From IMG/VR virus record IMGVR_UViG_3300010267_000001, positions 1 through 59,759 of that record: 59,759 bases of DNA; one strand, 5' to 3'. This document shows, in pieces, positions 1-59,759 of the stretch. Source of the DNA: a virus. Its lineage: Duplodnaviria > Caudoviricetes. Positions within the stretch are counted from its first letter, which is position 1. Every line of letters starts with the position of its first letter. A program made the translations under genes and the position numbers. The notes beneath the pieces are model-generated. The model saw only the letters and a list, made by a program, of their open reading frames with translations. It ran no database searches and was not told the origin of the DNA.

Positions 1-465
1 CAATATTTTAAAGACCATCCAAGAACATCAATAAGAAGCGTAATTGCTGAAGAATATCTTGATATTAAGTTGCCACAACGTGCAACATCTAAATCGGCAG
101 GATATGATTTTTATAGTCCATTTAGTTTTGAATTAAATCCAGGTGAAACAATAAAAATCCCAACGGGAATTAAAGCATATATGCAAGACGATGAAGTTTT
201 GAAGATACATATAAGAAGCTCGATAGGTTTTAAGTATGATGTTGTATTAAGCAACTCTACAGGGATTATAGATGCCGACTATTTTAATAATCCAAATAAT
301 GAGGGGCATATATGGATAAAATTAATCAATCATGGAGATAAAACTTTGTCAATCAACAAGGGCGAAGCCATCGCTCAGGGAATTTTTGAGAAATACCTAA
401 AAGCAGATAATGATAAACCTGTAAAAGATGAAAGAGTCGGCGGCATAGGTTCTACTAATTCATAA
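1..465 (+). CDS. dut: trimeric dUTPase (5'-truncated by window edge)
   Basis: Motifs SAGYD, RSS, GIIDADY, IAQGIF, RVGGIGST; frame is open back to position 1. Confidence 0.93.
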   Translation, partial: QYFKDHPRTSIRSVIAEEYLDIKLPQRATSKSAGYDFYSPFSFELNPGETIKIPTGIKAYMQDDEVLKIHIRSSIGFKYDVVLSNSTGIIDADYFNNPNNEGHIWIKLINHGDKTLSINKGEAIAQGIFEKYLKADNDKPVKDERVGGIGSTNS

Positions 466-492
466 GGGATAGGCTTTTTGCCTTCCCTTTAT
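465..492 (+). terminator. hairpin / putative intrinsic terminator after dut
   Basis: AAGGGATAGGC-TTTTT-GCCTTCCCTT followed by TAT. Confidence 0.5.
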
Positions 493-508
493 AGAAAGGA
501 TGATACAT

Positions 509-670
509 ATGGCGAAATGTTCTGCAAAGTGTAAATATTATCAAGTTTATGTTGCAAGCAATAATAAAATTAAAGTTGTATGTGTGATAAGAGGACATGA
601 AATTAAGAATATAAAAGAAAAAATGCCTAACATATATTATGATTGTGAGAAGTTTGTATTGAGCAAATAA
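509..670 (+). CDS. small Cys-rich hypothetical protein (53 aa, not in ORF track)
   Basis: RBS AAAGGA; MAKCSAKCKYY...DCEKFVLSK*. Confidence 0.65.
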   Translation: MAKCSAKCKYYQVYVASNNKIKVVCVIRGHEIKNIKEKMPNIYYDCEKFVLSK

Positions 671-692
671 TATTAATATAAAAGGTGATTAT

Positions 693-920
693 ATGAAAAG
701 AATTAAATACGAAGTAGAAATTACATATGATGAAAAGACCGATATGGGATATATATATTTAGTACCTATACAAAAAGTAAAAGTTTCAGATACAAAAGGT
801 AAATATCCTATATTATATGATGTTAATGAAAATAATCAAATACTTGGTATAGAGGTATTTCATGCAACTTTATGTTTTCCAGATGAAATTAAGGAATTAT
901 TTAATGAAAACCAAATTTGA
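693..920 (+). CDS. DUF2283-like small protein
   Basis: ITYDEKTDMGYIYL ... ILYDVNENNQILGIEV pattern. Confidence 0.7.
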   Translation: MKRIKYEVEITYDEKTDMGYIYLVPIQKVKVSDTKGKYPILYDVNENNQILGIEVFHATLCFPDEIKELFNENQI

Positions 921-936
921 TTGAAAGGAGATATAT

Positions 937-1248
937 ATGATGATTAGTGAAAAAGACTATAATAGATTTTTAATGTTAAGAAAAAGATTGTTTAAACAGA
1001 TAGAAAAACAACTAGAAGAAGATGGACATTGCAAATCATATGAAGGATTATTTACCATATCAATAGAATTTAATGATTATTTTGAGCAAGAAGATAATAA
1101 AAGTGAAATAAATTGTTGGACAATTAGTTTAGATTTATACTTAATCGCTCCAAACGGTAGACATCATCTTTGGACAGGAAAAACATTTAAAGAAGCTCTT
1201 GATGCTTGTGAAAAAGATATAAATACATGGATAAACTTTCACAAATAG
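937..1248 (+). CDS. hypothetical protein
   Basis: ORF with AAAGGAG RBS. Confidence 0.75.
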   Translation: MMISEKDYNRFLMLRKRLFKQIEKQLEEDGHCKSYEGLFTISIEFNDYFEQEDNKSEINCWTISLDLYLIAPNGRHHLWTGKTFKEALDACEKDINTWINFHK

Positions 1249-1323
1249 TGTTTATTATATATCAATATAAAATAAATTGTTTAATGAAAACTAAATTTTA
1301 TCAAAAGAAGGTGGAATAAAACA

Positions 1324-1830
1324 ATGAGTAAAAGTGTATATTTAGTAACTGCTGGAAGTTATTCTGATTATCATATTATAAGAGCGTTTTTGGATAAAAA
1401 CAAGGCAGAATCATATATGAAAGTTTGTGATGAGCCAGATTTAAACGAACTTGAAGAATATGAATTGTCAGATGATAAAATATTTACTCCTGTATATTAT
1501 ATTGATGTAGACTATTATATAGGCAAAATTCCATCTTACATAAATGATAAATATAATTTTGAAATTATTAAAAGTAATAGTTTGGATACTGATATAAACA
1601 ATATGAATTTTACATGGTACGTTGATCATGGTACTTATCAATCTATAAGCATATATCGACCTATACATTCTAAAAATTTTAATGAAGACAAGTTAAAGAA
1701 AAAGTATCGTAAAATATGCGAAGATTTAGAAACACAGATTAAATCACTTAAAGAAATAGAAGGTTGGAATGAAAAAATGATTAGGGAATGGCTGGAAAAC
1801 AAACAAAATATAATTCCAGAAAGTGAATAA
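1324..1830 (+). CDS. hypothetical phage protein
   Basis: ORF with RBS; N-terminal VYLVTAGSYSDYHI motif common in phage accessory proteins. Confidence 0.75.
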   Translation: MSKSVYLVTAGSYSDYHIIRAFLDKNKAESYMKVCDEPDLNELEEYELSDDKIFTPVYYIDVDYYIGKIPSYINDKYNFEIIKSNSLDTDINNMNFTWYVDHGTYQSISIYRPIHSKNFNEDKLKKKYRKICEDLETQIKSLKEIEGWNEKMIREWLENKQNIIPESE

Positions 1831-1864
1831 AAGATTCATTTGATTGAAATAGTGGAGGATATAT

Positions 1865-2077
1865 ATGTCAAAAGAACTTAAACTTGTTAGTTTAACGGAT
1901 TTAATTGCTTTGCTTCAGCAGATAGATACATCTGCAATGAATGATTGCTATTTACACAGAAACTATGATACTGGAGAAATGGAATTAAACATTGAACTTC
2001 ATAATATATGTGAAGAAGATTTAACAAAGCTTAGAAGTAGATTAGTAGAAGTTAAGGGTTGTGCGTATTGGGAGTAA
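1865..2077 (+). CDS. hypothetical protein
   Basis: ORF with GGAGG RBS. Confidence 0.7.
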   Translation: MSKELKLVSLTDLIALLQQIDTSAMNDCYLHRNYDTGEMELNIELHNICEEDLTKLRSRLVEVKGCAYWE

Positions 2078-2212
2078 TTTGCTTGATAAGCAAAACTAAA
2101 ATTTAGTTTAAAATTACCACAACCAAATCCACATACAGAATAATGAAACTTGGTTTGTTTTATAAAAAACCACAAATAAATCTGCATACTCAATATTTTC
2201 AGGAGGTCATTT

Positions 2213-2419
2213 ATGAAAATATTAGTTGAAAACGCTCCAAATACATGTTATGAATGTTTGTTTTTAGGTGAAGTAAAAAATAATACTCATTCTGGATGCA
2301 CATTATTAAAAGTTAAGATACCGTTTGAAATAGGAATGACTACAAAACTTGGCAATTGTCCATTATTAGAACATAATACTACGTCAGAAAATTGTTGTCC
2401 ATATAATAAACAAAAATAA
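2213..2419 (+). CDS. Cys-rich hypothetical protein
   Basis: AGGAGGT RBS; CxxC...C...CPL. Confidence 0.7.
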   Translation: MKILVENAPNTCYECLFLGEVKNNTHSGCTLLKVKIPFEIGMTTKLGNCPLLEHNTTSENCCPYNKQK

Positions 2420-2431
2420 TGGAGGTATATT

Positions 2432-2650
2432 ATGGATTACGAAAAACCACCTATAGGGGCATCGCCTTATTGGTACGTATATAAACACAGGATTAAAGAT
2501 TTGAGCGAAGCAATAACTAGATATGCGGAATATAAGTTATTTGATGAACAGTATGCTAAATTAATAAAACAATGGGCTACAGAAATAATATTGTGTTGTG
2601 ATAATTATATAAAAACTAGAGAAATAGAAAAAGAACTTGATAATTCATGA
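2432..2650 (+). CDS. hypothetical protein
   Basis: GGAGGT RBS. Confidence 0.7.
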   Translation: MDYEKPPIGASPYWYVYKHRIKDLSEAITRYAEYKLFDEQYAKLIKQWATEIILCCDNYIKTREIEKELDNS

Positions 2651-3204
2651 AAGGTGAGAAATATATGATGTTAAACAATAAACAAATTGCAGAAATTAAA
2701 GAATATTTTACTCGTAGTATGAAAGTTACAACATCGTCACTTATTCCAAGAATATCTAAGCATGGTCTTGACTTGATAAATACCATTGAAGTTCTGGAAC
2801 AGGAAAATAAACAGTTGCAAACAAAACTCAAAGATTGGAAATATGAAACACAATGTCATATAGACGAAGTAATTGCAAGAGAAAAAGAAATAGAACGTTT
2901 GCGGATTCAGATAGCAAGTATGAAAAAGGCACTTAATTTAATTTTAGGCTATAGTAAAAATGGATGTATATATTTTATAGAAGAAATAGCAAAAGAAGCA
3001 TTATCTGAAGATGTTACAGAAAAATACCACAATCCTGCTGATATAACTCTACTAAGAAAAGCAAAAGATTGCTTAAAACAGGGAATAAAGCAATTAGAAA
3101 AATATATTAATCGTTTTGAACAAACGCCTGAAGAAGATGCTTGTATTGAAATGCATGAAACTGTATTGGAAATAGATAAGATATTAGGGGAAATGGATAA
3201 GTGA
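2647..3204 (+). CDS. hypothetical coiled-coil protein
   Basis: ORF; true start probably 2665 after AAAGGTG. Confidence 0.7.
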   Translation: MKGEKYMMLNNKQIAEIKEYFTRSMKVTTSSLIPRISKHGLDLINTIEVLEQENKQLQTKLKDWKYETQCHIDEVIAREKEIERLRIQIASMKKALNLILGYSKNGCIYFIEEIAKEALSEDVTEKYHNPADITLLRKAKDCLKQGIKQLEKYINRFEQTPEEDACIEMHETVLEIDKILGEMDK

Positions 3205-3404
3205 ATTTTGAAGAAGCAAGAACACTAATTGATGAATTGCACAGAGAAAATCGAATAACCGATAATGAATATAATACTCTAAGAGACTGTATTGACGAAG
3301 CAGAAAATAAATTAGACACCTTATTATCGCTTGTTCAATATCATATTGACGAATTAGAAGATATTGCAAAAAATGCAAGACGTGCTTTGAGAGGAATGTT
3401 TTAA
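3201..3404 (+). CDS. hypothetical protein
   Basis: GTG start overlapping upstream stop region, AGGGGA RBS. Confidence 0.65.
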   Translation: MNFEEARTLIDELHRENRITDNEYNTLRDCIDEAENKLDTLLSLVQYHIDELEDIAKNARRALRGMF

Positions 3405-3453
3405 TACAATAGAGAGTTTTACAAAATATAAGTATAAAGGTGAGGTAAATATA

Positions 3454-4353
3454 ATGGAATTATGGCAGTTACGACAATTTCAAAGTTTACCCTTAGAAGT
3501 TAAGATTGAAAAATCTAAACTAAGAATAAGAGAATGGTATGAAGCGTGGGACGGGAATGTATACATAAGTTTTTCAGGAGGAAAAGATAGTACAGTTTTA
3601 TTACATATTGTTAGAGAATTATATCCCAAAGTTCCTGCTGTATTTGTAGATACTGGATTAGAATATCCCGAAATACGAGAATTTGTTAAAACAATAGATA
3701 ATGTTGTTTGGCTAAAACCTAAAATAAGTTTTAGAGAAGTTATTAAAAAATATGGTTATCCTGTAATCAGTAAAGAACAAGCAGGATGGATTAAAGATTA
3801 TCAAATTGGGAAAACAGAAAAAAGAAAAAATCGAATTAATAAAGTAAGTAAAAAATGGCAGTTTTTAAAAGATGCACCTTTTAAAATATCTGATGACTGT
3901 TGTAATGTATTAAAGAAAAATCCAGTAAAAGTTTACGAAAAAGAAAACAAACGATACCCATTTATTGGAAAATTAGCAGAAGAAAGTTATAAAAGAATCC
4001 AAGATTATTTGAAAACTGGGTGTAATGCTTTTAAAGCAAAAAGACCAGTTAGTAATCCTCTAGGATTTTGGACGGAACAAGATATATTAAAATACATAAA
4101 AGAATTTAATATACCTTATGCTAGTATATATGGAGAAATATTACAAGACGAAAGAGGTAAATACTATACTACAGGAGAGCAAAGAACAGGATGCATGTTT
4201 TGCATGTTTGGAGTACATTTAGAAAAAGAACCTAATAGATTTCAAAGAATGAAAATAACTCATCCTAAAATATATGAATATTGTATGAAACCAATAGAAG
4301 AAGGTGGGTTAGGATTAAGCAAAGTTTTAGATTACATAGGTGTAAAATATTAA
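3454..4353 (+). CDS. phosphoadenosine phosphosulfate reductase family protein (phage type)
   Basis: PP-loop SFSGGKDSTVL, DTGLEYPE, CC..LKK, RTGCMFC. Confidence 0.9.
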   Translation: MELWQLRQFQSLPLEVKIEKSKLRIREWYEAWDGNVYISFSGGKDSTVLLHIVRELYPKVPAVFVDTGLEYPEIREFVKTIDNVVWLKPKISFREVIKKYGYPVISKEQAGWIKDYQIGKTEKRKNRINKVSKKWQFLKDAPFKISDDCCNVLKKNPVKVYEKENKRYPFIGKLAEESYKRIQDYLKTGCNAFKAKRPVSNPLGFWTEQDILKYIKEFNIPYASIYGEILQDERGKYYTTGEQRTGCMFCMFGVHLEKEPNRFQRMKITHPKIYEYCMKPIEEGGLGLSKVLDYIGVKY

Positions 4354-4374
4354 TATAATACTATGGGGGTATAT

Positions 4375-4660
4375 ATGACTGTCAAAGAAAAATTTAGATG
4401 AAGGGTATAATGCAAAATATAATTGTTGTGGATATGATTGCAATTGGTATGCTCCTGCCTTTAGGATAACTAAAGAAATTGATTTAGGTTATTATTCTTG
4501 AAAAGGACTTCAAAGAGATTATTGGGAATATAAAGAGAAATTTGATATTATGATTGCTGAAAACGCAGAAGAATTAGAAAGATTAGAAAAAGAAAGAATC
4601 AAAAAGCAATTAGAAGAACAAATTATTATGCTTCAGAAACGTCTTGAAAGTTTACAATAA
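4375..4660 (+). pseudogene. degraded gene: start out of frame and internal TGA
   Basis: ATG 4375 stops after 8 codons; a shifted frame reads LDEGYNAKYNCCGYDCNWYAPAFRITKEIDLGYYS*KGLQRDYWEYKEKF...LESLQ* with TGA at 4499-4501. Confidence 0.65.
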
Positions 4661-4708
4661 AATAGGAATTTTATCAAAAATATTAATATAAAAGTTTGGT
4701 GGTGAATT

Positions 4709-4909
4709 ATGAAAATTAAAATTATAAAAAGCGATGGATATGAATGGTATAAAGACTGTATAGGTAAAGAATTTATAGTTCAATCTGAAAGTAGAAAGAG
4801 TGGTAAAGGTAAATATGTTGTAAGATTGAATAAAGAAGATAGATACTTAATGAATGGATATAATTATGGGTGGGTTTTAAAAGAACATTGTGAGGTAATT
4901 GAAATATGA
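4709..4909 (+). CDS. hypothetical protein
   Basis: ORF with GGTGGTG RBS. Confidence 0.7.
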   Translation: MKIKIIKSDGYEWYKDCIGKEFIVQSESRKSGKGKYVVRLNKEDRYLMNGYNYGWVLKEHCEVIEI

Positions 4910-5097
4910 TAAGAAATGGAATTAATTTTATGCTTAAACCTCAAAAAAATCTAAAGTGTCCTATATGTGGTAAAAAGTGTTATTTACATGAAAGAACAGG
5001 CAATTATGCTTGTATAGATTCTAATTGTGATTTTGCTATAGGATCAAAGGAATATTACCTAAAATTATTTAGGAGGCGTATTTATGAATATAAATGA
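4906..5097 (+). CDS. small zinc-ribbon protein
   Basis: CPICG...C...C; ATGA overlap with upstream gene. Confidence 0.65.
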   Translation: MIRNGINFMLKPQKNLKCPICGKKCYLHERTGNYACIDSNCDFAIGSKEYYLKLFRRRIYEYK

Positions 5098-5422
5098 AAA
5101 AATAAATTTAACTATCAATTCACACATAACTAAAAATTGCGAAAAATTATTTATTGAAGATATTCAAAAAGTAGAAGTAAAAGAACGTTCTAAACTACAA
5201 GATGCTAAATATATAATATTATTTTTGTCTATACAACTTAAATCAGAGCCTATTTTAGATTATAGAAACAAAAATGAAATTTATATAACTATTTCTCCTA
5301 AAATTAAATCATATACAATTTTTAGGTCTGAAGAAAACTATAATAAGTATATTGAAGAAGAGTTAAATGATAATGATTTATATTTAAGTTGCAATGTTGT
5401 TAATGGAAAAATAATAATATAA
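5084..5422 (+). CDS. hypothetical protein
   Basis: AGGAGG RBS. Confidence 0.7.
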   Translation: MNINEKINLTINSHITKNCEKLFIEDIQKVEVKERSKLQDAKYIILFLSIQLKSEPILDYRNKNEIYITISPKIKSYTIFRSEENYNKYIEEELNDNDLYLSCNVVNGKIII

Positions 5423-5445
5423 AATTAAGGTGGTGCTAGCATCAA

Positions 5446-6213
5446 TTGCTTGAAATAAACAAAATATATAATATGGATTGTATTGAAGGAATGAAATACA
5501 TAGATGATAAAAGCATAGATATGATTCTATGTGATTTACCATATGGAGTTAGCAAATGTAATTGGGATAAAACTATTCCTCTAAACCCATTATGGGAGCA
5601 ATATAGTAGAATTATTAAAAACAATGGTGTCATAGTTTTGTTCGGTAATGAACCTTTTAGTAGTTATTTGCGAATAAGTAATATTAAATTTTATAGATAT
5701 GATTGGATATGGAAAAAAAGTAGACCAACAGGATTTTTAAATGCTAAAAAAATTCCATTGAAAGAGCATGAAAATATAATGGTTTTTTATAAAAAATTAC
5801 CTATTTACAATCCACAAGGTATTGTTGTTGGGAATTTTAATAATTTCAGAAAAGCTAAATTAAATAAAAATAATGATATTTATGGTAAAGAAAAAGAGTT
5901 TGGAATATCTAAAATAGGTAATTATCCTACTACTATATTGGAATTTCCAAGTGTAACAAACAAAGAACGAGTTCATGAAACCCAAAAACCTGTAGCATTA
6001 TGTGAATATTTAATTAAAACTTATACTAATGAAAATAACATAGTTTTAGATAATTGTATAGGCTCAGGTACAACTGCTATAGCTTGTATAAATACTAATC
6101 GTAATTACATAGGCTTTGAATTGGATAAAAAATATTACGAAATTGCAAAAGATAGGATAAATAAGCATATTTTAGATAATAATTTGCAGAATAGATATAG
6201 TTTAATTGCATAA
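5446..6213 (+). CDS. N6-adenine/N4-cytosine DNA methyltransferase (beta class)
   Basis: DLPY motif IV, HETQKPV, DNCIGSGTT motif I. Confidence 0.92.
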   Translation: MLEINKIYNMDCIEGMKYIDDKSIDMILCDLPYGVSKCNWDKTIPLNPLWEQYSRIIKNNGVIVLFGNEPFSSYLRISNIKFYRYDWIWKKSRPTGFLNAKKIPLKEHENIMVFYKKLPIYNPQGIVVGNFNNFRKAKLNKNNDIYGKEKEFGISKIGNYPTTILEFPSVTNKERVHETQKPVALCEYLIKTYTNENNIVLDNCIGSGTTAIACINTNRNYIGFELDKKYYEIAKDRINKHILDNNLQNRYSLIA

Positions 6214-6313
6214 TATTTAAATAAAACTGCGATTTTATTTAAAATAAAATATTTATAAAAAACACAAAAAAAACAATTCAATAAAATATAAATATAAAAT
6301 AGGGGAAGTATGT

Positions 6314-7360
6314 ATGTATAAGTATCCAATAGCTTTAACTCAACAATTTAAGTTTTGTGGAAACCCATTCAGAATTGATACATATAAAGGATGTAATTTT
6401 GGGTGTAAATATTGTTATGCTAATTCAAGAAATGGGAACTATTCAAGTGATTTTGATGTTGCTGATTTTAATATTATAGAAAAGTTATTTTATAAGGCAT
6501 TTGATACGCAAAAAGCATATAAAGATATAAATATTGAATTACTAAGACATAAAGTGCCATTACATTTGGGAGGTATGTCAGACCCATTCCAAGATAGAGA
6601 GTGGGAATATGGCTTAACTTATAAGTTTTTACAATTAACTAACAAATATAATTATCCAGTGATGATTTCTACAAAATGTGCTAATTTACCTGAAAAATAC
6701 TGGAATATATTAAATCCTAATATTCATGCTTTTCAAATTAGCTTAATTGGATTTAATGATAATTTTATTAAAGTACACGAAATTAATACTCCAACTGCTA
6801 CAAAAAGAATAGAATTTATTAAGCTATTACATAATAAAGAATTTTGGGTAGGATTGCGTATTCAACCTTTGATTGATATTTATGAAGCAATTTCACTTAT
6901 TAAAAATGTAGAAGATTATATTAACTATATTACTATAGAACATTTAAAAATACCTAAAGATAATAAAACAGTATTTGATACATACAATAAAATTCTCAAT
7001 GTAAAAGAAAATTATTATGATTATGGAAGAAGAAACTATGAATTAAAGAAAGAAATAAAAGAAAAGAATGTGCAACAAATTAAAAATATTACAAAAATTC
7101 CTGTGGGAGTAGGCGATAATGATTTACATAAACTTACAGATACTAGATGTTGCTGTGGTATAGATACAATAAACGAAAACTTTAATAATTGGATGAAATA
7201 TAATGAAACATATTTTGTAACTGGGAATTACTACAAAGATGGAATATGGTATCCAAAATCGAATTGTAGAAATTGTTTTAATAGTAACATGAGAGTATCT
7301 GATAAGTTTAAAACAGTAAAAGATTATGTTGATTATTATATGCAAAAAATTAATACATAA
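6314..7360 (+). CDS. radical SAM protein (SplB-like phage family)
   Basis: DTYKGCNFGCKYCYA CxxxCxxC; GGMSDPFQ; STK; RIQP; C-terminal CCCG. Confidence 0.88.
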   Translation: MYKYPIALTQQFKFCGNPFRIDTYKGCNFGCKYCYANSRNGNYSSDFDVADFNIIEKLFYKAFDTQKAYKDINIELLRHKVPLHLGGMSDPFQDREWEYGLTYKFLQLTNKYNYPVMISTKCANLPEKYWNILNPNIHAFQISLIGFNDNFIKVHEINTPTATKRIEFIKLLHNKEFWVGLRIQPLIDIYEAISLIKNVEDYINYITIEHLKIPKDNKTVFDTYNKILNVKENYYDYGRRNYELKKEIKEKNVQQIKNITKIPVGVGDNDLHKLTDTRCCCGIDTINENFNNWMKYNETYFVTGNYYKDGIWYPKSNCRNCFNSNMRVSDKFKTVKDYVDYYMQKINT

Positions 7361-7423
7361 TATTAAAATAAAAGTGTCATTTTATTTTGAACAAAATATA
7401 AATATAAAAGCGAGGTAGATAAT

Positions 7424-8149
7424 TTGATTGTATGTTACAAATGTGGTGTTTCAGATGGAGAAGCCAAATTGTATAGTACATTTGGTAAATACATATGTAA
7501 AAAATGTTTAGACAAAAGAAAAACAGGCAGACAAGGACATAGTGGAATGATATACGATCCAAATGTTAAGGAAGAAGATTTTTATGATAATAGTATAGCA
7601 AATAAAAAACTATATTTAAAACAAGTTCCTAAAAGCCATAAATTGTTTGTTAAATGGTTTATAGAACATTATCCTGAAAGCAAGGGAATAGTAGGTAGAC
7701 AAATAAATTTTTTAATATACTCTTATGGAAAACCAATTGGTATTATAGGCTTTGCTTCTCCACCTTTGAATTATAAAAAGTTTAATGAATTTTTTAATTT
7801 AGATGAAAAGCAAAAACCAAGTGAAAATGCAAAATTGTTTTTAAATAATAATGTTTTTAGAATAGTACATACAGAAAAAAATTTAGGAACACAAGTTTTA
7901 AAATTAGCAAGACAACAAGTCTATGATATTTACAAAGAAAAGTATAATCAAGAATTATTAGGCTTAGTTACTTTTGTAGAACCTCCACGAACAGGAGCTT
8001 TATATAAAGCTGATAATTGGATTTATATAGGAGAAACACAGGGAATTGAGGTAAAACGCAGGGGTGATACATGGATAGAAAAGTCTTATATGCAAGGCGA
8101 TAAAAAATACATATATGGTTATAAATATAAAAACAAAAATATATATTGA
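7424..8149 (+). CDS. DUF4338 / Mom-like GNAT-fold protein with N-terminal zinc finger
   Basis: GRQINFLI..GIIGFASP, NNNVFRI, LVTFVEP, GALYKADNW.YIGETQG; N-terminal CxxC...CxxC. Confidence 0.75.
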   Translation: MIVCYKCGVSDGEAKLYSTFGKYICKKCLDKRKTGRQGHSGMIYDPNVKEEDFYDNSIANKKLYLKQVPKSHKLFVKWFIEHYPESKGIVGRQINFLIYSYGKPIGIIGFASPPLNYKKFNEFFNLDEKQKPSENAKLFLNNNVFRIVHTEKNLGTQVLKLARQQVYDIYKEKYNQELLGLVTFVEPPRTGALYKADNWIYIGETQGIEVKRRGDTWIEKSYMQGDKKYIYGYKYKNKNIY

Positions 8150-8174
8150 TTATTATAAAAATAAGACATATAAT
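8146..8174 (+). promoter_or_regulatory. sigma-A-type promoter
   Basis: TTGATT-17-TATAAT. Confidence 0.6.
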
Positions 8175-8199
8175 TATTATAAGATAGGAGGTGTAATAT

Positions 8200-8346
8200 A
8201 TGCAAGTTTGTGAAATATGTGGTGAACTAACAGAAAATTATTCTACTTGTGATTCATGTGAAGCCATTTATTGTATTGAACATTTAGGAGAATTTAATGA
8301 ATGTCCTATATGTGAACATGAACACACTATTAAAGAAAATTTCTAA
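8200..8346 (+). CDS. 48-aa zinc-finger protein (not in ORF track)
   Basis: AGGAGGTG RBS; MQVCEICG..CDSC..YCIEH..CPIC. Confidence 0.75.
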   Translation: MQVCEICGELTENYSTCDSCEAIYCIEHLGEFNECPICEHEHTIKENF

Positions 8347-8460
8347 TCAGTGAAGATATTGATGTTGTCAACAATTTAAAAACAGGCTTTTATAATATAT
8401 AAGAGATTGATATAAAATATTAAAATAAAAGTTTGACTTTATTCAAATCGGAGGTTAAAT

Positions 8461-8778
8461 ATGACCAATATATTATGGGTATTATTAGCGCATTACATAG
8501 CAGATTATCCACTACAAGGCGATTTTCTAGCACAAACAAAAGGTAAGTATTGGTATAGCTTGCTAGCACATTCTATTATATATGGCTTAACTATTGCATT
8601 ATGTTACAAATTAATAGGTGTGTTCGCTATATGGAAAGCAATAGTATTAATAGGGAGTCATATGATAATAGATTATAAAAAAGCAACAGCTAAGAATAAA
8701 GATAAAGCATTAACTACATATCTATATATTGACCAAATTTTGCATCTTATTATTAATATAATTTTGTTATTAATATAA
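8461..8778 (+). CDS. DUF3307-like membrane protein
   Basis: AHYIADYPLQ, HSIIY, SHMIID, IDQILH His-rich transmembrane motifs. Confidence 0.85.
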   Translation: MTNILWVLLAHYIADYPLQGDFLAQTKGKYWYSLLAHSIIYGLTIALCYKLIGVFAIWKAIVLIGSHMIIDYKKATAKNKDKALTTYLYIDQILHLIINIILLLI

Positions 8779-8795
8779 ATTAAGAAGGTGATTAT

Positions 8796-8987
8796 ATGTG
8801 TTTAGAATGTCTACATACTCCATGCCATCCACGTTGCCCAAATGCACCAGACCCACCTGTAGTATATTATTGCGACTTATGTAACGAAGAAATACGAGAA
8901 GGTGACGATTATTATGATTTTGGCGAAGAAAAATATTGTTATGATTGTGTACAAGAAGCATTTAGAACAGCAGAAGTAGAAGAATAA
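8796..8987 (+). CDS. small zinc-binding protein
   Basis: CxxC..CHPRCPN..CDLC..YCYDC. Confidence 0.75.
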   Translation: MCLECLHTPCHPRCPNAPDPPVVYYCDLCNEEIREGDDYYDFGEEKYCYDCVQEAFRTAEVEE

Positions 8988-9003
8988 AATTCAAGATATA
9001 CTA

Positions 9004-9032
9004 TTGACAAAATATTAATATAAAATTATAAT
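9004..9032 (+). promoter_or_regulatory. consensus sigma-A promoter with AATATTAATATAAAA motif in spacer
   Basis: TTGACA(9004)-17-TATAAT(9027). Confidence 0.85.
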
Positions 9033-9054
9033 GATTATTAAGGAGGATATAAAT

Positions 9055-9744
9055 ATGGATGAAAATAAAGCGATTCAAAATCCTGAAAATACATGTTTTA
9101 ACTGTCTTAAAGAAACAATTGTATATAAGATAAATATTCCAGCTTTAGGATGGGGAAGTCAATTCGATAATTTTTCTACTAGAATTCAACTGTGTGATGA
9201 TTGTTATTCAGTAACTAATCCCGATTGGTGGAAACTAAATGTAATTAAAGGTAAAACTGATTTAGAAGGTGAACATTATGAATATGAAGATGAAATTTTG
9301 AATTTTGTAAATCAAATGCCATTAGCAGGACAGGAATTATTTTATAATAGGTATGCTACTGGTGAGTTTGCAAGCTTTCATATGGAAGCACAGGATTGGA
9401 TTGACTATAAGTTAGACATACTTCCACATGAAAAATGTAAGGAGTATGGTCTATATTCGCCACAGGAAATACAAGCATATAAAGAAAGATTCCCTAAATG
9501 TCAGCATGTGTTTAATGTAGTATATAATGACGTATCTATAGGCTGTTGGTGTCCTTTTGGAGCATATGGTGAATTTGAACAAAAAACAGGGAGAAATATT
9601 TGTGATGAATGTTATGAATGTAAATATTTTGAAAAAAGAAGAACTCCAATAAAATATATTTCAGAAAAAGATTGGAAAGATTATAAGATATATTATATTG
9701 CTAAACTAAAGGAAGAAGAATTTAGCAGATTTAAAAATTATTAA
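9055..9744 (+). CDS. Cys-rich hypothetical protein
   Basis: AGGAGG RBS before ATG 9055 (the ATG at 9031 overlaps the -10 box). Confidence 0.75.
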   Translation: MDENKAIQNPENTCFNCLKETIVYKINIPALGWGSQFDNFSTRIQLCDDCYSVTNPDWWKLNVIKGKTDLEGEHYEYEDEILNFVNQMPLAGQELFYNRYATGEFASFHMEAQDWIDYKLDILPHEKCKEYGLYSPQEIQAYKERFPKCQHVFNVVYNDVSIGCWCPFGAYGEFEQKTGRNICDECYECKYFEKRRTPIKYISEKDWKDYKIYYIAKLKEEEFSRFKNY

Positions 9745-9789
9745 TATAAAATTCATCTACATAGAAAATAAGCAAAGAGGTGATTTAAA

Positions 9790-10173
9790 GTGATAAGGGA
9801 AGATGAATTTATAATTGAATGGGATGAATATGGGTATCCAACACAAGAGTCTCTTGAAAAATTAGAACAGATATTAAATGGTAATGATATACGCAAAGCT
9901 ATAAAAGCATTTTATTCAGCACTTAAAGAAAATTATTACCCTGATTATTGTGGGTCTACAGAAGTTGAAGTGCGTGGAAAAATAGAAAAGGTATGGGAAT
10001 ACCATACTGGAGGTTGGAGTGGAAACGAAGATATAATTCGTGTTTTAAAAAACTCTTGGGTTTGGTCACTTACTTTTGAACGGTATGACGCAGGAGGACA
10101 TTATTACTTTGAACCAATAGAAAAATGGGAAAATACATTAAAAAATAATAAACAGGATTTTGGGGATATATAG
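9790..10173 (+). CDS. hypothetical phage protein
   Basis: DEYGYPT...HTGGWSGNEDII...GGHYYF; AGAGGTG RBS. Confidence 0.75.
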   Translation: MIREDEFIIEWDEYGYPTQESLEKLEQILNGNDIRKAIKAFYSALKENYYPDYCGSTEVEVRGKIEKVWEYHTGGWSGNEDIIRVLKNSWVWSLTFERYDAGGHYYFEPIEKWENTLKNNKQDFGDI

Positions 10174-10248
10174 CAAATGGGTTTTATACAATATTAATAT
10201 AATGACAGTTTAGTTTAATTGCATAATTTGTATTAGGAGTGATGCGTT

Positions 10249-10422
10249 ATGAATTATTATTTTTGGGTCAATGGATATGATAGTGCTGGCGTAGTTAAAG
10301 CTGAAACAATTGAAGAAGCAAAGCAAAAGGTGATAATGTCACAAGGGAATTATACTACTATTTATTCACTTGATGATGAAGATTATGATAATTATGATGT
10401 AGCAGTATTAATTTTGGAATAA
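10249..10422 (+). CDS. 57-aa hypothetical protein (not in ORF track)
   Basis: AGGAGTG RBS; MNYYFWVNG...VKAETIEEAKQK. Confidence 0.65.
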   Translation: MNYYFWVNGYDSAGVVKAETIEEAKQKVIMSQGNYTTIYSLDDEDYDNYDVAVLILE

Positions 10423-10468
10423 AATGGATATTTTATTAAAAAATTAATATAAAAGTGAGGTAGATATA

Positions 10469-11203
10469 TTGCTTGAAATAAATAAAATATACAATATGGA
10501 TTATTTAGAAGGAATGAGATTGATTGATGATGAGAGTATAGATTTAATAGTAACTGACCCACCTTATAAAGTTACAGTAAAAGGAAATGCGGGTAATAGT
10601 GGTGGGATGATGCGAAAGAAACTATCTATGAAAGGAAAAATATTTGAGTGTAATGATATTAAACCTATTGATTATATACCTGAATTTTATAGAGTGCTAA
10701 AAGATGGTTCACACTGTTATATAATGACTAACCATGTGAATTTGCAAGAAATATTAAATACTGCAACAAATTGCGGGTTTAAATTTATTAAATCATTAAT
10801 ATGGAATAAAGGAAATAAAATAATGGGGCACTATTATATGAGCCAATTTGAATACATTTTATTTTTTAGAAAGGGAAAAGGTAAAAAAATAAACAATTGT
10901 GGAACTTCTGATATTTTAGATATCCCTAATAAAAAATTAAAAGATGAAAAAGGTAATAATTTACATGATACTGAAAAACCTGTTGAACTTATGAAGATTT
11001 TGGTAGAAAATTCATCACAAGAGAAAGAGATTGTATTAGACCCTTTTATAGGCATAGGTACGACTGCAATAGCTTGTATCAACACGAATCGTAATTACAT
11101 AGGCTTTGAATTGGATAAAAAATATTACGAAATTGCAAAAGATAGGATAAATAAGCATATTTTAGATAATAATTTGCAGAATAGATATAGTTTAATTGCA
11201 TAA
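10469..11203 (+). CDS. N6/N4 DNA methyltransferase (beta class)
   Basis: TDPPY, HDTEKPV, DPFIGIGTT. Confidence 0.92.
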   Translation: MLEINKIYNMDYLEGMRLIDDESIDLIVTDPPYKVTVKGNAGNSGGMMRKKLSMKGKIFECNDIKPIDYIPEFYRVLKDGSHCYIMTNHVNLQEILNTATNCGFKFIKSLIWNKGNKIMGHYYMSQFEYILFFRKGKGKKINNCGTSDILDIPNKKLKDEKGNNLHDTEKPVELMKILVENSSQEKEIVLDPFIGIGTTAIACINTNRNYIGFELDKKYYEIAKDRINKHILDNNLQNRYSLIA

Positions 11204-11260
11204 TATTAAAATAAAATGACAATCTTATCTTAATATTAATATAAAAGTGAGGTTGATAAG

Positions 11261-12211
11261 TTGATTGAACTAAACAAAGTATATAATAAAGATTGCTTAG
11301 AATTTATGAAAGAAATACCTGATGAATACATAGATTTAATAATTGCAGACCCGCCATATTTTGGCGTTGTAAAAGATGAGTGGGATAATCAATGGAAAAA
11401 TGATTATAATAAGTTTAAAGACTGGATAGAAAAAATCATAATTGAATTTGAAAGAATTTTAAAAGTAAGTGGTTCAGTTTATTTCTATGGCTGGTTTTTA
11501 AATATGCTTCCTTTATATGATGTAATAAATAAATACTTTTTTATAAGACAAAATATTACCATACATAAGGGAATTAAGTCTATAGCAGGAAGAACATCAA
11601 ATAAGTTAAAAATGTTTCCTACTGCAACTGAATACATATGGATACTAACTAAACAGGATACTATAGGGAAACTTAAAGATGGAACAAGCATTATAGACCC
11701 CATGCATGAATACCTAAATAAAGCTAGAACTGAAGCAGGATTAAGTTTAAAAGATATAAATAAAATATGGGGACATCCAGAAAATTCAGGAACGGCTGGA
11801 CATAAGTTTTTAGATAAGTCACAACCTCAGCCAATGTCAAAAGAAAAATACGAACAATTAAAACCTTACATGAATTTACCATTAACTTATGAAGAAATGA
11901 TTTATACATATGAAAGTAGAAGAATAAAGTTTAATCTTCCTCAAGGTGTTACTGATGTATGGGAAATAGATTTTTATAAAGATGAAAGATGGGGACATTC
12001 AACACAAAAGCCTTTAGAATTATGTGATAGAATAATTAAAGCAAGTTCTGACGAAGGAGATTTAGTATATATACCATTTGCAGGAAGTGGTAGCGAAATA
12101 ATTGCTTGTATTAAAAATAAAAGAAATTACATGGCAACCGAAATAAATAATGATTATATTATAAATATAATAATACCGAGAATACAACAACATATGGGAA
12201 ACACTGTATAA
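11261..12211 (+). CDS. N6/N4 DNA methyltransferase (beta class) with HTH-like insertion
   Basis: ADPPY, HSTQKPL, PFAGSGS; internal YLNKARTEAGLSLKDINKIWG segment. Confidence 0.9.
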   Translation: MIELNKVYNKDCLEFMKEIPDEYIDLIIADPPYFGVVKDEWDNQWKNDYNKFKDWIEKIIIEFERILKVSGSVYFYGWFLNMLPLYDVINKYFFIRQNITIHKGIKSIAGRTSNKLKMFPTATEYIWILTKQDTIGKLKDGTSIIDPMHEYLNKARTEAGLSLKDINKIWGHPENSGTAGHKFLDKSQPQPMSKEKYEQLKPYMNLPLTYEEMIYTYESRRIKFNLPQGVTDVWEIDFYKDERWGHSTQKPLELCDRIIKASSDEGDLVYIPFAGSGSEIIACIKNKRNYMATEINNDYIINIIIPRIQQHMGNTV

Positions 12212-12253
12212 TTTCAATAAAATTACATTTTTATTTAAAGGTAGGTACTATTT

Positions 12254-12505
12254 ATGTTGAGCATGGATGAATGGAACAGGCTTTATGAGATTGAAGAAAA
12301 TGTTGATACTTTGTCATATACGCAAGACGATGTTAAATTCTTGATTAAGATTATTTATAAACTAAAAGGAAATTTAATTGACCATAGGACACATGACCGA
12401 ATACAAGAAATAATTAGTAATTTACCTATTCCTGACGCAGATGAAGAAACTATATTAGGAAATTTGCGTATATTGAAGAATTTGAGCGAAGGGAGATGGG
12501 ATTAA
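12254..12505 (+). CDS. hypothetical protein
   Basis: ORF with RBS. Confidence 0.7.
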   Translation: MLSMDEWNRLYEIEENVDTLSYTQDDVKFLIKIIYKLKGNLIDHRTHDRIQEIISNLPIPDADEETILGNLRILKNLSEGRWD

Positions 12506-12819
12506 TGATACTAAAAAAGCAGTTAATAATGAACATAGGTAAAACTGAAAATGACCTTATTATAACTGAAACAATGGTTAAAAATTCGTTAGATAGCTTT
12601 GTTAATAAACCAATTGTGCAATTTGCTAATCCACTCGGTAATTCAAAAATAATAGGTTATATTCAAGGTAATATTTGTATTGAAAACAATGATGTTTATG
12701 CAGATATTTTTCTTATTGATTCTTGTAAAGATGAATGGAAAGGTAAATACGATAATTGGGGAATAACATTAGATGATGACAAAGAAAGTTTTCAGTTAGA
12801 TTTTATAGAAGTGTTTTAG
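12496..12819 (+). CDS. hypothetical protein resembling prohead-protease N-terminal fold
   Basis: IITETMVKNSLDSFVNKPIV resembles PITEDAIRQSANTLVGKPIL of 55779-57488; start probably 12505. Confidence 0.55.
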   Translation: MGLMILKKQLIMNIGKTENDLIITETMVKNSLDSFVNKPIVQFANPLGNSKIIGYIQGNICIENNDVYADIFLIDSCKDEWKGKYDNWGITLDDDKESFQLDFIEVF

Positions 12820-12857
12820 AAATACTATATAATATTAATATAAAAGGGTGATAAATT

Positions 12858-13007
12858 ATGACATTAAATGAATTTATTGAAGAATTACTTAAACTTCAAA
12901 AAGAAGGTAAGGGTGAATATAAAGTAAGAGGATGCTGTTGGGGTGATGAGTGGGATATAGATGAACCACCAATTGTATTCGATGATATAAAAGAAATTCA
13001 TATATAA
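12858..13007 (+). CDS. 49-aa hypothetical protein (not in ORF track)
   Basis: AAGGGTG RBS; MTLNEFIEELLKLQKEGKG. Confidence 0.65.
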   Translation: MTLNEFIEELLKLQKEGKGEYKVRGCCWGDEWDIDEPPIVFDDIKEIHI

Positions 13008-13023
13008 AGTGAGGTTGAATCAC

Positions 13024-13419
13024 ATGGAATACAAATTTAAAGCATGGGTGAAGCCAGTAATAGAAGATGGAGAAGTTGTTTATACAGGTTGTATGGTTGA
13101 TGTCTGGGGGATTGATTTTAAGAGAAGGAAGATAATTTATTATGAACCCTTTGACTTGTTACCGATGATAGGTACAAAAGAAGAGCTTAGTTTTGACGAA
13201 ATAGAATTATTACCATACATAGGTTTGAATGATATAAATGGTAAAGAAATATATAAAGGAGATATATTGAAATTTACACATGAAAGAGAAGATTTTAAAA
13301 ATGAAAATGCGAAGATAGTTGTTGAAATACCAAAAATATATTCAGTAATGTCCAATCCATATAATCATAGCTTTGAGATTATAGGTAGTGTTTATACTAA
13401 TCCAGAGTTATTGGAGTGA
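13024..13419 (+). CDS. YopX family protein
   Basis: MEYKFKAW...YIGLNDINGKEIYKGDIL...EIIGSVYTNPELLE. Confidence 0.9.
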   Translation: MEYKFKAWVKPVIEDGEVVYTGCMVDVWGIDFKRRKIIYYEPFDLLPMIGTKEELSFDEIELLPYIGLNDINGKEIYKGDILKFTHEREDFKNENAKIVVEIPKIYSVMSNPYNHSFEIIGSVYTNPELLE

Positions 13420-13634
13420 TATATATGATGATAAAATATTATAAAGCTATAAAATGCAACTGTGGAAATCTTATTTATCCATGTTTTCATGAATTATATT
13501 TTAATATGATTAATGGAGAAATATTCGATAATCTAACCGACGATATAGTTTGTGATAAATGTGGAACAGTTTATGAACTCCTTGATATGAAATTTATACC
13601 TCAATTTGAAAGGAAGAAACAACATGAACGATAA
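13416..13634 (+). CDS. small zinc-ribbon protein
   Basis: KCNCG...CDKCG. Confidence 0.65.
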   Translation: MIYMMIKYYKAIKCNCGNLIYPCFHELYFNMINGEIFDNLTDDIVCDKCGTVYELLDMKFIPQFERKKQHER

Positions 13635-13833
13635 TTTTCAAGTAGATTATGAGCCTAATAAAAGAGAACTACATATCAATTTACCCGAAGAAGTTTGGGA
13701 TAAAATTGATAATATAATTTTCACAAGACACTTTAAGCCAATTAAAAAGATAAAAGTTTTCCAAAAAGAAAAAATAGATGAAATATTCAAAGAAATAGAT
13801 ACTTCTCTCAAAGAAAAAAGAAAGCGAGGTTGA
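13624..13833 (+). CDS. hypothetical protein
   Basis: AAGGAAG RBS before ATG 13624. Confidence 0.65.
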   Translation: MNDNFQVDYEPNKRELHINLPEEVWDKIDNIIFTRHFKPIKKIKVFQKEKIDEIFKEIDTSLKEKRKRG

Positions 13834-14126
13834 ACAACGTGTCTGAAATTCCTGGATATTATAGTCAAGATGCCGTAGATGCACAACACGAACAAATGAT
13901 GAAAGAATTTGGCATTTTAGGTGAAGAAATAGAAAATTTAAAAGCAGAAAATAAGCGATTAAAACAAGAAAGAGACAAATTAAAAGAAATATTAGATAAG
14001 CATGTTTTAATGAAAATGTACCCTGCAAAATGCACAGATAAAATACAAGTATTTGAAAGTAGAGAAGAATATAATGAAGTTATGAAATTTATATGGAAAC
14101 TGATGAAAGAAGGTAATAGTTTATGA
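13830..14126 (+). CDS. hypothetical coiled-coil protein
   Basis: ORF coupled to neighbours. Confidence 0.65.
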   Translation: MNNVSEIPGYYSQDAVDAQHEQMMKEFGILGEEIENLKAENKRLKQERDKLKEILDKHVLMKMYPAKCTDKIQVFESREEYNEVMKFIWKLMKEGNSL

Positions 14127-14359
14127 TTTTAGCACAAGGAACAGAAAATGGGTTGAATTGGTCATTAGACGCAAAAGGTATGAATATCTATATTCGTATT
14201 GTTCAAGAGAGTACAAAAAAGGAATTTGTTAAAAAATATGAATGTCAATTTGAGCCAACATGGGGATATGATATTTCTGATGTAAACGCAGTTAATAAAA
14301 TGTTGGATGATATGATTGAAGAAATTTTATTGAAGGATGATGTATCTTATGGATATTAA
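14123..14359 (+). CDS. hypothetical protein
   Basis: ATGA overlap with upstream gene. Confidence 0.65.
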   Translation: MILAQGTENGLNWSLDAKGMNIYIRIVQESTKKEFVKKYECQFEPTWGYDISDVNAVNKMLDDMIEEILLKDDVSYGY

Positions 14360-14615
14360 AGACTTAAATAAATACTATAAACGTACAGAAACAGAAAATA
14401 TTCATATAGAAATTTTTAAAGAAACACCTGAATATAAATATTATCTTTTAGGTATAGCACAAGGTTTATATACAATTTATAAAGCTATGAGCGTATCTTT
14501 TGCTAAAAATGTTCGTACTGATGACTGGATGGGATTTATTAAAAAATTAGTCGCAGATGATAAAAAAGTCGAAGAATATTTTAATAGATTAATTGATGCC
14601 GATAATAAAAATTAG
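14337..14615 (+). CDS. hypothetical protein
   Basis: ORF; start probably 14349. Confidence 0.7.
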   Translation: MMYLMDIKDLNKYYKRTETENIHIEIFKETPEYKYYLLGIAQGLYTIYKAMSVSFAKNVRTDDWMGFIKKLVADDKKVEEYFNRLIDADNKN

Positions 14616-14626
14616 GAGTTGATATT

Positions 14627-14848
14627 ATGTTAGGTAAAAAAATAGATAAAATATATGGTATTGATTATAATTCATATCTTTGTGCTGGAATAGGAAATCC
14701 TATAAAATTACAATTAGGAGAAAATACATTATTATTTACTACTGAATCAGAAATGCTTAAAGCACTAGAGGAATTAAAAGCAGACCATACAGTTGAAGAA
14801 ATAAAACCTTTTACATCTACAATTAATAGAGAAGAATATAAAATATAG
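14627..14848 (+). CDS. hypothetical protein
   Basis: AGGAG RBS. Confidence 0.7.
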   Translation: MLGKKIDKIYGIDYNSYLCAGIGNPIKLQLGENTLLFTTESEMLKALEELKADHTVEEIKPFTSTINREEYKI

Positions 14849-14859
14849 GTGGTGGTAAT

Positions 14860-15033
14860 ATGTACAACATAACATATGAAAGAATAGATGGAATTGAAAA
14901 ATACTATGGGTGGTATTTAAAATTTCTTACATCTCATTTAGAAGAACTTGAATTAATTGATAAGAATATGACATTAAAGGAATTAGAAGATTATGTTCAT
15001 AATAAACTTAAAAATTTAAATCTAATAATATAA
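14860..15033 (+). CDS. 57-aa hypothetical protein (not in ORF track)
   Basis: AGGTGGTGG RBS; MYNITYERIDG. Confidence 0.6.
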   Translation: MYNITYERIDGIEKYYGWYLKFLTSHLEELELIDKNMTLKELEDYVHNKLKNLNLII

Positions 15034-15060
15034 ATATAATACTGTAATGGAGGATGAATT

Positions 15061-15330
15061 ATGAATATTAAATTAATAAATAGTTTAGAAAGCTATAATG
15101 GTGTTCCATTAGATGCATTACAACACATTCCTGAGATAAGTTTTTACAACCACAATTATTACATTGGACTACGTAGAGAAGGATGTGCCACATCAGATTT
15201 AATTTACGCAGAATCAGATGATGATAATTGTACCAGTTATTATTTAATAAATAAAAATAGTCAGCCAATATATTTTGGATATTCATTTACAAGCGAAGGA
15301 GATATTATTAGGACTGATTTAGATTTTTGA
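15061..15330 (+). CDS. hypothetical protein
   Basis: GGAGG RBS. Confidence 0.7.
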   Translation: MNIKLINSLESYNGVPLDALQHIPEISFYNHNYYIGLRREGCATSDLIYAESDDDNCTSYYLINKNSQPIYFGYSFTSEGDIIRTDLDF

Positions 15331-15343
15331 ATAAAATTACACT

Positions 15344-15428
15344 GCTATAAGCGTATCTTTTGCAAAAAATGTTCGCACAGATGATTGGATTGGATTTATT
15401 AAAAAATTAGCTGAAGATGATAAAAAAG
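15344..15428 (+). pseudogene. orphan internal fragment of a homolog of 14337-14615
   Basis: Reads AISVSFAKNVRTDDWIGFIKKLAEDDKK versus AMSVSFAKNVRTDDWMGFIKKLVADDKK at about 14485-14568. Confidence 0.85.
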
Positions 15429-15439
15429 AGGTAAATATT

Positions 15440-15823
15440 ATGAATATAAAAAACCTAATTGATAGCAAGTATAAAAAACAGATAAAACAATTAAAAAACC
15501 GAATGGAAGAGTTATCATCATTACCGCAAACATATAAATCAAGAGATAAAGTTTGGTTTAAAGAAACATATATAAAATCAAGGAAAGGACTTATTGTTTG
15601 TAGACAATACAGAAGTGCTAAAAAGAGAAAGAATACTTTATTTTTCCCTACAAAAGAATTAGCTGTTGAATATTATATTACAATCCCTAACAAAATATTT
15701 TTGTTATCATCTAAAATTATTGATGAAGTAATACCTGTTCAAATTGAAAACCAAATAAACCAATTTGTAGATATTAATGAGATTGAAATAGGAGATAAGA
15801 ATTTATATTTGAATGAAATCTAA
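15440..15823 (+). CDS. hypothetical basic protein
   Basis: AGAGGT RBS. Confidence 0.7.
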   Translation: MNIKNLIDSKYKKQIKQLKNRMEELSSLPQTYKSRDKVWFKETYIKSRKGLIVCRQYRSAKKRKNTLFFPTKELAVEYYITIPNKIFLLSSKIIDEVIPVQIENQINQFVDINEIEIGDKNLYLNEI

Positions 15824-15837
15824 TTTTGATTTAAACC

Positions 15838-15866
15838 TTGACAGAATATAAATATAATATTATAAT
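15838..15866 (+). promoter_or_regulatory. consensus sigma-A promoter
   Basis: TTGACA-17-TATAAT; spacer GAATATAAATATAATAT. Confidence 0.85.
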
Positions 15867-16443
15867 GGAAAAGAGGTCGATAAATATAAATAAAAAATAC
15901 AATATAATATATGCAGACCCACCTTGGAGTTATAGGGATAAGGCTTTAGCAGGAAATCGAGGTGCGTGTTGCAAGTATCCAGTAATGAGTATTAAAGAAA
16001 TCTGCGAATTGCCAATACAAAGAATTGCTGCTGATGATTGCGTCTTGTTTATGTGGGTCACAATGCCAAAACTTAACGAGTGTTTTGATGTAATAACTGC
16101 ATGGGGATTTGAGTACAAGACATGTGCTTTTACATGGGTTAAGCGTAATAAGAAGTCAGACTCATGGTTTTGGGGTATGGGTAGATGGACAAGAGCAAAT
16201 GCTGAATTATGTTTGTTGTCAACTAAAGGTAATCCCAAAAGAGTTAGTGCCAGAGTCCATTCTATTATTGATACACCAATCGAAGAACATAGTAAAAAAC
16301 CTGATATTGTAAGAGATAAAATTGTTGAATTATGCGGGGATTTACCTCGAATAGAGCTTTTTGCAAGACAAAAAACAGAAGGTTGGGATGTTTGGGGTAA
16401 CGAAGTAGAATCAGATATACATATTAGTGTTGACAAAATATAA
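15865..16443 (+). CDS. MT-A70 family adenine methyltransferase
   Basis: YNIIYADPPW, LFMWVT, WGFEYKT, GMGRWTRANAE, HSKKP, IELFAR, WGNE; start codon uncertain. Confidence 0.92.
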   Translation: MEKRSININKKYNIIYADPPWSYRDKALAGNRGACCKYPVMSIKEICELPIQRIAADDCVLFMWVTMPKLNECFDVITAWGFEYKTCAFTWVKRNKKSDSWFWGMGRWTRANAELCLLSTKGNPKRVSARVHSIIDTPIEEHSKKPDIVRDKIVELCGDLPRIELFARQKTEGWDVWGNEVESDIHISVDKI

Positions 16444-16458
16444 ATATAATATTATAAT
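16430..16458 (+). promoter_or_regulatory. consensus sigma-A promoter
   Basis: TTGACA-17-TATAAT; spacer AAATATAAATATAATAT. Confidence 0.85.
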
Positions 16459-16511
16459 AAATTTAGATGAAAGAGAAATTTGATTTATATTTAAGGAGGT
16501 ATGATATAATT

Positions 16512-16673
16512 ATGAATAGTAAATGGCATTTGTTTATTTCGTTTATAAAATCACTAATTAGAATAGTTGGAATAGGAGTATCTCTTATATACAGTCAATG
16601 GTCGTTTCTTGCTATAGGGTTAGGAGTAGCAGAGGTTTTAGGTATATTAGAGGAAATCGGAGATAAAAGGTAG
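16512..16673 (+). CDS. small membrane protein
   Basis: AAGGAGG RBS; two hydrophobic segments, ends AEVLGILEEIGDKR. Confidence 0.7.
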   Translation: MNSKWHLFISFIKSLIRIVGIGVSLIYSQWSFLAIGLGVAEVLGILEEIGDKR

Positions 16674-16736
16674 AAGATGATTGATTCGTTTTTCAAAAAT
16701 TATATAAAAGAAAGATTTGATTGAGAGGAGTTTAAT

Positions 16737-17078
16737 ATGAATAAAAAATTCAAAAATGGAGTATCTAATTGGACATTCATTTTCGATAACGATAAAGAAG
16801 TATTACTTGACACAGTACATAGTGAAATAATTACATATAACTCTGATGAAAAAACAGAAATAATTATTAATGATGTTAGTATATCTAATGAATTATTACA
16901 TCTGTTTAGAAAAGGAAATAAAGTTAAACAAATAATTCAAAATCTCTTAATAATAACTGACACAGACAAACACATAGAAGAAGATTGGATATACGATAAT
17001 ATGGAAATAAAAAATGTGATTATTACATCACAATTAGATGAGATAAGCGAATTTAGTGTTGTGTTGAGAAATTATTAA
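16737..17078 (+). CDS. hypothetical protein
   Basis: GAGGAG RBS. Confidence 0.7.
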   Translation: MNKKFKNGVSNWTFIFDNDKEVLLDTVHSEIITYNSDEKTEIIINDVSISNELLHLFRKGNKVKQIIQNLLIITDTDKHIEEDWIYDNMEIKNVIITSQLDEISEFSVVLRNY

Positions 17079-17101
17079 TATAAAAATTATATGGAGATGA
17101 T

Positions 17102-17560
17102 ATGTTTATGTATTTAAAATTAAGTAAACTGTTAGAAATTTTAGCTTTTAAATTTAGACAAAAATCATTATATTTTGAGTTGAAGCATTACTTAAAAAAC
17201 AACGAATCATATTTAAAGAAAATTCATTACTGGGAAAGAGCCATTGGCAAAACATATACACTAGTTAAATTAGCACATAAATTTAAATGTCCCATTATTG
17301 TACCTTCTCAAACAACTGGTCTGCACATACAAAGAATGTGTAGAGACTTAAATATTAATAATATTCAAATAATTTACCCCAATGAATCAATTAGAGGTAA
17401 AAAATATGATAAAATTTTATGTGAAGAAGGCGTGGATATAGAATTCATCAATAGAGAATTAAAACCAAAATGTAAATGTATTGTTGGATTTGTTAATGCA
17501 GATGATTTATATTATAAAAATAATTTTCCACAAGAATATGATTGTACTTGGATAAAATAA
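17102..17560 (+). CDS. truncated P-loop (terminase/helicase-like) protein
   Basis: WERAIGKT Walker-A-like; RGKKYDKILCEE Walker-B-like. Confidence 0.55.
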   Translation: MFMYLKLSKLLEILAFKFRQKSLYFELKHYLKNNESYLKKIHYWERAIGKTYTLVKLAHKFKCPIIVPSQTTGLHIQRMCRDLNINNIQIIYPNESIRGKKYDKILCEEGVDIEFINRELKPKCKCIVGFVNADDLYYKNNFPQEYDCTWIK

Positions 17561-17586
17561 TGGTTTTATATAAAGGAGTATTAAAT

Positions 17587-17745
17587 ATGATACGTGCACT
17601 CAAAATATATTGGGACTATGAAGATGAAGTAGAAGTATATAAAATCACTGATGGTATGTTTAAAGCAAGCCAAATAATAGATGGAGTTAGAATGTATCCA
17701 TATATTATATTTGATGATGGAAGGAAGTTTTATTTGGAATATTAA
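17587..17745 (+). CDS. hypothetical protein
   Basis: AAAGGAG RBS before ATG 17587. Confidence 0.6.
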   Translation: MIRALKIYWDYEDEVEVYKITDGMFKASQIIDGVRMYPYIIFDDGRKFYLEY

Positions 17746-17798
17746 TATTCTTTAATTTTAGCCTAATAATCTTTAAATTTAAAGAAAATGGTGATTAT

Positions 17799-18188
17799 AT
17801 GAAAAAACAATTATTGTTCAGATTAACTAAAAAAGATTTTATAGTTCAACCATTTAAGGCATCAGGTAATGGAGGACAAAAACGCAATAAAACAATGAGT
17901 GCTTGTAGAATAATTCACCCTGCTTCTGGTGCTGTGGCTGAAGCAAAAGAAGAACGAAGTTTTTTTCAAAATCGTGCAAATGCTTTTAAAAGATTAGTAG
18001 AAAAACCTGAATTTAAAAAATGGCACAAAATACAATGTGCAAAAGCATTAGGAAAATACATAGATATTGAAAAATGGGTAGAAGAACAAATGGATTTAAA
18101 AAATCTTAAAATTGAAATTCAGAAAGACGGAAAATGGGTCAAAGTAGATAATATTCCAGAAAACTATGACGATTTGGAAGAAGAATAA
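17799..18188 (+). CDS. peptide-chain-release-factor-like (RF-1 domain, ArfB/PrfH-like) protein
   Basis: FKASGNGGQKRNKTMSACRIIHPASG...ERSFFQNRANAFKRL with the GGQ motif. Confidence 0.88.
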   Translation: MKKQLLFRLTKKDFIVQPFKASGNGGQKRNKTMSACRIIHPASGAVAEAKEERSFFQNRANAFKRLVEKPEFKKWHKIQCAKALGKYIDIEKWVEEQMDLKNLKIEIQKDGKWVKVDNIPENYDDLEEE

Positions 18189-18210
18189 AAAAAATGAATA
18201 AATCAACAAT

Positions 18211-18405
18211 TTGGTGGTAAATGTGGATTTTATCAATCAAAAACTGTATCATAATCAAGTTATAAAAGAACAATACAAAAATGGGAAAGAATTATACATT
18301 ATAACTATAAACGATGGTAACAAATATGTGCTTTGGCACAACAATAAACAAATAGCATCATCTAAAAATGTAATTGAATTGCATAAAAAAATAAAAAATT
18401 ATTAA
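18211..18405 (+). CDS. hypothetical protein
   Basis: ORF; start probably GTG 18223. Confidence 0.55.
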   Translation: MVVNVDFINQKLYHNQVIKEQYKNGKELYIITINDGNKYVLWHNNKQIASSKNVIELHKKIKNY

Positions 18406-18420
18406 AGAAAGGATGATTAT

Positions 18421-19065
18421 ATGAAAATTGAAAACACACAAGTATTTGGATTTGAAGCAGCTATTAGAGCAATGAGGAATCCCCTCAATAGTTGGGACAA
18501 AAGCGATAGCAGAATTAAAAGTTGTGATGACCCTTTATATTGGGCTGATAAAAACGCAAATGAAGAAAGGTTTGTTCTTGGCGAAAAAGATATGCAATTG
18601 TCTCAAAAATTGAGCAAAGCAGGAACAGAACATTGTAAACACTTGCGTCTTATTCAAGTTTGGTTTGATATTACTGCTCCGAGGTTTTTCTACATTGAAT
18701 TTGATACATATAAACATAAAGAAAATGTAAGTTGTTCAACAATGCATACGTTAATGAAGAAACCTATATCAGAACAAGACTTTGAAAAAGACAATGTTCC
18801 TGCTACATTAATTGAAAAAATAAATACATATATTGGACTATACCAGCAGGCAGATGACGCAGAAGAAAAAAGAGATTATTTAGTTGCATGTAAAAACATA
18901 CTACCTGAAGGATTTTTGCAAAAACGTACAGTATGCACTAATTATCAAACATTATTAAGTATATATATGCAAAGGAAAGCCCACCGACTTCCACAATGGC
19001 AATACTTTTGCAACTGGATAACTAATTTGCCATATTTCAAAGAAATGACAGGAATCGAGGTGTAA
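18421..19065 (+). CDS. ThyX-like (flavin-dependent thymidylate synthase fold) phage protein
   Basis: GFEAAIRAMRNP..SDS, H.K.LR.I.V..DITAP, EFDTYK, SCSTMH, LPEGFLQKRT, QRKAHRLPQW; canonical RHR motif not seen. Confidence 0.7.
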   Translation: MKIENTQVFGFEAAIRAMRNPLNSWDKSDSRIKSCDDPLYWADKNANEERFVLGEKDMQLSQKLSKAGTEHCKHLRLIQVWFDITAPRFFYIEFDTYKHKENVSCSTMHTLMKKPISEQDFEKDNVPATLIEKINTYIGLYQQADDAEEKRDYLVACKNILPEGFLQKRTVCTNYQTLLSIYMQRKAHRLPQWQYFCNWITNLPYFKEMTGIEV

Positions 19066-19067
19066 TT

Positions 19068-19289
19068 ATGATAACTTTTCTTTCATGGATAGCAACAATA
19101 GGAAGTATAATTGGTAATATTGGAGTAATTAAAAAGAAACTATGGGGAATGAAAGTTTGGACTTTTGCAACTGCTGTATGGATAATTTATGCCTTAATAA
19201 CTCACAACAAAGCACAATTAATTATGTTTTGTTTTTATGAAGTTTTAAACTTGTATGGCTGGTATAAATGGAAATATAAAAAATATTAA
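19068..19289 (+). CDS. small membrane protein (PnuC/SWEET-repeat-like)
   Basis: Three hydrophobic helices, C-terminal NLYGWYKW. Confidence 0.6.
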   Translation: MITFLSWIATIGSIIGNIGVIKKKLWGMKVWTFATAVWIIYALITHNKAQLIMFCFYEVLNLYGWYKWKYKKY

Positions 19290-19312
19290 TATAAAATTGA
19301 AAGGAGTTACAT

Positions 19313-19849
19313 ATGAAGATTATTACCATATCTGCCAAAGCTCAACATGGTAAAGATTTAACTGCTTCTATATTAAAAGAAAAACTTGAACAACAAAGTA
19401 AAAAAGTATTAATAGTACATCATGCTGATTATTTGAAATTTATATGCAAAGAGTATTTTGGATGGAATGGTGTAAAAGATGAAAAAGGCAGGTCATTACT
19501 TCAAAAAATAGGCACAGATAAAATACGGAAAATAGACCCTGATTTTCATGTAAGTATTGTTGCAAAATTAATTAATGTATTTGCTAATGATTTTGACTAT
19601 TTTTTAATTCCAGATACACGATTCGTTAATGAAATTGAATATCTAAAAAATAATAAATTCAACGTTATAAGCCTACACGTTGAAAGGTTAAATTTTGAAA
19701 ATAATCTTACGTCAGAACAAAAACTTCATCCTTCTGAAACTGCCTTAGATAATTATAAATTTGATTATTATATAAAAGTTGAATCAGGCAGAGAAATACT
19801 TGAAGCAGAAGTAGATAAATTCATTAAATTTTTAAACGGAGGTCATTGA
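19313..19849 (+). CDS. deoxynucleotide monophosphate kinase-like protein
   Basis: SAKAQHGKD P-loop, ADYLK, RSLLQKIGTD, PDTRF.NE, HPSETALD. Confidence 0.85.
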   Translation: MKIITISAKAQHGKDLTASILKEKLEQQSKKVLIVHHADYLKFICKEYFGWNGVKDEKGRSLLQKIGTDKIRKIDPDFHVSIVAKLINVFANDFDYFLIPDTRFVNEIEYLKNNKFNVISLHVERLNFENNLTSEQKLHPSETALDNYKFDYYIKVESGREILEAEVDKFIKFLNGGH

Positions 19850-20274
19850 TGTTTATATATACTATAGGTAGTCTTACATATTATTATCGCACAAAGCAGC
19901 CAGAAAAAGGGCATATATGGAGAGAAATGCTAAAACAATGGGCTTCTGATAATGGTGTTAAAGTTTTTGATCCAGCTTCTACTTACGCTAAAGAAATCAA
20001 TCATTCTTATAATCCTAAACTGTGTGTAGAACAAAACAATTATTATATAGATAAGTGTGATATAGCAGTAGTTAATATGGATTGCCTTGAAGAAAGTCCT
20101 GGGAGTATATATGAATTAGTTAGATTTAAAGAATTAGGAAAACCAGTAATAGCATTTGGAAAAAGTAAATGGGATTGGAGTCCACATATACAATATTGCA
20201 TATCTCACCAATGCGAAACTTTAGAAGAAGTAATTGAATTGCTATCGAATATGTTTAATCAAGGAAATTTTTAA
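19846..20274 (+). CDS. nucleoside 2-deoxyribosyltransferase-like protein
   Basis: IYTIGS, WRE, VFDP, IDKCDIAVV, SPGSIYEL, GKPVIAF. Confidence 0.8.
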   Translation: MMFIYTIGSLTYYYRTKQPEKGHIWREMLKQWASDNGVKVFDPASTYAKEINHSYNPKLCVEQNNYYIDKCDIAVVNMDCLEESPGSIYELVRFKELGKPVIAFGKSKWDWSPHIQYCISHQCETLEEVIELLSNMFNQGNF

Positions 20275-20297
20275 TTAGGGAGGGAAGTAGGCAAACT

Positions 20298-20498
20298 ATG
20301 ACGAACAATTTAATTACTCCCAAAGAATTTTATAAATACTTATGCAAAAATGGGAAGGGTACAATAGGAATAAATACCGTTTATAGGATGGTTAGAAGGA
20401 AGGATTTTCCTGCATTGAAAATAGGCAAAAGATTCTATATAATAGAAAATAAAGTTGATGAATGGTTGAATAAACAAGCAGAAAAGTTTTGGTGTTAG
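20298..20498 (+). CDS. xis: excisionase / recombination directionality factor (HTH_17)
   Basis: IGINTVYRMVRRKDFPALKIGKRFYI; adjacent to attP and integrase. Confidence 0.85.
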   Translation: MTNNLITPKEFYKYLCKNGKGTIGINTVYRMVRRKDFPALKIGKRFYIIENKVDEWLNKQAEKFWC

Positions 20499-20599
20499 AA
20501 TTGCTGTACGAAAATAAAATTACTGTACAATTACTGTACTAAATTTTAAAACAAAACCGCAAATACTTATAAAATAAGGCTTCTATAAATTGTTATACA

Positions 20600-20648
20600 A
20601 GGTCTGCAAAACCTTTATTCCCCAGTTCGAATCTGGGTGGCGTCTCCA
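20600..20648 (+). tRNA. 3' fragment of tRNA-Cys(GCA), att core; not a complete tRNA
   Basis: AGGT-CTGCAAA-ACCT anticodon arm, CCCAG-TTCGAAT-CTGGG T arm, ...CTCCA; D arm and 5' acceptor strand absent. Confidence 0.85.
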
Positions 20649-20652
20649 GAAG

Positions 20653-20698
20653 AAAATCCCGTAAGATGCTGATTTCAAGCGTCTTACGGGATTTTTTA
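20653..20698 (+). terminator. strong hairpin/terminator after the tRNA fragment
   Basis: AAAATCCCGTAAGA(T)GCT...AGCGTCTTACGGGATTTTTT. Confidence 0.75.
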
Positions 20699-20850
20699 TT
20701 TCAAAAAAACACTCAAATATTGTTACAAAATTTTGCATTTTTTCACCCGTTTTAACCAACTTTTACTGAATAATTACTGTACTAATTACTGTACTTGTCC
20801 TTGATTTATATTGCAATATGTGATAATATTTCTACGAGGTGATTTCATAC

Positions 20851-22053
20851 ATGAAAGGTGATTCTGTTAAGAAAAAAAAGAAAAAGAAAAGGGGTCGTGG
20901 AGAAGGAAGTATATATCAACGGAAAAATGGATTGTGGGCAGCATCAATACAAATTGGTACAGACGAATCAGGTAAACCCATTATTAAATACTTTTATTCA
21001 AAAGAACAAAAAGAAGTAGTAAACAAACTAAATGAATTTAAATTACTCCAAGCACAAGGTTTTGATAAACTAATATCTACTACACTTAAAGATTATATTA
21101 CTAGCTGGTTGGTTAATGTAAAATTTTATGAACTAAAACCATTGTCTTATGACCGTTTAGAATCCACTATTAATAATCAAATTATTCCTAGACTTGGTTT
21201 TTATAAATTAGATGTTAAAAATGAACTTACTGCTTCTATTATTCAAACAGAATTAATTAATAAAATGTTTGCAGAAGGTTATTCTTATTCTTCTATTAAA
21301 AAAGCCTACAATGCATTAAACGGATGCTTAAAATATGCTTCAAAAAACAGACAAATTCTTTTTAACCCTATGGAAACAGTTGTCATGCCTTCAGAAACAA
21401 AATTTGAAAAAAAGGAAATCGAAATACTAACTGATGATGAAATAAAAAGATTTGAAGAAGCTTGTACTGTAAAACATAAAAATGGAGAATTGGTTTTTAA
21501 AATAGGATATGGATTTATACTAATACTCTATACTGGAATTAGAATGGCAGAAGCATTAGCTTTAAAATGGTCTGATGTAAATTTGGAAAATAAAACCATT
21601 AAAATTGATAGTAGTGTAGTTATGGTTAAAAATCGCAAAGTAAATGATAATGCACCAAAAAATATTTTAATTGAACAAGATAGTACCAAAACACAAAAAA
21701 GTAAAAGAACTATTAAATTGTGCAAAAAAGCATATAATAGTCTTGTTGAACTCAATAAAATATTTAATTACGATAAAGATGATTATATTTTTCAAACAGC
21801 AAACAAAACGCCAATAAGACCACGAAATTTACAAAATACATTTGATGCTATATTAGCTAGAGCAAATATAGGACACAAAGGTATTCACTCTCTCCGTCAT
21901 ACTTTTGCATCTATGTTATTCAAAAAGAAAGTAGATGTAAAACACGTTAGTGAAATATTAGGTCATGCAGATGTAAGAATTACTTATCAAACATACATCC
22001 ATTTGATACAAGAACAAAAAGATAGTGCTATAGATTTACTTGATGAAGAATGA
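20851..22053 (+). CDS. int: tyrosine integrase
   Basis: N-terminal RGRGEGSIYQRKNG arm-binding domain; YTGIRMAE, HSLRHT, LGHADVRITYQTY. Confidence 0.95.
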   Translation: MKGDSVKKKKKKKRGRGEGSIYQRKNGLWAASIQIGTDESGKPIIKYFYSKEQKEVVNKLNEFKLLQAQGFDKLISTTLKDYITSWLVNVKFYELKPLSYDRLESTINNQIIPRLGFYKLDVKNELTASIIQTELINKMFAEGYSYSSIKKAYNALNGCLKYASKNRQILFNPMETVVMPSETKFEKKEIEILTDDEIKRFEEACTVKHKNGELVFKIGYGFILILYTGIRMAEALALKWSDVNLENKTIKIDSSVVMVKNRKVNDNAPKNILIEQDSTKTQKSKRTIKLCKKAYNSLVELNKIFNYDKDDYIFQTANKTPIRPRNLQNTFDAILARANIGHKGIHSLRHTFASMLFKKKVDVKHVSEILGHADVRITYQTYIHLIQEQKDSAIDLLDEE

Positions 22054-22074
22054 AGAATAAAGCCCTTTTTTTAA

Positions 22075-22470
22075 TTACTCTACTTCATCATCTTTAGCTA
22101 TTTTTAAATTCAATCCAGCAGTAATTAGCTGAAGCAATATTTCTCTTCTGTTGTCTGTCAATTCAATCCCTAACACAATGCATTTGTCTACAGCATATTT
22201 ATACGCTTCTTCTACCATATTGTTAGGATTCTCATTAATTGCAATTACATATTCAATACTATCTTGAACAATATTTGCGATAGTCAAAAGCTGCTTCTCC
22301 TTTTTTAAATTTAGCTCGTCAATGATTTTAAGAGTTAAATCAAATGTTTTCGCAACAAATAAAAGCTGTTCATTTGTAATAATTCCTCTTGTATTTAGAA
22401 ACTTTGCACCTATAGTTAATCCAACAACAAACAATGCAACTCCTATTACATAAAAAACCGTATAATCCAT
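22075..22470 (-). CDS. putative holin (single N-terminal transmembrane helix)
   Basis: Hydrophobic N-terminus; directly after endolysin. Confidence 0.6.
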   Translation of the reverse strand: MDYTVFYVIGVALFVVGLTIGAKFLNTRGIITNEQLLFVAKTFDLTLKIIDELNLKKEKQLLTIANIVQDSIEYVIAINENPNNMVEEAYKYAVDKCIVLGIELTDNRREILLQLITAGLNLKIAKDDEVE

Positions 22471-22484
22471 AAACTAACTCCTCC

Positions 22485-24293
22485 TTAACTTAATGCACTA
22501 ATAGCACTTTTAATTTTAGCTTTTAAAATGCTAACTTCATTTTTTAATTCTTGAATTTCTTTACTATAATCTTTTTCTACATAATCTTTTACATAGTCAC
22601 CACTTATAAAAGCATCTTTTCCATTATAGTTTATACGATACCAATTATTAGCCTTGCCAGTAACCTGAACTATATCGCCATTTTTTAACTGTCCAAGTAT
22701 TTTAGAATTTGTATTAGGTAATTCACGCACATTCAAAGCAGTATTTACATTAATTATCTTTTTGCATATTAAACTATCAATGAGCATAATATCATCATCC
22801 TCCAATTTAGGTTCGCCATTCCCAAAAATAAGATTAATCTCATTCGCAAGTTCTTTTGCTGATTTATCTGAAATAGTTTCATCTAAAAGTAGTTTTTCTT
22901 CATTGGGATTTGAATGGAAAGCTCTTTCAACAAGGAACACATGAGGTACTTCATACAGATTGTTATCATCCATTAACTTTTTATAATTAGCGGCAACGTC
23001 AATTATAGTATAATAATCAAATCCCGCTCTTGTTGTACTGGGTCTGGTTAATGCCCCTCTAAAATTAATCCCATAAGATTTAGCAATACATTTACCAATT
23101 CTCTCAGCTAAACTCTTATCATTTGGTCTATTAATAGAATAATAAACCGATGTGCCACCTGCACTGGTATTAGTAGGCAATGCATCTGAATGAATACTCA
23201 TAAATACCAATGCTTTATTGTCTATTGCTACTCTTGCTCTTTCAGATAGAGATAGGGTAGTGGAATTTGTAGGTCGTGTCATTATTACTGTAAAACCATG
23301 TTCTTCTAAATACTTCTTTAGCTTGTGTCCATATTCCCAATTGCCTTCATGTTCTTTATACTTTTTTGAATATCCAAGATTTTTATTATCAGCAACAGAA
23401 TCATGTCCGCAGTCAATTACAATTGTTACTCCATTTTTTTTAACGGTAGTATACGGTACTAAATAACTCAAACTTACCCATCCATCATCAGTAAAAGCCC
23501 ATCCATTCTTTTCTTCGTACACATTTACAACCATACCATTGGAATAAGTTCCAAGTATGTTACCAGATGTAGATGGTGCAGAGCGTATATTCAAAGCAGA
23601 TGCAACATTTACTTTCATAACCTTTAGGGGTTTTGGTTTCTTAATATAGAACGCTAAGAAATTATCAACAGCACGATTTTCTGTAACATGATTAATTACT
23701 TTGTCTTTATACATTAATCTTGTACTACCACCACCATCTAAATTCATGGCATTGGTACACTTTAATTCATTTAATGCAAAGGTAGCCAATTCATTTAAAG
23801 TCATACCTATATAGCCCTGATTTGGATTTCTGCCATCCGCAATGATTATGTAGAAGTATTCATTATTCATACCAATAGCGGTACGAGGATGTCTTGAGTT
23901 TACAAATCCGTTATCCAAACCTCTCGTATCTATTGAAATTTTTCCATTAACCACAAGAGAAGGGCAAGCACCGATGTAATCCTTCAAATTTGCCGAAGAG
24001 TTGTATGCTTCAAATTTCAATGTACCGTCTTTATATATACTTAATCCAAACATTGCACCATATCCTAATGCAATCAGTTTTCCTTCATCAACAACAGTAG
24101 TAATTGTAGCTCCATCTTTCATATTATAAAGACTACCATTAATTAAAAAGGTAGGTTTTTCAGTTAGTCTATTATAGCAACTAGACATAGTTTCTGTAGG
24201 TTGCTTTGCCATAATCATATCCACTTTTTCTATATTAGAAAGTGGTATTTTAACCACTGTTATGTATTTTTTGGGATTCAGGATTTCATACAC
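22485..24293 (-). CDS. multidomain endolysin: phosphodiester glycosidase (NAGPA-like) + SH3b + Amidase_3 + SH3b
   Basis: HPRTAIG, ADGR, NLDGGGS; LNIRSAPS; IDCGH...EH...SIHSDA...LVERAFHSN; LNVRELP. Confidence 0.9.
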   Translation of the reverse strand: MYEILNPKKYITVVKIPLSNIEKVDMIMAKQPTETMSSCYNRLTEKPTFLINGSLYNMKDGATITTVVDEGKLIALGYGAMFGLSIYKDGTLKFEAYNSSANLKDYIGACPSLVVNGKISIDTRGLDNGFVNSRHPRTAIGMNNEYFYIIIADGRNPNQGYIGMTLNELATFALNELKCTNAMNLDGGGSTRLMYKDKVINHVTENRAVDNFLAFYIKKPKPLKVMKVNVASALNIRSAPSTSGNILGTYSNGMVVNVYEEKNGWAFTDDGWVSLSYLVPYTTVKKNGVTIVIDCGHDSVADNKNLGYSKKYKEHEGNWEYGHKLKKYLEEHGFTVIMTRPTNSTTLSLSERARVAIDNKALVFMSIHSDALPTNTSAGGTSVYYSINRPNDKSLAERIGKCIAKSYGINFRGALTRPSTTRAGFDYYTIIDVAANYKKLMDDNNLYEVPHVFLVERAFHSNPNEEKLLLDETISDKSAKELANEINLIFGNGEPKLEDDDIMLIDSLICKKIINVNTALNVRELPNTNSKILGQLKNGDIVQVTGKANNWYRINYNGKDAFISGDYVKDYVEKDYSKEIQELKNEVSILKAKIKSAISALS

Positions 24294-24322
24294 CTTCTAT
24301 CAACTCCTTCCGATGATAACCA

Positions 24323-24865
24323 TCAACCAACGCTATTAGTGTCATTGTCAATATCTATATCTAAAAGCTTATTACTTTCTTTTCTAAACTTGTTCAACAA
24401 CCCATTCACAAAAAATTCAGCGAATTTTGCATCCCTGAGATTCTCCAGTATGCTAATTGTTTCATATAAAAACAAAGCACTATAAAGTACACTTGCTATT
24501 GCATTTCCAATGAATATTTGTGGTGTTATGCTGGCAACATTAGCAATAGTTAAACAAATAAAATAACCTATGATTTTTGTAATAAACCCTTCCCAAAATG
24601 CATGACTTGAAAAGTTTCCATTTTTAAATGCTTTTATCAAACCTTTATTTTGAACTCTAATTGCATAAAGTCTTGTTATAAAATCACTAACAAAAAATAC
24701 CAATGTTGCAATCAATATGGCTTTCTGAGCAGGATATCCAATTAAATAAGCCATTAAAGTAACAATAGGGAATAGCACATTACGATATGTTGCATTCCAT
24801 ACATGCAAAAAAAATTCTCTAATACCATTAATAACGTTCATCAGATTCACGTGAATTACCCCCAA
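24323..24865 (-). CDS. phage holin (family 4, toxin secretion/phage lysis)
   Basis: DFITRL, FSS..FWEGFITKI, ETISILENL; start probably 24841. Confidence 0.8.
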   Translation of the reverse strand: MGVIHVNLMNVINGIREFFLHVWNATYRNVLFPIVTLMAYLIGYPAQKAILIATLVFFVSDFITRLYAIRVQNKGLIKAFKNGNFSSHAFWEGFITKIIGYFICLTIANVASITPQIFIGNAIASVLYSALFLYETISILENLRDAKFAEFFVNGLLNKFRKESNKLLDIDIDNDTNSVG

Positions 24866-25033
24866 ACTTTATTGTAAATAAATCATCAATATATGTAATA
24901 TCAATAGGCATAGTGAAAGAAAAAGGAGGTTTATTCACTATGCCTATTACATTACATATTTTTATTTTATTCAAGTATAAATATGGAAATTTTTATTTTA
25001 TTTGTTTATAAAAACAATGTCATATAATCGTCC

Positions 25034-25165
25034 TTATGTAACATCTAATAATGCAAATACACACTCTTGTAAATTACTCAAGTTCGGTACTTGTTCCCTC
25101 GTGTAATTCCCGTTTGCCACATTCCTCGCCCAAATTTTAACTAATGCACTTTCAGTTGTAAACAT
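25034..25165 (-). CDS. 43-aa XkdX/CD1375-like small protein (not in ORF track)
   Basis: GGAGGT RBS; MFTTESALVKIWARNVANGNYTREQVPNLSNLQECV. Confidence 0.7.
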   Translation of the reverse strand: MFTTESALVKIWARNVANGNYTREQVPNLSNLQECVFALLDVT

Positions 25166-25166
25166 A

Positions 25167-25631
25167 TTAATTACCTCCTCCTAATAACATTGATAATTCA
25201 AGTATTGCCTGCTCATTTTCTTGTACTTTTTGCTCTTGCATAGCCGATATAGTTGTCATTTCTAGCAATGCGTTTTCCAATTCCTTTGCTCGTTCTTTTA
25301 ATTCATTATTTTCCATTTTCAAAAACTCATTTTCTCTCTGTAAATTTTCTACTTGTACAGTCAACGGTGGATCGTATTTCGGGTACTCAAATAACAATTC
25401 TTTGGTTTCAGGGTCGACCTTTATACTTCTTGCCGATTGAAATTCTGCCGCATACTGACCGTATTCTAACTGTATAACCCCCACTGTATCTGGATTTCTG
25501 GCTGCTAATACGGGATAAATTTGAAAGTCTTGCTCCTTAGTAGTATTTGTTGCATTAATCCCATGTTTTTCTGGGATTTCTAAAATTACATCTCCTGTTG
25601 CTAATTCATAATATATTTTTCTTCCTATCAT
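25167..25631 (-). CDS. tail fibre-associated/assembly protein (XkdW-like)
   Basis: MIGRKIYYELATGDVI, C-terminal coiled coil, located after a fibre gene. Confidence 0.7.
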   Translation of the reverse strand: MIGRKIYYELATGDVILEIPEKHGINATNTTKEQDFQIYPVLAARNPDTVGVIQLEYGQYAAEFQSARSIKVDPETKELLFEYPKYDPPLTVQVENLQRENEFLKMENNELKERAKELENALLEMTTISAMQEQKVQENEQAILELSMLLGGGN

Positions 25632-25645
25632 TCAAAGCCCTCCTT

Positions 25646-26713
25646 TTATACTAGCCAAATTCTATAAATTTGCACATATCCCCAATTTGATGTACTTGTA
25701 TTACGACGCATGAGTATTCTAAGATAATAAGAACCATTTATATTGTAAACATCTAATGTGTCTATTTGTTTGGAAGTAGACCATCCAAATCTTTTAAATA
25801 ATTCTTCAATATAAGTATTATCATGAAAATCTCTATCTGGATTAGGAGATATATGCACTTTTGCTTCTATATTATAAATATCACCTGACACCGCCCATTC
25901 AATATATAAAGTGGATTTTCCTGTAAAATCCATTGGATGAAAAAATTCTATGCCAGCATAATAATCATAATTTAGTGAACCTAACTTGATATATGAATCT
26001 GTAAATTCTACAATCCCTTCATATTCTCCACTTGGTATTTTAGCTTTTTTAAGTGATTGTGCAACACCAATTACTCCATCTGAGTAAAGTTCTGTATTTA
26101 TACCTTTAAGCGTTCCTAATACACCAAATATATTAACTCCCTTTTTAATATTACTAGGTATTAAATCGCTATCGCCTACTACATATCCTGTTCCATCGTG
26201 GTAACCTCGTGGAATAGCTATATTAACAGTGCTTGGGGTAATAATTTTCTGTCCCTGATTCGGCATTGTGCCAGCTACTATTCCTTGTTCTGTTCCTATT
26301 GTATAGCCTTGTAATACATGTTCGGGCTGGGCGGTTCCATACTCACCTCCTTCACCCAATAACTGAAAAACCGAACCAGTGTAAACAAGATGGCATATCT
26401 GCCCCGCTTTTATGTTACCTCCTGATAAAGCATTTCCATTACTTTTTCGTATTTCTTTTGCTCCTAGTCCATTGATGTTTAATGTACTTGCCCCTGTATT
26501 TGCATTGGTAAATTTTATTTTTACACTCAAGCCCTCTACAAGTGTTGTAATTCCAGGTATAGATACTGTATAGGAGTTTGTTCCACTTGCTACAGCATAT
26601 TTAATTTCAATTTCATTTTTTATATCAGAATAATGTTTTCCATCTAATGTATCAGCATCTTTTGCATCCAAAATTTCCCATGTTGTCCCATTCCAATATT
26701 TCATCTTAGCCAT
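25646..26713 (-). CDS. tail fibre / receptor-binding protein
   Basis: NTGASTLNINGLGAK, GTAQPEHVLQG, IPRGYHDGTG, LIPSNIKKGVNIFGV modules. Confidence 0.8.
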   Translation of the reverse strand: MAKMKYWNGTTWEILDAKDADTLDGKHYSDIKNEIEIKYAVASGTNSYTVSIPGITTLVEGLSVKIKFTNANTGASTLNINGLGAKEIRKSNGNALSGGNIKAGQICHLVYTGSVFQLLGEGGEYGTAQPEHVLQGYTIGTEQGIVAGTMPNQGQKIITPSTVNIAIPRGYHDGTGYVVGDSDLIPSNIKKGVNIFGVLGTLKGINTELYSDGVIGVAQSLKKAKIPSGEYEGIVEFTDSYIKLGSLNYDYYAGIEFFHPMDFTGKSTLYIEWAVSGDIYNIEAKVHISPNPDRDFHDNTYIEELFKRFGWSTSKQIDTLDVYNINGSYYLRILMRRNTSTSNWGYVQIYRIWLV

Positions 26714-26745
26714 AAAAAAATATCATCTCCTTTGTCACAAAATAA

Positions 26746-26782
26746 AAACATCTCTCACCTACAAAAAAGGCAAGAGATGTTT
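26746..26782 (-). terminator. putative terminator between fibre genes
   Basis: AAACATCTCT...AGAGATGTTT inverted repeat. Confidence 0.55.
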
Positions 26783-26803
26783 GAATAAAACTAAAATTTT
26801 ATA

Positions 26804-29620
26804 TTAATTTAAATCAATCCATATATCATTTATTTGTGGAGAAGTTGGTGCTATTGTACTTGCAGTAATTTTTATTCCATTTGTTCTTTCTGCATTTAAA
26901 TTTGTACAAAGAATACCGTTTGAAACTGGAATTTGATTTGAAGAATTTCCTATCAGTCCATAATTATTATCAAATCGAGATAACCATGTCGTATATGCAT
27001 CGTATGGCAGAGGTTCATTACTTTGATACGCAGCCAGTATCTCTGCATCCGTACGAGCACGGTTTGAGATGCGGAGGTCGTCGATGAGGGAATTGAATTG
27101 ATTTGTACCATTCCAGTGCCCAACATCAATTCTAATAGTCGTAGAAGGCAAAGGAGGATTCGCTATAGTGCCCTTCAATATCCCATCTACAAACAATTTT
27201 GCTTCTAGCGCATTCCATGTAATAGCAAAATAGTGCCATCCATCAGTAATTTCACTATCGGGTACTCGAATAATTTTAATATTATTTTCATCTTTAATTT
27301 GGTATCTCCAGTAATTAGCCGTATTCTCGTGGTATAACCAAATCCCCCTACCAGAACCACCAGCGTCAGCTATAAAAATTGTTGCAAATCGGTTTGGATA
27401 TTTAGATGCACTGTTAACATACGCCCAGCACTCCACCGTTCCCTCCTGCGGATTCAGCACTCCCTCAGTTGGAATCGTCAATACTTCCGCTGACCTTGCA
27501 GTTCCACCAATTTGCCATGATGTACAGTATGGCTTCTCTTCATATTGCAAAAAAGCAACATCGCAATCTATTTCATCATCGACATTTGGTACTCTTAATT
27601 GATGCTGTACAACTCCATTTCCATTGCCTATGATATTTTCCCATATAATTTTTTTCCATCCATCAGATTGTAAAACGGTTTCTTGTCTGCCACCCATATT
27701 TGAATGTACAATTAACGGAGTAATACTTCTGTTTCTCACCCAAATTTGCCCTGAGCAGGCTACCCCACTAGCAGGAGCATATGCGCTATAAACGACTTTC
27801 AGTGGCAATGTTCCGCCACTTGCTTGGATTCGTACTGCGTTTGTACCACCAAAAGGGTCGAGTTGTCCGGGCGTTGCAGTCACCGTAGAGCCGCCTTGTC
27901 TACCTGGATTTAACCCTTGCGATTGGTCTGCTGAATATTTGTTCTCTGTCCCTTCCTCCACCAACACGCCCTTGCCGAACTTGCCCTGCTCAAAACGGGG
28001 AAGGTTCATATTGACAAGTGTACCATCACTTAAGTATGCTGTCGAAGAACGTGTAAAGGTATACAATGAATCTAATATGAACGAATTATTTTTTATTAAT
28101 CTTGTAGTGTTAATACTTATGTCAGCACTTCCATCAAAAATAGTACTACCTACAACATCTCCACTTAATGATATAGTTCTTGCTGTAGTTAATTTATCTG
28201 CTGTTTCTGCTCTATCTACAATTCCATCACTATCAGTATCATATTGGCTTTTCAGCATATCCCCATAACCGCCAGCACTTAAAGCGTTTTGTACAAATGC
28301 AGTAGTAGCTATTTGGTTAGTATTTGTTCCGTTGGGAGCAGTTGGAGCAGTTGGCACTCCTGTAAAATTAGGGGAGGCAAGAGGTGCTTTTGCATCGAGT
28401 GTTGATTGTAAATTTGTTATATTGGTTATTGTATGAGTATGATTTCTTAATGCAAAATCCTCAGCAAATTTTCCATTAAGAGTATCAGCATCTATTGTTC
28501 GTTTAACTGCATAAACTATAGAACCTTGTGCTGGTGTTGGTAATGATGTTACTGGTGTTTGAGTGCCTGCATATGTAAAGTAAAAATAAGAAGTCGTTGC
28601 GGAATAAGAAGATGTAGCAAAACTTCTACCATACCGTTGTTCTGGATTAATTTGGTAAACAGTATTGGCTTCTTTTAATCTTATATAAAATCTTATTGTT
28701 TTTGTTGAAGTAGAAGTAGAATATACAAGTCCTGCTACATCATTTGGAGAAATAGATGTTTTCCCTTCTATTTCTATATGAATAGAAGGTACTTTAGTAT
28801 TAAATTCCGTACTATTTGCATGATAAGGCATACTTGCCTTTAGAATTAATACAAAATCATCTAAATCAGCCAAATTCTTAGTACCGTCATGATTTATTTC
28901 TTGTAATCTGACCCTTATATTAGCACAGTGTCCTCTCAGATAAGATGCATTATATGAAATTGTAAAATATCCGAAGTATGCCCATTGTCCAGTTTTATCA
29001 GTAGTATTAGAAATTGTCGTCGTTCCTAAAGTACCATAATTAGAATATGTAGCTGAATCAGCAGAAGTAGCAACTATATTACTAGCTCTAAAACCAGTAG
29101 CCATTGTAACTTGGACATTTTTTAAAGAACCCACAGCAGGATTAGCAGTAAGGCTTCCTGTAGCCCAAATCCAATCACTTTCAACTAATGGCTCTATTTC
29201 TATTGTTACAACTGAATTTTTATTTACATACAAATCAATGTAACCATAATCTGCATCAAAAGACACTCTACAATATCTTAATACCCAACCATTTTCTGCT
29301 GTTGTATCTGAATTATATGAATGAGAAGTCAATGCAGAAACGGCTGATGTTTGAGAGCTATAATTACCAGCATAATAGGCAATATCCACTATTATTGTAC
29401 TTTCTGTTGTTGTGCCTGTTGGTGTATACGCTTTTACTTTAAATATTGTATTTTTAAAGATTGATGACATTGGTATGGTTGCTACTCTATAATAAGCTGC
29501 TGTACCTGCTGTAGTAGTAACATATTTGTTTTGTTTTACTCTAAAAATAGAAGGATCAAGATTACCTTTGTGCCATATTTCGTTATTATTAAATGTTAAT
29601 TCTCTTCCTAGTAATTTCAT
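26804..29620 (-). CDS. tail fibre protein with carbohydrate-binding-like and LamG (ConA-like) domains
   Basis: KAPLASPNFTGVPTAPT fibre repeat; EGTVECW...WHYFAITW...IDDLRIS LamG. Confidence 0.82.
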   Translation of the reverse strand: MKLLGRELTFNNNEIWHKGNLDPSIFRVKQNKYVTTTAGTAAYYRVATIPMSSIFKNTIFKVKAYTPTGTTTESTIIVDIAYYAGNYSSQTSAVSALTSHSYNSDTTAENGWVLRYCRVSFDADYGYIDLYVNKNSVVTIEIEPLVESDWIWATGSLTANPAVGSLKNVQVTMATGFRASNIVATSADSATYSNYGTLGTTTISNTTDKTGQWAYFGYFTISYNASYLRGHCANIRVRLQEINHDGTKNLADLDDFVLILKASMPYHANSTEFNTKVPSIHIEIEGKTSISPNDVAGLVYSTSTSTKTIRFYIRLKEANTVYQINPEQRYGRSFATSSYSATTSYFYFTYAGTQTPVTSLPTPAQGSIVYAVKRTIDADTLNGKFAEDFALRNHTHTITNITNLQSTLDAKAPLASPNFTGVPTAPTAPNGTNTNQIATTAFVQNALSAGGYGDMLKSQYDTDSDGIVDRAETADKLTTARTISLSGDVVGSTIFDGSADISINTTRLIKNNSFILDSLYTFTRSSTAYLSDGTLVNMNLPRFEQGKFGKGVLVEEGTENKYSADQSQGLNPGRQGGSTVTATPGQLDPFGGTNAVRIQASGGTLPLKVVYSAYAPASGVACSGQIWVRNRSITPLIVHSNMGGRQETVLQSDGWKKIIWENIIGNGNGVVQHQLRVPNVDDEIDCDVAFLQYEEKPYCTSWQIGGTARSAEVLTIPTEGVLNPQEGTVECWAYVNSASKYPNRFATIFIADAGGSGRGIWLYHENTANYWRYQIKDENNIKIIRVPDSEITDGWHYFAITWNALEAKLFVDGILKGTIANPPLPSTTIRIDVGHWNGTNQFNSLIDDLRISNRARTDAEILAAYQSNEPLPYDAYTTWLSRFDNNYGLIGNSSNQIPVSNGILCTNLNAERTNGIKITASTIAPTSPQINDIWIDLN

Positions 29621-29632
29621 ATTTACACCCCC

Positions 29633-32224
29633 TTATCCTGTTACTACAACTCTATATTGTCCACTAGATGGGGCTGTCGCAAAAAGCAATTTTATTTTAT
29701 TAGCATCAACTATTTGAACATCAGTAATAACCTGAGAATATGGACTTACATTTTCTCTTACTAAAACTGTTACATCCATTGTATTAAGATTATGTGTTAC
29801 GGTAATTGCAGTAGAAGAACCATCTCCGATATTTGTTGCATATTTTTTAGCAGGAACATAGCCTAATGTACCTGTTATATCAGATGAAGTTATGTTACTT
29901 CCTGAAGTAACCCTGCCTTTAGAGTCAACTGTAACTTTTGAATATGTTCCTGCTGTTACACCACTATTTGCTAAAGTAGTATTAATTGAAACATTATTAC
30001 TACCGTCAAAAGTAGTTGAACCTGTAATATCGCCAGATATTGATATTGTTCTTGCAGTTTGTAACTTACTAGCAGTAGCAGCATTTCCAGTAAAATTACC
30101 ATTATTATCAATAGATGATTTTGTGCTACCATTCACTTTAAAATCAACTATATTGCCCGTACCAGTTGTATTTATTGTGTTAGCCCCACTGCCAGTTAAC
30201 GTTGTATCGGTATTTTGTGTATGCCTTTTATTAACTGCATCATCTATATTTGCTACAGAGGAAGAAGGTTTTCCAGATAAATCAGACCAATTAACAACAC
30301 CAATTACTTGCCATGAAGAACCAGTATCTCTATATATTTTACTCGTGTCTGTTGCTATATAAATTCTTCCTGCTGTACCAGCAGAAGGCTTTGAAGAATC
30401 AGTTCCTGCTTGAATAGAAGGAGTATTTCCAGCGTTTCGTACACCATCTGTAATACCATATCCTGATAAAGTAGTTGGTTTATCTGATGTAATTTTAGTC
30501 CAACTTAAATTAGGTATATCAGAAGCAGATAAACTCGAACCTGCTGTTACTCTACCTTGCGAATCAACTGTGACTTTAGGATATGTACCAGCAGTAACAC
30601 CAGTATTAGTTAATGAAATGGTATTACCATTCTTTTGTAGTCCAGTACCAGCAGTAATCATACCAGCACCGGAAAACTGAGTAAATGTTAATGTTGAAGT
30701 ATCAAGTGTAATAGGGTCATTGGTAGTTAAAATCCAACCTGAATCAGCATTAGTATTGCCTTCTGTCACCCATACATATAATCCAGCAGTTACTTTATCG
30801 CTTGTGTCTGCATCAGGTGCTCTTGTTAATTTCCAAGGAGAAGAAGAACTTCCTACTTGAGAAACATAATAAATACCATTTTGTTTGGCATCTGATTGAT
30901 TTTTAACTAAAACTCTATCATTTAAAGCAAGAGTTACACCATCTATCAAAATTGCTCCGTTAGAAGAAGCTGTTAAAACACCCGAAGAATAAGTGGCACT
31001 TAAATTACTTGTTGTTGCTACTCTTACTGAATCTTTAACGTCTAAACCTTGTTTTATTGTATCAACATAATTTTTAGTAGCAGCATCTTGAGGATTTATA
31101 GGGTCTGCAACATTAGTTATTTTTTTATTATTCATCGAAACATCAGCAGTAGGGGCAGCCATTTGATTGAGGGTTGATTTTCTAACTTGTGTATCAAAAT
31201 CACTAATCTTTGATGACGTTAATGTTGGTATATCAGATGCAGATAATGTTGTACCACTGGTTACACGTCCTTTACTATCTACCGTTACTTTTGTATAAGT
31301 ACCTGTAGTAACTCCTGAATTAGAAAGAGTAACATTAATCGAAGCATTTGCCGAACCATCAAAAGTAGTTGAACCTGTTGCATCACCTGTAATTGATATT
31401 GTTCTCGCAGTTTGTAATTTTGTCGCTGTAGCTGCATTACCATCTGCATTACCTGTAATACTTGCAGGTAATTTTCCACTACTATTAAGTTTCAATATTT
31501 TATTAGCAGTAGCAGTAGTTGTTACTTCCGATGTGTCAACCTTATTATTTAATGTTGTTTGCAAATTTGTTATATCAGAAATAGAGTGTGTATGTACTTC
31601 ATTAGCAGCACCAATATCCGCAGGGGAAAGAGGGTCGCTTCCGCCAATTTTATGATTTTCAGCATGAATATAATCCATTACATTTGCTACTTGTATATAT
31701 TCAATTAATACCTTAGTACCTGCTTCTACTGCTTCAGTTAATTGTATACTAGTAGAAGATAATTCTGTATATGCAGTTGGTGGTTGTTTTACACCCCATA
31801 TATAAACATCTACACGATTAGTTCCTGTTTTATATGAGCCTTGAGTAAGGTTAAATACAGTTTGACCTTCTGTTGCAATAAATTCTTCTTTTTTCTTTAT
31901 AAGAACATATTGACTATTGTTTGCTATACCAGCTAATAAATTTTGTTTTGTAATTTTCTTATAAAGCCCATCAGAAACATCGTATATTACTAATTCATCA
32001 TTATCCGCACTTTCAATTAACGAAGTGTATTCATGAAAATTTAATTCAAGACCTAAATTAATCCACTTAGAGCCATCCCAACCATAAAATGCATTATCTA
32101 TAGTATTATAATATATTTGTCCTAGAACTGGATTTGACGGATGACTAGTTAAGTTTTGAATCCTTGCATTTTGCAACTCATTCTTGCACAAATCAAGGTT
32201 AGTTAAAAATTTCAAACTGTTCAC
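29633..32224 (-). CDS. tail fibre protein with internal repeats
   Basis: Repeated GNAATA.KLQTARTISI.GD.TGSTTFDGS and SGVTAGTY.KVTVDSKGRVT; RVLVKNQ...QNGIY. Confidence 0.85.
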   Translation of the reverse strand: MNSLKFLTNLDLCKNELQNARIQNLTSHPSNPVLGQIYYNTIDNAFYGWDGSKWINLGLELNFHEYTSLIESADNDELVIYDVSDGLYKKITKQNLLAGIANNSQYVLIKKKEEFIATEGQTVFNLTQGSYKTGTNRVDVYIWGVKQPPTAYTELSSTSIQLTEAVEAGTKVLIEYIQVANVMDYIHAENHKIGGSDPLSPADIGAANEVHTHSISDITNLQTTLNNKVDTSEVTTTATANKILKLNSSGKLPASITGNADGNAATATKLQTARTISITGDATGSTTFDGSANASINVTLSNSGVTTGTYTKVTVDSKGRVTSGTTLSASDIPTLTSSKISDFDTQVRKSTLNQMAAPTADVSMNNKKITNVADPINPQDAATKNYVDTIKQGLDVKDSVRVATTSNLSATYSSGVLTASSNGAILIDGVTLALNDRVLVKNQSDAKQNGIYYVSQVGSSSSPWKLTRAPDADTSDKVTAGLYVWVTEGNTNADSGWILTTNDPITLDTSTLTFTQFSGAGMITAGTGLQKNGNTISLTNTGVTAGTYPKVTVDSQGRVTAGSSLSASDIPNLSWTKITSDKPTTLSGYGITDGVRNAGNTPSIQAGTDSSKPSAGTAGRIYIATDTSKIYRDTGSSWQVIGVVNWSDLSGKPSSSVANIDDAVNKRHTQNTDTTLTGSGANTINTTGTGNIVDFKVNGSTKSSIDNNGNFTGNAATASKLQTARTISISGDITGSTTFDGSNNVSINTTLANSGVTAGTYSKVTVDSKGRVTSGSNITSSDITGTLGYVPAKKYATNIGDGSSTAITVTHNLNTMDVTVLVRENVSPYSQVITDVQIVDANKIKLLFATAPSSGQYRVVVTG

Positions 32225-32231
32225 CTTCTTT

Positions 32232-33221
32232 CTAGTTTAAGTATGCTGTTCCTGCAAACACTCCTACAAGCGAAATATTAATTGTGTTATTGTCTATATA
32301 TTTAACTTCTCCTACAACTACATTCCCTGAACTATCAACAATAGTAACACTAGGATATCTATTTAAATTATGTTTAATGACCCAATTATCGGAAGGCGTT
32401 ATTTGATAATGGGTATATGTATTAAATGTTGCATCTGGAATTTGAGATAAGGGTATTTTGCCATTACTATCTAATGAAGCATAACCATTGGCAACACCTT
32501 TGTTAGCAATATTTTCAGGTGTATATCCCAAAGAATCTTGTTTATTATTCCACGTATCTTTTTCAGCATCCGTAACAAATCTATGGGTTGAATCTTCTAC
32601 AATTATACTTGCAGGATGTGTTGAAGGATGAGTATAAACTGTAGTTTCAATACCATCAATTTTTATATTACCATTTATATTTGAACTCTCAGTTTTATTT
32701 GCATTAGCCGATATTCCTGCTAATTTATTTTTTTCTTCACTTGTATAATCTTCTGTAGATAATCCTTTTCCTTCGATTTTATCAACTTTATTTACAACTG
32801 TGTTCCAAAGATTTCTCTCGTCACTTGTGATATGCTTAATTGCATCTGATATATGAGATACTGCACTATTCCAAGCATCTATTAATGCTTGAGTAATAGT
32901 TTCTAATATTGATAAATTAGAATGTGTATGTAAACTTCCCTGAAATGTAGTAACCGAAGCTAAATCAACATACATATCTTTTGAATTATTATTTGGTAAA
33001 CAAACTAAAACAACCTCATTAATTTGAGGTTGAAATCCAGGACGTACTTTTACATTATTATAAACTTCGCCATTTATAATTATATTTACAGTGCCATCTT
33101 CATTTAAAGATTGCACAATGGCTTTTCTACTTCTATCTGTTTTAGCATTATTAACTTTTTTTTCTACCAATTTCTTTACATTGTTAACGAATTTTTTCAT
33201 TTCGTTTATATCATTAGGCAT
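32232..33221 (-). CDS. tail/baseplate-associated protein
   Basis: KVDKIEGKGLSTEDYT, HPSTHPAS, WVIKHNLNRYPSVTIVD modules. Confidence 0.75.
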   Translation of the reverse strand: MPNDINEMKKFVNNVKKLVEKKVNNAKTDRSRKAIVQSLNEDGTVNIIINGEVYNNVKVRPGFQPQINEVVLVCLPNNNSKDMYVDLASVTTFQGSLHTHSNLSILETITQALIDAWNSAVSHISDAIKHITSDERNLWNTVVNKVDKIEGKGLSTEDYTSEEKNKLAGISANANKTESSNINGNIKIDGIETTVYTHPSTHPASIIVEDSTHRFVTDAEKDTWNNKQDSLGYTPENIANKGVANGYASLDSNGKIPLSQIPDATFNTYTHYQITPSDNWVIKHNLNRYPSVTIVDSSGNVVVGEVKYIDNNTINISLVGVFAGTAYLN

Positions 33222-33234
33222 TTTACCACCTGCC

Positions 33235-35541
33235 TTATCCTATATTTCTAATTGCCCAAACACCTATATTCATAGTAGAGTTGTAGCTTAAATCATAAGA
33301 AATATTACGAATTACATAATTTCCTGTAGTACCGTTATTTTCATCTTCAACATTAATTACATCATCTAACTTTAATTTAAAATTAGGAATACTTGTTATA
33401 TTTACTGTTTCTTGTGCCATTATACTTTGCTGTAATTCATAATTTGCCCTTTGTTGACATAAATCATCGCTGTAAATATTATCATCTTCAATTACTTTAA
33501 CTCTTTCACCAATTTTATCTATAGATAATTCACTTCCAGTTAAATCTTTTGCTGTTGCTGTATATTGATAGCCATTTTCCGTCATGCCGTATACCATTAT
33601 AGAATTTTTAATATCATTCCAATTCAATTCTCTTGTACTTTGTAGATATAATCCAGATGTTGTATATTGCCAAACAGGTGGAGTAATTGCATAATCTTCA
33701 GGTTTAAGTGGATTTTTAAAACATAAATATCCTTCTTCATTATAATAAACCGAATAAGAAACCATATTTGCAAGTTCTAACAACATATCGGCTATTGTAT
33801 CACCTGCTGGTTTTTCTATTGTATATGGAGTTAATACACTACATTCATCAATAATGTATTTTGTTTCACCAATTAAATCTGTAATAATAGATTTAACCAC
33901 TTCATCTATTCTTGTATCAACATTAATTATATATTTATTAGCCAACGTACCTGCAATAGTACCATCTAATAAAACCCATTTATCTAATCCTTGAATTGTA
34001 ACTTCTTTTTGTGTTGGTGTAGACAATAAAGAAGGATTTCCTAATACATATACACCTTGATTGTATAATAAATATTTGTTATCAGCATATTCATATCCAC
34101 ATAATAGCCTGAATTTATTATTAATCCACATTCTAGAAGTAGGAGATGGAATATATTGTTTATTAAAATTTCTTAATGTTAAATTCACACTTCTACGATT
34201 ATTATTTGTAGCATCAAAATTGACAGAACCACTAATTACATCTGCTATTACATCTCCAATTACTTCCTCTTGTGAATTTAACCATTCGATTTTATAAATA
34301 TATTTTTTATTAGTCGAATTAATAATATCATATTCTGTATATATGTTTTCTAATGTAGAAGAAGTATATGCACCTTGTTCAAAATTAAGGTTATCATCAA
34401 AATTTAATTTATATGTTGTCCATTTATCTACAACAAGTGGTGCATTATTTTGGTACGCCGCCAGTATCTCTGCGTCTGTACGGGCACGGGAGGAGATGCG
34501 GAGGTCGTCGAATAAAGCATTCGACGAACCACTTGAAGCATTAAGTTTACCTAGAGACATTATATTGCCTGCAATGCCTGTAAAAGGCTGAGAAGATACA
34601 TATGGCCCATATTTAACGCCATTAAAAAATACACAAAAGGTATTAGAATTTTCCCAACGTATAGCAAAATGATACCACTGATTTAATTTATACCAGGCTA
34701 AATCTCGAGTAATCATCCACGTACCAGTCCAACCTGTAGCATTATCACCTCTAACGTACAATTGTAAGATTTTATTTATTCCGCACCATAGTATCCATGA
34801 GTTGTTATTATAATAGTTACCTACTTGAATAATAGGAGGTGCTGTATGTTGTGAAATTATTGTATCAACTGGCTGATTTATCGGACACCACCAGAATTCA
34901 ATTGTCCCCTCCTGAGGATTCAGCACTCCCTCGGTTGGAATTCTCAGCGTTTCCACTGTCCTTGTCCCGTCCGTAAAGGATGTGGGGTAGGGTTTGGCTT
35001 CAAGTTGAAAATCGGCAAAATAGTAATTGATGGATGTACTTAAGCCAAATATATGCAGTATTTCACGGGAGGTATTTTCTCGCGTCGAAAATGTTAACGT
35101 TATTCGCTTCGGTGTGGTAGAAATATTAATACCTTGATGAGAGCCATATGCGCCGCCTTCATCCCAATGAGTAAAATTACACGAACTAGGTGCATCAGCA
35201 TAAATAGTAATGCTCCATGTGTATACTGTATTTGCTTGAAGTGGAATAGATCCGATTCTTAAGACTTTATCTTGTGGGTTTAAGTTGCACTTAAGCCACT
35301 TTTTACCTTCTATAGTCACCACTTCACAATATGGTCTGTCATAACTATATATCCTGGAAATATTGTAAGTATCTCCACCAAGCTCAAGACATAGATTTGT
35401 CGTCCCCTCTTCCACCATCACGCCCTTCCCAAACTTGCCCTGCTCAAAGCGGGGTACGTTGGCGACAACTTGAGTTCCATTGCTAAGATAAGCAACGGAA
35501 GAACGAGTAAATGTGGGTGGATTAATAATTGGTACACTCAT
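33235..35541 (-). CDS. baseplate hub/tail protein with N-terminal CBM-like + LamG module
   Basis: N-terminal module shared with 26804-29620; C-terminal hub-like region (GLDKW.LLDG, DIKNSIMVYG). Confidence 0.75.
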   Translation of the reverse strand: MSVPIINPPTFTRSSVAYLSNGTQVVANVPRFEQGKFGKGVMVEEGTTNLCLELGGDTYNISRIYSYDRPYCEVVTIEGKKWLKCNLNPQDKVLRIGSIPLQANTVYTWSITIYADAPSSCNFTHWDEGGAYGSHQGINISTTPKRITLTFSTRENTSREILHIFGLSTSINYYFADFQLEAKPYPTSFTDGTRTVETLRIPTEGVLNPQEGTIEFWWCPINQPVDTIISQHTAPPIIQVGNYYNNNSWILWCGINKILQLYVRGDNATGWTGTWMITRDLAWYKLNQWYHFAIRWENSNTFCVFFNGVKYGPYVSSQPFTGIAGNIMSLGKLNASSGSSNALFDDLRISSRARTDAEILAAYQNNAPLVVDKWTTYKLNFDDNLNFEQGAYTSSTLENIYTEYDIINSTNKKYIYKIEWLNSQEEVIGDVIADVISGSVNFDATNNNRRSVNLTLRNFNKQYIPSPTSRMWINNKFRLLCGYEYADNKYLLYNQGVYVLGNPSLLSTPTQKEVTIQGLDKWVLLDGTIAGTLANKYIINVDTRIDEVVKSIITDLIGETKYIIDECSVLTPYTIEKPAGDTIADMLLELANMVSYSVYYNEEGYLCFKNPLKPEDYAITPPVWQYTTSGLYLQSTRELNWNDIKNSIMVYGMTENGYQYTATAKDLTGSELSIDKIGERVKVIEDDNIYSDDLCQQRANYELQQSIMAQETVNITSIPNFKLKLDDVINVEDENNGTTGNYVIRNISYDLSYNSTMNIGVWAIRNIG

Positions 35542-36317
35542 TCAGCATCACCAACTTCCATAAACGAAAAAGTTACACTCGATAATGGTTCAACAAGATT
35601 AATAAATGGTTTATAAGAACAAGTATGAGTATCGACTAACCAAATATCACCTTCATTAGTTCTTAAATATTTTGGTTTACCGTTATTTATAAAATCAATT
35701 ACCTTCTGTCTATAGTTAATGCTAACTTCCATAAAACTATCAATAAGTAAAGCAGTAATTGTTCCACTTTTATATTTTTGATTTCCATAAGACACTATTG
35801 GATATTTATTAAATGTATCATCATAAACATGTCTTTGCTTATTTATTGTTATATCTGAAACTTCTATATTTGCAAAAAGAGGATATGATTCATTAGTAGT
35901 ATAAGTTGCATCAGAAATCCACCAGTAATCAAAATCTATGGCAATTTGAATTAAGAAAGGTTGTCCTTCAATATTGCCTGATACTGGGGATACTTGATAT
36001 TCATAAGTTACACCAGATTTTACTCCAGTATCAATAAAATAAAATTTACCTTCTTGACTTAACGAAGTTACGCCTAAATCTTGCAGTTTTGTAGTGTCAA
36101 TTCTACGCCTCCGAACTCTAAACCCATCTATAGGTAATCCACCTAACGAAATATTACCTGCTTCTAAATTATTTTGGAATTTTGCTAATAAAAAAGTGTC
36201 TATTTGCCAATCTTCTTTATCAGATGATAAATTTATATTATATACATTTTCACGAAGATGTATCTCGTCAACAATACAATTTTTTAATTCTATATAATTA
36301 ATATTACTGACACCCAT
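35538..36317 (-). CDS. distal tail/baseplate protein
   Basis: FN3-like YEYQVSPV; YGNQKYKSG...NGKPKYLR; position in tail module. Confidence 0.65.
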   Translation of the reverse strand: MGVSNINYIELKNCIVDEIHLRENVYNINLSSDKEDWQIDTFLLAKFQNNLEAGNISLGGLPIDGFRVRRRRIDTTKLQDLGVTSLSQEGKFYFIDTGVKSGVTYEYQVSPVSGNIEGQPFLIQIAIDFDYWWISDATYTTNESYPLFANIEVSDITINKQRHVYDDTFNKYPIVSYGNQKYKSGTITALLIDSFMEVSINYRQKVIDFINNGKPKYLRTNEGDIWLVDTHTCSYKPFINLVEPLSSVTFSFMEVGDAE

Positions 36318-36328
36318 TTTATCACCTC

Positions 36329-37600
36329 TTATGCTATAGCTTCTACATGAAGTGTTAAAGTATCGTTAATTTGCTGAATATATAAATAATACTTACCACT
36401 ACTAATTGAAAGACTTGTTACTAATTCATTATTTTTATACAAATGAAATTTATTATTAAAATATAATAAAGATATAAACTCGTCTTGATTATTTTGCATT
36501 TTTAATATTCTTAAATTTTCTTCTGCACCATCAAGTAAATCAATCCATAAATTATTAGTATTAGCAGGAGCATAAATATCTGTTGAAACACTTAAAGTTT
36601 TTGGCGTAGCAAAATTTATATCTTCTATCCATAAAAAATTACTTGTAGGTAGTGCTTCTCTACTAACTACGACTTGCATTGGTAATTCTGTAGATTGCAA
36701 CGAATTATCCAACCAAATAAGAGTAGTGTCTGATAATGGTACATTATAGCTTACAATTTGAGTAGAAGGTAATATATTAAAATTATAATTAGTTACCGAT
36801 TCAATCCACAATTTTAATGTAAAATTATTATTTATGTTAAATCCACTATCAAAATAAACCTTTTTACCATTTCTTACATCTATTTTTTCATTATCTACAA
36901 ATGTACTACTATCTGATTTACCTATAATTTGCACTACATTCCATTGAAGCCTTGTTGCAGCCAATTCTTCTATTTTTGTTGCCTGTAAAGATAATGCACT
37001 TTTAGGCACTTCATATCTTACATGAAAAGGGATTTTGCCTGTAGTTCCTAATAAATTATCTTGCGAATATACTTGTAATTCAATTTTGTAATCTCTTTCA
37101 TTGCTAAATCCTGCAAATTCATACTCAATAATACTTGAATAGGTTATTGGAGAAGTACCTATAATTTCGTCATAAGAATTATATAAAATCATTTGCCATG
37201 ATTTAATTGGCACATTCTGTGCTTGACTATAAGAACCTTGAAATACATAGCTTGTATTTAATATAGTTGAAGTTAAATTAGTAAAACTACAAATCGGTGT
37301 ACTTGAACATTTAAAAACTATCCATTCAGAAGTTGCAGTTTCATTTATTTGATTCCATACTGTAATTTGATATTTATACTGTATACCATTAGTTAATGTA
37401 TTTGCATTTATTACATGAAAATTATTAAATGATATTATTTTACCACTATCTAATATTAAAGAATTATCTATATTTTTATATATTTTTACTTGATAAGCAT
37501 ATTGCCTGTCCCCATAATTTTTCCATGAAACTACAATTTGTTGTGTAGCATCCACAGAAATATTAGAAGGGGAGATATTGACGGGCTTTAAAATTGCCAT
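36329..37600 (-). CDS. tail/baseplate protein with Ig/FN3-like domains
   Basis: Beta-rich; immediately after tape measure. Confidence 0.65.
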   Translation of the reverse strand: MAILKPVNISPSNISVDATQQIVVSWKNYGDRQYAYQVKIYKNIDNSLILDSGKIISFNNFHVINANTLTNGIQYKYQITVWNQINETATSEWIVFKCSSTPICSFTNLTSTILNTSYVFQGSYSQAQNVPIKSWQMILYNSYDEIIGTSPITYSSIIEYEFAGFSNERDYKIELQVYSQDNLLGTTGKIPFHVRYEVPKSALSLQATKIEELAATRLQWNVVQIIGKSDSSTFVDNEKIDVRNGKKVYFDSGFNINNNFTLKLWIESVTNYNFNILPSTQIVSYNVPLSDTTLIWLDNSLQSTELPMQVVVSREALPTSNFLWIEDINFATPKTLSVSTDIYAPANTNNLWIDLLDGAEENLRILKMQNNQDEFISLLYFNNKFHLYKNNELVTSLSISSGKYYLYIQQINDTLTLHVEAIA

Positions 37601-37620
37601 AATAATACCTCCCTTAAATT

Positions 37621-40600
37621 TTAAGTATATTGTTCTATAAGCATATTAAGTTTTCTAAACATTTCATTAGGATCGTTTGCTTGAATATTTAAATTTTCAA
37701 AATGATAATGATTTTCAGTTGGTTTAGCAACTGAATTGTTATTAGAAAAGAATGGTATCTTAATTTCAGGTATATTAATTTTAGGCATTATTATATCTGT
37801 TACACTATAAGGCAAATTCTTTACAAAATCGTAAAGTTTTTTACCTTGCTCAGCGTTAAAAACAGTTTCAACTGCATTAGGTTTACCATGCAGTATAGCA
37901 AAACCAGTATAATCATTTACTCCACCAGTATCATACTTCAATACATCCCATTTACCAGTAGCAGAATCAAAAACAGGTTTTTTACCCGTAGATTTTGCGA
38001 TTTCTTCTGCAAGTTTTTTATTCTCTTCTTCAAGTTTTTTCTTTTCTTCATCATTAGCAAAATGCCAATTTTGACTGTTTTTAACCATTTGTTCTAATTT
38101 ACTATCAACACTTGCATTCCCCGTAGATGTATAACCAGTAGCACCTTTTGAACTACTGCTACTGCTACCGCCACCACTACTACCACTAGACTTACTAGTT
38201 CTATCACTACTATATACATTTCCAGTAGGTACTTCTGTTTTTATACTTGACATCAATTTATTATAATCTTTTACGAATTTATCTAATAAGTCTAGCCTTT
38301 GTTCATATGATTCTTCTTCAATTCCAGCGAGACTTTGTACTAATTTACTATAAGAAGTAACCTGAAATTTTTGTTTATCTATCTCTTCCCGATGAGCATT
38401 AGTAAAATCTTGAAGCTTTTTAATTTTTTCGTCATATCGTTTTTCTTCTTCTTTTAATTCGTCTTGAATAGATTTTATTTGATCTTTTAATTTTTGAATT
38501 TCATTTTCACGCCTATTTTCTGCTTCCCAACGTGAATAATCTTCTTCCATTTCTTTAAGTTTATCGGTTTCTTCTTTAAGTTTTTTAGGGTCTGCAACAT
38601 ATACCCATTTACCATCTTGTAATATACGAACATTTCTTTGTTTTTGAATGTTTTCAACTAATTCACGTTGTTTTGCTAATTCCGAAAGTCGTTTTTCACG
38701 TTCTTCTTGTTCTTTTAATTCTTCATTTTTTCTCTCTAATCTTTCTATTTCAGCATTAAGGCTATCAATTTCCATTCTTGCTCTTTCTTGAGCAGATTTT
38801 TTAAGTTCTTCATATTTTTCAATTTGCTTATCAATAGTATAAAGAAGATACTCTTGATAAGACTCAATTAAATCCTCTGCATATTTTTTCTGTTCTTTTC
38901 TTAAATTTTCAATTGAATCTGTTGTAGATGCAATTTCTTTATCTAATCGTATATATTGATTGCCTGCTTGTCTATTAGCGTCATTAAGAGAAAGCGTTTC
39001 TTTAATTAGCTCTTCCGTCTCTTTTCTAAGTTTATTGGTTGCTTCAGCATCTTTGCCTTTTAATTCGTTTAAATGTTCCATATTTCTTATAACTAATTCA
39101 TTAGTATTCCTATCATAAAAGATGTCAAATCCTAAATCTTGAAGCTTACCAATATTCTTCTGAATAGTGTCACGCCTAGCTTCTGCAAGTTGATGCAATA
39201 TCTTTTGTTCTTCTTTATATAAATCAATACGTTTAGATAAAAGATTAATTTTATCTTTATCTTCTGCGATATCAGTTAAAGCTTGATTACGTTCAATTTC
39301 ATCGTTAACTTTAGCAAGCGCATCTTCAAGTTGCTGGAATTGATTGACTTCGGCTTCGTAGATTTCTGTAGATTTAGAAGAACTTGATTTAGAAGAAGAG
39401 ACGCCAAAATTTGGGTCTGAAAGTAATTCTAATAATTTCTTACTTCGTTCTTTTAATTCTCCGATTTTTAATATAGTATCATTTGCTAATTTTTGTTCAT
39501 TAAACGATTGTTTAATTTTATCATATTCTTCTTTTGACCATTCGGTTATTTTGTCTCCAACAGTTATTTTGTTAGTCAAGTCGTCAAATTTTATATCTTC
39601 AAATGCAGTTTCGCCAAAGACTCGCTTAAACCCAAGTTTTGATGCTTCTTGTTGTGCGGATTTTAAATCTTCAATTGCAGCAATTTCTATGCCATAAGCA
39701 TTTACTCTAGCAGAAACATTATCTAAAGTTGCTTTTGTTGAATTAATTTGATTTTCTATAGTAGTACGTGCTTCTTCAATCTTTGCTTTTCGTAAAATTT
39801 CTATAGCATCTTTTTCTATCGTCCAACCATCTGCTGTTTTGTGAATTGCATCTGTTAGTTCTGGATATTTTTGAATTAAATCTAAAACTGTTTCTGCATT
39901 TAAAGATTGCCCATTTTGAACATCATCAAGAACCTGATTGAGTGTTTTTAAATCAGACTGGACAGAATTAATAACATTATTTAATTGTTTAAGGTTATAT
40001 TCATATTCTTGAAGCGACTCTGAAGTTTTATCTACAGTATGTTGTAATAATTTTTCATATCCTTCATATTTTGAAATAATATCTGTTGCATTATCATATT
40101 CTTCATAAAGTTCTTCAAGAATTTTTTTTCTTACATTATAGACTATATTAGATTTATCAACGGCATCTCGAACCGATGATTCTATTGATTTTATGGCCGC
40201 TTCAATATTTTCAAATTGCATACCGCCTAGGCCACCAAAAGATATATTATAAGGACTTTCTAATATCTTTTTTGCTTCTCTGTAGGCTCTCTCATTTAAT
40301 GTTATAAACCTTTCTGCTTCTTCTTTTGTTAATTGTCGCATTAAATCAATGTTAGTTTCTAAAGAACCATTTTGCAAATCTATAGCCTGAGCTGTTTCAC
40401 CAAATCTGGTCTTTAATTGCCTTTCTATTTCAATAAGTTTTGCTTTTTCGTCTCTTGTTAATTCAGTTTTATTAGCTAATCCTTCATATTCTTTTTGCCA
40501 CTGTTTTAATTGCTCTATATTGCTTTGTGCTTTATTATATGATTCATCTACTGAATTTTTATATTCTTCTAATGAAACATTTAAAGCATTAAAGGCTTTT

Positions 40601-43056
40601 ACCAGACCATAAATAGCACCAGCGATAACCAGAGGGGCAAATGTAGTGAAAGCAAGACTTAATGTTTTTACACTTAAAGCAGCACCGTTGGCAGCAATAG
40701 CAATTCCATTTTCAGCAGTAACTATTAACCCTAATTTTTGTAATACAATTGGTGCAATATTCGTAGCAAAAGTTTGAAAAGATTTATTAAATAAAAACAA
40801 AGCTCCAAATGCAGTTGATAAAGCTACTGGCAACAAACCTATTTTATCTACTAAATTTAATATAACTGTGCCTAAATTAATTATTGTTTTTATAGTATCA
40901 GAAGAAAGAGTATGTTGCCACATTTCTTCCCATGTTGCAGTAAATTTATCAAGTGCAGCACGTGTACTTTCTTGATATATAGCAAACTTTTGTTCTGCTG
41001 TACCTGCTGAATTTAAGGCAATTTCATAATTTTTTAACGAATCATTATAATTGTCGAGCAGGGTTATAAGCCTGTTACGCTGGTATGTTCCTGCTAATGT
41101 AGTAGCGACATATGCTTGCTCATTCTTCGTCAAGCTATTCCATTTAGCACCAAGCTCATCTAATACTTCTGCTATTGGTCTTAATTGACCTTGTGCATCA
41201 ACAGCAGTAATTCCTACTGCTTGTAACGCTTTAGTTACGTCATTTATTTGAGTAGCATCTTCTTCATTAAATCCCTTAGCTTTTATTTGTTCGTATCTAC
41301 TAATTATAGTTTTTAAGCTATTACCTATAGACGAAGCAGATTCTCTAGTTATACTTGAAATGGTTGCGATCCACGATGCTGCTTTTTCCAAACTTACGCC
41401 ACTGTTCTCTGCCGTACTTGCAACTTTTTGTAAAGCTTCACCAATCTCTTCTGCTCCACTAGCTGTAGCATCTCCCAAATATGCAAAAATATCTACAATT
41501 TTTCGTACACTTTCACCCGTTGCATTAGCTGTAGCAGTTATTATTTTATTACTTTCTTGAAGAGAAATACCTGATATTTTAGCATATTGAATAATTGCTT
41601 TCATTCGTTCTTCTACTTGACTATCATTCAAACCTTGCCTAAATAAATCTGCTGCTGTAGATGCTATTTCTCTTGTTGTTACACTCATTTCTTTGGCAAG
41701 TTTATTATACGATAAGGCAAGATTATTTACTTCTTGCTGTGTTTTATTTGTTACTATACGAATTTCATTGAGGGAATTGTCAAGTTCAGTTATATATGAT
41801 ATGCCTTCTTTTATTTGTCTTAATGTACCAAAAAACAATGTTCCACCAGTAGCCCATTGAGCCATACGTTTCCATGCGGTTTGTATAGCCTTACTCCATG
41901 TCAAAGTGTCAATCATTGCATTACGAGAAGCGTGAGAATATTTATAAATACTTCCTGTTGCTTTATCTATATAAGCTGTTAAATCTACAAATTCATTTCC
42001 TTTTTGTAATTTCTGTGTTAATTTCAAATATTCTTCCGTTTCTTGAACATAATTTAAGCCAGTAATTCTATATCCTTGTAGTAATGGAGTAGATAGTGCG
42101 TCTTTATAATTTTTTAAAGTAACTACAGTAGCATTTAGGTTTTCTCTCAATTTAATTACTTGCCCAGTGATATTTTCAAATTGTTTAAAATTGAAACCCT
42201 TTTCAGCAGTTATTTCAATATCACGATATGCTTTATAAAGAGACCACAAAGTATTTATTTGTTTATCAATATTCCTTTTTTGTTCTTCAGTCAAATTTGA
42301 TTGAGATTTTCTTAACTTTTCTATTGTGGACAATATAAAATTATATTCTCTATTTAAAATACTAAGATTAGTTGGTTCTTTTACGCCTCTTGAAGATGTG
42401 AATGTGTCACGTATATTTTTTAGTCTAGTCTCAAATTTCTGTAATATATTTAAATTTCTTTGTAAGACATCTCCAGCGTTCTTATCAATCAGATTAGCAC
42501 CAGAAAATACAAAACCTTCTTTTGTGCTGTCTCCAACTTTGATTTTAGCCATGTTAAATCTAAGTTGTTCAATAGTACCATCTAATTTTTTTATTTCTGC
42601 TTCAAATCCAACAATTTGGTTTTTGGCATTTTTTAGAAAATTAACATTTACATCGCCCAAGTCTTTAAATTGATTTTTAACCCTGTTTACTATATCTGTT
42701 GTTGAAATGAAAAATTGTCTACCTTCAGCTTCAAGTTGTTCTATATCAAATACTTTTATTTTATTCTCTGATTTTGATTTTTCTGATATTTTTGTTGCTG
42801 TTTCGGTTACTATCTTTTCTGCGTCTTTTACGCTCTGTTTATCAACATCAAACTGCAAGTTAAGTTTTATGTTTTTTGCTAATTTATCAACATCGCTTTT
42901 AAATTTAGCAATAACGTTTTCATCAAAATCAATTCTTGGTCTGAGATTTATTTTTATTTTTTTTGCAACGGAATCTAATTGCGTTTGTAAATCTTCTTGT
43001 TCAACATTTAATATGGCATTTATAAGTATCCCCAGTTTATCATCCATTTTGAACAT
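37621..43056 (-). CDS. tail tape measure protein (TP901-like core)
   Basis: 1811 aa helical; ELDNSLNEIRIVT...FRQGL...SIGNSLKTIISR...QRNRLITLL; YDTGG near C-terminus; start probably 43047. Confidence 0.93.
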   Translation of the reverse strand: MFKMDDKLGILINAILNVEQEDLQTQLDSVAKKIKINLRPRIDFDENVIAKFKSDVDKLAKNIKLNLQFDVDKQSVKDAEKIVTETATKISEKSKSENKIKVFDIEQLEAEGRQFFISTTDIVNRVKNQFKDLGDVNVNFLKNAKNQIVGFEAEIKKLDGTIEQLRFNMAKIKVGDSTKEGFVFSGANLIDKNAGDVLQRNLNILQKFETRLKNIRDTFTSSRGVKEPTNLSILNREYNFILSTIEKLRKSQSNLTEEQKRNIDKQINTLWSLYKAYRDIEITAEKGFNFKQFENITGQVIKLRENLNATVVTLKNYKDALSTPLLQGYRITGLNYVQETEEYLKLTQKLQKGNEFVDLTAYIDKATGSIYKYSHASRNAMIDTLTWSKAIQTAWKRMAQWATGGTLFFGTLRQIKEGISYITELDNSLNEIRIVTNKTQQEVNNLALSYNKLAKEMSVTTREIASTAADLFRQGLNDSQVEERMKAIIQYAKISGISLQESNKIITATANATGESVRKIVDIFAYLGDATASGAEEIGEALQKVASTAENSGVSLEKAASWIATISSITRESASSIGNSLKTIISRYEQIKAKGFNEEDATQINDVTKALQAVGITAVDAQGQLRPIAEVLDELGAKWNSLTKNEQAYVATTLAGTYQRNRLITLLDNYNDSLKNYEIALNSAGTAEQKFAIYQESTRAALDKFTATWEEMWQHTLSSDTIKTIINLGTVILNLVDKIGLLPVALSTAFGALFLFNKSFQTFATNIAPIVLQKLGLIVTAENGIAIAANGAALSVKTLSLAFTTFAPLVIAGAIYGLVKAFNALNVSLEEYKNSVDESYNKAQSNIEQLKQWQKEYEGLANKTELTRDEKAKLIEIERQLKTRFGETAQAIDLQNGSLETNIDLMRQLTKEEAERFITLNERAYREAKKILESPYNISFGGLGGMQFENIEAAIKSIESSVRDAVDKSNIVYNVRKKILEELYEEYDNATDIISKYEGYEKLLQHTVDKTSESLQEYEYNLKQLNNVINSVQSDLKTLNQVLDDVQNGQSLNAETVLDLIQKYPELTDAIHKTADGWTIEKDAIEILRKAKIEEARTTIENQINSTKATLDNVSARVNAYGIEIAAIEDLKSAQQEASKLGFKRVFGETAFEDIKFDDLTNKITVGDKITEWSKEEYDKIKQSFNEQKLANDTILKIGELKERSKKLLELLSDPNFGVSSSKSSSSKSTEIYEAEVNQFQQLEDALAKVNDEIERNQALTDIAEDKDKINLLSKRIDLYKEEQKILHQLAEARRDTIQKNIGKLQDLGFDIFYDRNTNELVIRNMEHLNELKGKDAEATNKLRKETEELIKETLSLNDANRQAGNQYIRLDKEIASTTDSIENLRKEQKKYAEDLIESYQEYLLYTIDKQIEKYEELKKSAQERARMEIDSLNAEIERLERKNEELKEQEEREKRLSELAKQRELVENIQKQRNVRILQDGKWVYVADPKKLKEETDKLKEMEEDYSRWEAENRRENEIQKLKDQIKSIQDELKEEEKRYDEKIKKLQDFTNAHREEIDKQKFQVTSYSKLVQSLAGIEEESYEQRLDLLDKFVKDYNKLMSSIKTEVPTGNVYSSDRTSKSSGSSGGGSSSSSSKGATGYTSTGNASVDSKLEQMVKNSQNWHFANDEEKKKLEEENKKLAEEIAKSTGKKPVFDSATGKWDVLKYDTGGVNDYTGFAILHGKPNAVETVFNAEQGKKLYDFVKNLPYSVTDIIMPKINIPEIKIPFFSNNNSVAKPTENHYHFENLNIQANDPNEMFRKLNMLIEQYT

Positions 43057-43081
43057 CTCCCTTCATTCCGTATTTGTAAGG

Positions 43082-43103
43082 GGAGGGGAGAAAAACTCCC
43101 CTC
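43082..43103 (-). terminator. GC-rich hairpin upstream of tape measure
   Basis: GAGGGGAG-AAAAA-CTCCCCTC. Confidence 0.55.
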
Positions 43104-43133
43104 ACTCGAAGATATAAAAATACAAGCATAAAA

Positions 43134-43156
43134 AAAGGGAGTAAATACTCCCTTTA
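43134..43156. terminator. terminator after lipoprotein moron
   Basis: AAAAGGGAGT-AAAT-ACTCCCTTT with U-run on the minus strand. Confidence 0.7.
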
Positions 43157-43182
43157 TAACGATATATATATTAATTATTCAA

Positions 43183-43671
43183 TTATTCAACCGATATATC
43201 ATAATCAACTTCCATTAACTCAATTAAATCTTGTAATGTTCGATAAAGCATTTTTCCTTTAGAATTACGTATATCAATTAATTTATCCGTATCTATATCT
43301 GTATCATATAAACAACTATTAATATAATTTGTTAATATACGATAAAATGAAACCATTACAGCTAAAATTTCTTGTTCTTTTTCATTTAATCCATAACCAT
43401 CTATTATTTTTTCATCTTCTTCTTCAAGTCCATAAAGTATATTAAAAAAATTATCTGATGTATTCTTTATTATCAATTCTTTTATCTCATTAGTATATTT
43501 ACGATTTTTATTTTTTAATGCTTTTTCAGTTAATTTTAAGCATTCTATCATGTCATTATAAAACTTCTCATTGTCAATTCCTTCAGGCACTTTTTTACCG
43601 CATGATGTCAAAAGAGTTACACAAAATACCAATATTAAAAAAATAGATACAGTCTGTTTCAAATGTTTCAC
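43183..43671 (-). CDS. lipoprotein moron (possible superinfection exclusion)
   Basis: Signal peptide with lipobox LLTSC-G; own terminator; start probably TTG 43662. Confidence 0.75.
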   Translation of the reverse strand: MKHLKQTVSIFLILVFCVTLLTSCGKKVPEGIDNEKFYNDMIECLKLTEKALKNKNRKYTNEIKELIIKNTSDNFFNILYGLEEEDEKIIDGYGLNEKEQEILAVMVSFYRILTNYINSCLYDTDIDTDKLIDIRNSKGKMLYRTLQDLIELMEVDYDISVE

Positions 43672-43703
43672 CTCTTTTTGGCTATAATTATCCTTTTTTT
43701 ATA

Positions 43704-43850
43704 TTATACCAAAAAAACAAAAAATCTATATACTATAATTAAAAAGAATTCAGATATTATACCTAGAAAAATATAATTACTATCACCAAAATATGTATTA
43801 ATCATAAAACATAAAACAAATATTAATAATATAGCAACATTTTTTCTCAT
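43704..43850 (-). CDS. 48-aa two-helix membrane peptide (not in ORF track)
   Basis: AAGAGGT RBS; MRKNVAILLIFVLCFMINTYFGDSNYIFLGIISEFFLIIVYRFFVFLV*. Confidence 0.55.
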   Translation of the reverse strand: MRKNVAILLIFVLCFMINTYFGDSNYIFLGIISEFFLIIVYRFFVFLV

Positions 43851-43895
43851 ACAAAAACCTCTTCTTTAGTTATAATACTTTATTGTTATATAACT

Positions 43896-44033
43896 TTATG
43901 AAAAAATTTTATCAAAAAAATATAAAATTATAAAAATAACAACACAGATACATATCCAAAGAAAATAGCCTTTCCAATCATATTTCTTTTTACGATATCC
44001 TTTAATATAATCATTAGCATATTTATATAGCAT
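43896..44033 (-). CDS. 45-aa single-helix membrane peptide
   Basis: AGAGGTG RBS before ATG 44033; MLYKYANDYIKGYRKKKYDWKGYFLWICICVVIFIILYFFDKIFS. Confidence 0.7.
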   Translation of the reverse strand: MLYKYANDYIKGYRKKKYDWKGYFLWICICVVIFIILYFFDKIFS

Positions 44034-44061
44034 TTGACACCTCTGAAATATTGATATATTA

Positions 44062-44090
44062 ATTATATACCAAAATTTCACAATTGTCAA
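44062..44090 (-). promoter_or_regulatory. consensus sigma-A promoter for the moron cluster
   Basis: TTGACA-17-TATAAT on the minus strand. Confidence 0.85.
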
Positions 44091-44227
44091 ACAATATAGA
44101 GTAGGGGGGGGGCAACCTCCCCTTAATGATAAAATAAGAATTTGATTTAGATAAGTTTGGCAGGCGAATAGCCTGCCATATATTGTTGGCTCACAGTATT
44201 GCGCCAAAATAGGCTCGTGAGAACTGT

Positions 44228-45247
44228 TTAATCTATAAATGCTTCATCAGCATCGTCTGTATCTTCACGTATGACATATATCTTAGTAGTTTCAGATGAT
44301 TCGTGTCCCAACAATTTCCTTGCAGTCTCTAAATCTTTACCTGAATGTACTACAAGATTAGTTGCACGAGATTCCCTAAAGAGGTGCGGATGCACCCTTC
44401 GTCCGACGATTTCTGTAAACAAGGTACTGCACCATTGATTGAATGTAGTAGGGGAGACTTGATTAATTTTACCGGCATATTTCGCAATAAACATATACGG
44501 ACAATCATCTTCTCCACGAACTTCTAGCCATTTCTTTAATGCTTCCATTGCTTCTTCATTAAATTCTAATTTCCTAATTTTACCAATTTTCCCCTTGCCT
44601 TTACATCTAATCTCGTGAGTTTTATATTTTTTAACTTCAACTTCCACTTCTCTACCATCAGAATCTTTCATCTTAACTGTTTTAATAATAGGTTCATAAT
44701 TCACGACCTCTTTGAGTAATAACCTTGCTTCTTCACGTCTACAACCTGTTACATACGAAAATTTAAGATAAGCTAATTTCTGCCATTCACCACGTCTTTC
44801 TAATTCATCGCATAAATATCTATATTCATCAGGTGTAAGCGGTTCTTTTTTATGTACAAAACCAGTTGTGGGTACTTTAATAGATTTATTTATATAATTC
44901 CTAAAGGTAGGATATTCATCTTCATAATAAACCATTATATAATTATTCAAACTACTCACAGCAGACCTTTTTAATTTTATAGCTGCTTCTGACAAACCAT
45001 TGTTCACTAACCAGTTTTGAAACCTTAAATAATCTCTGCTTTTTATATCAATTAATTTTTTATCATTACAATTTTGTTTTATCCAATAAGCATACATTCT
45101 CAAAGCAGATTTATATTGTATATAGCTTTTTGGACTTAAATGTGCTGAACTCTCTAAAAATTCATTTATTATATTACGATTAAATTCATTGCATTGTAAC
45201 CACATTTCTTCTGTTACTTCTATAGATTTATCAGCAATTTTACCCAT
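44228..45247 (-). CDS. second tyrosine recombinase (XerC/D-like, no arm-binding domain) in the tail operon
   Basis: VTGCRREE, KGKG, HPHLFRESRAT, LLGHESSETTKIY: R, H-x-x-R, H and Y intact. Confidence 0.92.
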   Translation of the reverse strand: MGKIADKSIEVTEEMWLQCNEFNRNIINEFLESSAHLSPKSYIQYKSALRMYAYWIKQNCNDKKLIDIKSRDYLRFQNWLVNNGLSEAAIKLKRSAVSSLNNYIMVYYEDEYPTFRNYINKSIKVPTTGFVHKKEPLTPDEYRYLCDELERRGEWQKLAYLKFSYVTGCRREEARLLLKEVVNYEPIIKTVKMKDSDGREVEVEVKKYKTHEIRCKGKGKIGKIRKLEFNEEAMEALKKWLEVRGEDDCPYMFIAKYAGKINQVSPTTFNQWCSTLFTEIVGRRVHPHLFRESRATNLVVHSGKDLETARKLLGHESSETTKIYVIREDTDDADEAFID

Positions 45248-45309
45248 TGTTTCTCACCACCTTTATAAGAAAATATCTATGTCAACAGAAGTTATTTTCA
45301 AAATCAAAT

Positions 45310-45338
45310 AGGGTAGAGGACATTAACTCTACCCATTT
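45310..45338 (-). terminator. hairpin upstream of recombinase
   Basis: GGGTAGAG-GACATTAA-CTCTACCC. Confidence 0.55.
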
Positions 45339-45358
45339 ATATCAAATCACTATTTTAT

Positions 45359-45823
45359 TTAAATCACAGCACCTTTACCAAACCTTTTTTCTAATGCTTT
45401 TTTCATAAATTCCTTCAGTTTTCCTTTTTTTAAATCTTTTCTTGTTTCTTTAATAAATGGTCTAGGATATGGTTGCTTTTGATAAATCTTACTATCCTCC
45501 CATGTATAGCCGACACCGTGTTCAACTATTGGTGTTATATATCTGTCTGGGTCTGAAGGCGTAGCATATCCATTATCTCTTGTTATATTACTTATTTTTA
45601 TACCGTTTTCTATTTCTTCAACTAAATAATTTTCATCATCTAATAAACCGCCATCTTCCTTACGTCTGACATATTGTGTAGGCTTATATGCATCATAAAC
45701 GTCTATTTTCACATGCTCTTTCTCTAATTCTATTGTTTTTTCTGCAACATCTGTTTTTAAACTATCCATAATTTGTTTTTGCAAATATTTTTCCAATTCT
45801 TTTACACTTTTAAAAGTTGGCAT
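45359..45823 (-). CDS. putative tail completion protein (HK97 gp10-like)
   Basis: DVYDAYKPTQYVRR, IVEHG, PRPFIKET. Confidence 0.65.
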   Translation of the reverse strand: MPTFKSVKELEKYLQKQIMDSLKTDVAEKTIELEKEHVKIDVYDAYKPTQYVRRKEDGGLLDDENYLVEEIENGIKISNITRDNGYATPSDPDRYITPIVEHGVGYTWEDSKIYQKQPYPRPFIKETRKDLKKGKLKEFMKKALEKRFGKGAVI

Positions 45824-45912
45824 AAAATCATCTCCAAAAAATAAGGTAGGGGAGAATCGACATACTAATACAATCGCATTTGTTTTTTGTAACCCCTTTT
45901 GTTTGCTATTTA

Positions 45913-46461
45913 TTACATGACAGAAGGTTGCCTGTTTAGCGTTTCAACTAACTGCTTAATCATGGGCATCTTATCTAAATTGAGTTTTTGTGCTTCTTTT
46001 AAGATAGATTTTATAGCTTTTGGATTTGTGTTCTTTTCAACTACGTTTATAAAGTTAGTTAAATTTCTATTTATTACACCAGCCAAAGAATTATAAGTAT
46101 CAATTTCATTTCTTATCATATAATACGAATGTTCAGAAATAAAATCACGTTCCTCTTGATTCATGTTTTCTTTTATAAAATCAATAATCTTATATTCACA
46201 CGCTTCATCATAATGTTCATCAATATCAACATTACTATAAAAAGACGTGACCATTAAATCAAATGCAATTGCATAACTGATACTATCTTTTATTTTCATA
46301 CCATTTTGTTCAACAATACTGTTTTTTGCAATTTCTTCACACATTAATCTTTTAGTTGAAATAGGTAAGTAATCTTTTATTTGAATCCCATCAAAAGCAT
46401 TGTCATTACCGTTTTTTATTTTTTCAATAATATCAATTACATTAATTCTATTTTCACTCAT
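45913..46461 (-). CDS. conserved virion-operon protein (possible tail assembly chaperone)
   Basis: IKDYLPISTK motif; position in tail module. Confidence 0.5.
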   Translation of the reverse strand: MSENRINVIDIIEKIKNGNDNAFDGIQIKDYLPISTKRLMCEEIAKNSIVEQNGMKIKDSISYAIAFDLMVTSFYSNVDIDEHYDEACEYKIIDFIKENMNQEERDFISEHSYYMIRNEIDTYNSLAGVINRNLTNFINVVEKNTNPKAIKSILKEAQKLNLDKMPMIKQLVETLNRQPSVM

Positions 46462-46511
46462 AATAAAATCTCCTTTTTACTTTAATATTTTGTTTTACAT
46501 GAAACATGATA

Positions 46512-46955
46512 TTAATAATGAATATAAATTTCAGTTCTTGGGCTATCCTTGTCATATCCACACTTTAAAGTCAAACTTTCTAAATGCTCAGAGTCATCGT
46601 CAACAAGCAATCCGCTGGCAACGAAACCATCTAAAAAAAACTTAGGCACAGTATTATCTACATCTTTGCGGATTTTGGTTTTGAAGTATGACACAAACGT
46701 CATAGAACATTTCTCAATACGTTTGTTTGTTAATCCATTTTCTTCTACAAACCAGACGATGAACTCTTTATATTTTTGTTTTAAAGTATTCATTTGGGGA
46801 CGTTTCATTATCATCCATTTATTTATTGATGGGTGAGTGGGAGACTCAATAGGCTTTTTCTTACGCTTTGGATATTGTTTAAAATAATATTTATGATATT
46901 TATCTACTATGTCATTATCTATGACAAGTTTTAATACATTAGATATGAAAATCAC
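46512..46955 (-). CDS. RusA-like Holliday junction resolvase
   Basis: HPSINKW, RKDVDNTVPKFFLDG...LVDDD, PRTEI. Confidence 0.8.
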   Translation of the reverse strand: MIFISNVLKLVIDNDIVDKYHKYYFKQYPKRKKKPIESPTHPSINKWMIMKRPQMNTLKQKYKEFIVWFVEENGLTNKRIEKCSMTFVSYFKTKIRKDVDNTVPKFFLDGFVASGLLVDDDSEHLESLTLKCGYDKDSPRTEIYIHY

Positions 46956-47077
46956 CTCATTTTTCGATTTTACCTAAATTTGAAATCCTTGATTTTACTG
47001 CGTTTGCAGACTTGAAAAAACCAATGAAATGCTAATTTGATGCCCGACTTCCTGAATAAAAATAAAAACACAAACAA

Positions 47078-47119
47078 AAGAGCAATGGAGAAGTTATTAG
47101 CTTCAAATCATTGCTCTTT
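47078..47119 (-). terminator. terminator closing the inserted beta-helix module
   Basis: AAGAGCAATG...CATTGCTCTT inverted repeat with U-rich tail on the minus strand. Confidence 0.6.
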
Positions 47120-47330
47120 CTTATATGAACGGTTTGACCCGTTATAGTAGTTTGTGTAGATTTTAGAGAATTATTTTGAAAGTTGTTAGTTCGATAATTG
47201 TTCCAATGTCGAGGTAACTACGCTGGTATCTGTGGTGTGGTGTGATGATAATCATTTCCTCAGCTGTCGGTGACGGTAGTCGTGCAGATGTTTCTCCATT
47301 ATCCGCCTCCACCACATCACCATCGTATCC

Positions 47331-47465
47331 TTATGTGTCATACTCTTGCCCTGTAATCTCTTCGTATTCTTCAGCCGTAATAACTTTTCCCACGACATTG
47401 TAAACTCGCTCTTTACTCCATAACCCTTTGTCGTAGTACATCTTCACCCTGTCAAACCAACTCAT
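47331..47465 (-). CDS. XkdX family protein (44 aa, not in ORF track)
   Basis: MSWFDRVKMYYDKGLWSKERVYNVVGKVITAEEYEEITGQEY. Confidence 0.85.
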   Translation of the reverse strand: MSWFDRVKMYYDKGLWSKERVYNVVGKVITAEEYEEITGQEYDT

Positions 47466-47818
47466 ATTTCCACCCCCGTCATAATGGCAAGGTAATCAAT
47501 ATCGGCCCTTAAACGAAGGTTATCCGTCAATTCCTGCAGCTGTTTCCTTTGTTCATAGGCTTCACAGCCAGCGTTGAACACTTCAAGGGCTTTATCGTAG
47601 GAGTCAAACTCAAGCCCTTCAAACCATTCATTTCCTGCCTGGGTGATAGATTCAGTAGAGAATGGTATGCCTCTTTCGGTGAGCTTTTGTTCTATTTCAT
47701 TCTTGTGTTCTTCCGAGATACACCGTTCTTCCATTTCAATCGTTTCTTCACCTTGAGTTTCCTGCCAGGTCACTATATATCGAACCAATTCAACCTTATT
47801 ACCCAAAAGGCGAAACAT
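47462..47818 (-). CDS. fibre-associated protein preceding XkdX
   Basis: C-terminal LRADIDYLAIMTGVEI. Confidence 0.7.
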   Translation of the reverse strand: MFRLLGNKVELVRYIVTWQETQGEETIEMEERCISEEHKNEIEQKLTERGIPFSTESITQAGNEWFEGLEFDSYDKALEVFNAGCEAYEQRKQLQELTDNLRLRADIDYLAIMTGVEI

Positions 47819-47831
47819 TATATCACCTCAC

Positions 47832-49001
47832 TTAGTTATATTTGTTATTTACACTCGTATTGCTCGTCCCGCCCCCGATGACGACATTTTTGCCCATGCA
47901 GTTGTTTGAGGAAATGAGGTTATAGCTGTTGCTAGAACCTGATAGATGTATTGTATATTGACTTGAGGTGTAATCAGAGGATTGCCCTGTTCCACGTATG
48001 CAAGTGTTGCCTGTTATCGTGTTATTACTAGATGAAGATAGGAAGATACCGCTGTTGCTGTTGTTGTTGCAAGTGTTGCCTGTTACCGTGTTGTAGCTAC
48101 TAGATGAAAGTAGGCAGATGCCGTAGTTGTTGTTGTTGCAAGTGTTGCCTGTTACCGTGTTGTAGCTACTAGATGAAAGTAGGTAGATGCCATAGTTGTT
48201 GTTGTTGTTGCAAGTATTGCCTGTTACTGTGTTGTCGCTAGATGAATATTGATAGATGCCGAAGCTGTTATTGTTGCAAGTATTGCCTGTTACTGTGTTG
48301 TCGCTAGATGAATCTAGGCGAATGCCGGTGCTGTTGTTGTTGCAAGTATTGCCTGTTACCGTATTGTTGCTAGATGAATATTGATAGATGCCGTAGTTGT
48401 TGTTGTTACAAGTATTGCCTGTTACCGTGCTGTCGCTAGATGAATATAGGTAGATGCCATAGTTATAACTTGCAGTATATGTTGCCTTGTTCCCGTCAAT
48501 TTGCAAACCTTGTATTTTGCAACCGCTTTTTTCATTTAAGGTTATTAAGCCCTTCGCAGTAGAACCGCTATCCGCATCAGTCGAATTATACATTCTCTTT
48601 AAGATTGTAGTATTGCCGTTACCCCTTAAAGACACGTTATCCTTTGGAATATTGATACTCGCCGTAATATTATAAGTTCCATCAAGGATGACTACTTCCC
48701 CGCCAGTTGCGGGCAAATCATTTAGTGCTTGTATAATTTCTTCTTGGTCATTTGTTCCATCGCAAAGATAATCACAATCTTTTGCTGTCCAACCAGATGT
48801 TGATGTACCGATAACAAATCTCACTGTTTTTGCGTGTTGCGTACCATCTTCCAAATGTGTATTAAGGTCATCTATTATGTTCGTAATTTCTGCCAATGTA
48901 CTACTAACTGTATCTAAATTTATATTATTATTTACTGTAATTTTATCAGTTTTATCCTTTGCAGATTGACCAATCGCCCTAGCTATAATATCTGTTGCCA
49001 T
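47832..49001 (-). CDS. right-handed parallel beta-helix (pectin-lyase-like/NosD repeat) virion protein
   Basis: DYLCDGTNDQEEI...GGEVVILDGTY; about 7 repeats of GIYLxSSSxNTVTGNTCNNN. Confidence 0.85.
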   Translation of the reverse strand: MATDIIARAIGQSAKDKTDKITVNNNINLDTVSSTLAEITNIIDDLNTHLEDGTQHAKTVRFVIGTSTSGWTAKDCDYLCDGTNDQEEIIQALNDLPATGGEVVILDGTYNITASINIPKDNVSLRGNGNTTILKRMYNSTDADSGSTAKGLITLNEKSGCKIQGLQIDGNKATYTASYNYGIYLYSSSDSTVTGNTCNNNNYGIYQYSSSNNTVTGNTCNNNSTGIRLDSSSDNTVTGNTCNNNSFGIYQYSSSDNTVTGNTCNNNNNYGIYLLSSSSYNTVTGNTCNNNNYGICLLSSSSYNTVTGNTCNNNSNSGIFLSSSSNNTITGNTCIRGTGQSSDYTSSQYTIHLSGSSNSYNLISSNNCMGKNVVIGGGTSNTSVNNKYN

Positions 49002-49339
49002 TAGTCAGTCACCGTACCTTTCGCCGTTACCGCACCTGCACCTATAGCTGATAATCTTAATCTTACTCTCACATATCCTTCTAATGGTAAAGAGTACTTT
49101 CCATTAGCAGTAATATTAGGTGACATAGCATAAGTGTTAAGATTAACTACAGAAATTGCCGTATAATCATCTGTATCATTTGCTTTTGCTTCAACTACAA
49201 TATTAAAATTTTCCGCATTACCTGTAACTGCTATAGTAGCTGTACGCATTCTCGCTCCTACTAGTAATTCATTCCCATTTGAAACAGCGTTAGCATTGTC
49301 TAAAAATGGAAAGATAAGTTGTCTCACATTGTTTCCCAT
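49001..49339 (-). CDS. small beta-sandwich virion protein
   Basis: AAAGGAG RBS; beta-rich, RVRLRLSAI. Confidence 0.65.
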   Translation of the reverse strand: MGNNVRQLIFPFLDNANAVSNGNELLVGARMRTATIAVTGNAENFNIVVEAKANDTDDYTAISVVNLNTYAMSPNITANGKYSLPLEGYVRVRLRLSAIGAGAVTAKGTVTD

Positions 49340-49351
49340 GTTATTACTCCT

Positions 49352-49552
49352 TTATTTATAATTGAAATTTGAAATATATATTAAAGTATTCATTTGTGGA
49401 CGTTTCATAATAAACCATTTGTTTATACTAGGGTGAATAGGAGAAGGAATAGGTTCTTTAGTTCTTTTAGGATATTTTTTGAAATAATAAGAATTGTATT
49501 TTTGAAGTGTATCGTTATCTATTACTAATTTTATTACATTAATATAAATCAC
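49352..49552 (-). pseudogene. N-terminal fragment of a second RusA-like gene
   Basis: Aligns with 46512-46955 up to KRPQMNTL, then 9 unrelated codons and a stop. Confidence 0.8.
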
Positions 49553-49569
49553 CTTCTAAAAAATAAGAT

Positions 49570-49600
49570 AGGGTAGGGAATAAATATTCACCTACCCATA
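49570..49600 (-). terminator. hairpin/terminator
   Basis: GGGTAGG...CCTACCC inverted repeat. Confidence 0.55.
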
Positions 49601-49670
49601 ATATTATATTAATATAATTTGTTTCTATCAAAGTTATGCAGGTTGTACCATTTGTTTATTATATAAAATT

Positions 49671-49730
49671 AGGGAAGAAGTGTTCGGATGCACTTATTGT
49701 CAGTTGGGTGTTCAGTCCAACCTATCCCTT
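49671..49730 (-). ncRNA. candidate structured RNA (three-way junction) behind its own promoter
   Basis: AGGGA/UCCCU, GUUGG/CCAAC and AAGUG/CACUU stems; starts about 8 nt after a -10 box. Confidence 0.45.
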
Positions 49731-49737
49731 TAATTAT

Positions 49738-49766
49738 ATTATAATATTATATTATTATTTTGTCAA
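49738..49766 (-). promoter_or_regulatory. consensus sigma-A promoter
   Basis: TTGACA-AAATAATAATATAATAT-TATAAT on the minus strand. Confidence 0.85.
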
Positions 49767-49768
49767 TA

Positions 49769-50497
49769 TTAAGGTGTTGTTCTAGGTACAACTACATATT
49801 TACCATAAGAAGTAGAACCTATTGGCGTTTCACATATGAAGTTTATTGTATCTTGCTGGTTCTCTCCTGCGCTATATGCAGCAGTCAAATTACCATCTGG
49901 TCTTGCCTTATCAAAAATCCAATACAAATCAGCAACAACTTTTTCTGTATCTGGGTCATAACATATAGTATGTAATTGCACTTTATGGGGTTTTGGAAAT
50001 TCTTCAGCATTCAAATCAAGTACACTAGCAGTAGGTTGAGCTTCTTCGTATATTACCGTATAAAATTGCCCTGCCTGACCTCCTGTAATAGTAACTTTTC
50101 CAGCAGTAAAACTACCTGTTAATTCCTTGCCATTTTTATCAAGAACTGTTACTTCACCAACAGGAGTACCATCAATGGTAACTTCCACTGAACCTGCGTT
50201 ATCTACAGCCTGTTTTGTTTCTGACCTCAAAACATTTATTGCTTCGTCACTAAACAATCCACCACTTTGAAGAGCATAAATATCATCATTATGCAACGTG
50301 GTAGTGACTTCAAAATTTATATCTTTACTGTTATTTATAGTTGTTACACGTTTGTTTCCAATACCACCACGTATAGGAGTTGAATCTACTGTTTGATTTA
50401 CATTATTTGTTGAAGTCAATCCAATAAAATATGTTTTATCGTTTATTTCATCAATGGCAATTACTTCACAAACGTCATGTACAACAACGTTATTCAT
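49769..50497 (-). CDS. major tail (tube) protein
   Basis: Acidic, beta-rich; PIRGGIGNKR; position after tail terminator genes. Confidence 0.75.
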   Translation of the reverse strand: MNNVVVHDVCEVIAIDEINDKTYFIGLTSTNNVNQTVDSTPIRGGIGNKRVTTINNSKDINFEVTTTLHNDDIYALQSGGLFSDEAINVLRSETKQAVDNAGSVEVTIDGTPVGEVTVLDKNGKELTGSFTAGKVTITGGQAGQFYTVIYEEAQPTASVLDLNAEEFPKPHKVQLHTICYDPDTEKVVADLYWIFDKARPDGNLTAAYSAGENQQDTINFICETPIGSTSYGKYVVVPRTTP

Positions 50498-50514
50498 AAA
50501 TTAATTCCTCCTTA

Positions 50515-51219
50515 TTAATTATTAAATAAAGATTTAGATTTTTTCTCAAAATCTTTTATATTTGTTTTCTTTTCTTTTAACTCTGTCAAATCTATTGCCT
50601 TATACCACGATTCAATTTTTATATCATTAGAAACAGTAGCAAATAATGTAGTTGTATTATAATTTTTAAATTGACCTAATCTATAAAAAAGAGCATACAT
50701 TTCATATATATACAAGTCATTTGGCTTCGTACCAGAACCCAACCAAACACTTGTATATACAGCTTCAAAGTCAATATTATCATTGTTTTTCTTTTGAAAA
50801 AACTTTTTAAAAGCATTAAATTTTTCAATTTCTGGATTAGAACTTGGTTTCTCATAGTTTAAACAATTCATTTTTTTTATTAAATCAAGATAATATTGCA
50901 ACTCTTTATCATCTTGCACTAAATCAAAAACATCTTCATCAAAACACAATTTAAATAAATCTTTGAAACTTTGATATAAATTATAATTTTCGTAGTTAAA
51001 AAATTTAATTATCTCTAATAAAGATAATTTTTCAAAATATTCTTTATATTCTGGCTTAATGAATTTCATTATATCTTTTTTTTCTAAATATATAAGTTGT
51101 ATATATGGCAATAATGTAAGATATTCTTTAACTTTAAAAAACCTTATTTTGCCTATTCTTGTTTCAATAGGTTCGCAAAGTATATAAAATTCTCTTATAT
51201 CTTGCATATTATCTTCCAC
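50515..51219 (-). CDS. conserved virion-operon protein (tail assembly)
   Basis: Position in structural operon, SPbeta-like synteny. Confidence 0.55.
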   Translation of the reverse strand: MEDNMQDIREFYILCEPIETRIGKIRFFKVKEYLTLLPYIQLIYLEKKDIMKFIKPEYKEYFEKLSLLEIIKFFNYENYNLYQSFKDLFKLCFDEDVFDLVQDDKELQYYLDLIKKMNCLNYEKPSSNPEIEKFNAFKKFFQKKNNDNIDFEAVYTSVWLGSGTKPNDLYIYEMYALFYRLGQFKNYNTTTLFATVSNDIKIESWYKAIDLTELKEKKTNIKDFEKKSKSLFNN

Positions 51220-51712
51220 CCTTCAAAGTGGAACTGTTAACATTTATCCATAAAGTCATGCCAGAATAATCTTTGTTGAGTTTATATATTTTAAATCGTT
51301 CAATTTCACAAAGTCCAATACCCATGACATGTTTTTGGTCGATATCCTTAGCAATTTCATCTGCTATACGAAAAGGACGTATTTGACCTAATCCACTAAG
51401 CAACCAATATTGATAAGGTACAACAATATCAATAAGAAATGTTATATCACTTAAAGGCTGATTTCTTAAATTACCTTCATATGGATTTATGAATAGAATT
51501 ACTTTTTGTTCTTCTGAATCAAGTATATTATTATCAAATACATTTAATATTATATGACCTGTTTCTAATAAATCTACATCAACGTTAGGTTGGCTAATAG
51601 GGTCATTCACTAAATAGAAAATATATTTCTTTAAATTTTCATTTGACAATAATACTTCCAGCAGTTTTATAAGGTTATTTTCTATATGTCTAAATTTCTG
51701 ACTCCATTCCAT
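51209..51712 (-). CDS. tail terminator/completion protein
   Basis: IDIVVP..W...IRPFRIADEI motif; position. Confidence 0.6.
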   Translation of the reverse strand: MEWSQKFRHIENNLIKLLEVLLSNENLKKYIFYLVNDPISQPNVDVDLLETGHIILNVFDNNILDSEEQKVILFINPYEGNLRNQPLSDITFLIDIVVPYQYWLLSGLGQIRPFRIADEIAKDIDQKHVMGIGLCEIERFKIYKLNKDYSGMTLWINVNSSTLKGGR

Positions 51713-51724
51713 TAGCCCACCTCC

Positions 51725-52921
51725 TTAAAATATATTTTTAATCTGTATTCTTAAAAATTGCGGTTCAACATTGCCTTCTGTATCCTTGCACCACAACTTC
51801 ACATATCCCAATGTGTTACCAGTAGTTACTACACAAGTATTAGCAACTGAATCTTGTTCTATAATTGTTGCTAAAGTAGTTGGATTCCCCAAATCATCTG
51901 TTAACCAAAATTCAGACAACATACTTACAGGTATTCCGTTATCAGTAAATTTTGCAGTATATGTAGCTGTTCTACCTTTAACTATAGAAGTATTACCTGA
52001 TATAATCACCATGTAATTGTGTTGTGGTTCATCAATAAACTCAACAATAATACTATTTTTTATATTTTCATTATCTTTTAATGATACTGTAAATGTAACT
52101 ACACCTGTGCTTAATATATTAACTACACCGTTTTCATCAATTGTTGCAATTGTTTCATCACTTGATGTGTAAACAAGCGGTGGGGTAGGGGAAAGGACTT
52201 TGTCTCCATCTAACACTACACAATTAATCACAAAATTATCACTTACACTAACTTGAATATTATTTCCATTAAGTATATTAATATTATACTTTGGCAAATC
52301 TTGTTTTTCTGCTGTCCATTCACACTTGAGAATTATAAGCCCTGGATTAATAACGTCCGAAATGTCTATAACTTTATAATGATTAATACCTATTTTATAA
52401 ACTTCATCACGCTTAATTAGTTCAGTAATTTCGTTATGTGGTACTCTAACTATAATATCTGTACTAGGCTGAATATTAAACCTTGTTTCATCTACGCCCA
52501 TGCTATATAAGCGTGTAACATCTTCAATAATGCAAGGTACTTTATATAAAATACCGTTTTTATATACATTTAAATCATAATAAGACTTTGTTACAGTACA
52601 AGACTTAGAAACTGTAGTATATGTTACATCAGTACATATCCATTTTGCACCGTCAAATTCAAATATATCTCCAACTTTTACTTCATAATCAGGTGTTCTA
52701 AAAATTATTTTTTGATAATTATCATTTCGTCTTGACAGTGTTTCAGTATTAAATTTACCAACAACACGTGCTGTTATAGGATTGCCATTATGTAATACTT
52801 CTTTTATAGTTGTCGTGTTTTCATATTCCGAATTTACTAATTCCTGAAATTCATCTTTGTAAATTTCTGAAGGAGTTGATTTTGTTACAGATAAATAAGC
52901 ATTATAAGATTCATACGCCAT
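51725..52921 (-). CDS. head closure protein with C-terminal Ig-like domains
   Basis: VKVGDIFEFDGAKWIC; YTSSDETIATIDENG Big_2-like. Confidence 0.7.
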   Translation of the reverse strand: MAYESYNAYLSVTKSTPSEIYKDEFQELVNSEYENTTTIKEVLHNGNPITARVVGKFNTETLSRRNDNYQKIIFRTPDYEVKVGDIFEFDGAKWICTDVTYTTVSKSCTVTKSYYDLNVYKNGILYKVPCIIEDVTRLYSMGVDETRFNIQPSTDIIVRVPHNEITELIKRDEVYKIGINHYKVIDISDVINPGLIILKCEWTAEKQDLPKYNINILNGNNIQVSVSDNFVINCVVLDGDKVLSPTPPLVYTSSDETIATIDENGVVNILSTGVVTFTVSLKDNENIKNSIIVEFIDEPQHNYMVIISGNTSIVKGRTATYTAKFTDNGIPVSMLSEFWLTDDLGNPTTLATIIEQDSVANTCVVTTGNTLGYVKLWCKDTEGNVEPQFLRIQIKNIF

Positions 52922-52925
52922 ACAA

Positions 52926-53372
52926 TCAACTCCTTCTTTCTAATTTAGACCAATCAAAATTGTTATATGAATATTGTACAATTTGTTTGTCAACCATTTC
53001 TTTCATTGTGGTTAACAATTCTCTTTTCTCTTTAAGATTATTAGCTTGACTATACGTCTTAAAATCGGTATCTTGAAGAAAGTTTCTAAGACTTAATATA
53101 TCATTAACTTCTTTAGTCAACCACTCAACTATCATAAGATTAGAAAGTATAACTTTTTCATCAGTTGACAAAGTTTGGTTAAAAACTTTATTTGTATCAT
53201 CTCTATCTTCTAAATCTGTTTTACATTTTCTAAAATTTGCTATAGCTTTAATCAAAAAAGACATTAAATAATTTTCCATATCTTCTACGGATTTTTCATA
53301 CAGCCTATTTATCCTATAATCCTGAATAGAAGTAAGAAATAAATCAAATACTTCAGAATAGGGTGTTGCCAT
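52926..53372 (-). CDS. head-tail adaptor protein
   Basis: MATPYSEVFDLFL..I.DY...DFKTYSQAN; position after capsid. Confidence 0.7.
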   Translation of the reverse strand: MATPYSEVFDLFLTSIQDYRINRLYEKSVEDMENYLMSFLIKAIANFRKCKTDLEDRDDTNKVFNQTLSTDEKVILSNLMIVEWLTKEVNDILSLRNFLQDTDFKTYSQANNLKEKRELLTTMKEMVDKQIVQYSYNNFDWSKLERRS

Positions 53373-53384
53373 ATTACCACCCCT

Positions 53385-54029
53385 TTACTTGAGATGCTCT
53401 GCTATTTCATATAAATCTTTTCCGTATAACTCACTTATCACAGCAACCTTGTTTCTATCTACATATTCCCTCTTAACTATTTTATCTACTATTAAATCAA
53501 CTATAGTCTGTTTTAACTGCTTTGTAGTACCGTTGTACAAATCCCTAATTTTATCGTCATCATATTCAAGTATTCTATCAATAGTCTTTTTATCAAGTAT
53601 TTTCTTCATAAACTTTTCAAGATAATGCACCTTAATTACATCTTTATCAAGAACTACACAATATCCTTCTTCAAAAAATTTTCTCTGATATGAAATTATT
53701 TTTGCTAAATCGCTATACAAAATAGGCTGTGTTTCGCCAAAGAAATTAAACCTTAATGGTGTTTTATCATCTGCATATCTCTTCAGATTTAATCCACCCA
53801 TATATAAAGACATAACTTTTATAGGTTTATGCATTGGTATCTCAGGAAAAACTTCATTTTCATCTTTTATATCATTATTTTTCTCAACAGCAGAAACTTT
53901 TTCTGACATCAAAGTTTCAAGTTTTTTCTTTAATTCCTCAAGTTCTCTTTCGAGTTCTTCATTTCTTTTTACCAAATCTATATTTTCAGTTATCTTAGTA
54001 TTTGTTTTAGCATTCGATTTGCCTGCCAT
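53385..54029 (-). CDS. conserved hypothetical protein after major capsid
   Basis: ORF with RBS in structural operon. Confidence 0.65.
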   Translation of the reverse strand: MAGKSNAKTNTKITENIDLVKRNEELERELEELKKKLETLMSEKVSAVEKNNDIKDENEVFPEIPMHKPIKVMSLYMGGLNLKRYADDKTPLRFNFFGETQPILYSDLAKIISYQRKFFEEGYCVVLDKDVIKVHYLEKFMKKILDKKTIDRILEYDDDKIRDLYNGTTKQLKQTIVDLIVDKIVKREYVDRNKVAVISELYGKDLYEIAEHLK

Positions 54030-54062
54030 TCAACAATTCCACCTTTCTTCAATAATAATTAA

Positions 54063-54094
54063 ATAGGGAAGTGGAATACACCACTTCCCATTAT
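54063..54094 (-). terminator. terminator after major capsid gene
   Basis: GGGAAGTGG-AATACA-CCACTTCCC. Confidence 0.7.
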
Positions 54095-54100
54095 TTATAA

Positions 54101-55207
54101 TTAAGCTATTACATCCATTATTCCATATTTAGCATTGGTAGCAATACCAACTGCCCATCTCTTCTGGAGTGTAGTAGCCTGAGTAAGATTAGCGTTTGCA
54201 TACTGTCCATCAGTAATTGTAATAGTTTCACCTTCAAAACCAATCTTTACAAGCTTCTGTACACCAGTAGAAATGAAGTACAACTTATCATCTTCAAGAG
54301 CGAAAGAGTAATCTCCTGCTGTATCATCAATCTTCTGAGGAATTTCAAACAAGTCTACACCCATGAAAGTAGTTAAGTAACCCATGCGGTTATAAATATC
54401 GCCAAGCTGCATTTTAAGATAATCATTAGAAGGAAGTATCTTAGAAAGTGCAAGTTTAGTACCAAATACAACACATCTTGCACCACCATTAGCAGCCTGT
54501 ACTCTCTGAGCAAGTTTTACAAATCCATCAACAGTAAAAGAAGCTTCTTTGAAATTAGTAGGAAGTGTAGCATATGTATCATTAATTGCCTTATAAACAT
54601 CAATAGACAATTCTTTTTCCATAGCCAAAGCACACTTCATAGCATATTCAGCAAGATTTCTCTTGCCACACAAAATTCTATACAAGTCTTCTTCTACGGT
54701 TACAAAACGAGGCTCTGGAATAAGAGTAACCTGCCCGTTAAACTGTTTCTGTGCAAAAGTATGTCTCTTACCATTAGCACCTTTTGATACTATAAACAAA
54801 TCACTTGAAGCAATATCAAATACAAAATTATCACCAAATCCACCATTTCTGACTTCTGCAAACTGCATAAAGTCATCAACTACAACTTCAGGTATAACCA
54901 TATCTATCATTGAAGCAATGACTGCAAAAGTAGCCCATCTGTAGTTAGGATTGGTTTTCCATACTGCATCAGAGAAACCAGTATTGTTGATTCCTGCAAC
55001 TTCACCAATCCTTGCTTCTATTGCGTTATGCAATTTCTCGGTTTTTTCCTCAAAAGATACGCTTCTATCATAATCAACATTAGTTTTGAAATTTACTGCT
55101 CTATAGTGATTGAAATAATCTCCCCATGCTTTATACAAATCTACATTTCCATTAGAAAATTTCAATACATTATCTGGAATTCTTATCATATGATATTCTC
55201 CTTTCAT
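54101..55207 (-). CDS. major capsid protein
   Basis: About 360 aa; follows scaffold and decoration genes; FMQFAEVRN; followed by terminator; start probably 55189. Confidence 0.8.
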   Translation of the reverse strand: MKGEYHMIRIPDNVLKFSNGNVDLYKAWGDYFNHYRAVNFKTNVDYDRSVSFEEKTEKLHNAIEARIGEVAGINNTGFSDAVWKTNPNYRWATFAVIASMIDMVIPEVVVDDFMQFAEVRNGGFGDNFVFDIASSDLFIVSKGANGKRHTFAQKQFNGQVTLIPEPRFVTVEEDLYRILCGKRNLAEYAMKCALAMEKELSIDVYKAINDTYATLPTNFKEASFTVDGFVKLAQRVQAANGGARCVVFGTKLALSKILPSNDYLKMQLGDIYNRMGYLTTFMGVDLFEIPQKIDDTAGDYSFALEDDKLYFISTGVQKLVKIGFEGETITITDGQYANANLTQATTLQKRWAVGIATNAKYGIMDVIA

Positions 55208-55222
55208 TTTATATTTTTATTT

Positions 55223-55744
55223 TTATGCCTTCACACAAATAAATCTGTAAGCGGTAACTCTTTCATTACCAATTGAAACAAAAGTATCTCTTACATACTT
55301 ATAAGCAAGGGAAACACCACTAATATCATCTGTCCAAGTAAGTTTAGTAGTACCATCAGCGGGAGATATATAAGTATTTTCACCCTTAGTACCATCAATA
55401 CCATCAACAGTAATTACAACTTCATCTCCAATCATAGGCTTATACATTGTAAATACCTTACCAGCAGGAATATTAAATTCCCTAGGGTCATCAGTAAGTC
55501 CAGAATACTTGCCATTTACAAGTACATTTACAGGTTCATTTACCATATAGAAAATATCAGTTGCTAAAGTATCAGTAGCAGGTTTGTTTACAGTGTAAAC
55601 AAAAGCCTCATTCTTAGCAGTAGATTTTTCACCCAATGCAACAACATGACCATTTTCAACTGCAAAATTAGCCTTACCAAATTTATTCAAAGAATCAATA
55701 TTTTTTGCGGCTATTTCACCAGCTATAAGAACTGAATATGCCAT
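55223..55744 (-). CDS. head decoration/cement protein
   Basis: VENGHVVALG motif; between scaffold and capsid. Confidence 0.7.
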   Translation of the reverse strand: MAYSVLIAGEIAAKNIDSLNKFGKANFAVENGHVVALGEKSTAKNEAFVYTVNKPATDTLATDIFYMVNEPVNVLVNGKYSGLTDDPREFNIPAGKVFTMYKPMIGDEVVITVDGIDGTKGENTYISPADGTTKLTWTDDISGVSLAYKYVRDTFVSIGNERVTAYRFICVKA

Positions 55745-55778
55745 AAATAAATTCCTCCTTTAAATTTTATATTAATAA

Positions 55779-57488
55779 TTAAAGCCTATCCCACAAACTT
55801 TTGTTTGTGTTATCATCAACAATATCTATATTTATTGGAACTCTTATAGAGCCAACATCACCCTTCTGCTTTGATTTTGTAACACTATAAGCAAACGCTT
55901 TAATAGCATTACTAAAATCTTCTGGATTGCTAAATTCTTTAGCCTTTTCACGCCATTCATCAATCTGTTCCTGTGTTAAATCATCAGCGACAGAATTAAT
56001 TGCAAATTCAATTTTAGATTTTCTTTCTTGTTCTTCAACATTAGTCTTAAATTCAAGAAGTCTTGCGTTTTCTTCTTTTAATGTTTTATTTTCTTCTTCA
56101 AGAGTAGAAAACTTTTCTATTTCTTTTTCTAATTCAGATACTTTTTCTTTATAGGTAGCAATATCATTATTAAGCTGTTCTTTCTCTGTTGTAAATGCCT
56201 TTTCTTTTTCTGCAACTAACTTATGTACAAATTCCATTAAATCGTCTTTTTCATCTTCATCATCATCTATAATGACATAAGTCATTTTTGCACGTTTTAC
56301 ACCTTCAAGATTAAGTTTAGCTACACCATCTTCAATAGAGTATGGAATAGCAACAGTTTTATTTGATTCTTCATCCATAGCATAAATATAATCTTCATCA
56401 TAATCTCTCATCCAATATTTACTACATTCCATATCTCCATTTTTGTATTTGACATCATTACAAGCAGATTGAAGAATGTTCCACATTTCATTTGCAGTAA
56501 TGCCAAAGGTTTGAGCAAATTCTTCTTTATTAAATTTCATATCTTCACCATCCTTACATGAAAAGTTACTTGTATCTAAACCAAGTATTTTATAATATTT
56601 TTTTAATTTTGCTTTTGCAGATTTATAATAGTCTGCCTTTGTGTTTCTTTCTAAGAAAGAAAGAGCAGCTTCACAACCAGACTTGCACAATACTAACGTA
56701 TTATCTTTTATTCTACATACAGGATATTTAAGTTTTAAACTTGGTGAATCTTCCCATCCTTCTTCAACAACCAAATAGCATTTCTTAACTAATGTTTTGT
56801 AATTTTTAGCTCTTAAAATTCTGTCTCTTAATTTTATCTTATCAACACTACCCCAAGGTGTAGTCATGTCTGCTGCTTCTTTAGATAAATCTATCTTTAT
56901 AGGGTCTGATTTACCCATTTCATCTTTAGGCACAGCAAACAACATTTTCTTCACTTCCTCAACCATTTCAGAAAACTTTAATACTTTTGCTTTTGCATTA
57001 GGGATAGCAGGGGAATCACCAATCAATGTTACACCTAAAAAAACAAACGATAAAATCTCTGTTTTATCGTCTTTTTGTTGACTGTCCACTATCTGTATTT
57101 CCATTGATATAGGTTTTTCACCATCATGCTTTTCAAATACTTCTATTACTTCTGGACAATAATATTTCCATATGTAAGCAGTACATACAAGCCATAATTC
57201 TTTATTTTCGTCATATTCAAACCTAATATCATCTTTAGATAGTATAACTCCACATGGAATTTCGTCTACCTCATGCCCCATGAAGTCTTTCGTGTATTTA
57301 TTATATTTATAAAGTATTGGTTTACCAACGAGTGTATTAGCTGACTGTCTTATAGCATCTTCGGTTATGGGAAGATTATGTTTGTTGTCACCGCTTTTTG
57401 CAACCCACATTTCTATCTTTGCTAATTGATTGTCGCTTATATCCTGTATATTATATTTGTTTATTGTAAAGCTTACAACATTATTCAC
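55779..57488 (-). CDS. prohead protease-scaffold fusion with an inserted domain
   Basis: GKPIL..DFMGHE, ISMEI, GVTLIG..PAIPNA; acidic coiled-coil C-terminus. Confidence 0.82.
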   Translation of the reverse strand: MNNVVSFTINKYNIQDISDNQLAKIEMWVAKSGDNKHNLPITEDAIRQSANTLVGKPILYKYNKYTKDFMGHEVDEIPCGVILSKDDIRFEYDENKELWLVCTAYIWKYYCPEVIEVFEKHDGEKPISMEIQIVDSQQKDDKTEILSFVFLGVTLIGDSPAIPNAKAKVLKFSEMVEEVKKMLFAVPKDEMGKSDPIKIDLSKEAADMTTPWGSVDKIKLRDRILRAKNYKTLVKKCYLVVEEGWEDSPSLKLKYPVCRIKDNTLVLCKSGCEAALSFLERNTKADYYKSAKAKLKKYYKILGLDTSNFSCKDGEDMKFNKEEFAQTFGITANEMWNILQSACNDVKYKNGDMECSKYWMRDYDEDYIYAMDEESNKTVAIPYSIEDGVAKLNLEGVKRAKMTYVIIDDDEDEKDDLMEFVHKLVAEKEKAFTTEKEQLNNDIATYKEKVSELEKEIEKFSTLEEENKTLKEENARLLEFKTNVEEQERKSKIEFAINSVADDLTQEQIDEWREKAKEFSNPEDFSNAIKAFAYSVTKSKQKGDVGSIRVPINIDIVDDNTNKSLWDRL

Positions 57489-57529
57489 ATCTTCACCACC
57501 TTTCGTTCAAATAGGGTAGGGAAGAAGGG

Positions 57530-57760
57530 TTATTCTTTTGGAAATACCAAATTCCCTGTTTCTTTGTTCTTTTTCCATTCCAACAATGCATTACTTAATT
57601 CTTCTGTTTTAAGAAAAATCCATACTATTTTTTTATCATTTTCATCAATTTGTCTCGATATATATTTTATATTTTTAATTTCACATAAAAATCTTTTTAA
57701 GTTTTTACTCTTACAATAAAACTTTTCTTTTTTAATAGATTCTGGATTACTCACAAACAT
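57530..57760 (-). CDS. small DUF5659-like protein
   Basis: FYCKSKNLKRFL...WIFLKTEEL..AL.EW. Confidence 0.6.
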   Translation of the reverse strand: MFVSNPESIKKEKFYCKSKNLKRFLCEIKNIKYISRQIDENDKKIVWIFLKTEELSNALLEWKKNKETGNLVFPKE

Positions 57761-57778
57761 TCAAGAAACTCCCTTCTA

Positions 57779-59371
57779 TTACTTCTCGTATTCGTCCAAA
57801 TCTTTATCAATGTCACTTCCAGCAGTTCTGCTTATTTCCCCTGAATCTGTCAAATCATTATCTTTTTTTGCTGGTCTACCACCTTTAGTATCTTCTTTAG
57901 ACAATGTATACGATGTCTTTATAGGTGTGAGTTTATCAACAAATCCAAGCCACTTCATAAGTAGCATACCTGCATCTAAATCTTTTATACTCATACCTTC
58001 AGCAGAAGCAATCTTAGGTGTTATAATACCATTTTGTGCTAACTCCAAAGCATGGTTTTGCCTATCTTCTCTATCAAAAATAGTACCTTCAAACTTAATT
58101 TTAAATTTATATTTTCGTGTTAGTCTATTTACATGATAAGTACAGAAATCTTCAAATTGTCTATATATAGATTCCATAAAAGCAGAATCAATTAGTTTAG
58201 ATAAATTCATTGTTGCTACATTAGGTCGTTCTGTATTAAAACCATTCCTATCTATACCTGCTTGTGCAAAAATATTATTTAATGCCTTTGACATAATGTC
58301 ATCTTTAATTTCTGAAGTATTATCAAATGAAAACATCTCCAAGTTTTCAAAAGGTAATGCAGCAATTTTAACGCCAGAAGGCAAATCACTTTGAGCAATT
58401 TGTATAAACTTTGCTAATGTATTAGGGTCGATTGCAAAATCATCTACTTTTGAACCCGTTTTATTTTCTTTGTTTCTAGGTACTGCACCAAGTATAACTT
58501 TTAAAACTTCTGAATCTGCCTTTATTTTTTGCAAATCTTTTAAATGCGGAATGTCTGCAAAATCAAGGAATATACCCATTAATGGTGGTACTAACCCTGC
58601 AAAATGAGTATGGAACTTAAATACCCATCCTTTTTCTGGACTTATTTGTTGCCAGTAATTCCATTTACCATTCCTTAATTCTGGTCTTATATTAGGATAA
58701 TATGTTTTATTATTCTGCATATCTAAAGCATTTTTATAATACTTCTTAAATTCTGGTGCAAATCCGTTTATATCAACACCCATCTGCTGGAAATACATCA
58801 AATTAAACGAATACAAATATCCATATTCCCAATATGAATCAATTATACACCAATCAATAGGCATTTCTTGTAAAAACAAAACATTTTCTTTTTTATCTTC
58901 ACGTAAATGTACAAAATATCCATCTTCTAAACACATTTTTAATACTGCTTTTTTAAATTCTTTTTTTGCATTAAATCTATCAAACCAATTGCACATGATT
59001 TCATAGTCTTTTTTGAATGTTGTCTTATTCATATCTTCTTCAGTAGCATTAATGGGAATAGGAAACCAATCAAATGTTAATATGTCTGATAAATAATGTA
59101 TCATTCGTTTATATGTAAGTTGAGTATTATATAAATATTGTGATAGTCTTCTTAACGATTGTTCATACTCTCTAGGATTGGAAATAATTTGTTTTATATG
59201 TTCTCTAGTTTGACCAGCAGGTTGCATATTTATATTTTTAAGATAAACATTTGCAAGTAAAGGATTGAATAAATAAGAATTTACCTGCGTGAGACTTTTT
59301 GCAAATTCTAATGCGTAATTAAATTCTTTTTTAATATCATCCTGATTTTGAACATTTTTTTGGTGTGGCAC
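57779..59371 (-). CDS. portal protein
   Basis: About 530 aa; LSQYLY, EDG.F, C-terminal TSYTLS...GGRP; first gene of head operon; GTG 59371 is the likely start. Confidence 0.85.
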   Translation of the reverse strand: MPHQKNVQNQDDIKKEFNYALEFAKSLTQVNSYLFNPLLANVYLKNINMQPAGQTREHIKQIISNPREYEQSLRRLSQYLYNTQLTYKRMIHYLSDILTFDWFPIPINATEEDMNKTTFKKDYEIMCNWFDRFNAKKEFKKAVLKMCLEDGYFVHLREDKKENVLFLQEMPIDWCIIDSYWEYGYLYSFNLMYFQQMGVDINGFAPEFKKYYKNALDMQNNKTYYPNIRPELRNGKWNYWQQISPEKGWVFKFHTHFAGLVPPLMGIFLDFADIPHLKDLQKIKADSEVLKVILGAVPRNKENKTGSKVDDFAIDPNTLAKFIQIAQSDLPSGVKIAALPFENLEMFSFDNTSEIKDDIMSKALNNIFAQAGIDRNGFNTERPNVATMNLSKLIDSAFMESIYRQFEDFCTYHVNRLTRKYKFKIKFEGTIFDREDRQNHALELAQNGIITPKIASAEGMSIKDLDAGMLLMKWLGFVDKLTPIKTSYTLSKEDTKGGRPAKKDNDLTDSGEISRTAGSDIDKDLDEYEK

Positions 59372-59380
59372 TATTTCACA

Positions 59381-59457
59381 CAATTCTTACGCAAGGAAGC
59401 CACTGGCTTTAGCCACGTGGAGGAATTGCGTATTTTAAACACGCTACGTAAGAATTG
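59381..59457 (-). mobile_element. right-end hairpin of IS200/IS605-type (IscB) element
   Basis: Minus strand TACGCAA-TTCCTCCACGTGGCTAAAGCCAGTGGCTTCC-TTGCGTA just 3' of the IscB-like ORF. Confidence 0.7.
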
Positions 59458-59759
59458 CTACCTCCTTTCTATAACTATACCCATCAAAGCGTTGTACAAC
59501 TGAAAAATATTTATGATTTACACCTTGTACAACTCTTTGACCTTCCTTGTCTTTAATATCAAAACTACCTGATTTTCTACAAGCAACTTCTCCATACCAA
59601 ATGCCTTTATATTTTCCTTTTGGTATTTCAGCTTTCACCATATCTCCTGTTTGAAAACCAAAGAAATATTTTTGTCTTGCTAAATATCCTCTCGGAAAGC
59701 CGTATTTATCTAAATTTGTTCTACAATGACTCCCTCTACCTTTTGCTTTTATATACAAA
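59444..59759 (-). CDS. iscB: IscB-like (RRXRR/HNH) RNA-guided endonuclease, C-terminal part (5'-truncated)
   Basis: KGRGSHCRTNLDKYGFPR...FGFQTGDMVKA..PKGK..G...G.V..R.SGSFDI...VQRFDGYSY. Confidence 0.8.
   Translation of the reverse strand, partial: LYIKAKGRGSHCRTNLDKYGFPRGYLARQKYFFGFQTGDMVKAEIPKGKYKGIWYGEVACRKSGSFDIKDKEGQRVVQGVNHKYFSVVQRFDGYSYRKEVAILT

Follow-up and report, generated by a model that had tools for sequence, protein, structure and literature searches.

The whole stretch of viral DNA analysed here, referred to as the window, is 59,759 nucleotides long and carries at 44228-45247, on the minus strand, a gene for a tyrosine recombinase of 339 amino acids with a core-binding and a catalytic domain. 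It is preceded by a gene for a protein of 154 amino acids (45359-45823, minus strand), whose position upstream of the recombinase is kept in two relatives, G002 (38% identical) and G010, and it is followed by the tape-measure protein gene (1811 amino acids; 37621-43056, minus strand). A moron, which consists of a small membrane ORF and a lipoprotein gene (43183-43671) with a terminator at its end (43134-43155), is inserted between the recombinase and tape-measure genes and is driven by a perfect sigma-A-type promoter, TTGACA-17-TATAAT (44062-44090, minus strand).

The recombinase gene is flanked by two 28-bp dyads. The upstream dyad (45336-45363, minus strand), which reads TTTAAATAAAA TAGTGA TTTGATATAAA on the gene strand and has the 18-bp core ATCAAATCACTATTTTAT at 45341-45358, lies 93 bp ahead of the recombinase start codon and is directly adjacent to the preceding gene's stop codon (45359-45361). 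The downstream dyad (44124-44151, minus strand), which reads TCTAAATCAAA TTCTTA TTTTATCATTA on the gene strand and has the core ATAAAATAAGAATTTGAT at 44129-44146, lies 81 bp past the stop codon; the distances of about 95 and 80 bp in the preliminary description of this DNA are thus confirmed. A terminator-like element, a G+C-rich hairpin with a T-rich run after it (45311-45334, minus strand), is situated between the upstream dyad and the ribosome-binding site of the recombinase gene, and another G+C-rich hairpin, GGCAGGC..GCCTGCC (44158-44178), lies within the 81 bp that separate the downstream dyad from the stop codon of the recombinase. Contigs from RNA libraries span 44437-45241, a coverage that is no proof of transcription.

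The recombinase and its family

In Pfam, the recombinase matched PF02899, the SAM-like core-binding domain, at residues 29-103 and PF00589 (Phage_integrase) at residues 137-325 (E 1.6e-19), with 70.8 bits against a curated cut-off of 27.1, which places it in the tyrosine recombinase superfamily. Because no domain was found ahead of residue 29, the protein has no arm-binding domain, and the 28 residues that precede the core-binding domain set it apart from lambda-type integrases, which carry such a domain at the N terminus. When the sequence was aligned to the XerA and XerD structures and to homologues, a catalytic set of R170, E173, the hairpin lysine, H288, R291, H315 and Y324 was identified, in keeping with R-(E/D)-K-H-R-H/W-Y. 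Apart from the hairpin lysine, all of these proved invariant across 53 homologues with identities of 59-81%, and K223 was invariant within an alignment of eight sequences. The protein ends in an acidic tail (...EDTDDADEAFID). Judged by its sequence, the ORF is a catalytically competent Xer/Cre-type recombinase. The earlier claim of a 339-residue recombinase with intact catalytic residues and no arm-binding domain, in a phage that has a second integrase, therefore stands; the second enzyme, an ordinary phage integrase of 404 amino acids, is encoded by a distinct gene at 20839-22053 on the plus strand.

Narrower assignments did not apply. The scores for the NCBIfam equivalogs were far below the cut-offs (86 against 335 bits for XerC, 62 against 330 for XerD, and 43 against 267 for XerS), and the IntI signature TIGR02249 scored 29 bits against a cut-off of 265, with a match limited to residues 282-325. 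The PDB search at E <= 1e-3 gave no detectable match to Cre and none to the MrpR structure 8A0A, and the recombinase has neither of the two marks of an MrpR-like repressor, which are loss of the catalytic residues and similarity to 8A0A.

The preliminary description called the recombinase an orphan, a label that proved wrong, since 161 phage records contained a homologue in tblastn searches and 1355 proteins were matched at E <= 1e-10. Its identity is 49-50% to gp50 of the Tsamsa-like phages, 46% to the proteins of the Lactococcus 949 group (949 ORF131) and 33% to YomM of SPbeta, in alignments that cover 92-99% of the query and thus amount to full-length similarity. The same slot, between the tail/neck genes and the tape-measure gene, is occupied in the window, Tsamsa, SPbeta, phage 949 and G002. 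On sequence grounds, the gene is a member of the published YomM / Tyrovirus-gp50 family, which is conserved in the stretch from the neck genes to the tape-measure gene of large Firmicute siphoviruses. Tail-module tyrosine recombinases are kept in hundreds of these phages, among them SPbeta-like prophages and dairy phages that are strictly lytic. The remark that SPbeta-like phages carry such a gene near the tape-measure gene, with no established function, was also borne out: the role of Tyrovirus gp50 is stated as unknown in the available part of the report on these phages (PMC9703825), and a literature search found no functional study of yomM, of the Tyrovirus recombinases (as follow-up work) or of the 949-group recombinase.

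The dyad family

The flanking dyads belong to a family with the consensus AATAAAA-N6-TTTTATT and arms of up to 11 bp, whose frequency in the window exceeds chance. For the pattern ATAAAAT-N4-ATTTTAT with at most one mismatch, 13 sites were found, compared with 0.82 expected and a maximum of 5 in 100 shuffles, and for the 28-bp form TTTAAATAAAA-N6-TTTTATTTAAA with at least 18 of 22 positions conserved, 15 sites were found, compared with 0.47 in 30 Markov shuffles, counts that should be read with the low complexity of AATAAAA and the 30% G+C content of the genome in mind. The only exact matches to ATCAAAT-N4-ATTTTAT in the window were the two flanking dyads. Those of the early region (4652-17574, plus strand; 28-bp starts at 4652, 6216, 7363, 8420, 10414, 11206, 12212 and 17547) are each located between a stop codon and the following ribosome-binding site, and each has its own central 6 bp. 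Most of the family thus lies in early gaps, far from the recombinase gene. Intergenic placement was found for 9 of 9 window sites and for 28 of the 34 dyads in G002; typically, the stop codon lies in or beside the left arm and the ribosome-binding site 2-10 nt past the right arm, a placement that suits a regulatory element. A sigma-A promoter inside the dyads was rejected for lack of an acceptable hexamer pair, the region showing no excess over shuffles (132 found, 119.7 expected), and no promoter fits between a dyad and the following start codon. Searches for relatives of the early region with its radical-SAM and methyltransferase genes yielded no close relatives and no dyads.

The central 6-bp cores differ among all window dyads, and therefore the dyads cannot recombine with one another. 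This applies to the flanking pair as well: inversion or deletion between them was rejected, since their centres, TAGTGA and TAAGAA when read in the same orientation, are unlike. The TTCTTA centre occurs once in the 59.8-kb window, which covers about 42% of the genome. No joints at 44129 or 45341 were present in the contigs of four public runs (X4, X6, X7 and X19) for the region 36000-55000, although contigs cannot reveal rare forms, and a weak joint from 43912 to 45590 was discounted because it came from one contig with 20 letters on one side and 85% likeness.

The dyads resemble protein-binding sites rather than hairpins, because their arms vary independently and fold poorly. In the covariation test, 80.9% of cells pair in the dyads and 80.6% in shuffles, of which 211 out of 500 attain the observed value; compensatory changes in the arms were no commoner than in the shuffles. 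The RNA folding energy averaged -2.2 kcal/mol across the dyads and was 0.0 for both of those that flank the recombinase gene. With arms reaching 11 bp around a 6-bp centre, the layout is the 11-6-11 of Xer-type core sites. According to the available part of PMC5357621, dif of E. coli is likewise 11-6-11, the arms of difSL and difH end in AAAA or begin with TTTT, and location of the site beside the gene is a hallmark of Xer systems with a single recombinase.

Recurrence beside the recombinase gene and its interpretation

Recurrence of the dyad was scored on 69 dereplicated homologous loci, with a consensus built from the window and G002 only, in the 132 nt past the stop codon of the recombinase gene; as the control, the remaining genes of these loci were scored past their own stop codons. 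A dyad with at least 13 of 14 positions was found past the recombinase stop codon in 5 of 69 cases and past other genes in 2 of 422 (Fisher p = 8e-4), and with at least 12 of 14 positions in 8 of 69 and 15 of 422 cases (p = 0.009), p values that have to be read with the dereplication on downstream sequence alone in mind, as the loci are not phylogenetically independent. The five loci of the stricter test are L113, L118, L090 (Bacillus sp.), L093 (Lysinibacillus sp.) and L094 (Brevibacillus gelatini), whose recombinases share 45-61% identity with that of the window; the site in L094, AATCAAA TTCTAA TTTTATT, is a near-match to the window site. In addition, the downstream dyad with the same TTCTTA centre is located immediately past the stop codon in L004, which lacks the 81-bp stretch that carries the hairpin, and 50 bp past the stop codon of a 28%-identical recombinase in L071. 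In one large clade, ATAAA(A/T)-CTCCAA-TTTCAT lies directly past the recombinase stop codon. The upstream dyad showed no enrichment upstream of homologues in other lineages, and the recurrence is that of the downstream dyad only; the upstream dyad is identical in L003 and L071, and in both it is the point from which their DNA is homologous to the window.

The interpretation to which we give a probability of about one half is that the recombinase gene and the adjacent downstream core site make up a module like xerS-difSL. The most likely cognate core site of the recombinase is the downstream dyad, with the arms AATCAAA and TTTTATC and the centre TTCTTA. Two recombinase monomers would bind its inverted arms and would cut 6 bp apart, and gene and site would form a self-contained unit, as in xerS-difSL or xerH-difH. 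Because the window has a single copy of TTCTTA, the reaction would take place between two copies of the same site, on genomes that are replicated, concatemeric or co-infecting, and its outcome would be multimer resolution, cyclisation or exchange rather than integration or rearrangement inside a single genome. The same arms with unlike centres are found in the upstream dyad and about 12 others, which would at most be bound and would not recombine with one another. The preliminary description's alternative of multimer resolution, here at a single adjacent site, matches the data at least as well as that description's main reading. That main reading, with the recombinase as the best candidate enzyme for the dyad sites, was supported in part: the Xer-type geometry, the protein-site character of the arms and the recurrence past the stop codons of homologues argue for it, but the unlike cores, the distant early dyads, the lack of recurrence of the upstream dyad, the relatives G010 and G002, and the dyad-free relatives with 60%-identical recombinases argue against it.

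Several observations also count against the module itself. A dyad past the recombinase was found in only 5-8 of the 69 loci in the strict test, and many homologues pass straight into the next gene (among them the 949 group, L003, L006 and L007). The recombinase gene lies in a late operon, and a need for multimer resolution in the lytic cycle is without explanation. Furthermore, G010 has the same two dyads, identical in their centres, around a recombinase that is only 28% identical to that of the window; its flanks share 84-90% DNA identity with the window, while the recombinase coding sequences have no DNA homology. This allele swap counts against the module because a cognate pair of enzyme and site would be expected to co-vary.

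An association of gene and dyad across genomes, which had been suggested as a check, gave a divided result when sites with at most one mismatch were counted and the reversed pattern was used as the control. In its favour, G011, which has a dyad past the recombinase gene, contains 4 sites (control 1) in 31 kb, with additional perfect dyads, and G007 and G015, which have no dyad past the gene, lack the family, with 3 sites (control 1) in 204 kb and 1 (control 1) in 136 kb, respectively. An apparent ATGAAA-N6-TTTCAT family in G007 (5 sites, 0.21 expected) was rejected as an artefact, because most copies overlap the ATG-AAA starts of minus-strand genes. When IMG/VR was scanned for the 28-bp consensus without mismatch, 16 contigs matched, each of them once; of the four that were examined, three carried distant integrases only, and one of these, G002, proved to be a true dyad-rich relative. 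Against the association speak G002, whose 34 dyads accompany a syntenic recombinase with only 25% identity over 97 residues and without a dyad at the 3' end of its gene, and the relatives with 60%-identical recombinases, which have no dyad family.

These comparisons lend some weight to a possible but less likely explanation, in which the dyads serve throughout the genome as a regulatory or punctuation element between cistrons and are bound by another phage or host protein, possibly an operator-binding repressor like that of the SPbeta element SPBRE. The recombinase would then act elsewhere or at an unrecognised site, and it would be flanked by dyads only as a separately regulated, exchangeable cassette of the late operon. 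The placement of the dyads between stop codon and ribosome-binding site is in keeping with such an element, and SPBRE (about CAAATACAAAAAATATGTAT), which according to the available part of PMC10516654 is bound by MrpR, likewise lies just before the ribosome-binding sites or promoters of early genes. Recombinases that are only 22-28% identical to each other fill the same slot in three dyad-rich phages, dyads are absent from phages with 60%-identical recombinases, and dyads mark the points at which the window and L003 or G010 begin or cease to be homologous in DNA, as would be the case for exchangeable cassettes. In contrast, an intercistronic element leaves without explanation both the 16-fold excess of dyads past the recombinase stop codon over the stop codons of other genes and the presence in Tyroviruses, at this very place, of an 11-6-11 repeat with other arms. 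In addition, no candidate for a dyad-binding protein was found that G000, G002 and G010 have in common and G007 lacks; the first three of these records are incomplete. A few early proteins, one with a DGFHR motif, were present in G002 and G010 but not in G007.

It is improbable that the recombinase is mainly a recombinase-fold DNA-binding regulator like MrpR (YopR). As such it would sit on every same-arm dyad, for instance to silence the early cassettes late in infection, and catalysis would be of secondary importance. SPbeta provides the precedent of a tyrosine-recombinase-fold repressor on a repeated intergenic element (PMC10516654, available part), the gene-adjacent and early sites share their arms, unlike centres would be irrelevant to binding alone, and YomM itself has a lysine for the second catalytic arginine. 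However, the catalytic residues are invariant in the 53 homologues whereas MrpR has lost its own (same source, same part), 8A0A was unmatched, and the recombinase family is retained in phages without the dyad family.

We consider it doubtful, with a probability of a little under one in ten, that the dyads are addressed recombination sites, whose arms would be read by the tail-module recombinase and whose 6-bp centre would be particular to each position. Since strand exchange needs identical centres, crossover would take place only between the same position of co-infecting or sister genomes, which would explain the unlike centres, the placement at cassette borders, the homology breakpoints at dyads and the swap of the recombinase allele in G010. 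If true, gene cassettes would be exchanged in register and site-specifically, and phage mosaicism would have a programmed driver that causes no deletions or inversions inside a single genome. Finally, the reading of the dyads as RNA or single-stranded-DNA hairpins (terminators, processing sites or attC-like folded sites) was rejected as very improbable, for although they are palindromes at gene 3' ends and a distinct G+C-rich hairpin comes after each of the late-region dyads at 26784, 44128 and 45340, pairing of the arms is at shuffle level, folding is weak, and what comes past the dyads is a ribosome-binding site and no T-run.

The recombinase family was already known, and the dyad offers a concrete candidate for its substrate: a dif-like site of 28 bp with defined arms and centre, which adjoins the gene and recurs in other lineages. 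Such a candidate makes the role of a tail-module recombinase open to ordinary binding and recombination assays. If the recombinase also occupies the early same-arm dyads, a gene of the late structural operon would be tied to early-gene control or cassette exchange; otherwise the dyads would still constitute a newly described protein-type intercistronic element, common to at least three anaerobic-digester phages that are only distantly related.

Comparison with known systems

Cre-loxP of phage P1 is a phage-encoded simple tyrosine recombinase with one palindromic-armed site near its gene, and it serves cyclisation and dimer resolution, not integration; its spacer is 8 bp, compared with 6 bp in the window dyad. 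The promoter-early stem-loop (PeSL) cassettes of T4-type phages and the attC arrays of integrons are repeated elements at the borders of small accessory genes, in one-directional arrays. The window resembles them in that homology breakpoints between relatives fall at dyads; in contrast to them, its dyads have no room for a promoter and no hairpin covariation, and are 28 bp long rather than at least 57 bp.

MrpR (YopR) and SPBRE offer a recombinase-fold protein together with a repeated A+T-rich imperfect palindrome, which is early, intergenic and often located before a ribosome-binding site. MrpR is without catalytic residues in the available part of PMC10516654, whereas the recombinase of the window keeps them, and identity of the dyad with SPBRE was rejected, since both the sequence and the 5-7-5 layout of SPBRE differ. 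YomM of SPbeta is similar over 99% of the length at 33% identity and lies in the tail module, with morons before the tape-measure gene, but it has a lysine at the position of the second catalytic arginine and no dyad past its gene. XerS-difSL and XerH-difH, as described in the available part of PMC5357621, share with the window a lone recombinase without an arm-binding domain, an adjoining site and inner A/T tracts; unlike them, the window gene is phage-borne and in a late operon, with many same-arm sites that have unlike centres.

Among the Tyroviruses, gp50 (Thrax1-5; gp227 in Tsamsa) is 49-50% identical to the recombinase and occupies the same slot from the neck/tail genes to the tape-measure gene. 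No window-type dyad was found in the 17-kb Tsamsa locus, and the second same-arm dyad upstream of the gene and the approximately 12 elsewhere set the window apart, the available part of PMC9703825 reporting none such for Tyroviruses. The same part describes an 11-6-11 inverted repeat, a putative 'attP', directly past the gp50 stop codon, and the inverted repeat with a 6-bp centre past the stop codon at 44124-44151 conforms to this pattern. The arms differ (ACATCTTAATC in Tsamsa; AATCAAA / AATAAAA in the window), as does the position, directly past the stop codon in Tyroviruses and 81 bp past it in the window, but the centre of the Tsamsa repeat, TTCTTA, is the same as that of the downstream dyad of the window.

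The recombinase and its family

The minus-strand ORF at 44228-45247 encodes a protein of 339 aa whose residues 29-103 match a SAM-like core-binding domain and residues 137-325 the Phage_integrase catalytic domain, leaving no space for an arm-binding domain. The HxxR, H and Y motifs were placed by alignment to XerA (4a8e, 5hxy) and XerD (1a0p). All of 53 homologues (59-81% identity) keep R170, E173, H288, R291, H315 and Y324, and K223 is invariant across a wider alignment of 8 sequences. The preliminary description of a recombinase with intact catalytic residues and without an arm-binding domain is borne out by the domain matches, the XerA/XerD alignment and the homologues. Residues 326-339 form an acidic C-terminal tail ending ...D-x-x-x-AF(I/V), in which D332, A336 and F337 are likewise invariant in 53 homologues; the tail resembles a docking peptide.

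By tblastn, 161 phage records matched the recombinase, 153 of them covering at least 80% of the query. Identity was 49-50% with Tsamsa-like Bacillus phages, 46% with the Lactococcus 949 group and 33% with SPbeta-like phages (yomM), and weaker matches were found in Staphylococcus 6ec/SEP9-like, Enterococcus, Lactobacillus plantarum and Geobacillus phages. The protein collection held 1355 relatives at E <= 1e-10, some from Clostridium and Coprococcus genomes. The homologue lies directly ahead of the tape-measure gene in Tsamsa, 949 and SPbeta; in phage 6ec it is placed after the endolysin gene instead. The Tyrovirus gp50 gene is reported to sit between the neck and tape-measure genes, a location taken there to argue against a role in lysogeny, with the role itself deferred to further work (PMC9703825). 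Literature searches on yomM, Tyroviruses and the 949 group found no functional study of YomM- or gp50-type recombinases, an already published family to which the window adds a further member.

Because Lys replaces the second catalytic Arg in SPbeta YomM (positions 2962-3963 of locus L039, SPBc2), which has HLFK where the family has HLFR, its catalytic competence may differ from that of the window protein. Lys also occupies this position in a second recombinase-like ORF (9788-10876 of locus L052, 362 aa) in the early region of G002, a distantly related 130-kb phage. Next to it is a protein of 431 aa (10978-12273) that has a DGFHR motif, and the latter and its neighbour are common to the related record G010 and absent from another, G007.

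The locus and its surroundings

The IMG/VR virus record has 59,759 bp, 30% G+C and a completeness estimate of 42%. Early and accessory genes occupy 1-22 kb on the plus strand, with products including several DNA methyltransferases, a radical-SAM protein, a PAPS-reductase-like protein, a Mom-like protein and YopX; the integrase (404 aa) is at 20839-22053, and the rest beyond 22 kb consists of structural genes on the minus strand, among them the tape-measure gene (37621-43056, 1811 aa). DNA-modification genes are densely packed at 4.6-16.5 kb, where dyads separate most of them; this stretch holds three paralogous phrog_67 methyltransferases (5446-6213, 10469-11203 and 11261-12211), an MT-A70 methyltransferase (15838-16443) and the radical-SAM, PAPS-reductase-like and Mom-like proteins. 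The product of a 129-aa ORF at 17799-18188 matches the RF-1 (peptidyl-tRNA hydrolase) domain with E 1.5e-15.

Read along the gene strand, the stop codon of a 154-aa gene is followed by the upstream dyad (45341-45358), a G+C hairpin with a T-run, a ribosome-binding site and the recombinase gene, 81 bp containing a second hairpin, the downstream dyad (44129-44146), a G-rich hairpin, a perfect sigma-A-type promoter that drives the small membrane ORF and the lipoprotein gene behind it, and a terminator before the tape-measure gene. This order of dyads, hairpins, promoter and terminator sets the recombinase apart as its own unit. Between it and the tape-measure gene, the moron at 43134-44090 comprises the promoter (TTGACA-17-TATAAT), the membrane ORF, the lipoprotein (162 aa, signal sequence ...LLTSCGKK) and the terminator. 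In SPbeta and G002 the recombinase is also its own unit beside a moron, although the morons at this position are different ones. In contigs of two public sequencing runs (X4 and X6), the run of nine G at 44103-44113 lacks two bases.

The window stretch is present in bioreactor, digester and manure metagenomes. When contigs (not reads) of four public runs were compared with window positions 36000-55000, no inversion or deletion joint was found at the dyads. Clear joints lay elsewhere, namely a 2.6-kb deletion between 161-nt direct repeats (46781-46941 and 49381-49541, 75% identical) and changes of repeat number in a beta-helix gene. The deletion is seen in one contig of run X7, which joins 46797 to 49398 and so lacks the gene with the beta-helix repeats (47832-49001). 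This is apparently a naturally occurring variant in which a tail-fibre-like gene is deleted. The ORF at 47832-49001 contains seven tandem copies of 66-72 nt at 47999-48473, their number varying among contigs of several runs, and its protein has NNN..TGNTC parallel beta-helix-like repeats.

The dyads as a family of sites

Exact matches to ATCAAAT-N4-ATTTTAT occur in the window only at the two dyads flanking the recombinase, whose positions agree with the preliminary description. With up to 1 mismatch, ATAAAAT-N4-ATTTTAT has 13 window sites (0.82 expected), and the 28-bp form TTTAAATAAAA-N6-TTTTATTTAAA has 15 matching at least 18 of 22 positions (0.47 expected). When all 6-mer dyads with spacers of 4-10 bp were counted de novo, ATAAAA-N6-TTTTAT ranked first both in the window (10 versus 0.4 expected) and in G002 (16 versus 1.27). 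These dyads form a genuine family. For AATAAAA-N6-TTTTATT at up to 1 mismatch, the counts (reversed pattern as control in brackets) were 9 (1) in the window and, among related records, 34 (6) in G002, 10 (1) in G010, 4 (1) in G011, 3 (1) in G007 (complete, 204 kb), 3 (1) in G008, 0 (0) in G009 and 1 (1) in G015. All 9 window sites and 28 of the 34 in G002 are intergenic, in genomes that are ~88-91% coding. Most dyads lie within one-directional arrays of small early genes, with the stop codon of the upstream gene in the left arm or at most 8 bp from it and a ribosome-binding site a few bases past the right arm. The central 6 bp differ between all sites, no two being alike. A variant element, AATGAAA-N6-TTTGATT, whose G positions are not self-complementary, occurs in the window at 899-940, 1279-1320, 15808-15835, 16462-16489 and 16699-16740, adjoining ribosome-binding sites or perfect promoters at 15838 and 16430.

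For analysis of covariation, 39 sites were aligned in the direction of transcription: 12 from the window (the nine main-pattern sites less 46462, plus 11210, 17551, 44128 and 45340) and 27 of the 34 from G002 (six inside ORFs and 81749 being dropped). Standard pairs filled 80.9% of the cells of the 11 arm pairs, compared with 80.6% after shuffling, and 211 of 500 shuffles reached the observed value; compensatory changes did not exceed their frequency in shuffles. RNA folding energy averaged -2.2 kcal/mol and was 0.0 for each of the two dyads flanking the recombinase. The two arms therefore deviate independently, which is the pattern of a symmetric protein-binding site and not of a selected hairpin; the pairing and folding values speak against the latter.

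Relation of the dyads to the recombinase

Homologous loci were scored with a dyad consensus taken from the window and G002 only, using 78 of 80 viral loci (L110 and L186 excluded) and 20 of 32 genome loci (excluding partial matches and those of 37% identity). Removal of L109, the window's close relative, and dereplication on the first 40 nt past the stop codon left 69 loci. A dyad matching at least 13 of 14 positions was found within 132 nt past the recombinase stop codon in 5/69 loci, compared with 2/422 in the same span past other predicted genes of these loci (Fisher p = 8e-4); the figures were 8/69 and 15/422 at 12 or more positions (p = 0.009), and 16/69 and 59/422 at 11 or more (p = 0.04). 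The recombinases of the five best-scoring loci are 45-61% identical to that of the window, and three of the five are in records of Bacillus, Lysinibacillus and Brevibacillus, the Brevibacillus site being AATCAAA TTCTAA TTTTATT. A large clade has ATAAA(A/T)-CTCCAA-TTTCAT directly past the recombinase stop codon; a pattern inspired by it, written post hoc and thus descriptive only, gave 10/69 versus 97/6000. Upstream of the homologues no enrichment was found (3/64 at 12 or more positions, none at 13 or more). In a locus whose recombinase is 93% identical to the window's, the downstream dyad, with the TTCTTA centre that it also has in the window, directly follows the stop codon, and the repeat after gp227 of Tsamsa has the same centre, although its arms differ from those of the window dyad.

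The distribution of the whole dyad family is another matter. G010 is 86-88% identical to the window in DNA over the head genes, and the same slot is bracketed by the same pair of dyads, their centres identical to those in the window, but its recombinase is only 28% identical to the window's; DNA homology at the locus is limited to the flanks (45245-45361, 84%; 44129-44173, 87%; 43909-44107, 90%). The recombinase in the syntenic slot of G002, after the conserved 154-aa gene, is only 25% identical over 97 residues; its nearest dyad lies upstream of the 154-aa gene, with the centre GAGTGA where the window has TAGTGA, and no dyad follows the recombinase. Conversely, the dyad family is missing from G007, G008 and G009, whose recombinases are 60-62% identical to the window's. 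Presence of the family thus does not track recombinase similarity, and these patterns indicate that the recombinase coding sequence was exchanged between conserved dyad-bearing flanks. Homology between the window and another locus, L003, begins exactly at the upstream dyad. Such breakpoints fall at gene borders, which is where selection would put them in any case, and do not independently prove that recombination took place at the dyads. The underlying observation of a tail-operon recombinase with flanking dyads is confirmed.

The most economical reading, to which we assign a probability of about one half, is that the recombinase has a dif-like core site beside its gene and would act between copies of this single site. 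The wider proposal of the preliminary description, that the recombinase is the partner of all the dyads, is somewhat less likely as regards binding and very improbable as regards recombination between different dyads; against it stands the uncoupled distribution of recombinase lineages and dyads. The chief alternative is that a protein other than the recombinase binds the dyads, which might then be an intercistronic element comparable to SPBRE, the repeated element of SPbeta bound by MrpR. The enrichment past the stop codon speaks for a tie between dyad and recombinase, as do parallels in known systems: dif has the layout of the dyads, with 11-bp arms around a 6-bp centre; single-recombinase Xer systems are described as having A/T-tract arms and a site kept beside the gene (PMC5357621); and in Tyroviruses an 11-6-11 inverted repeat directly after the gp50 stop codon is reported as a putative attP (PMC9703825).
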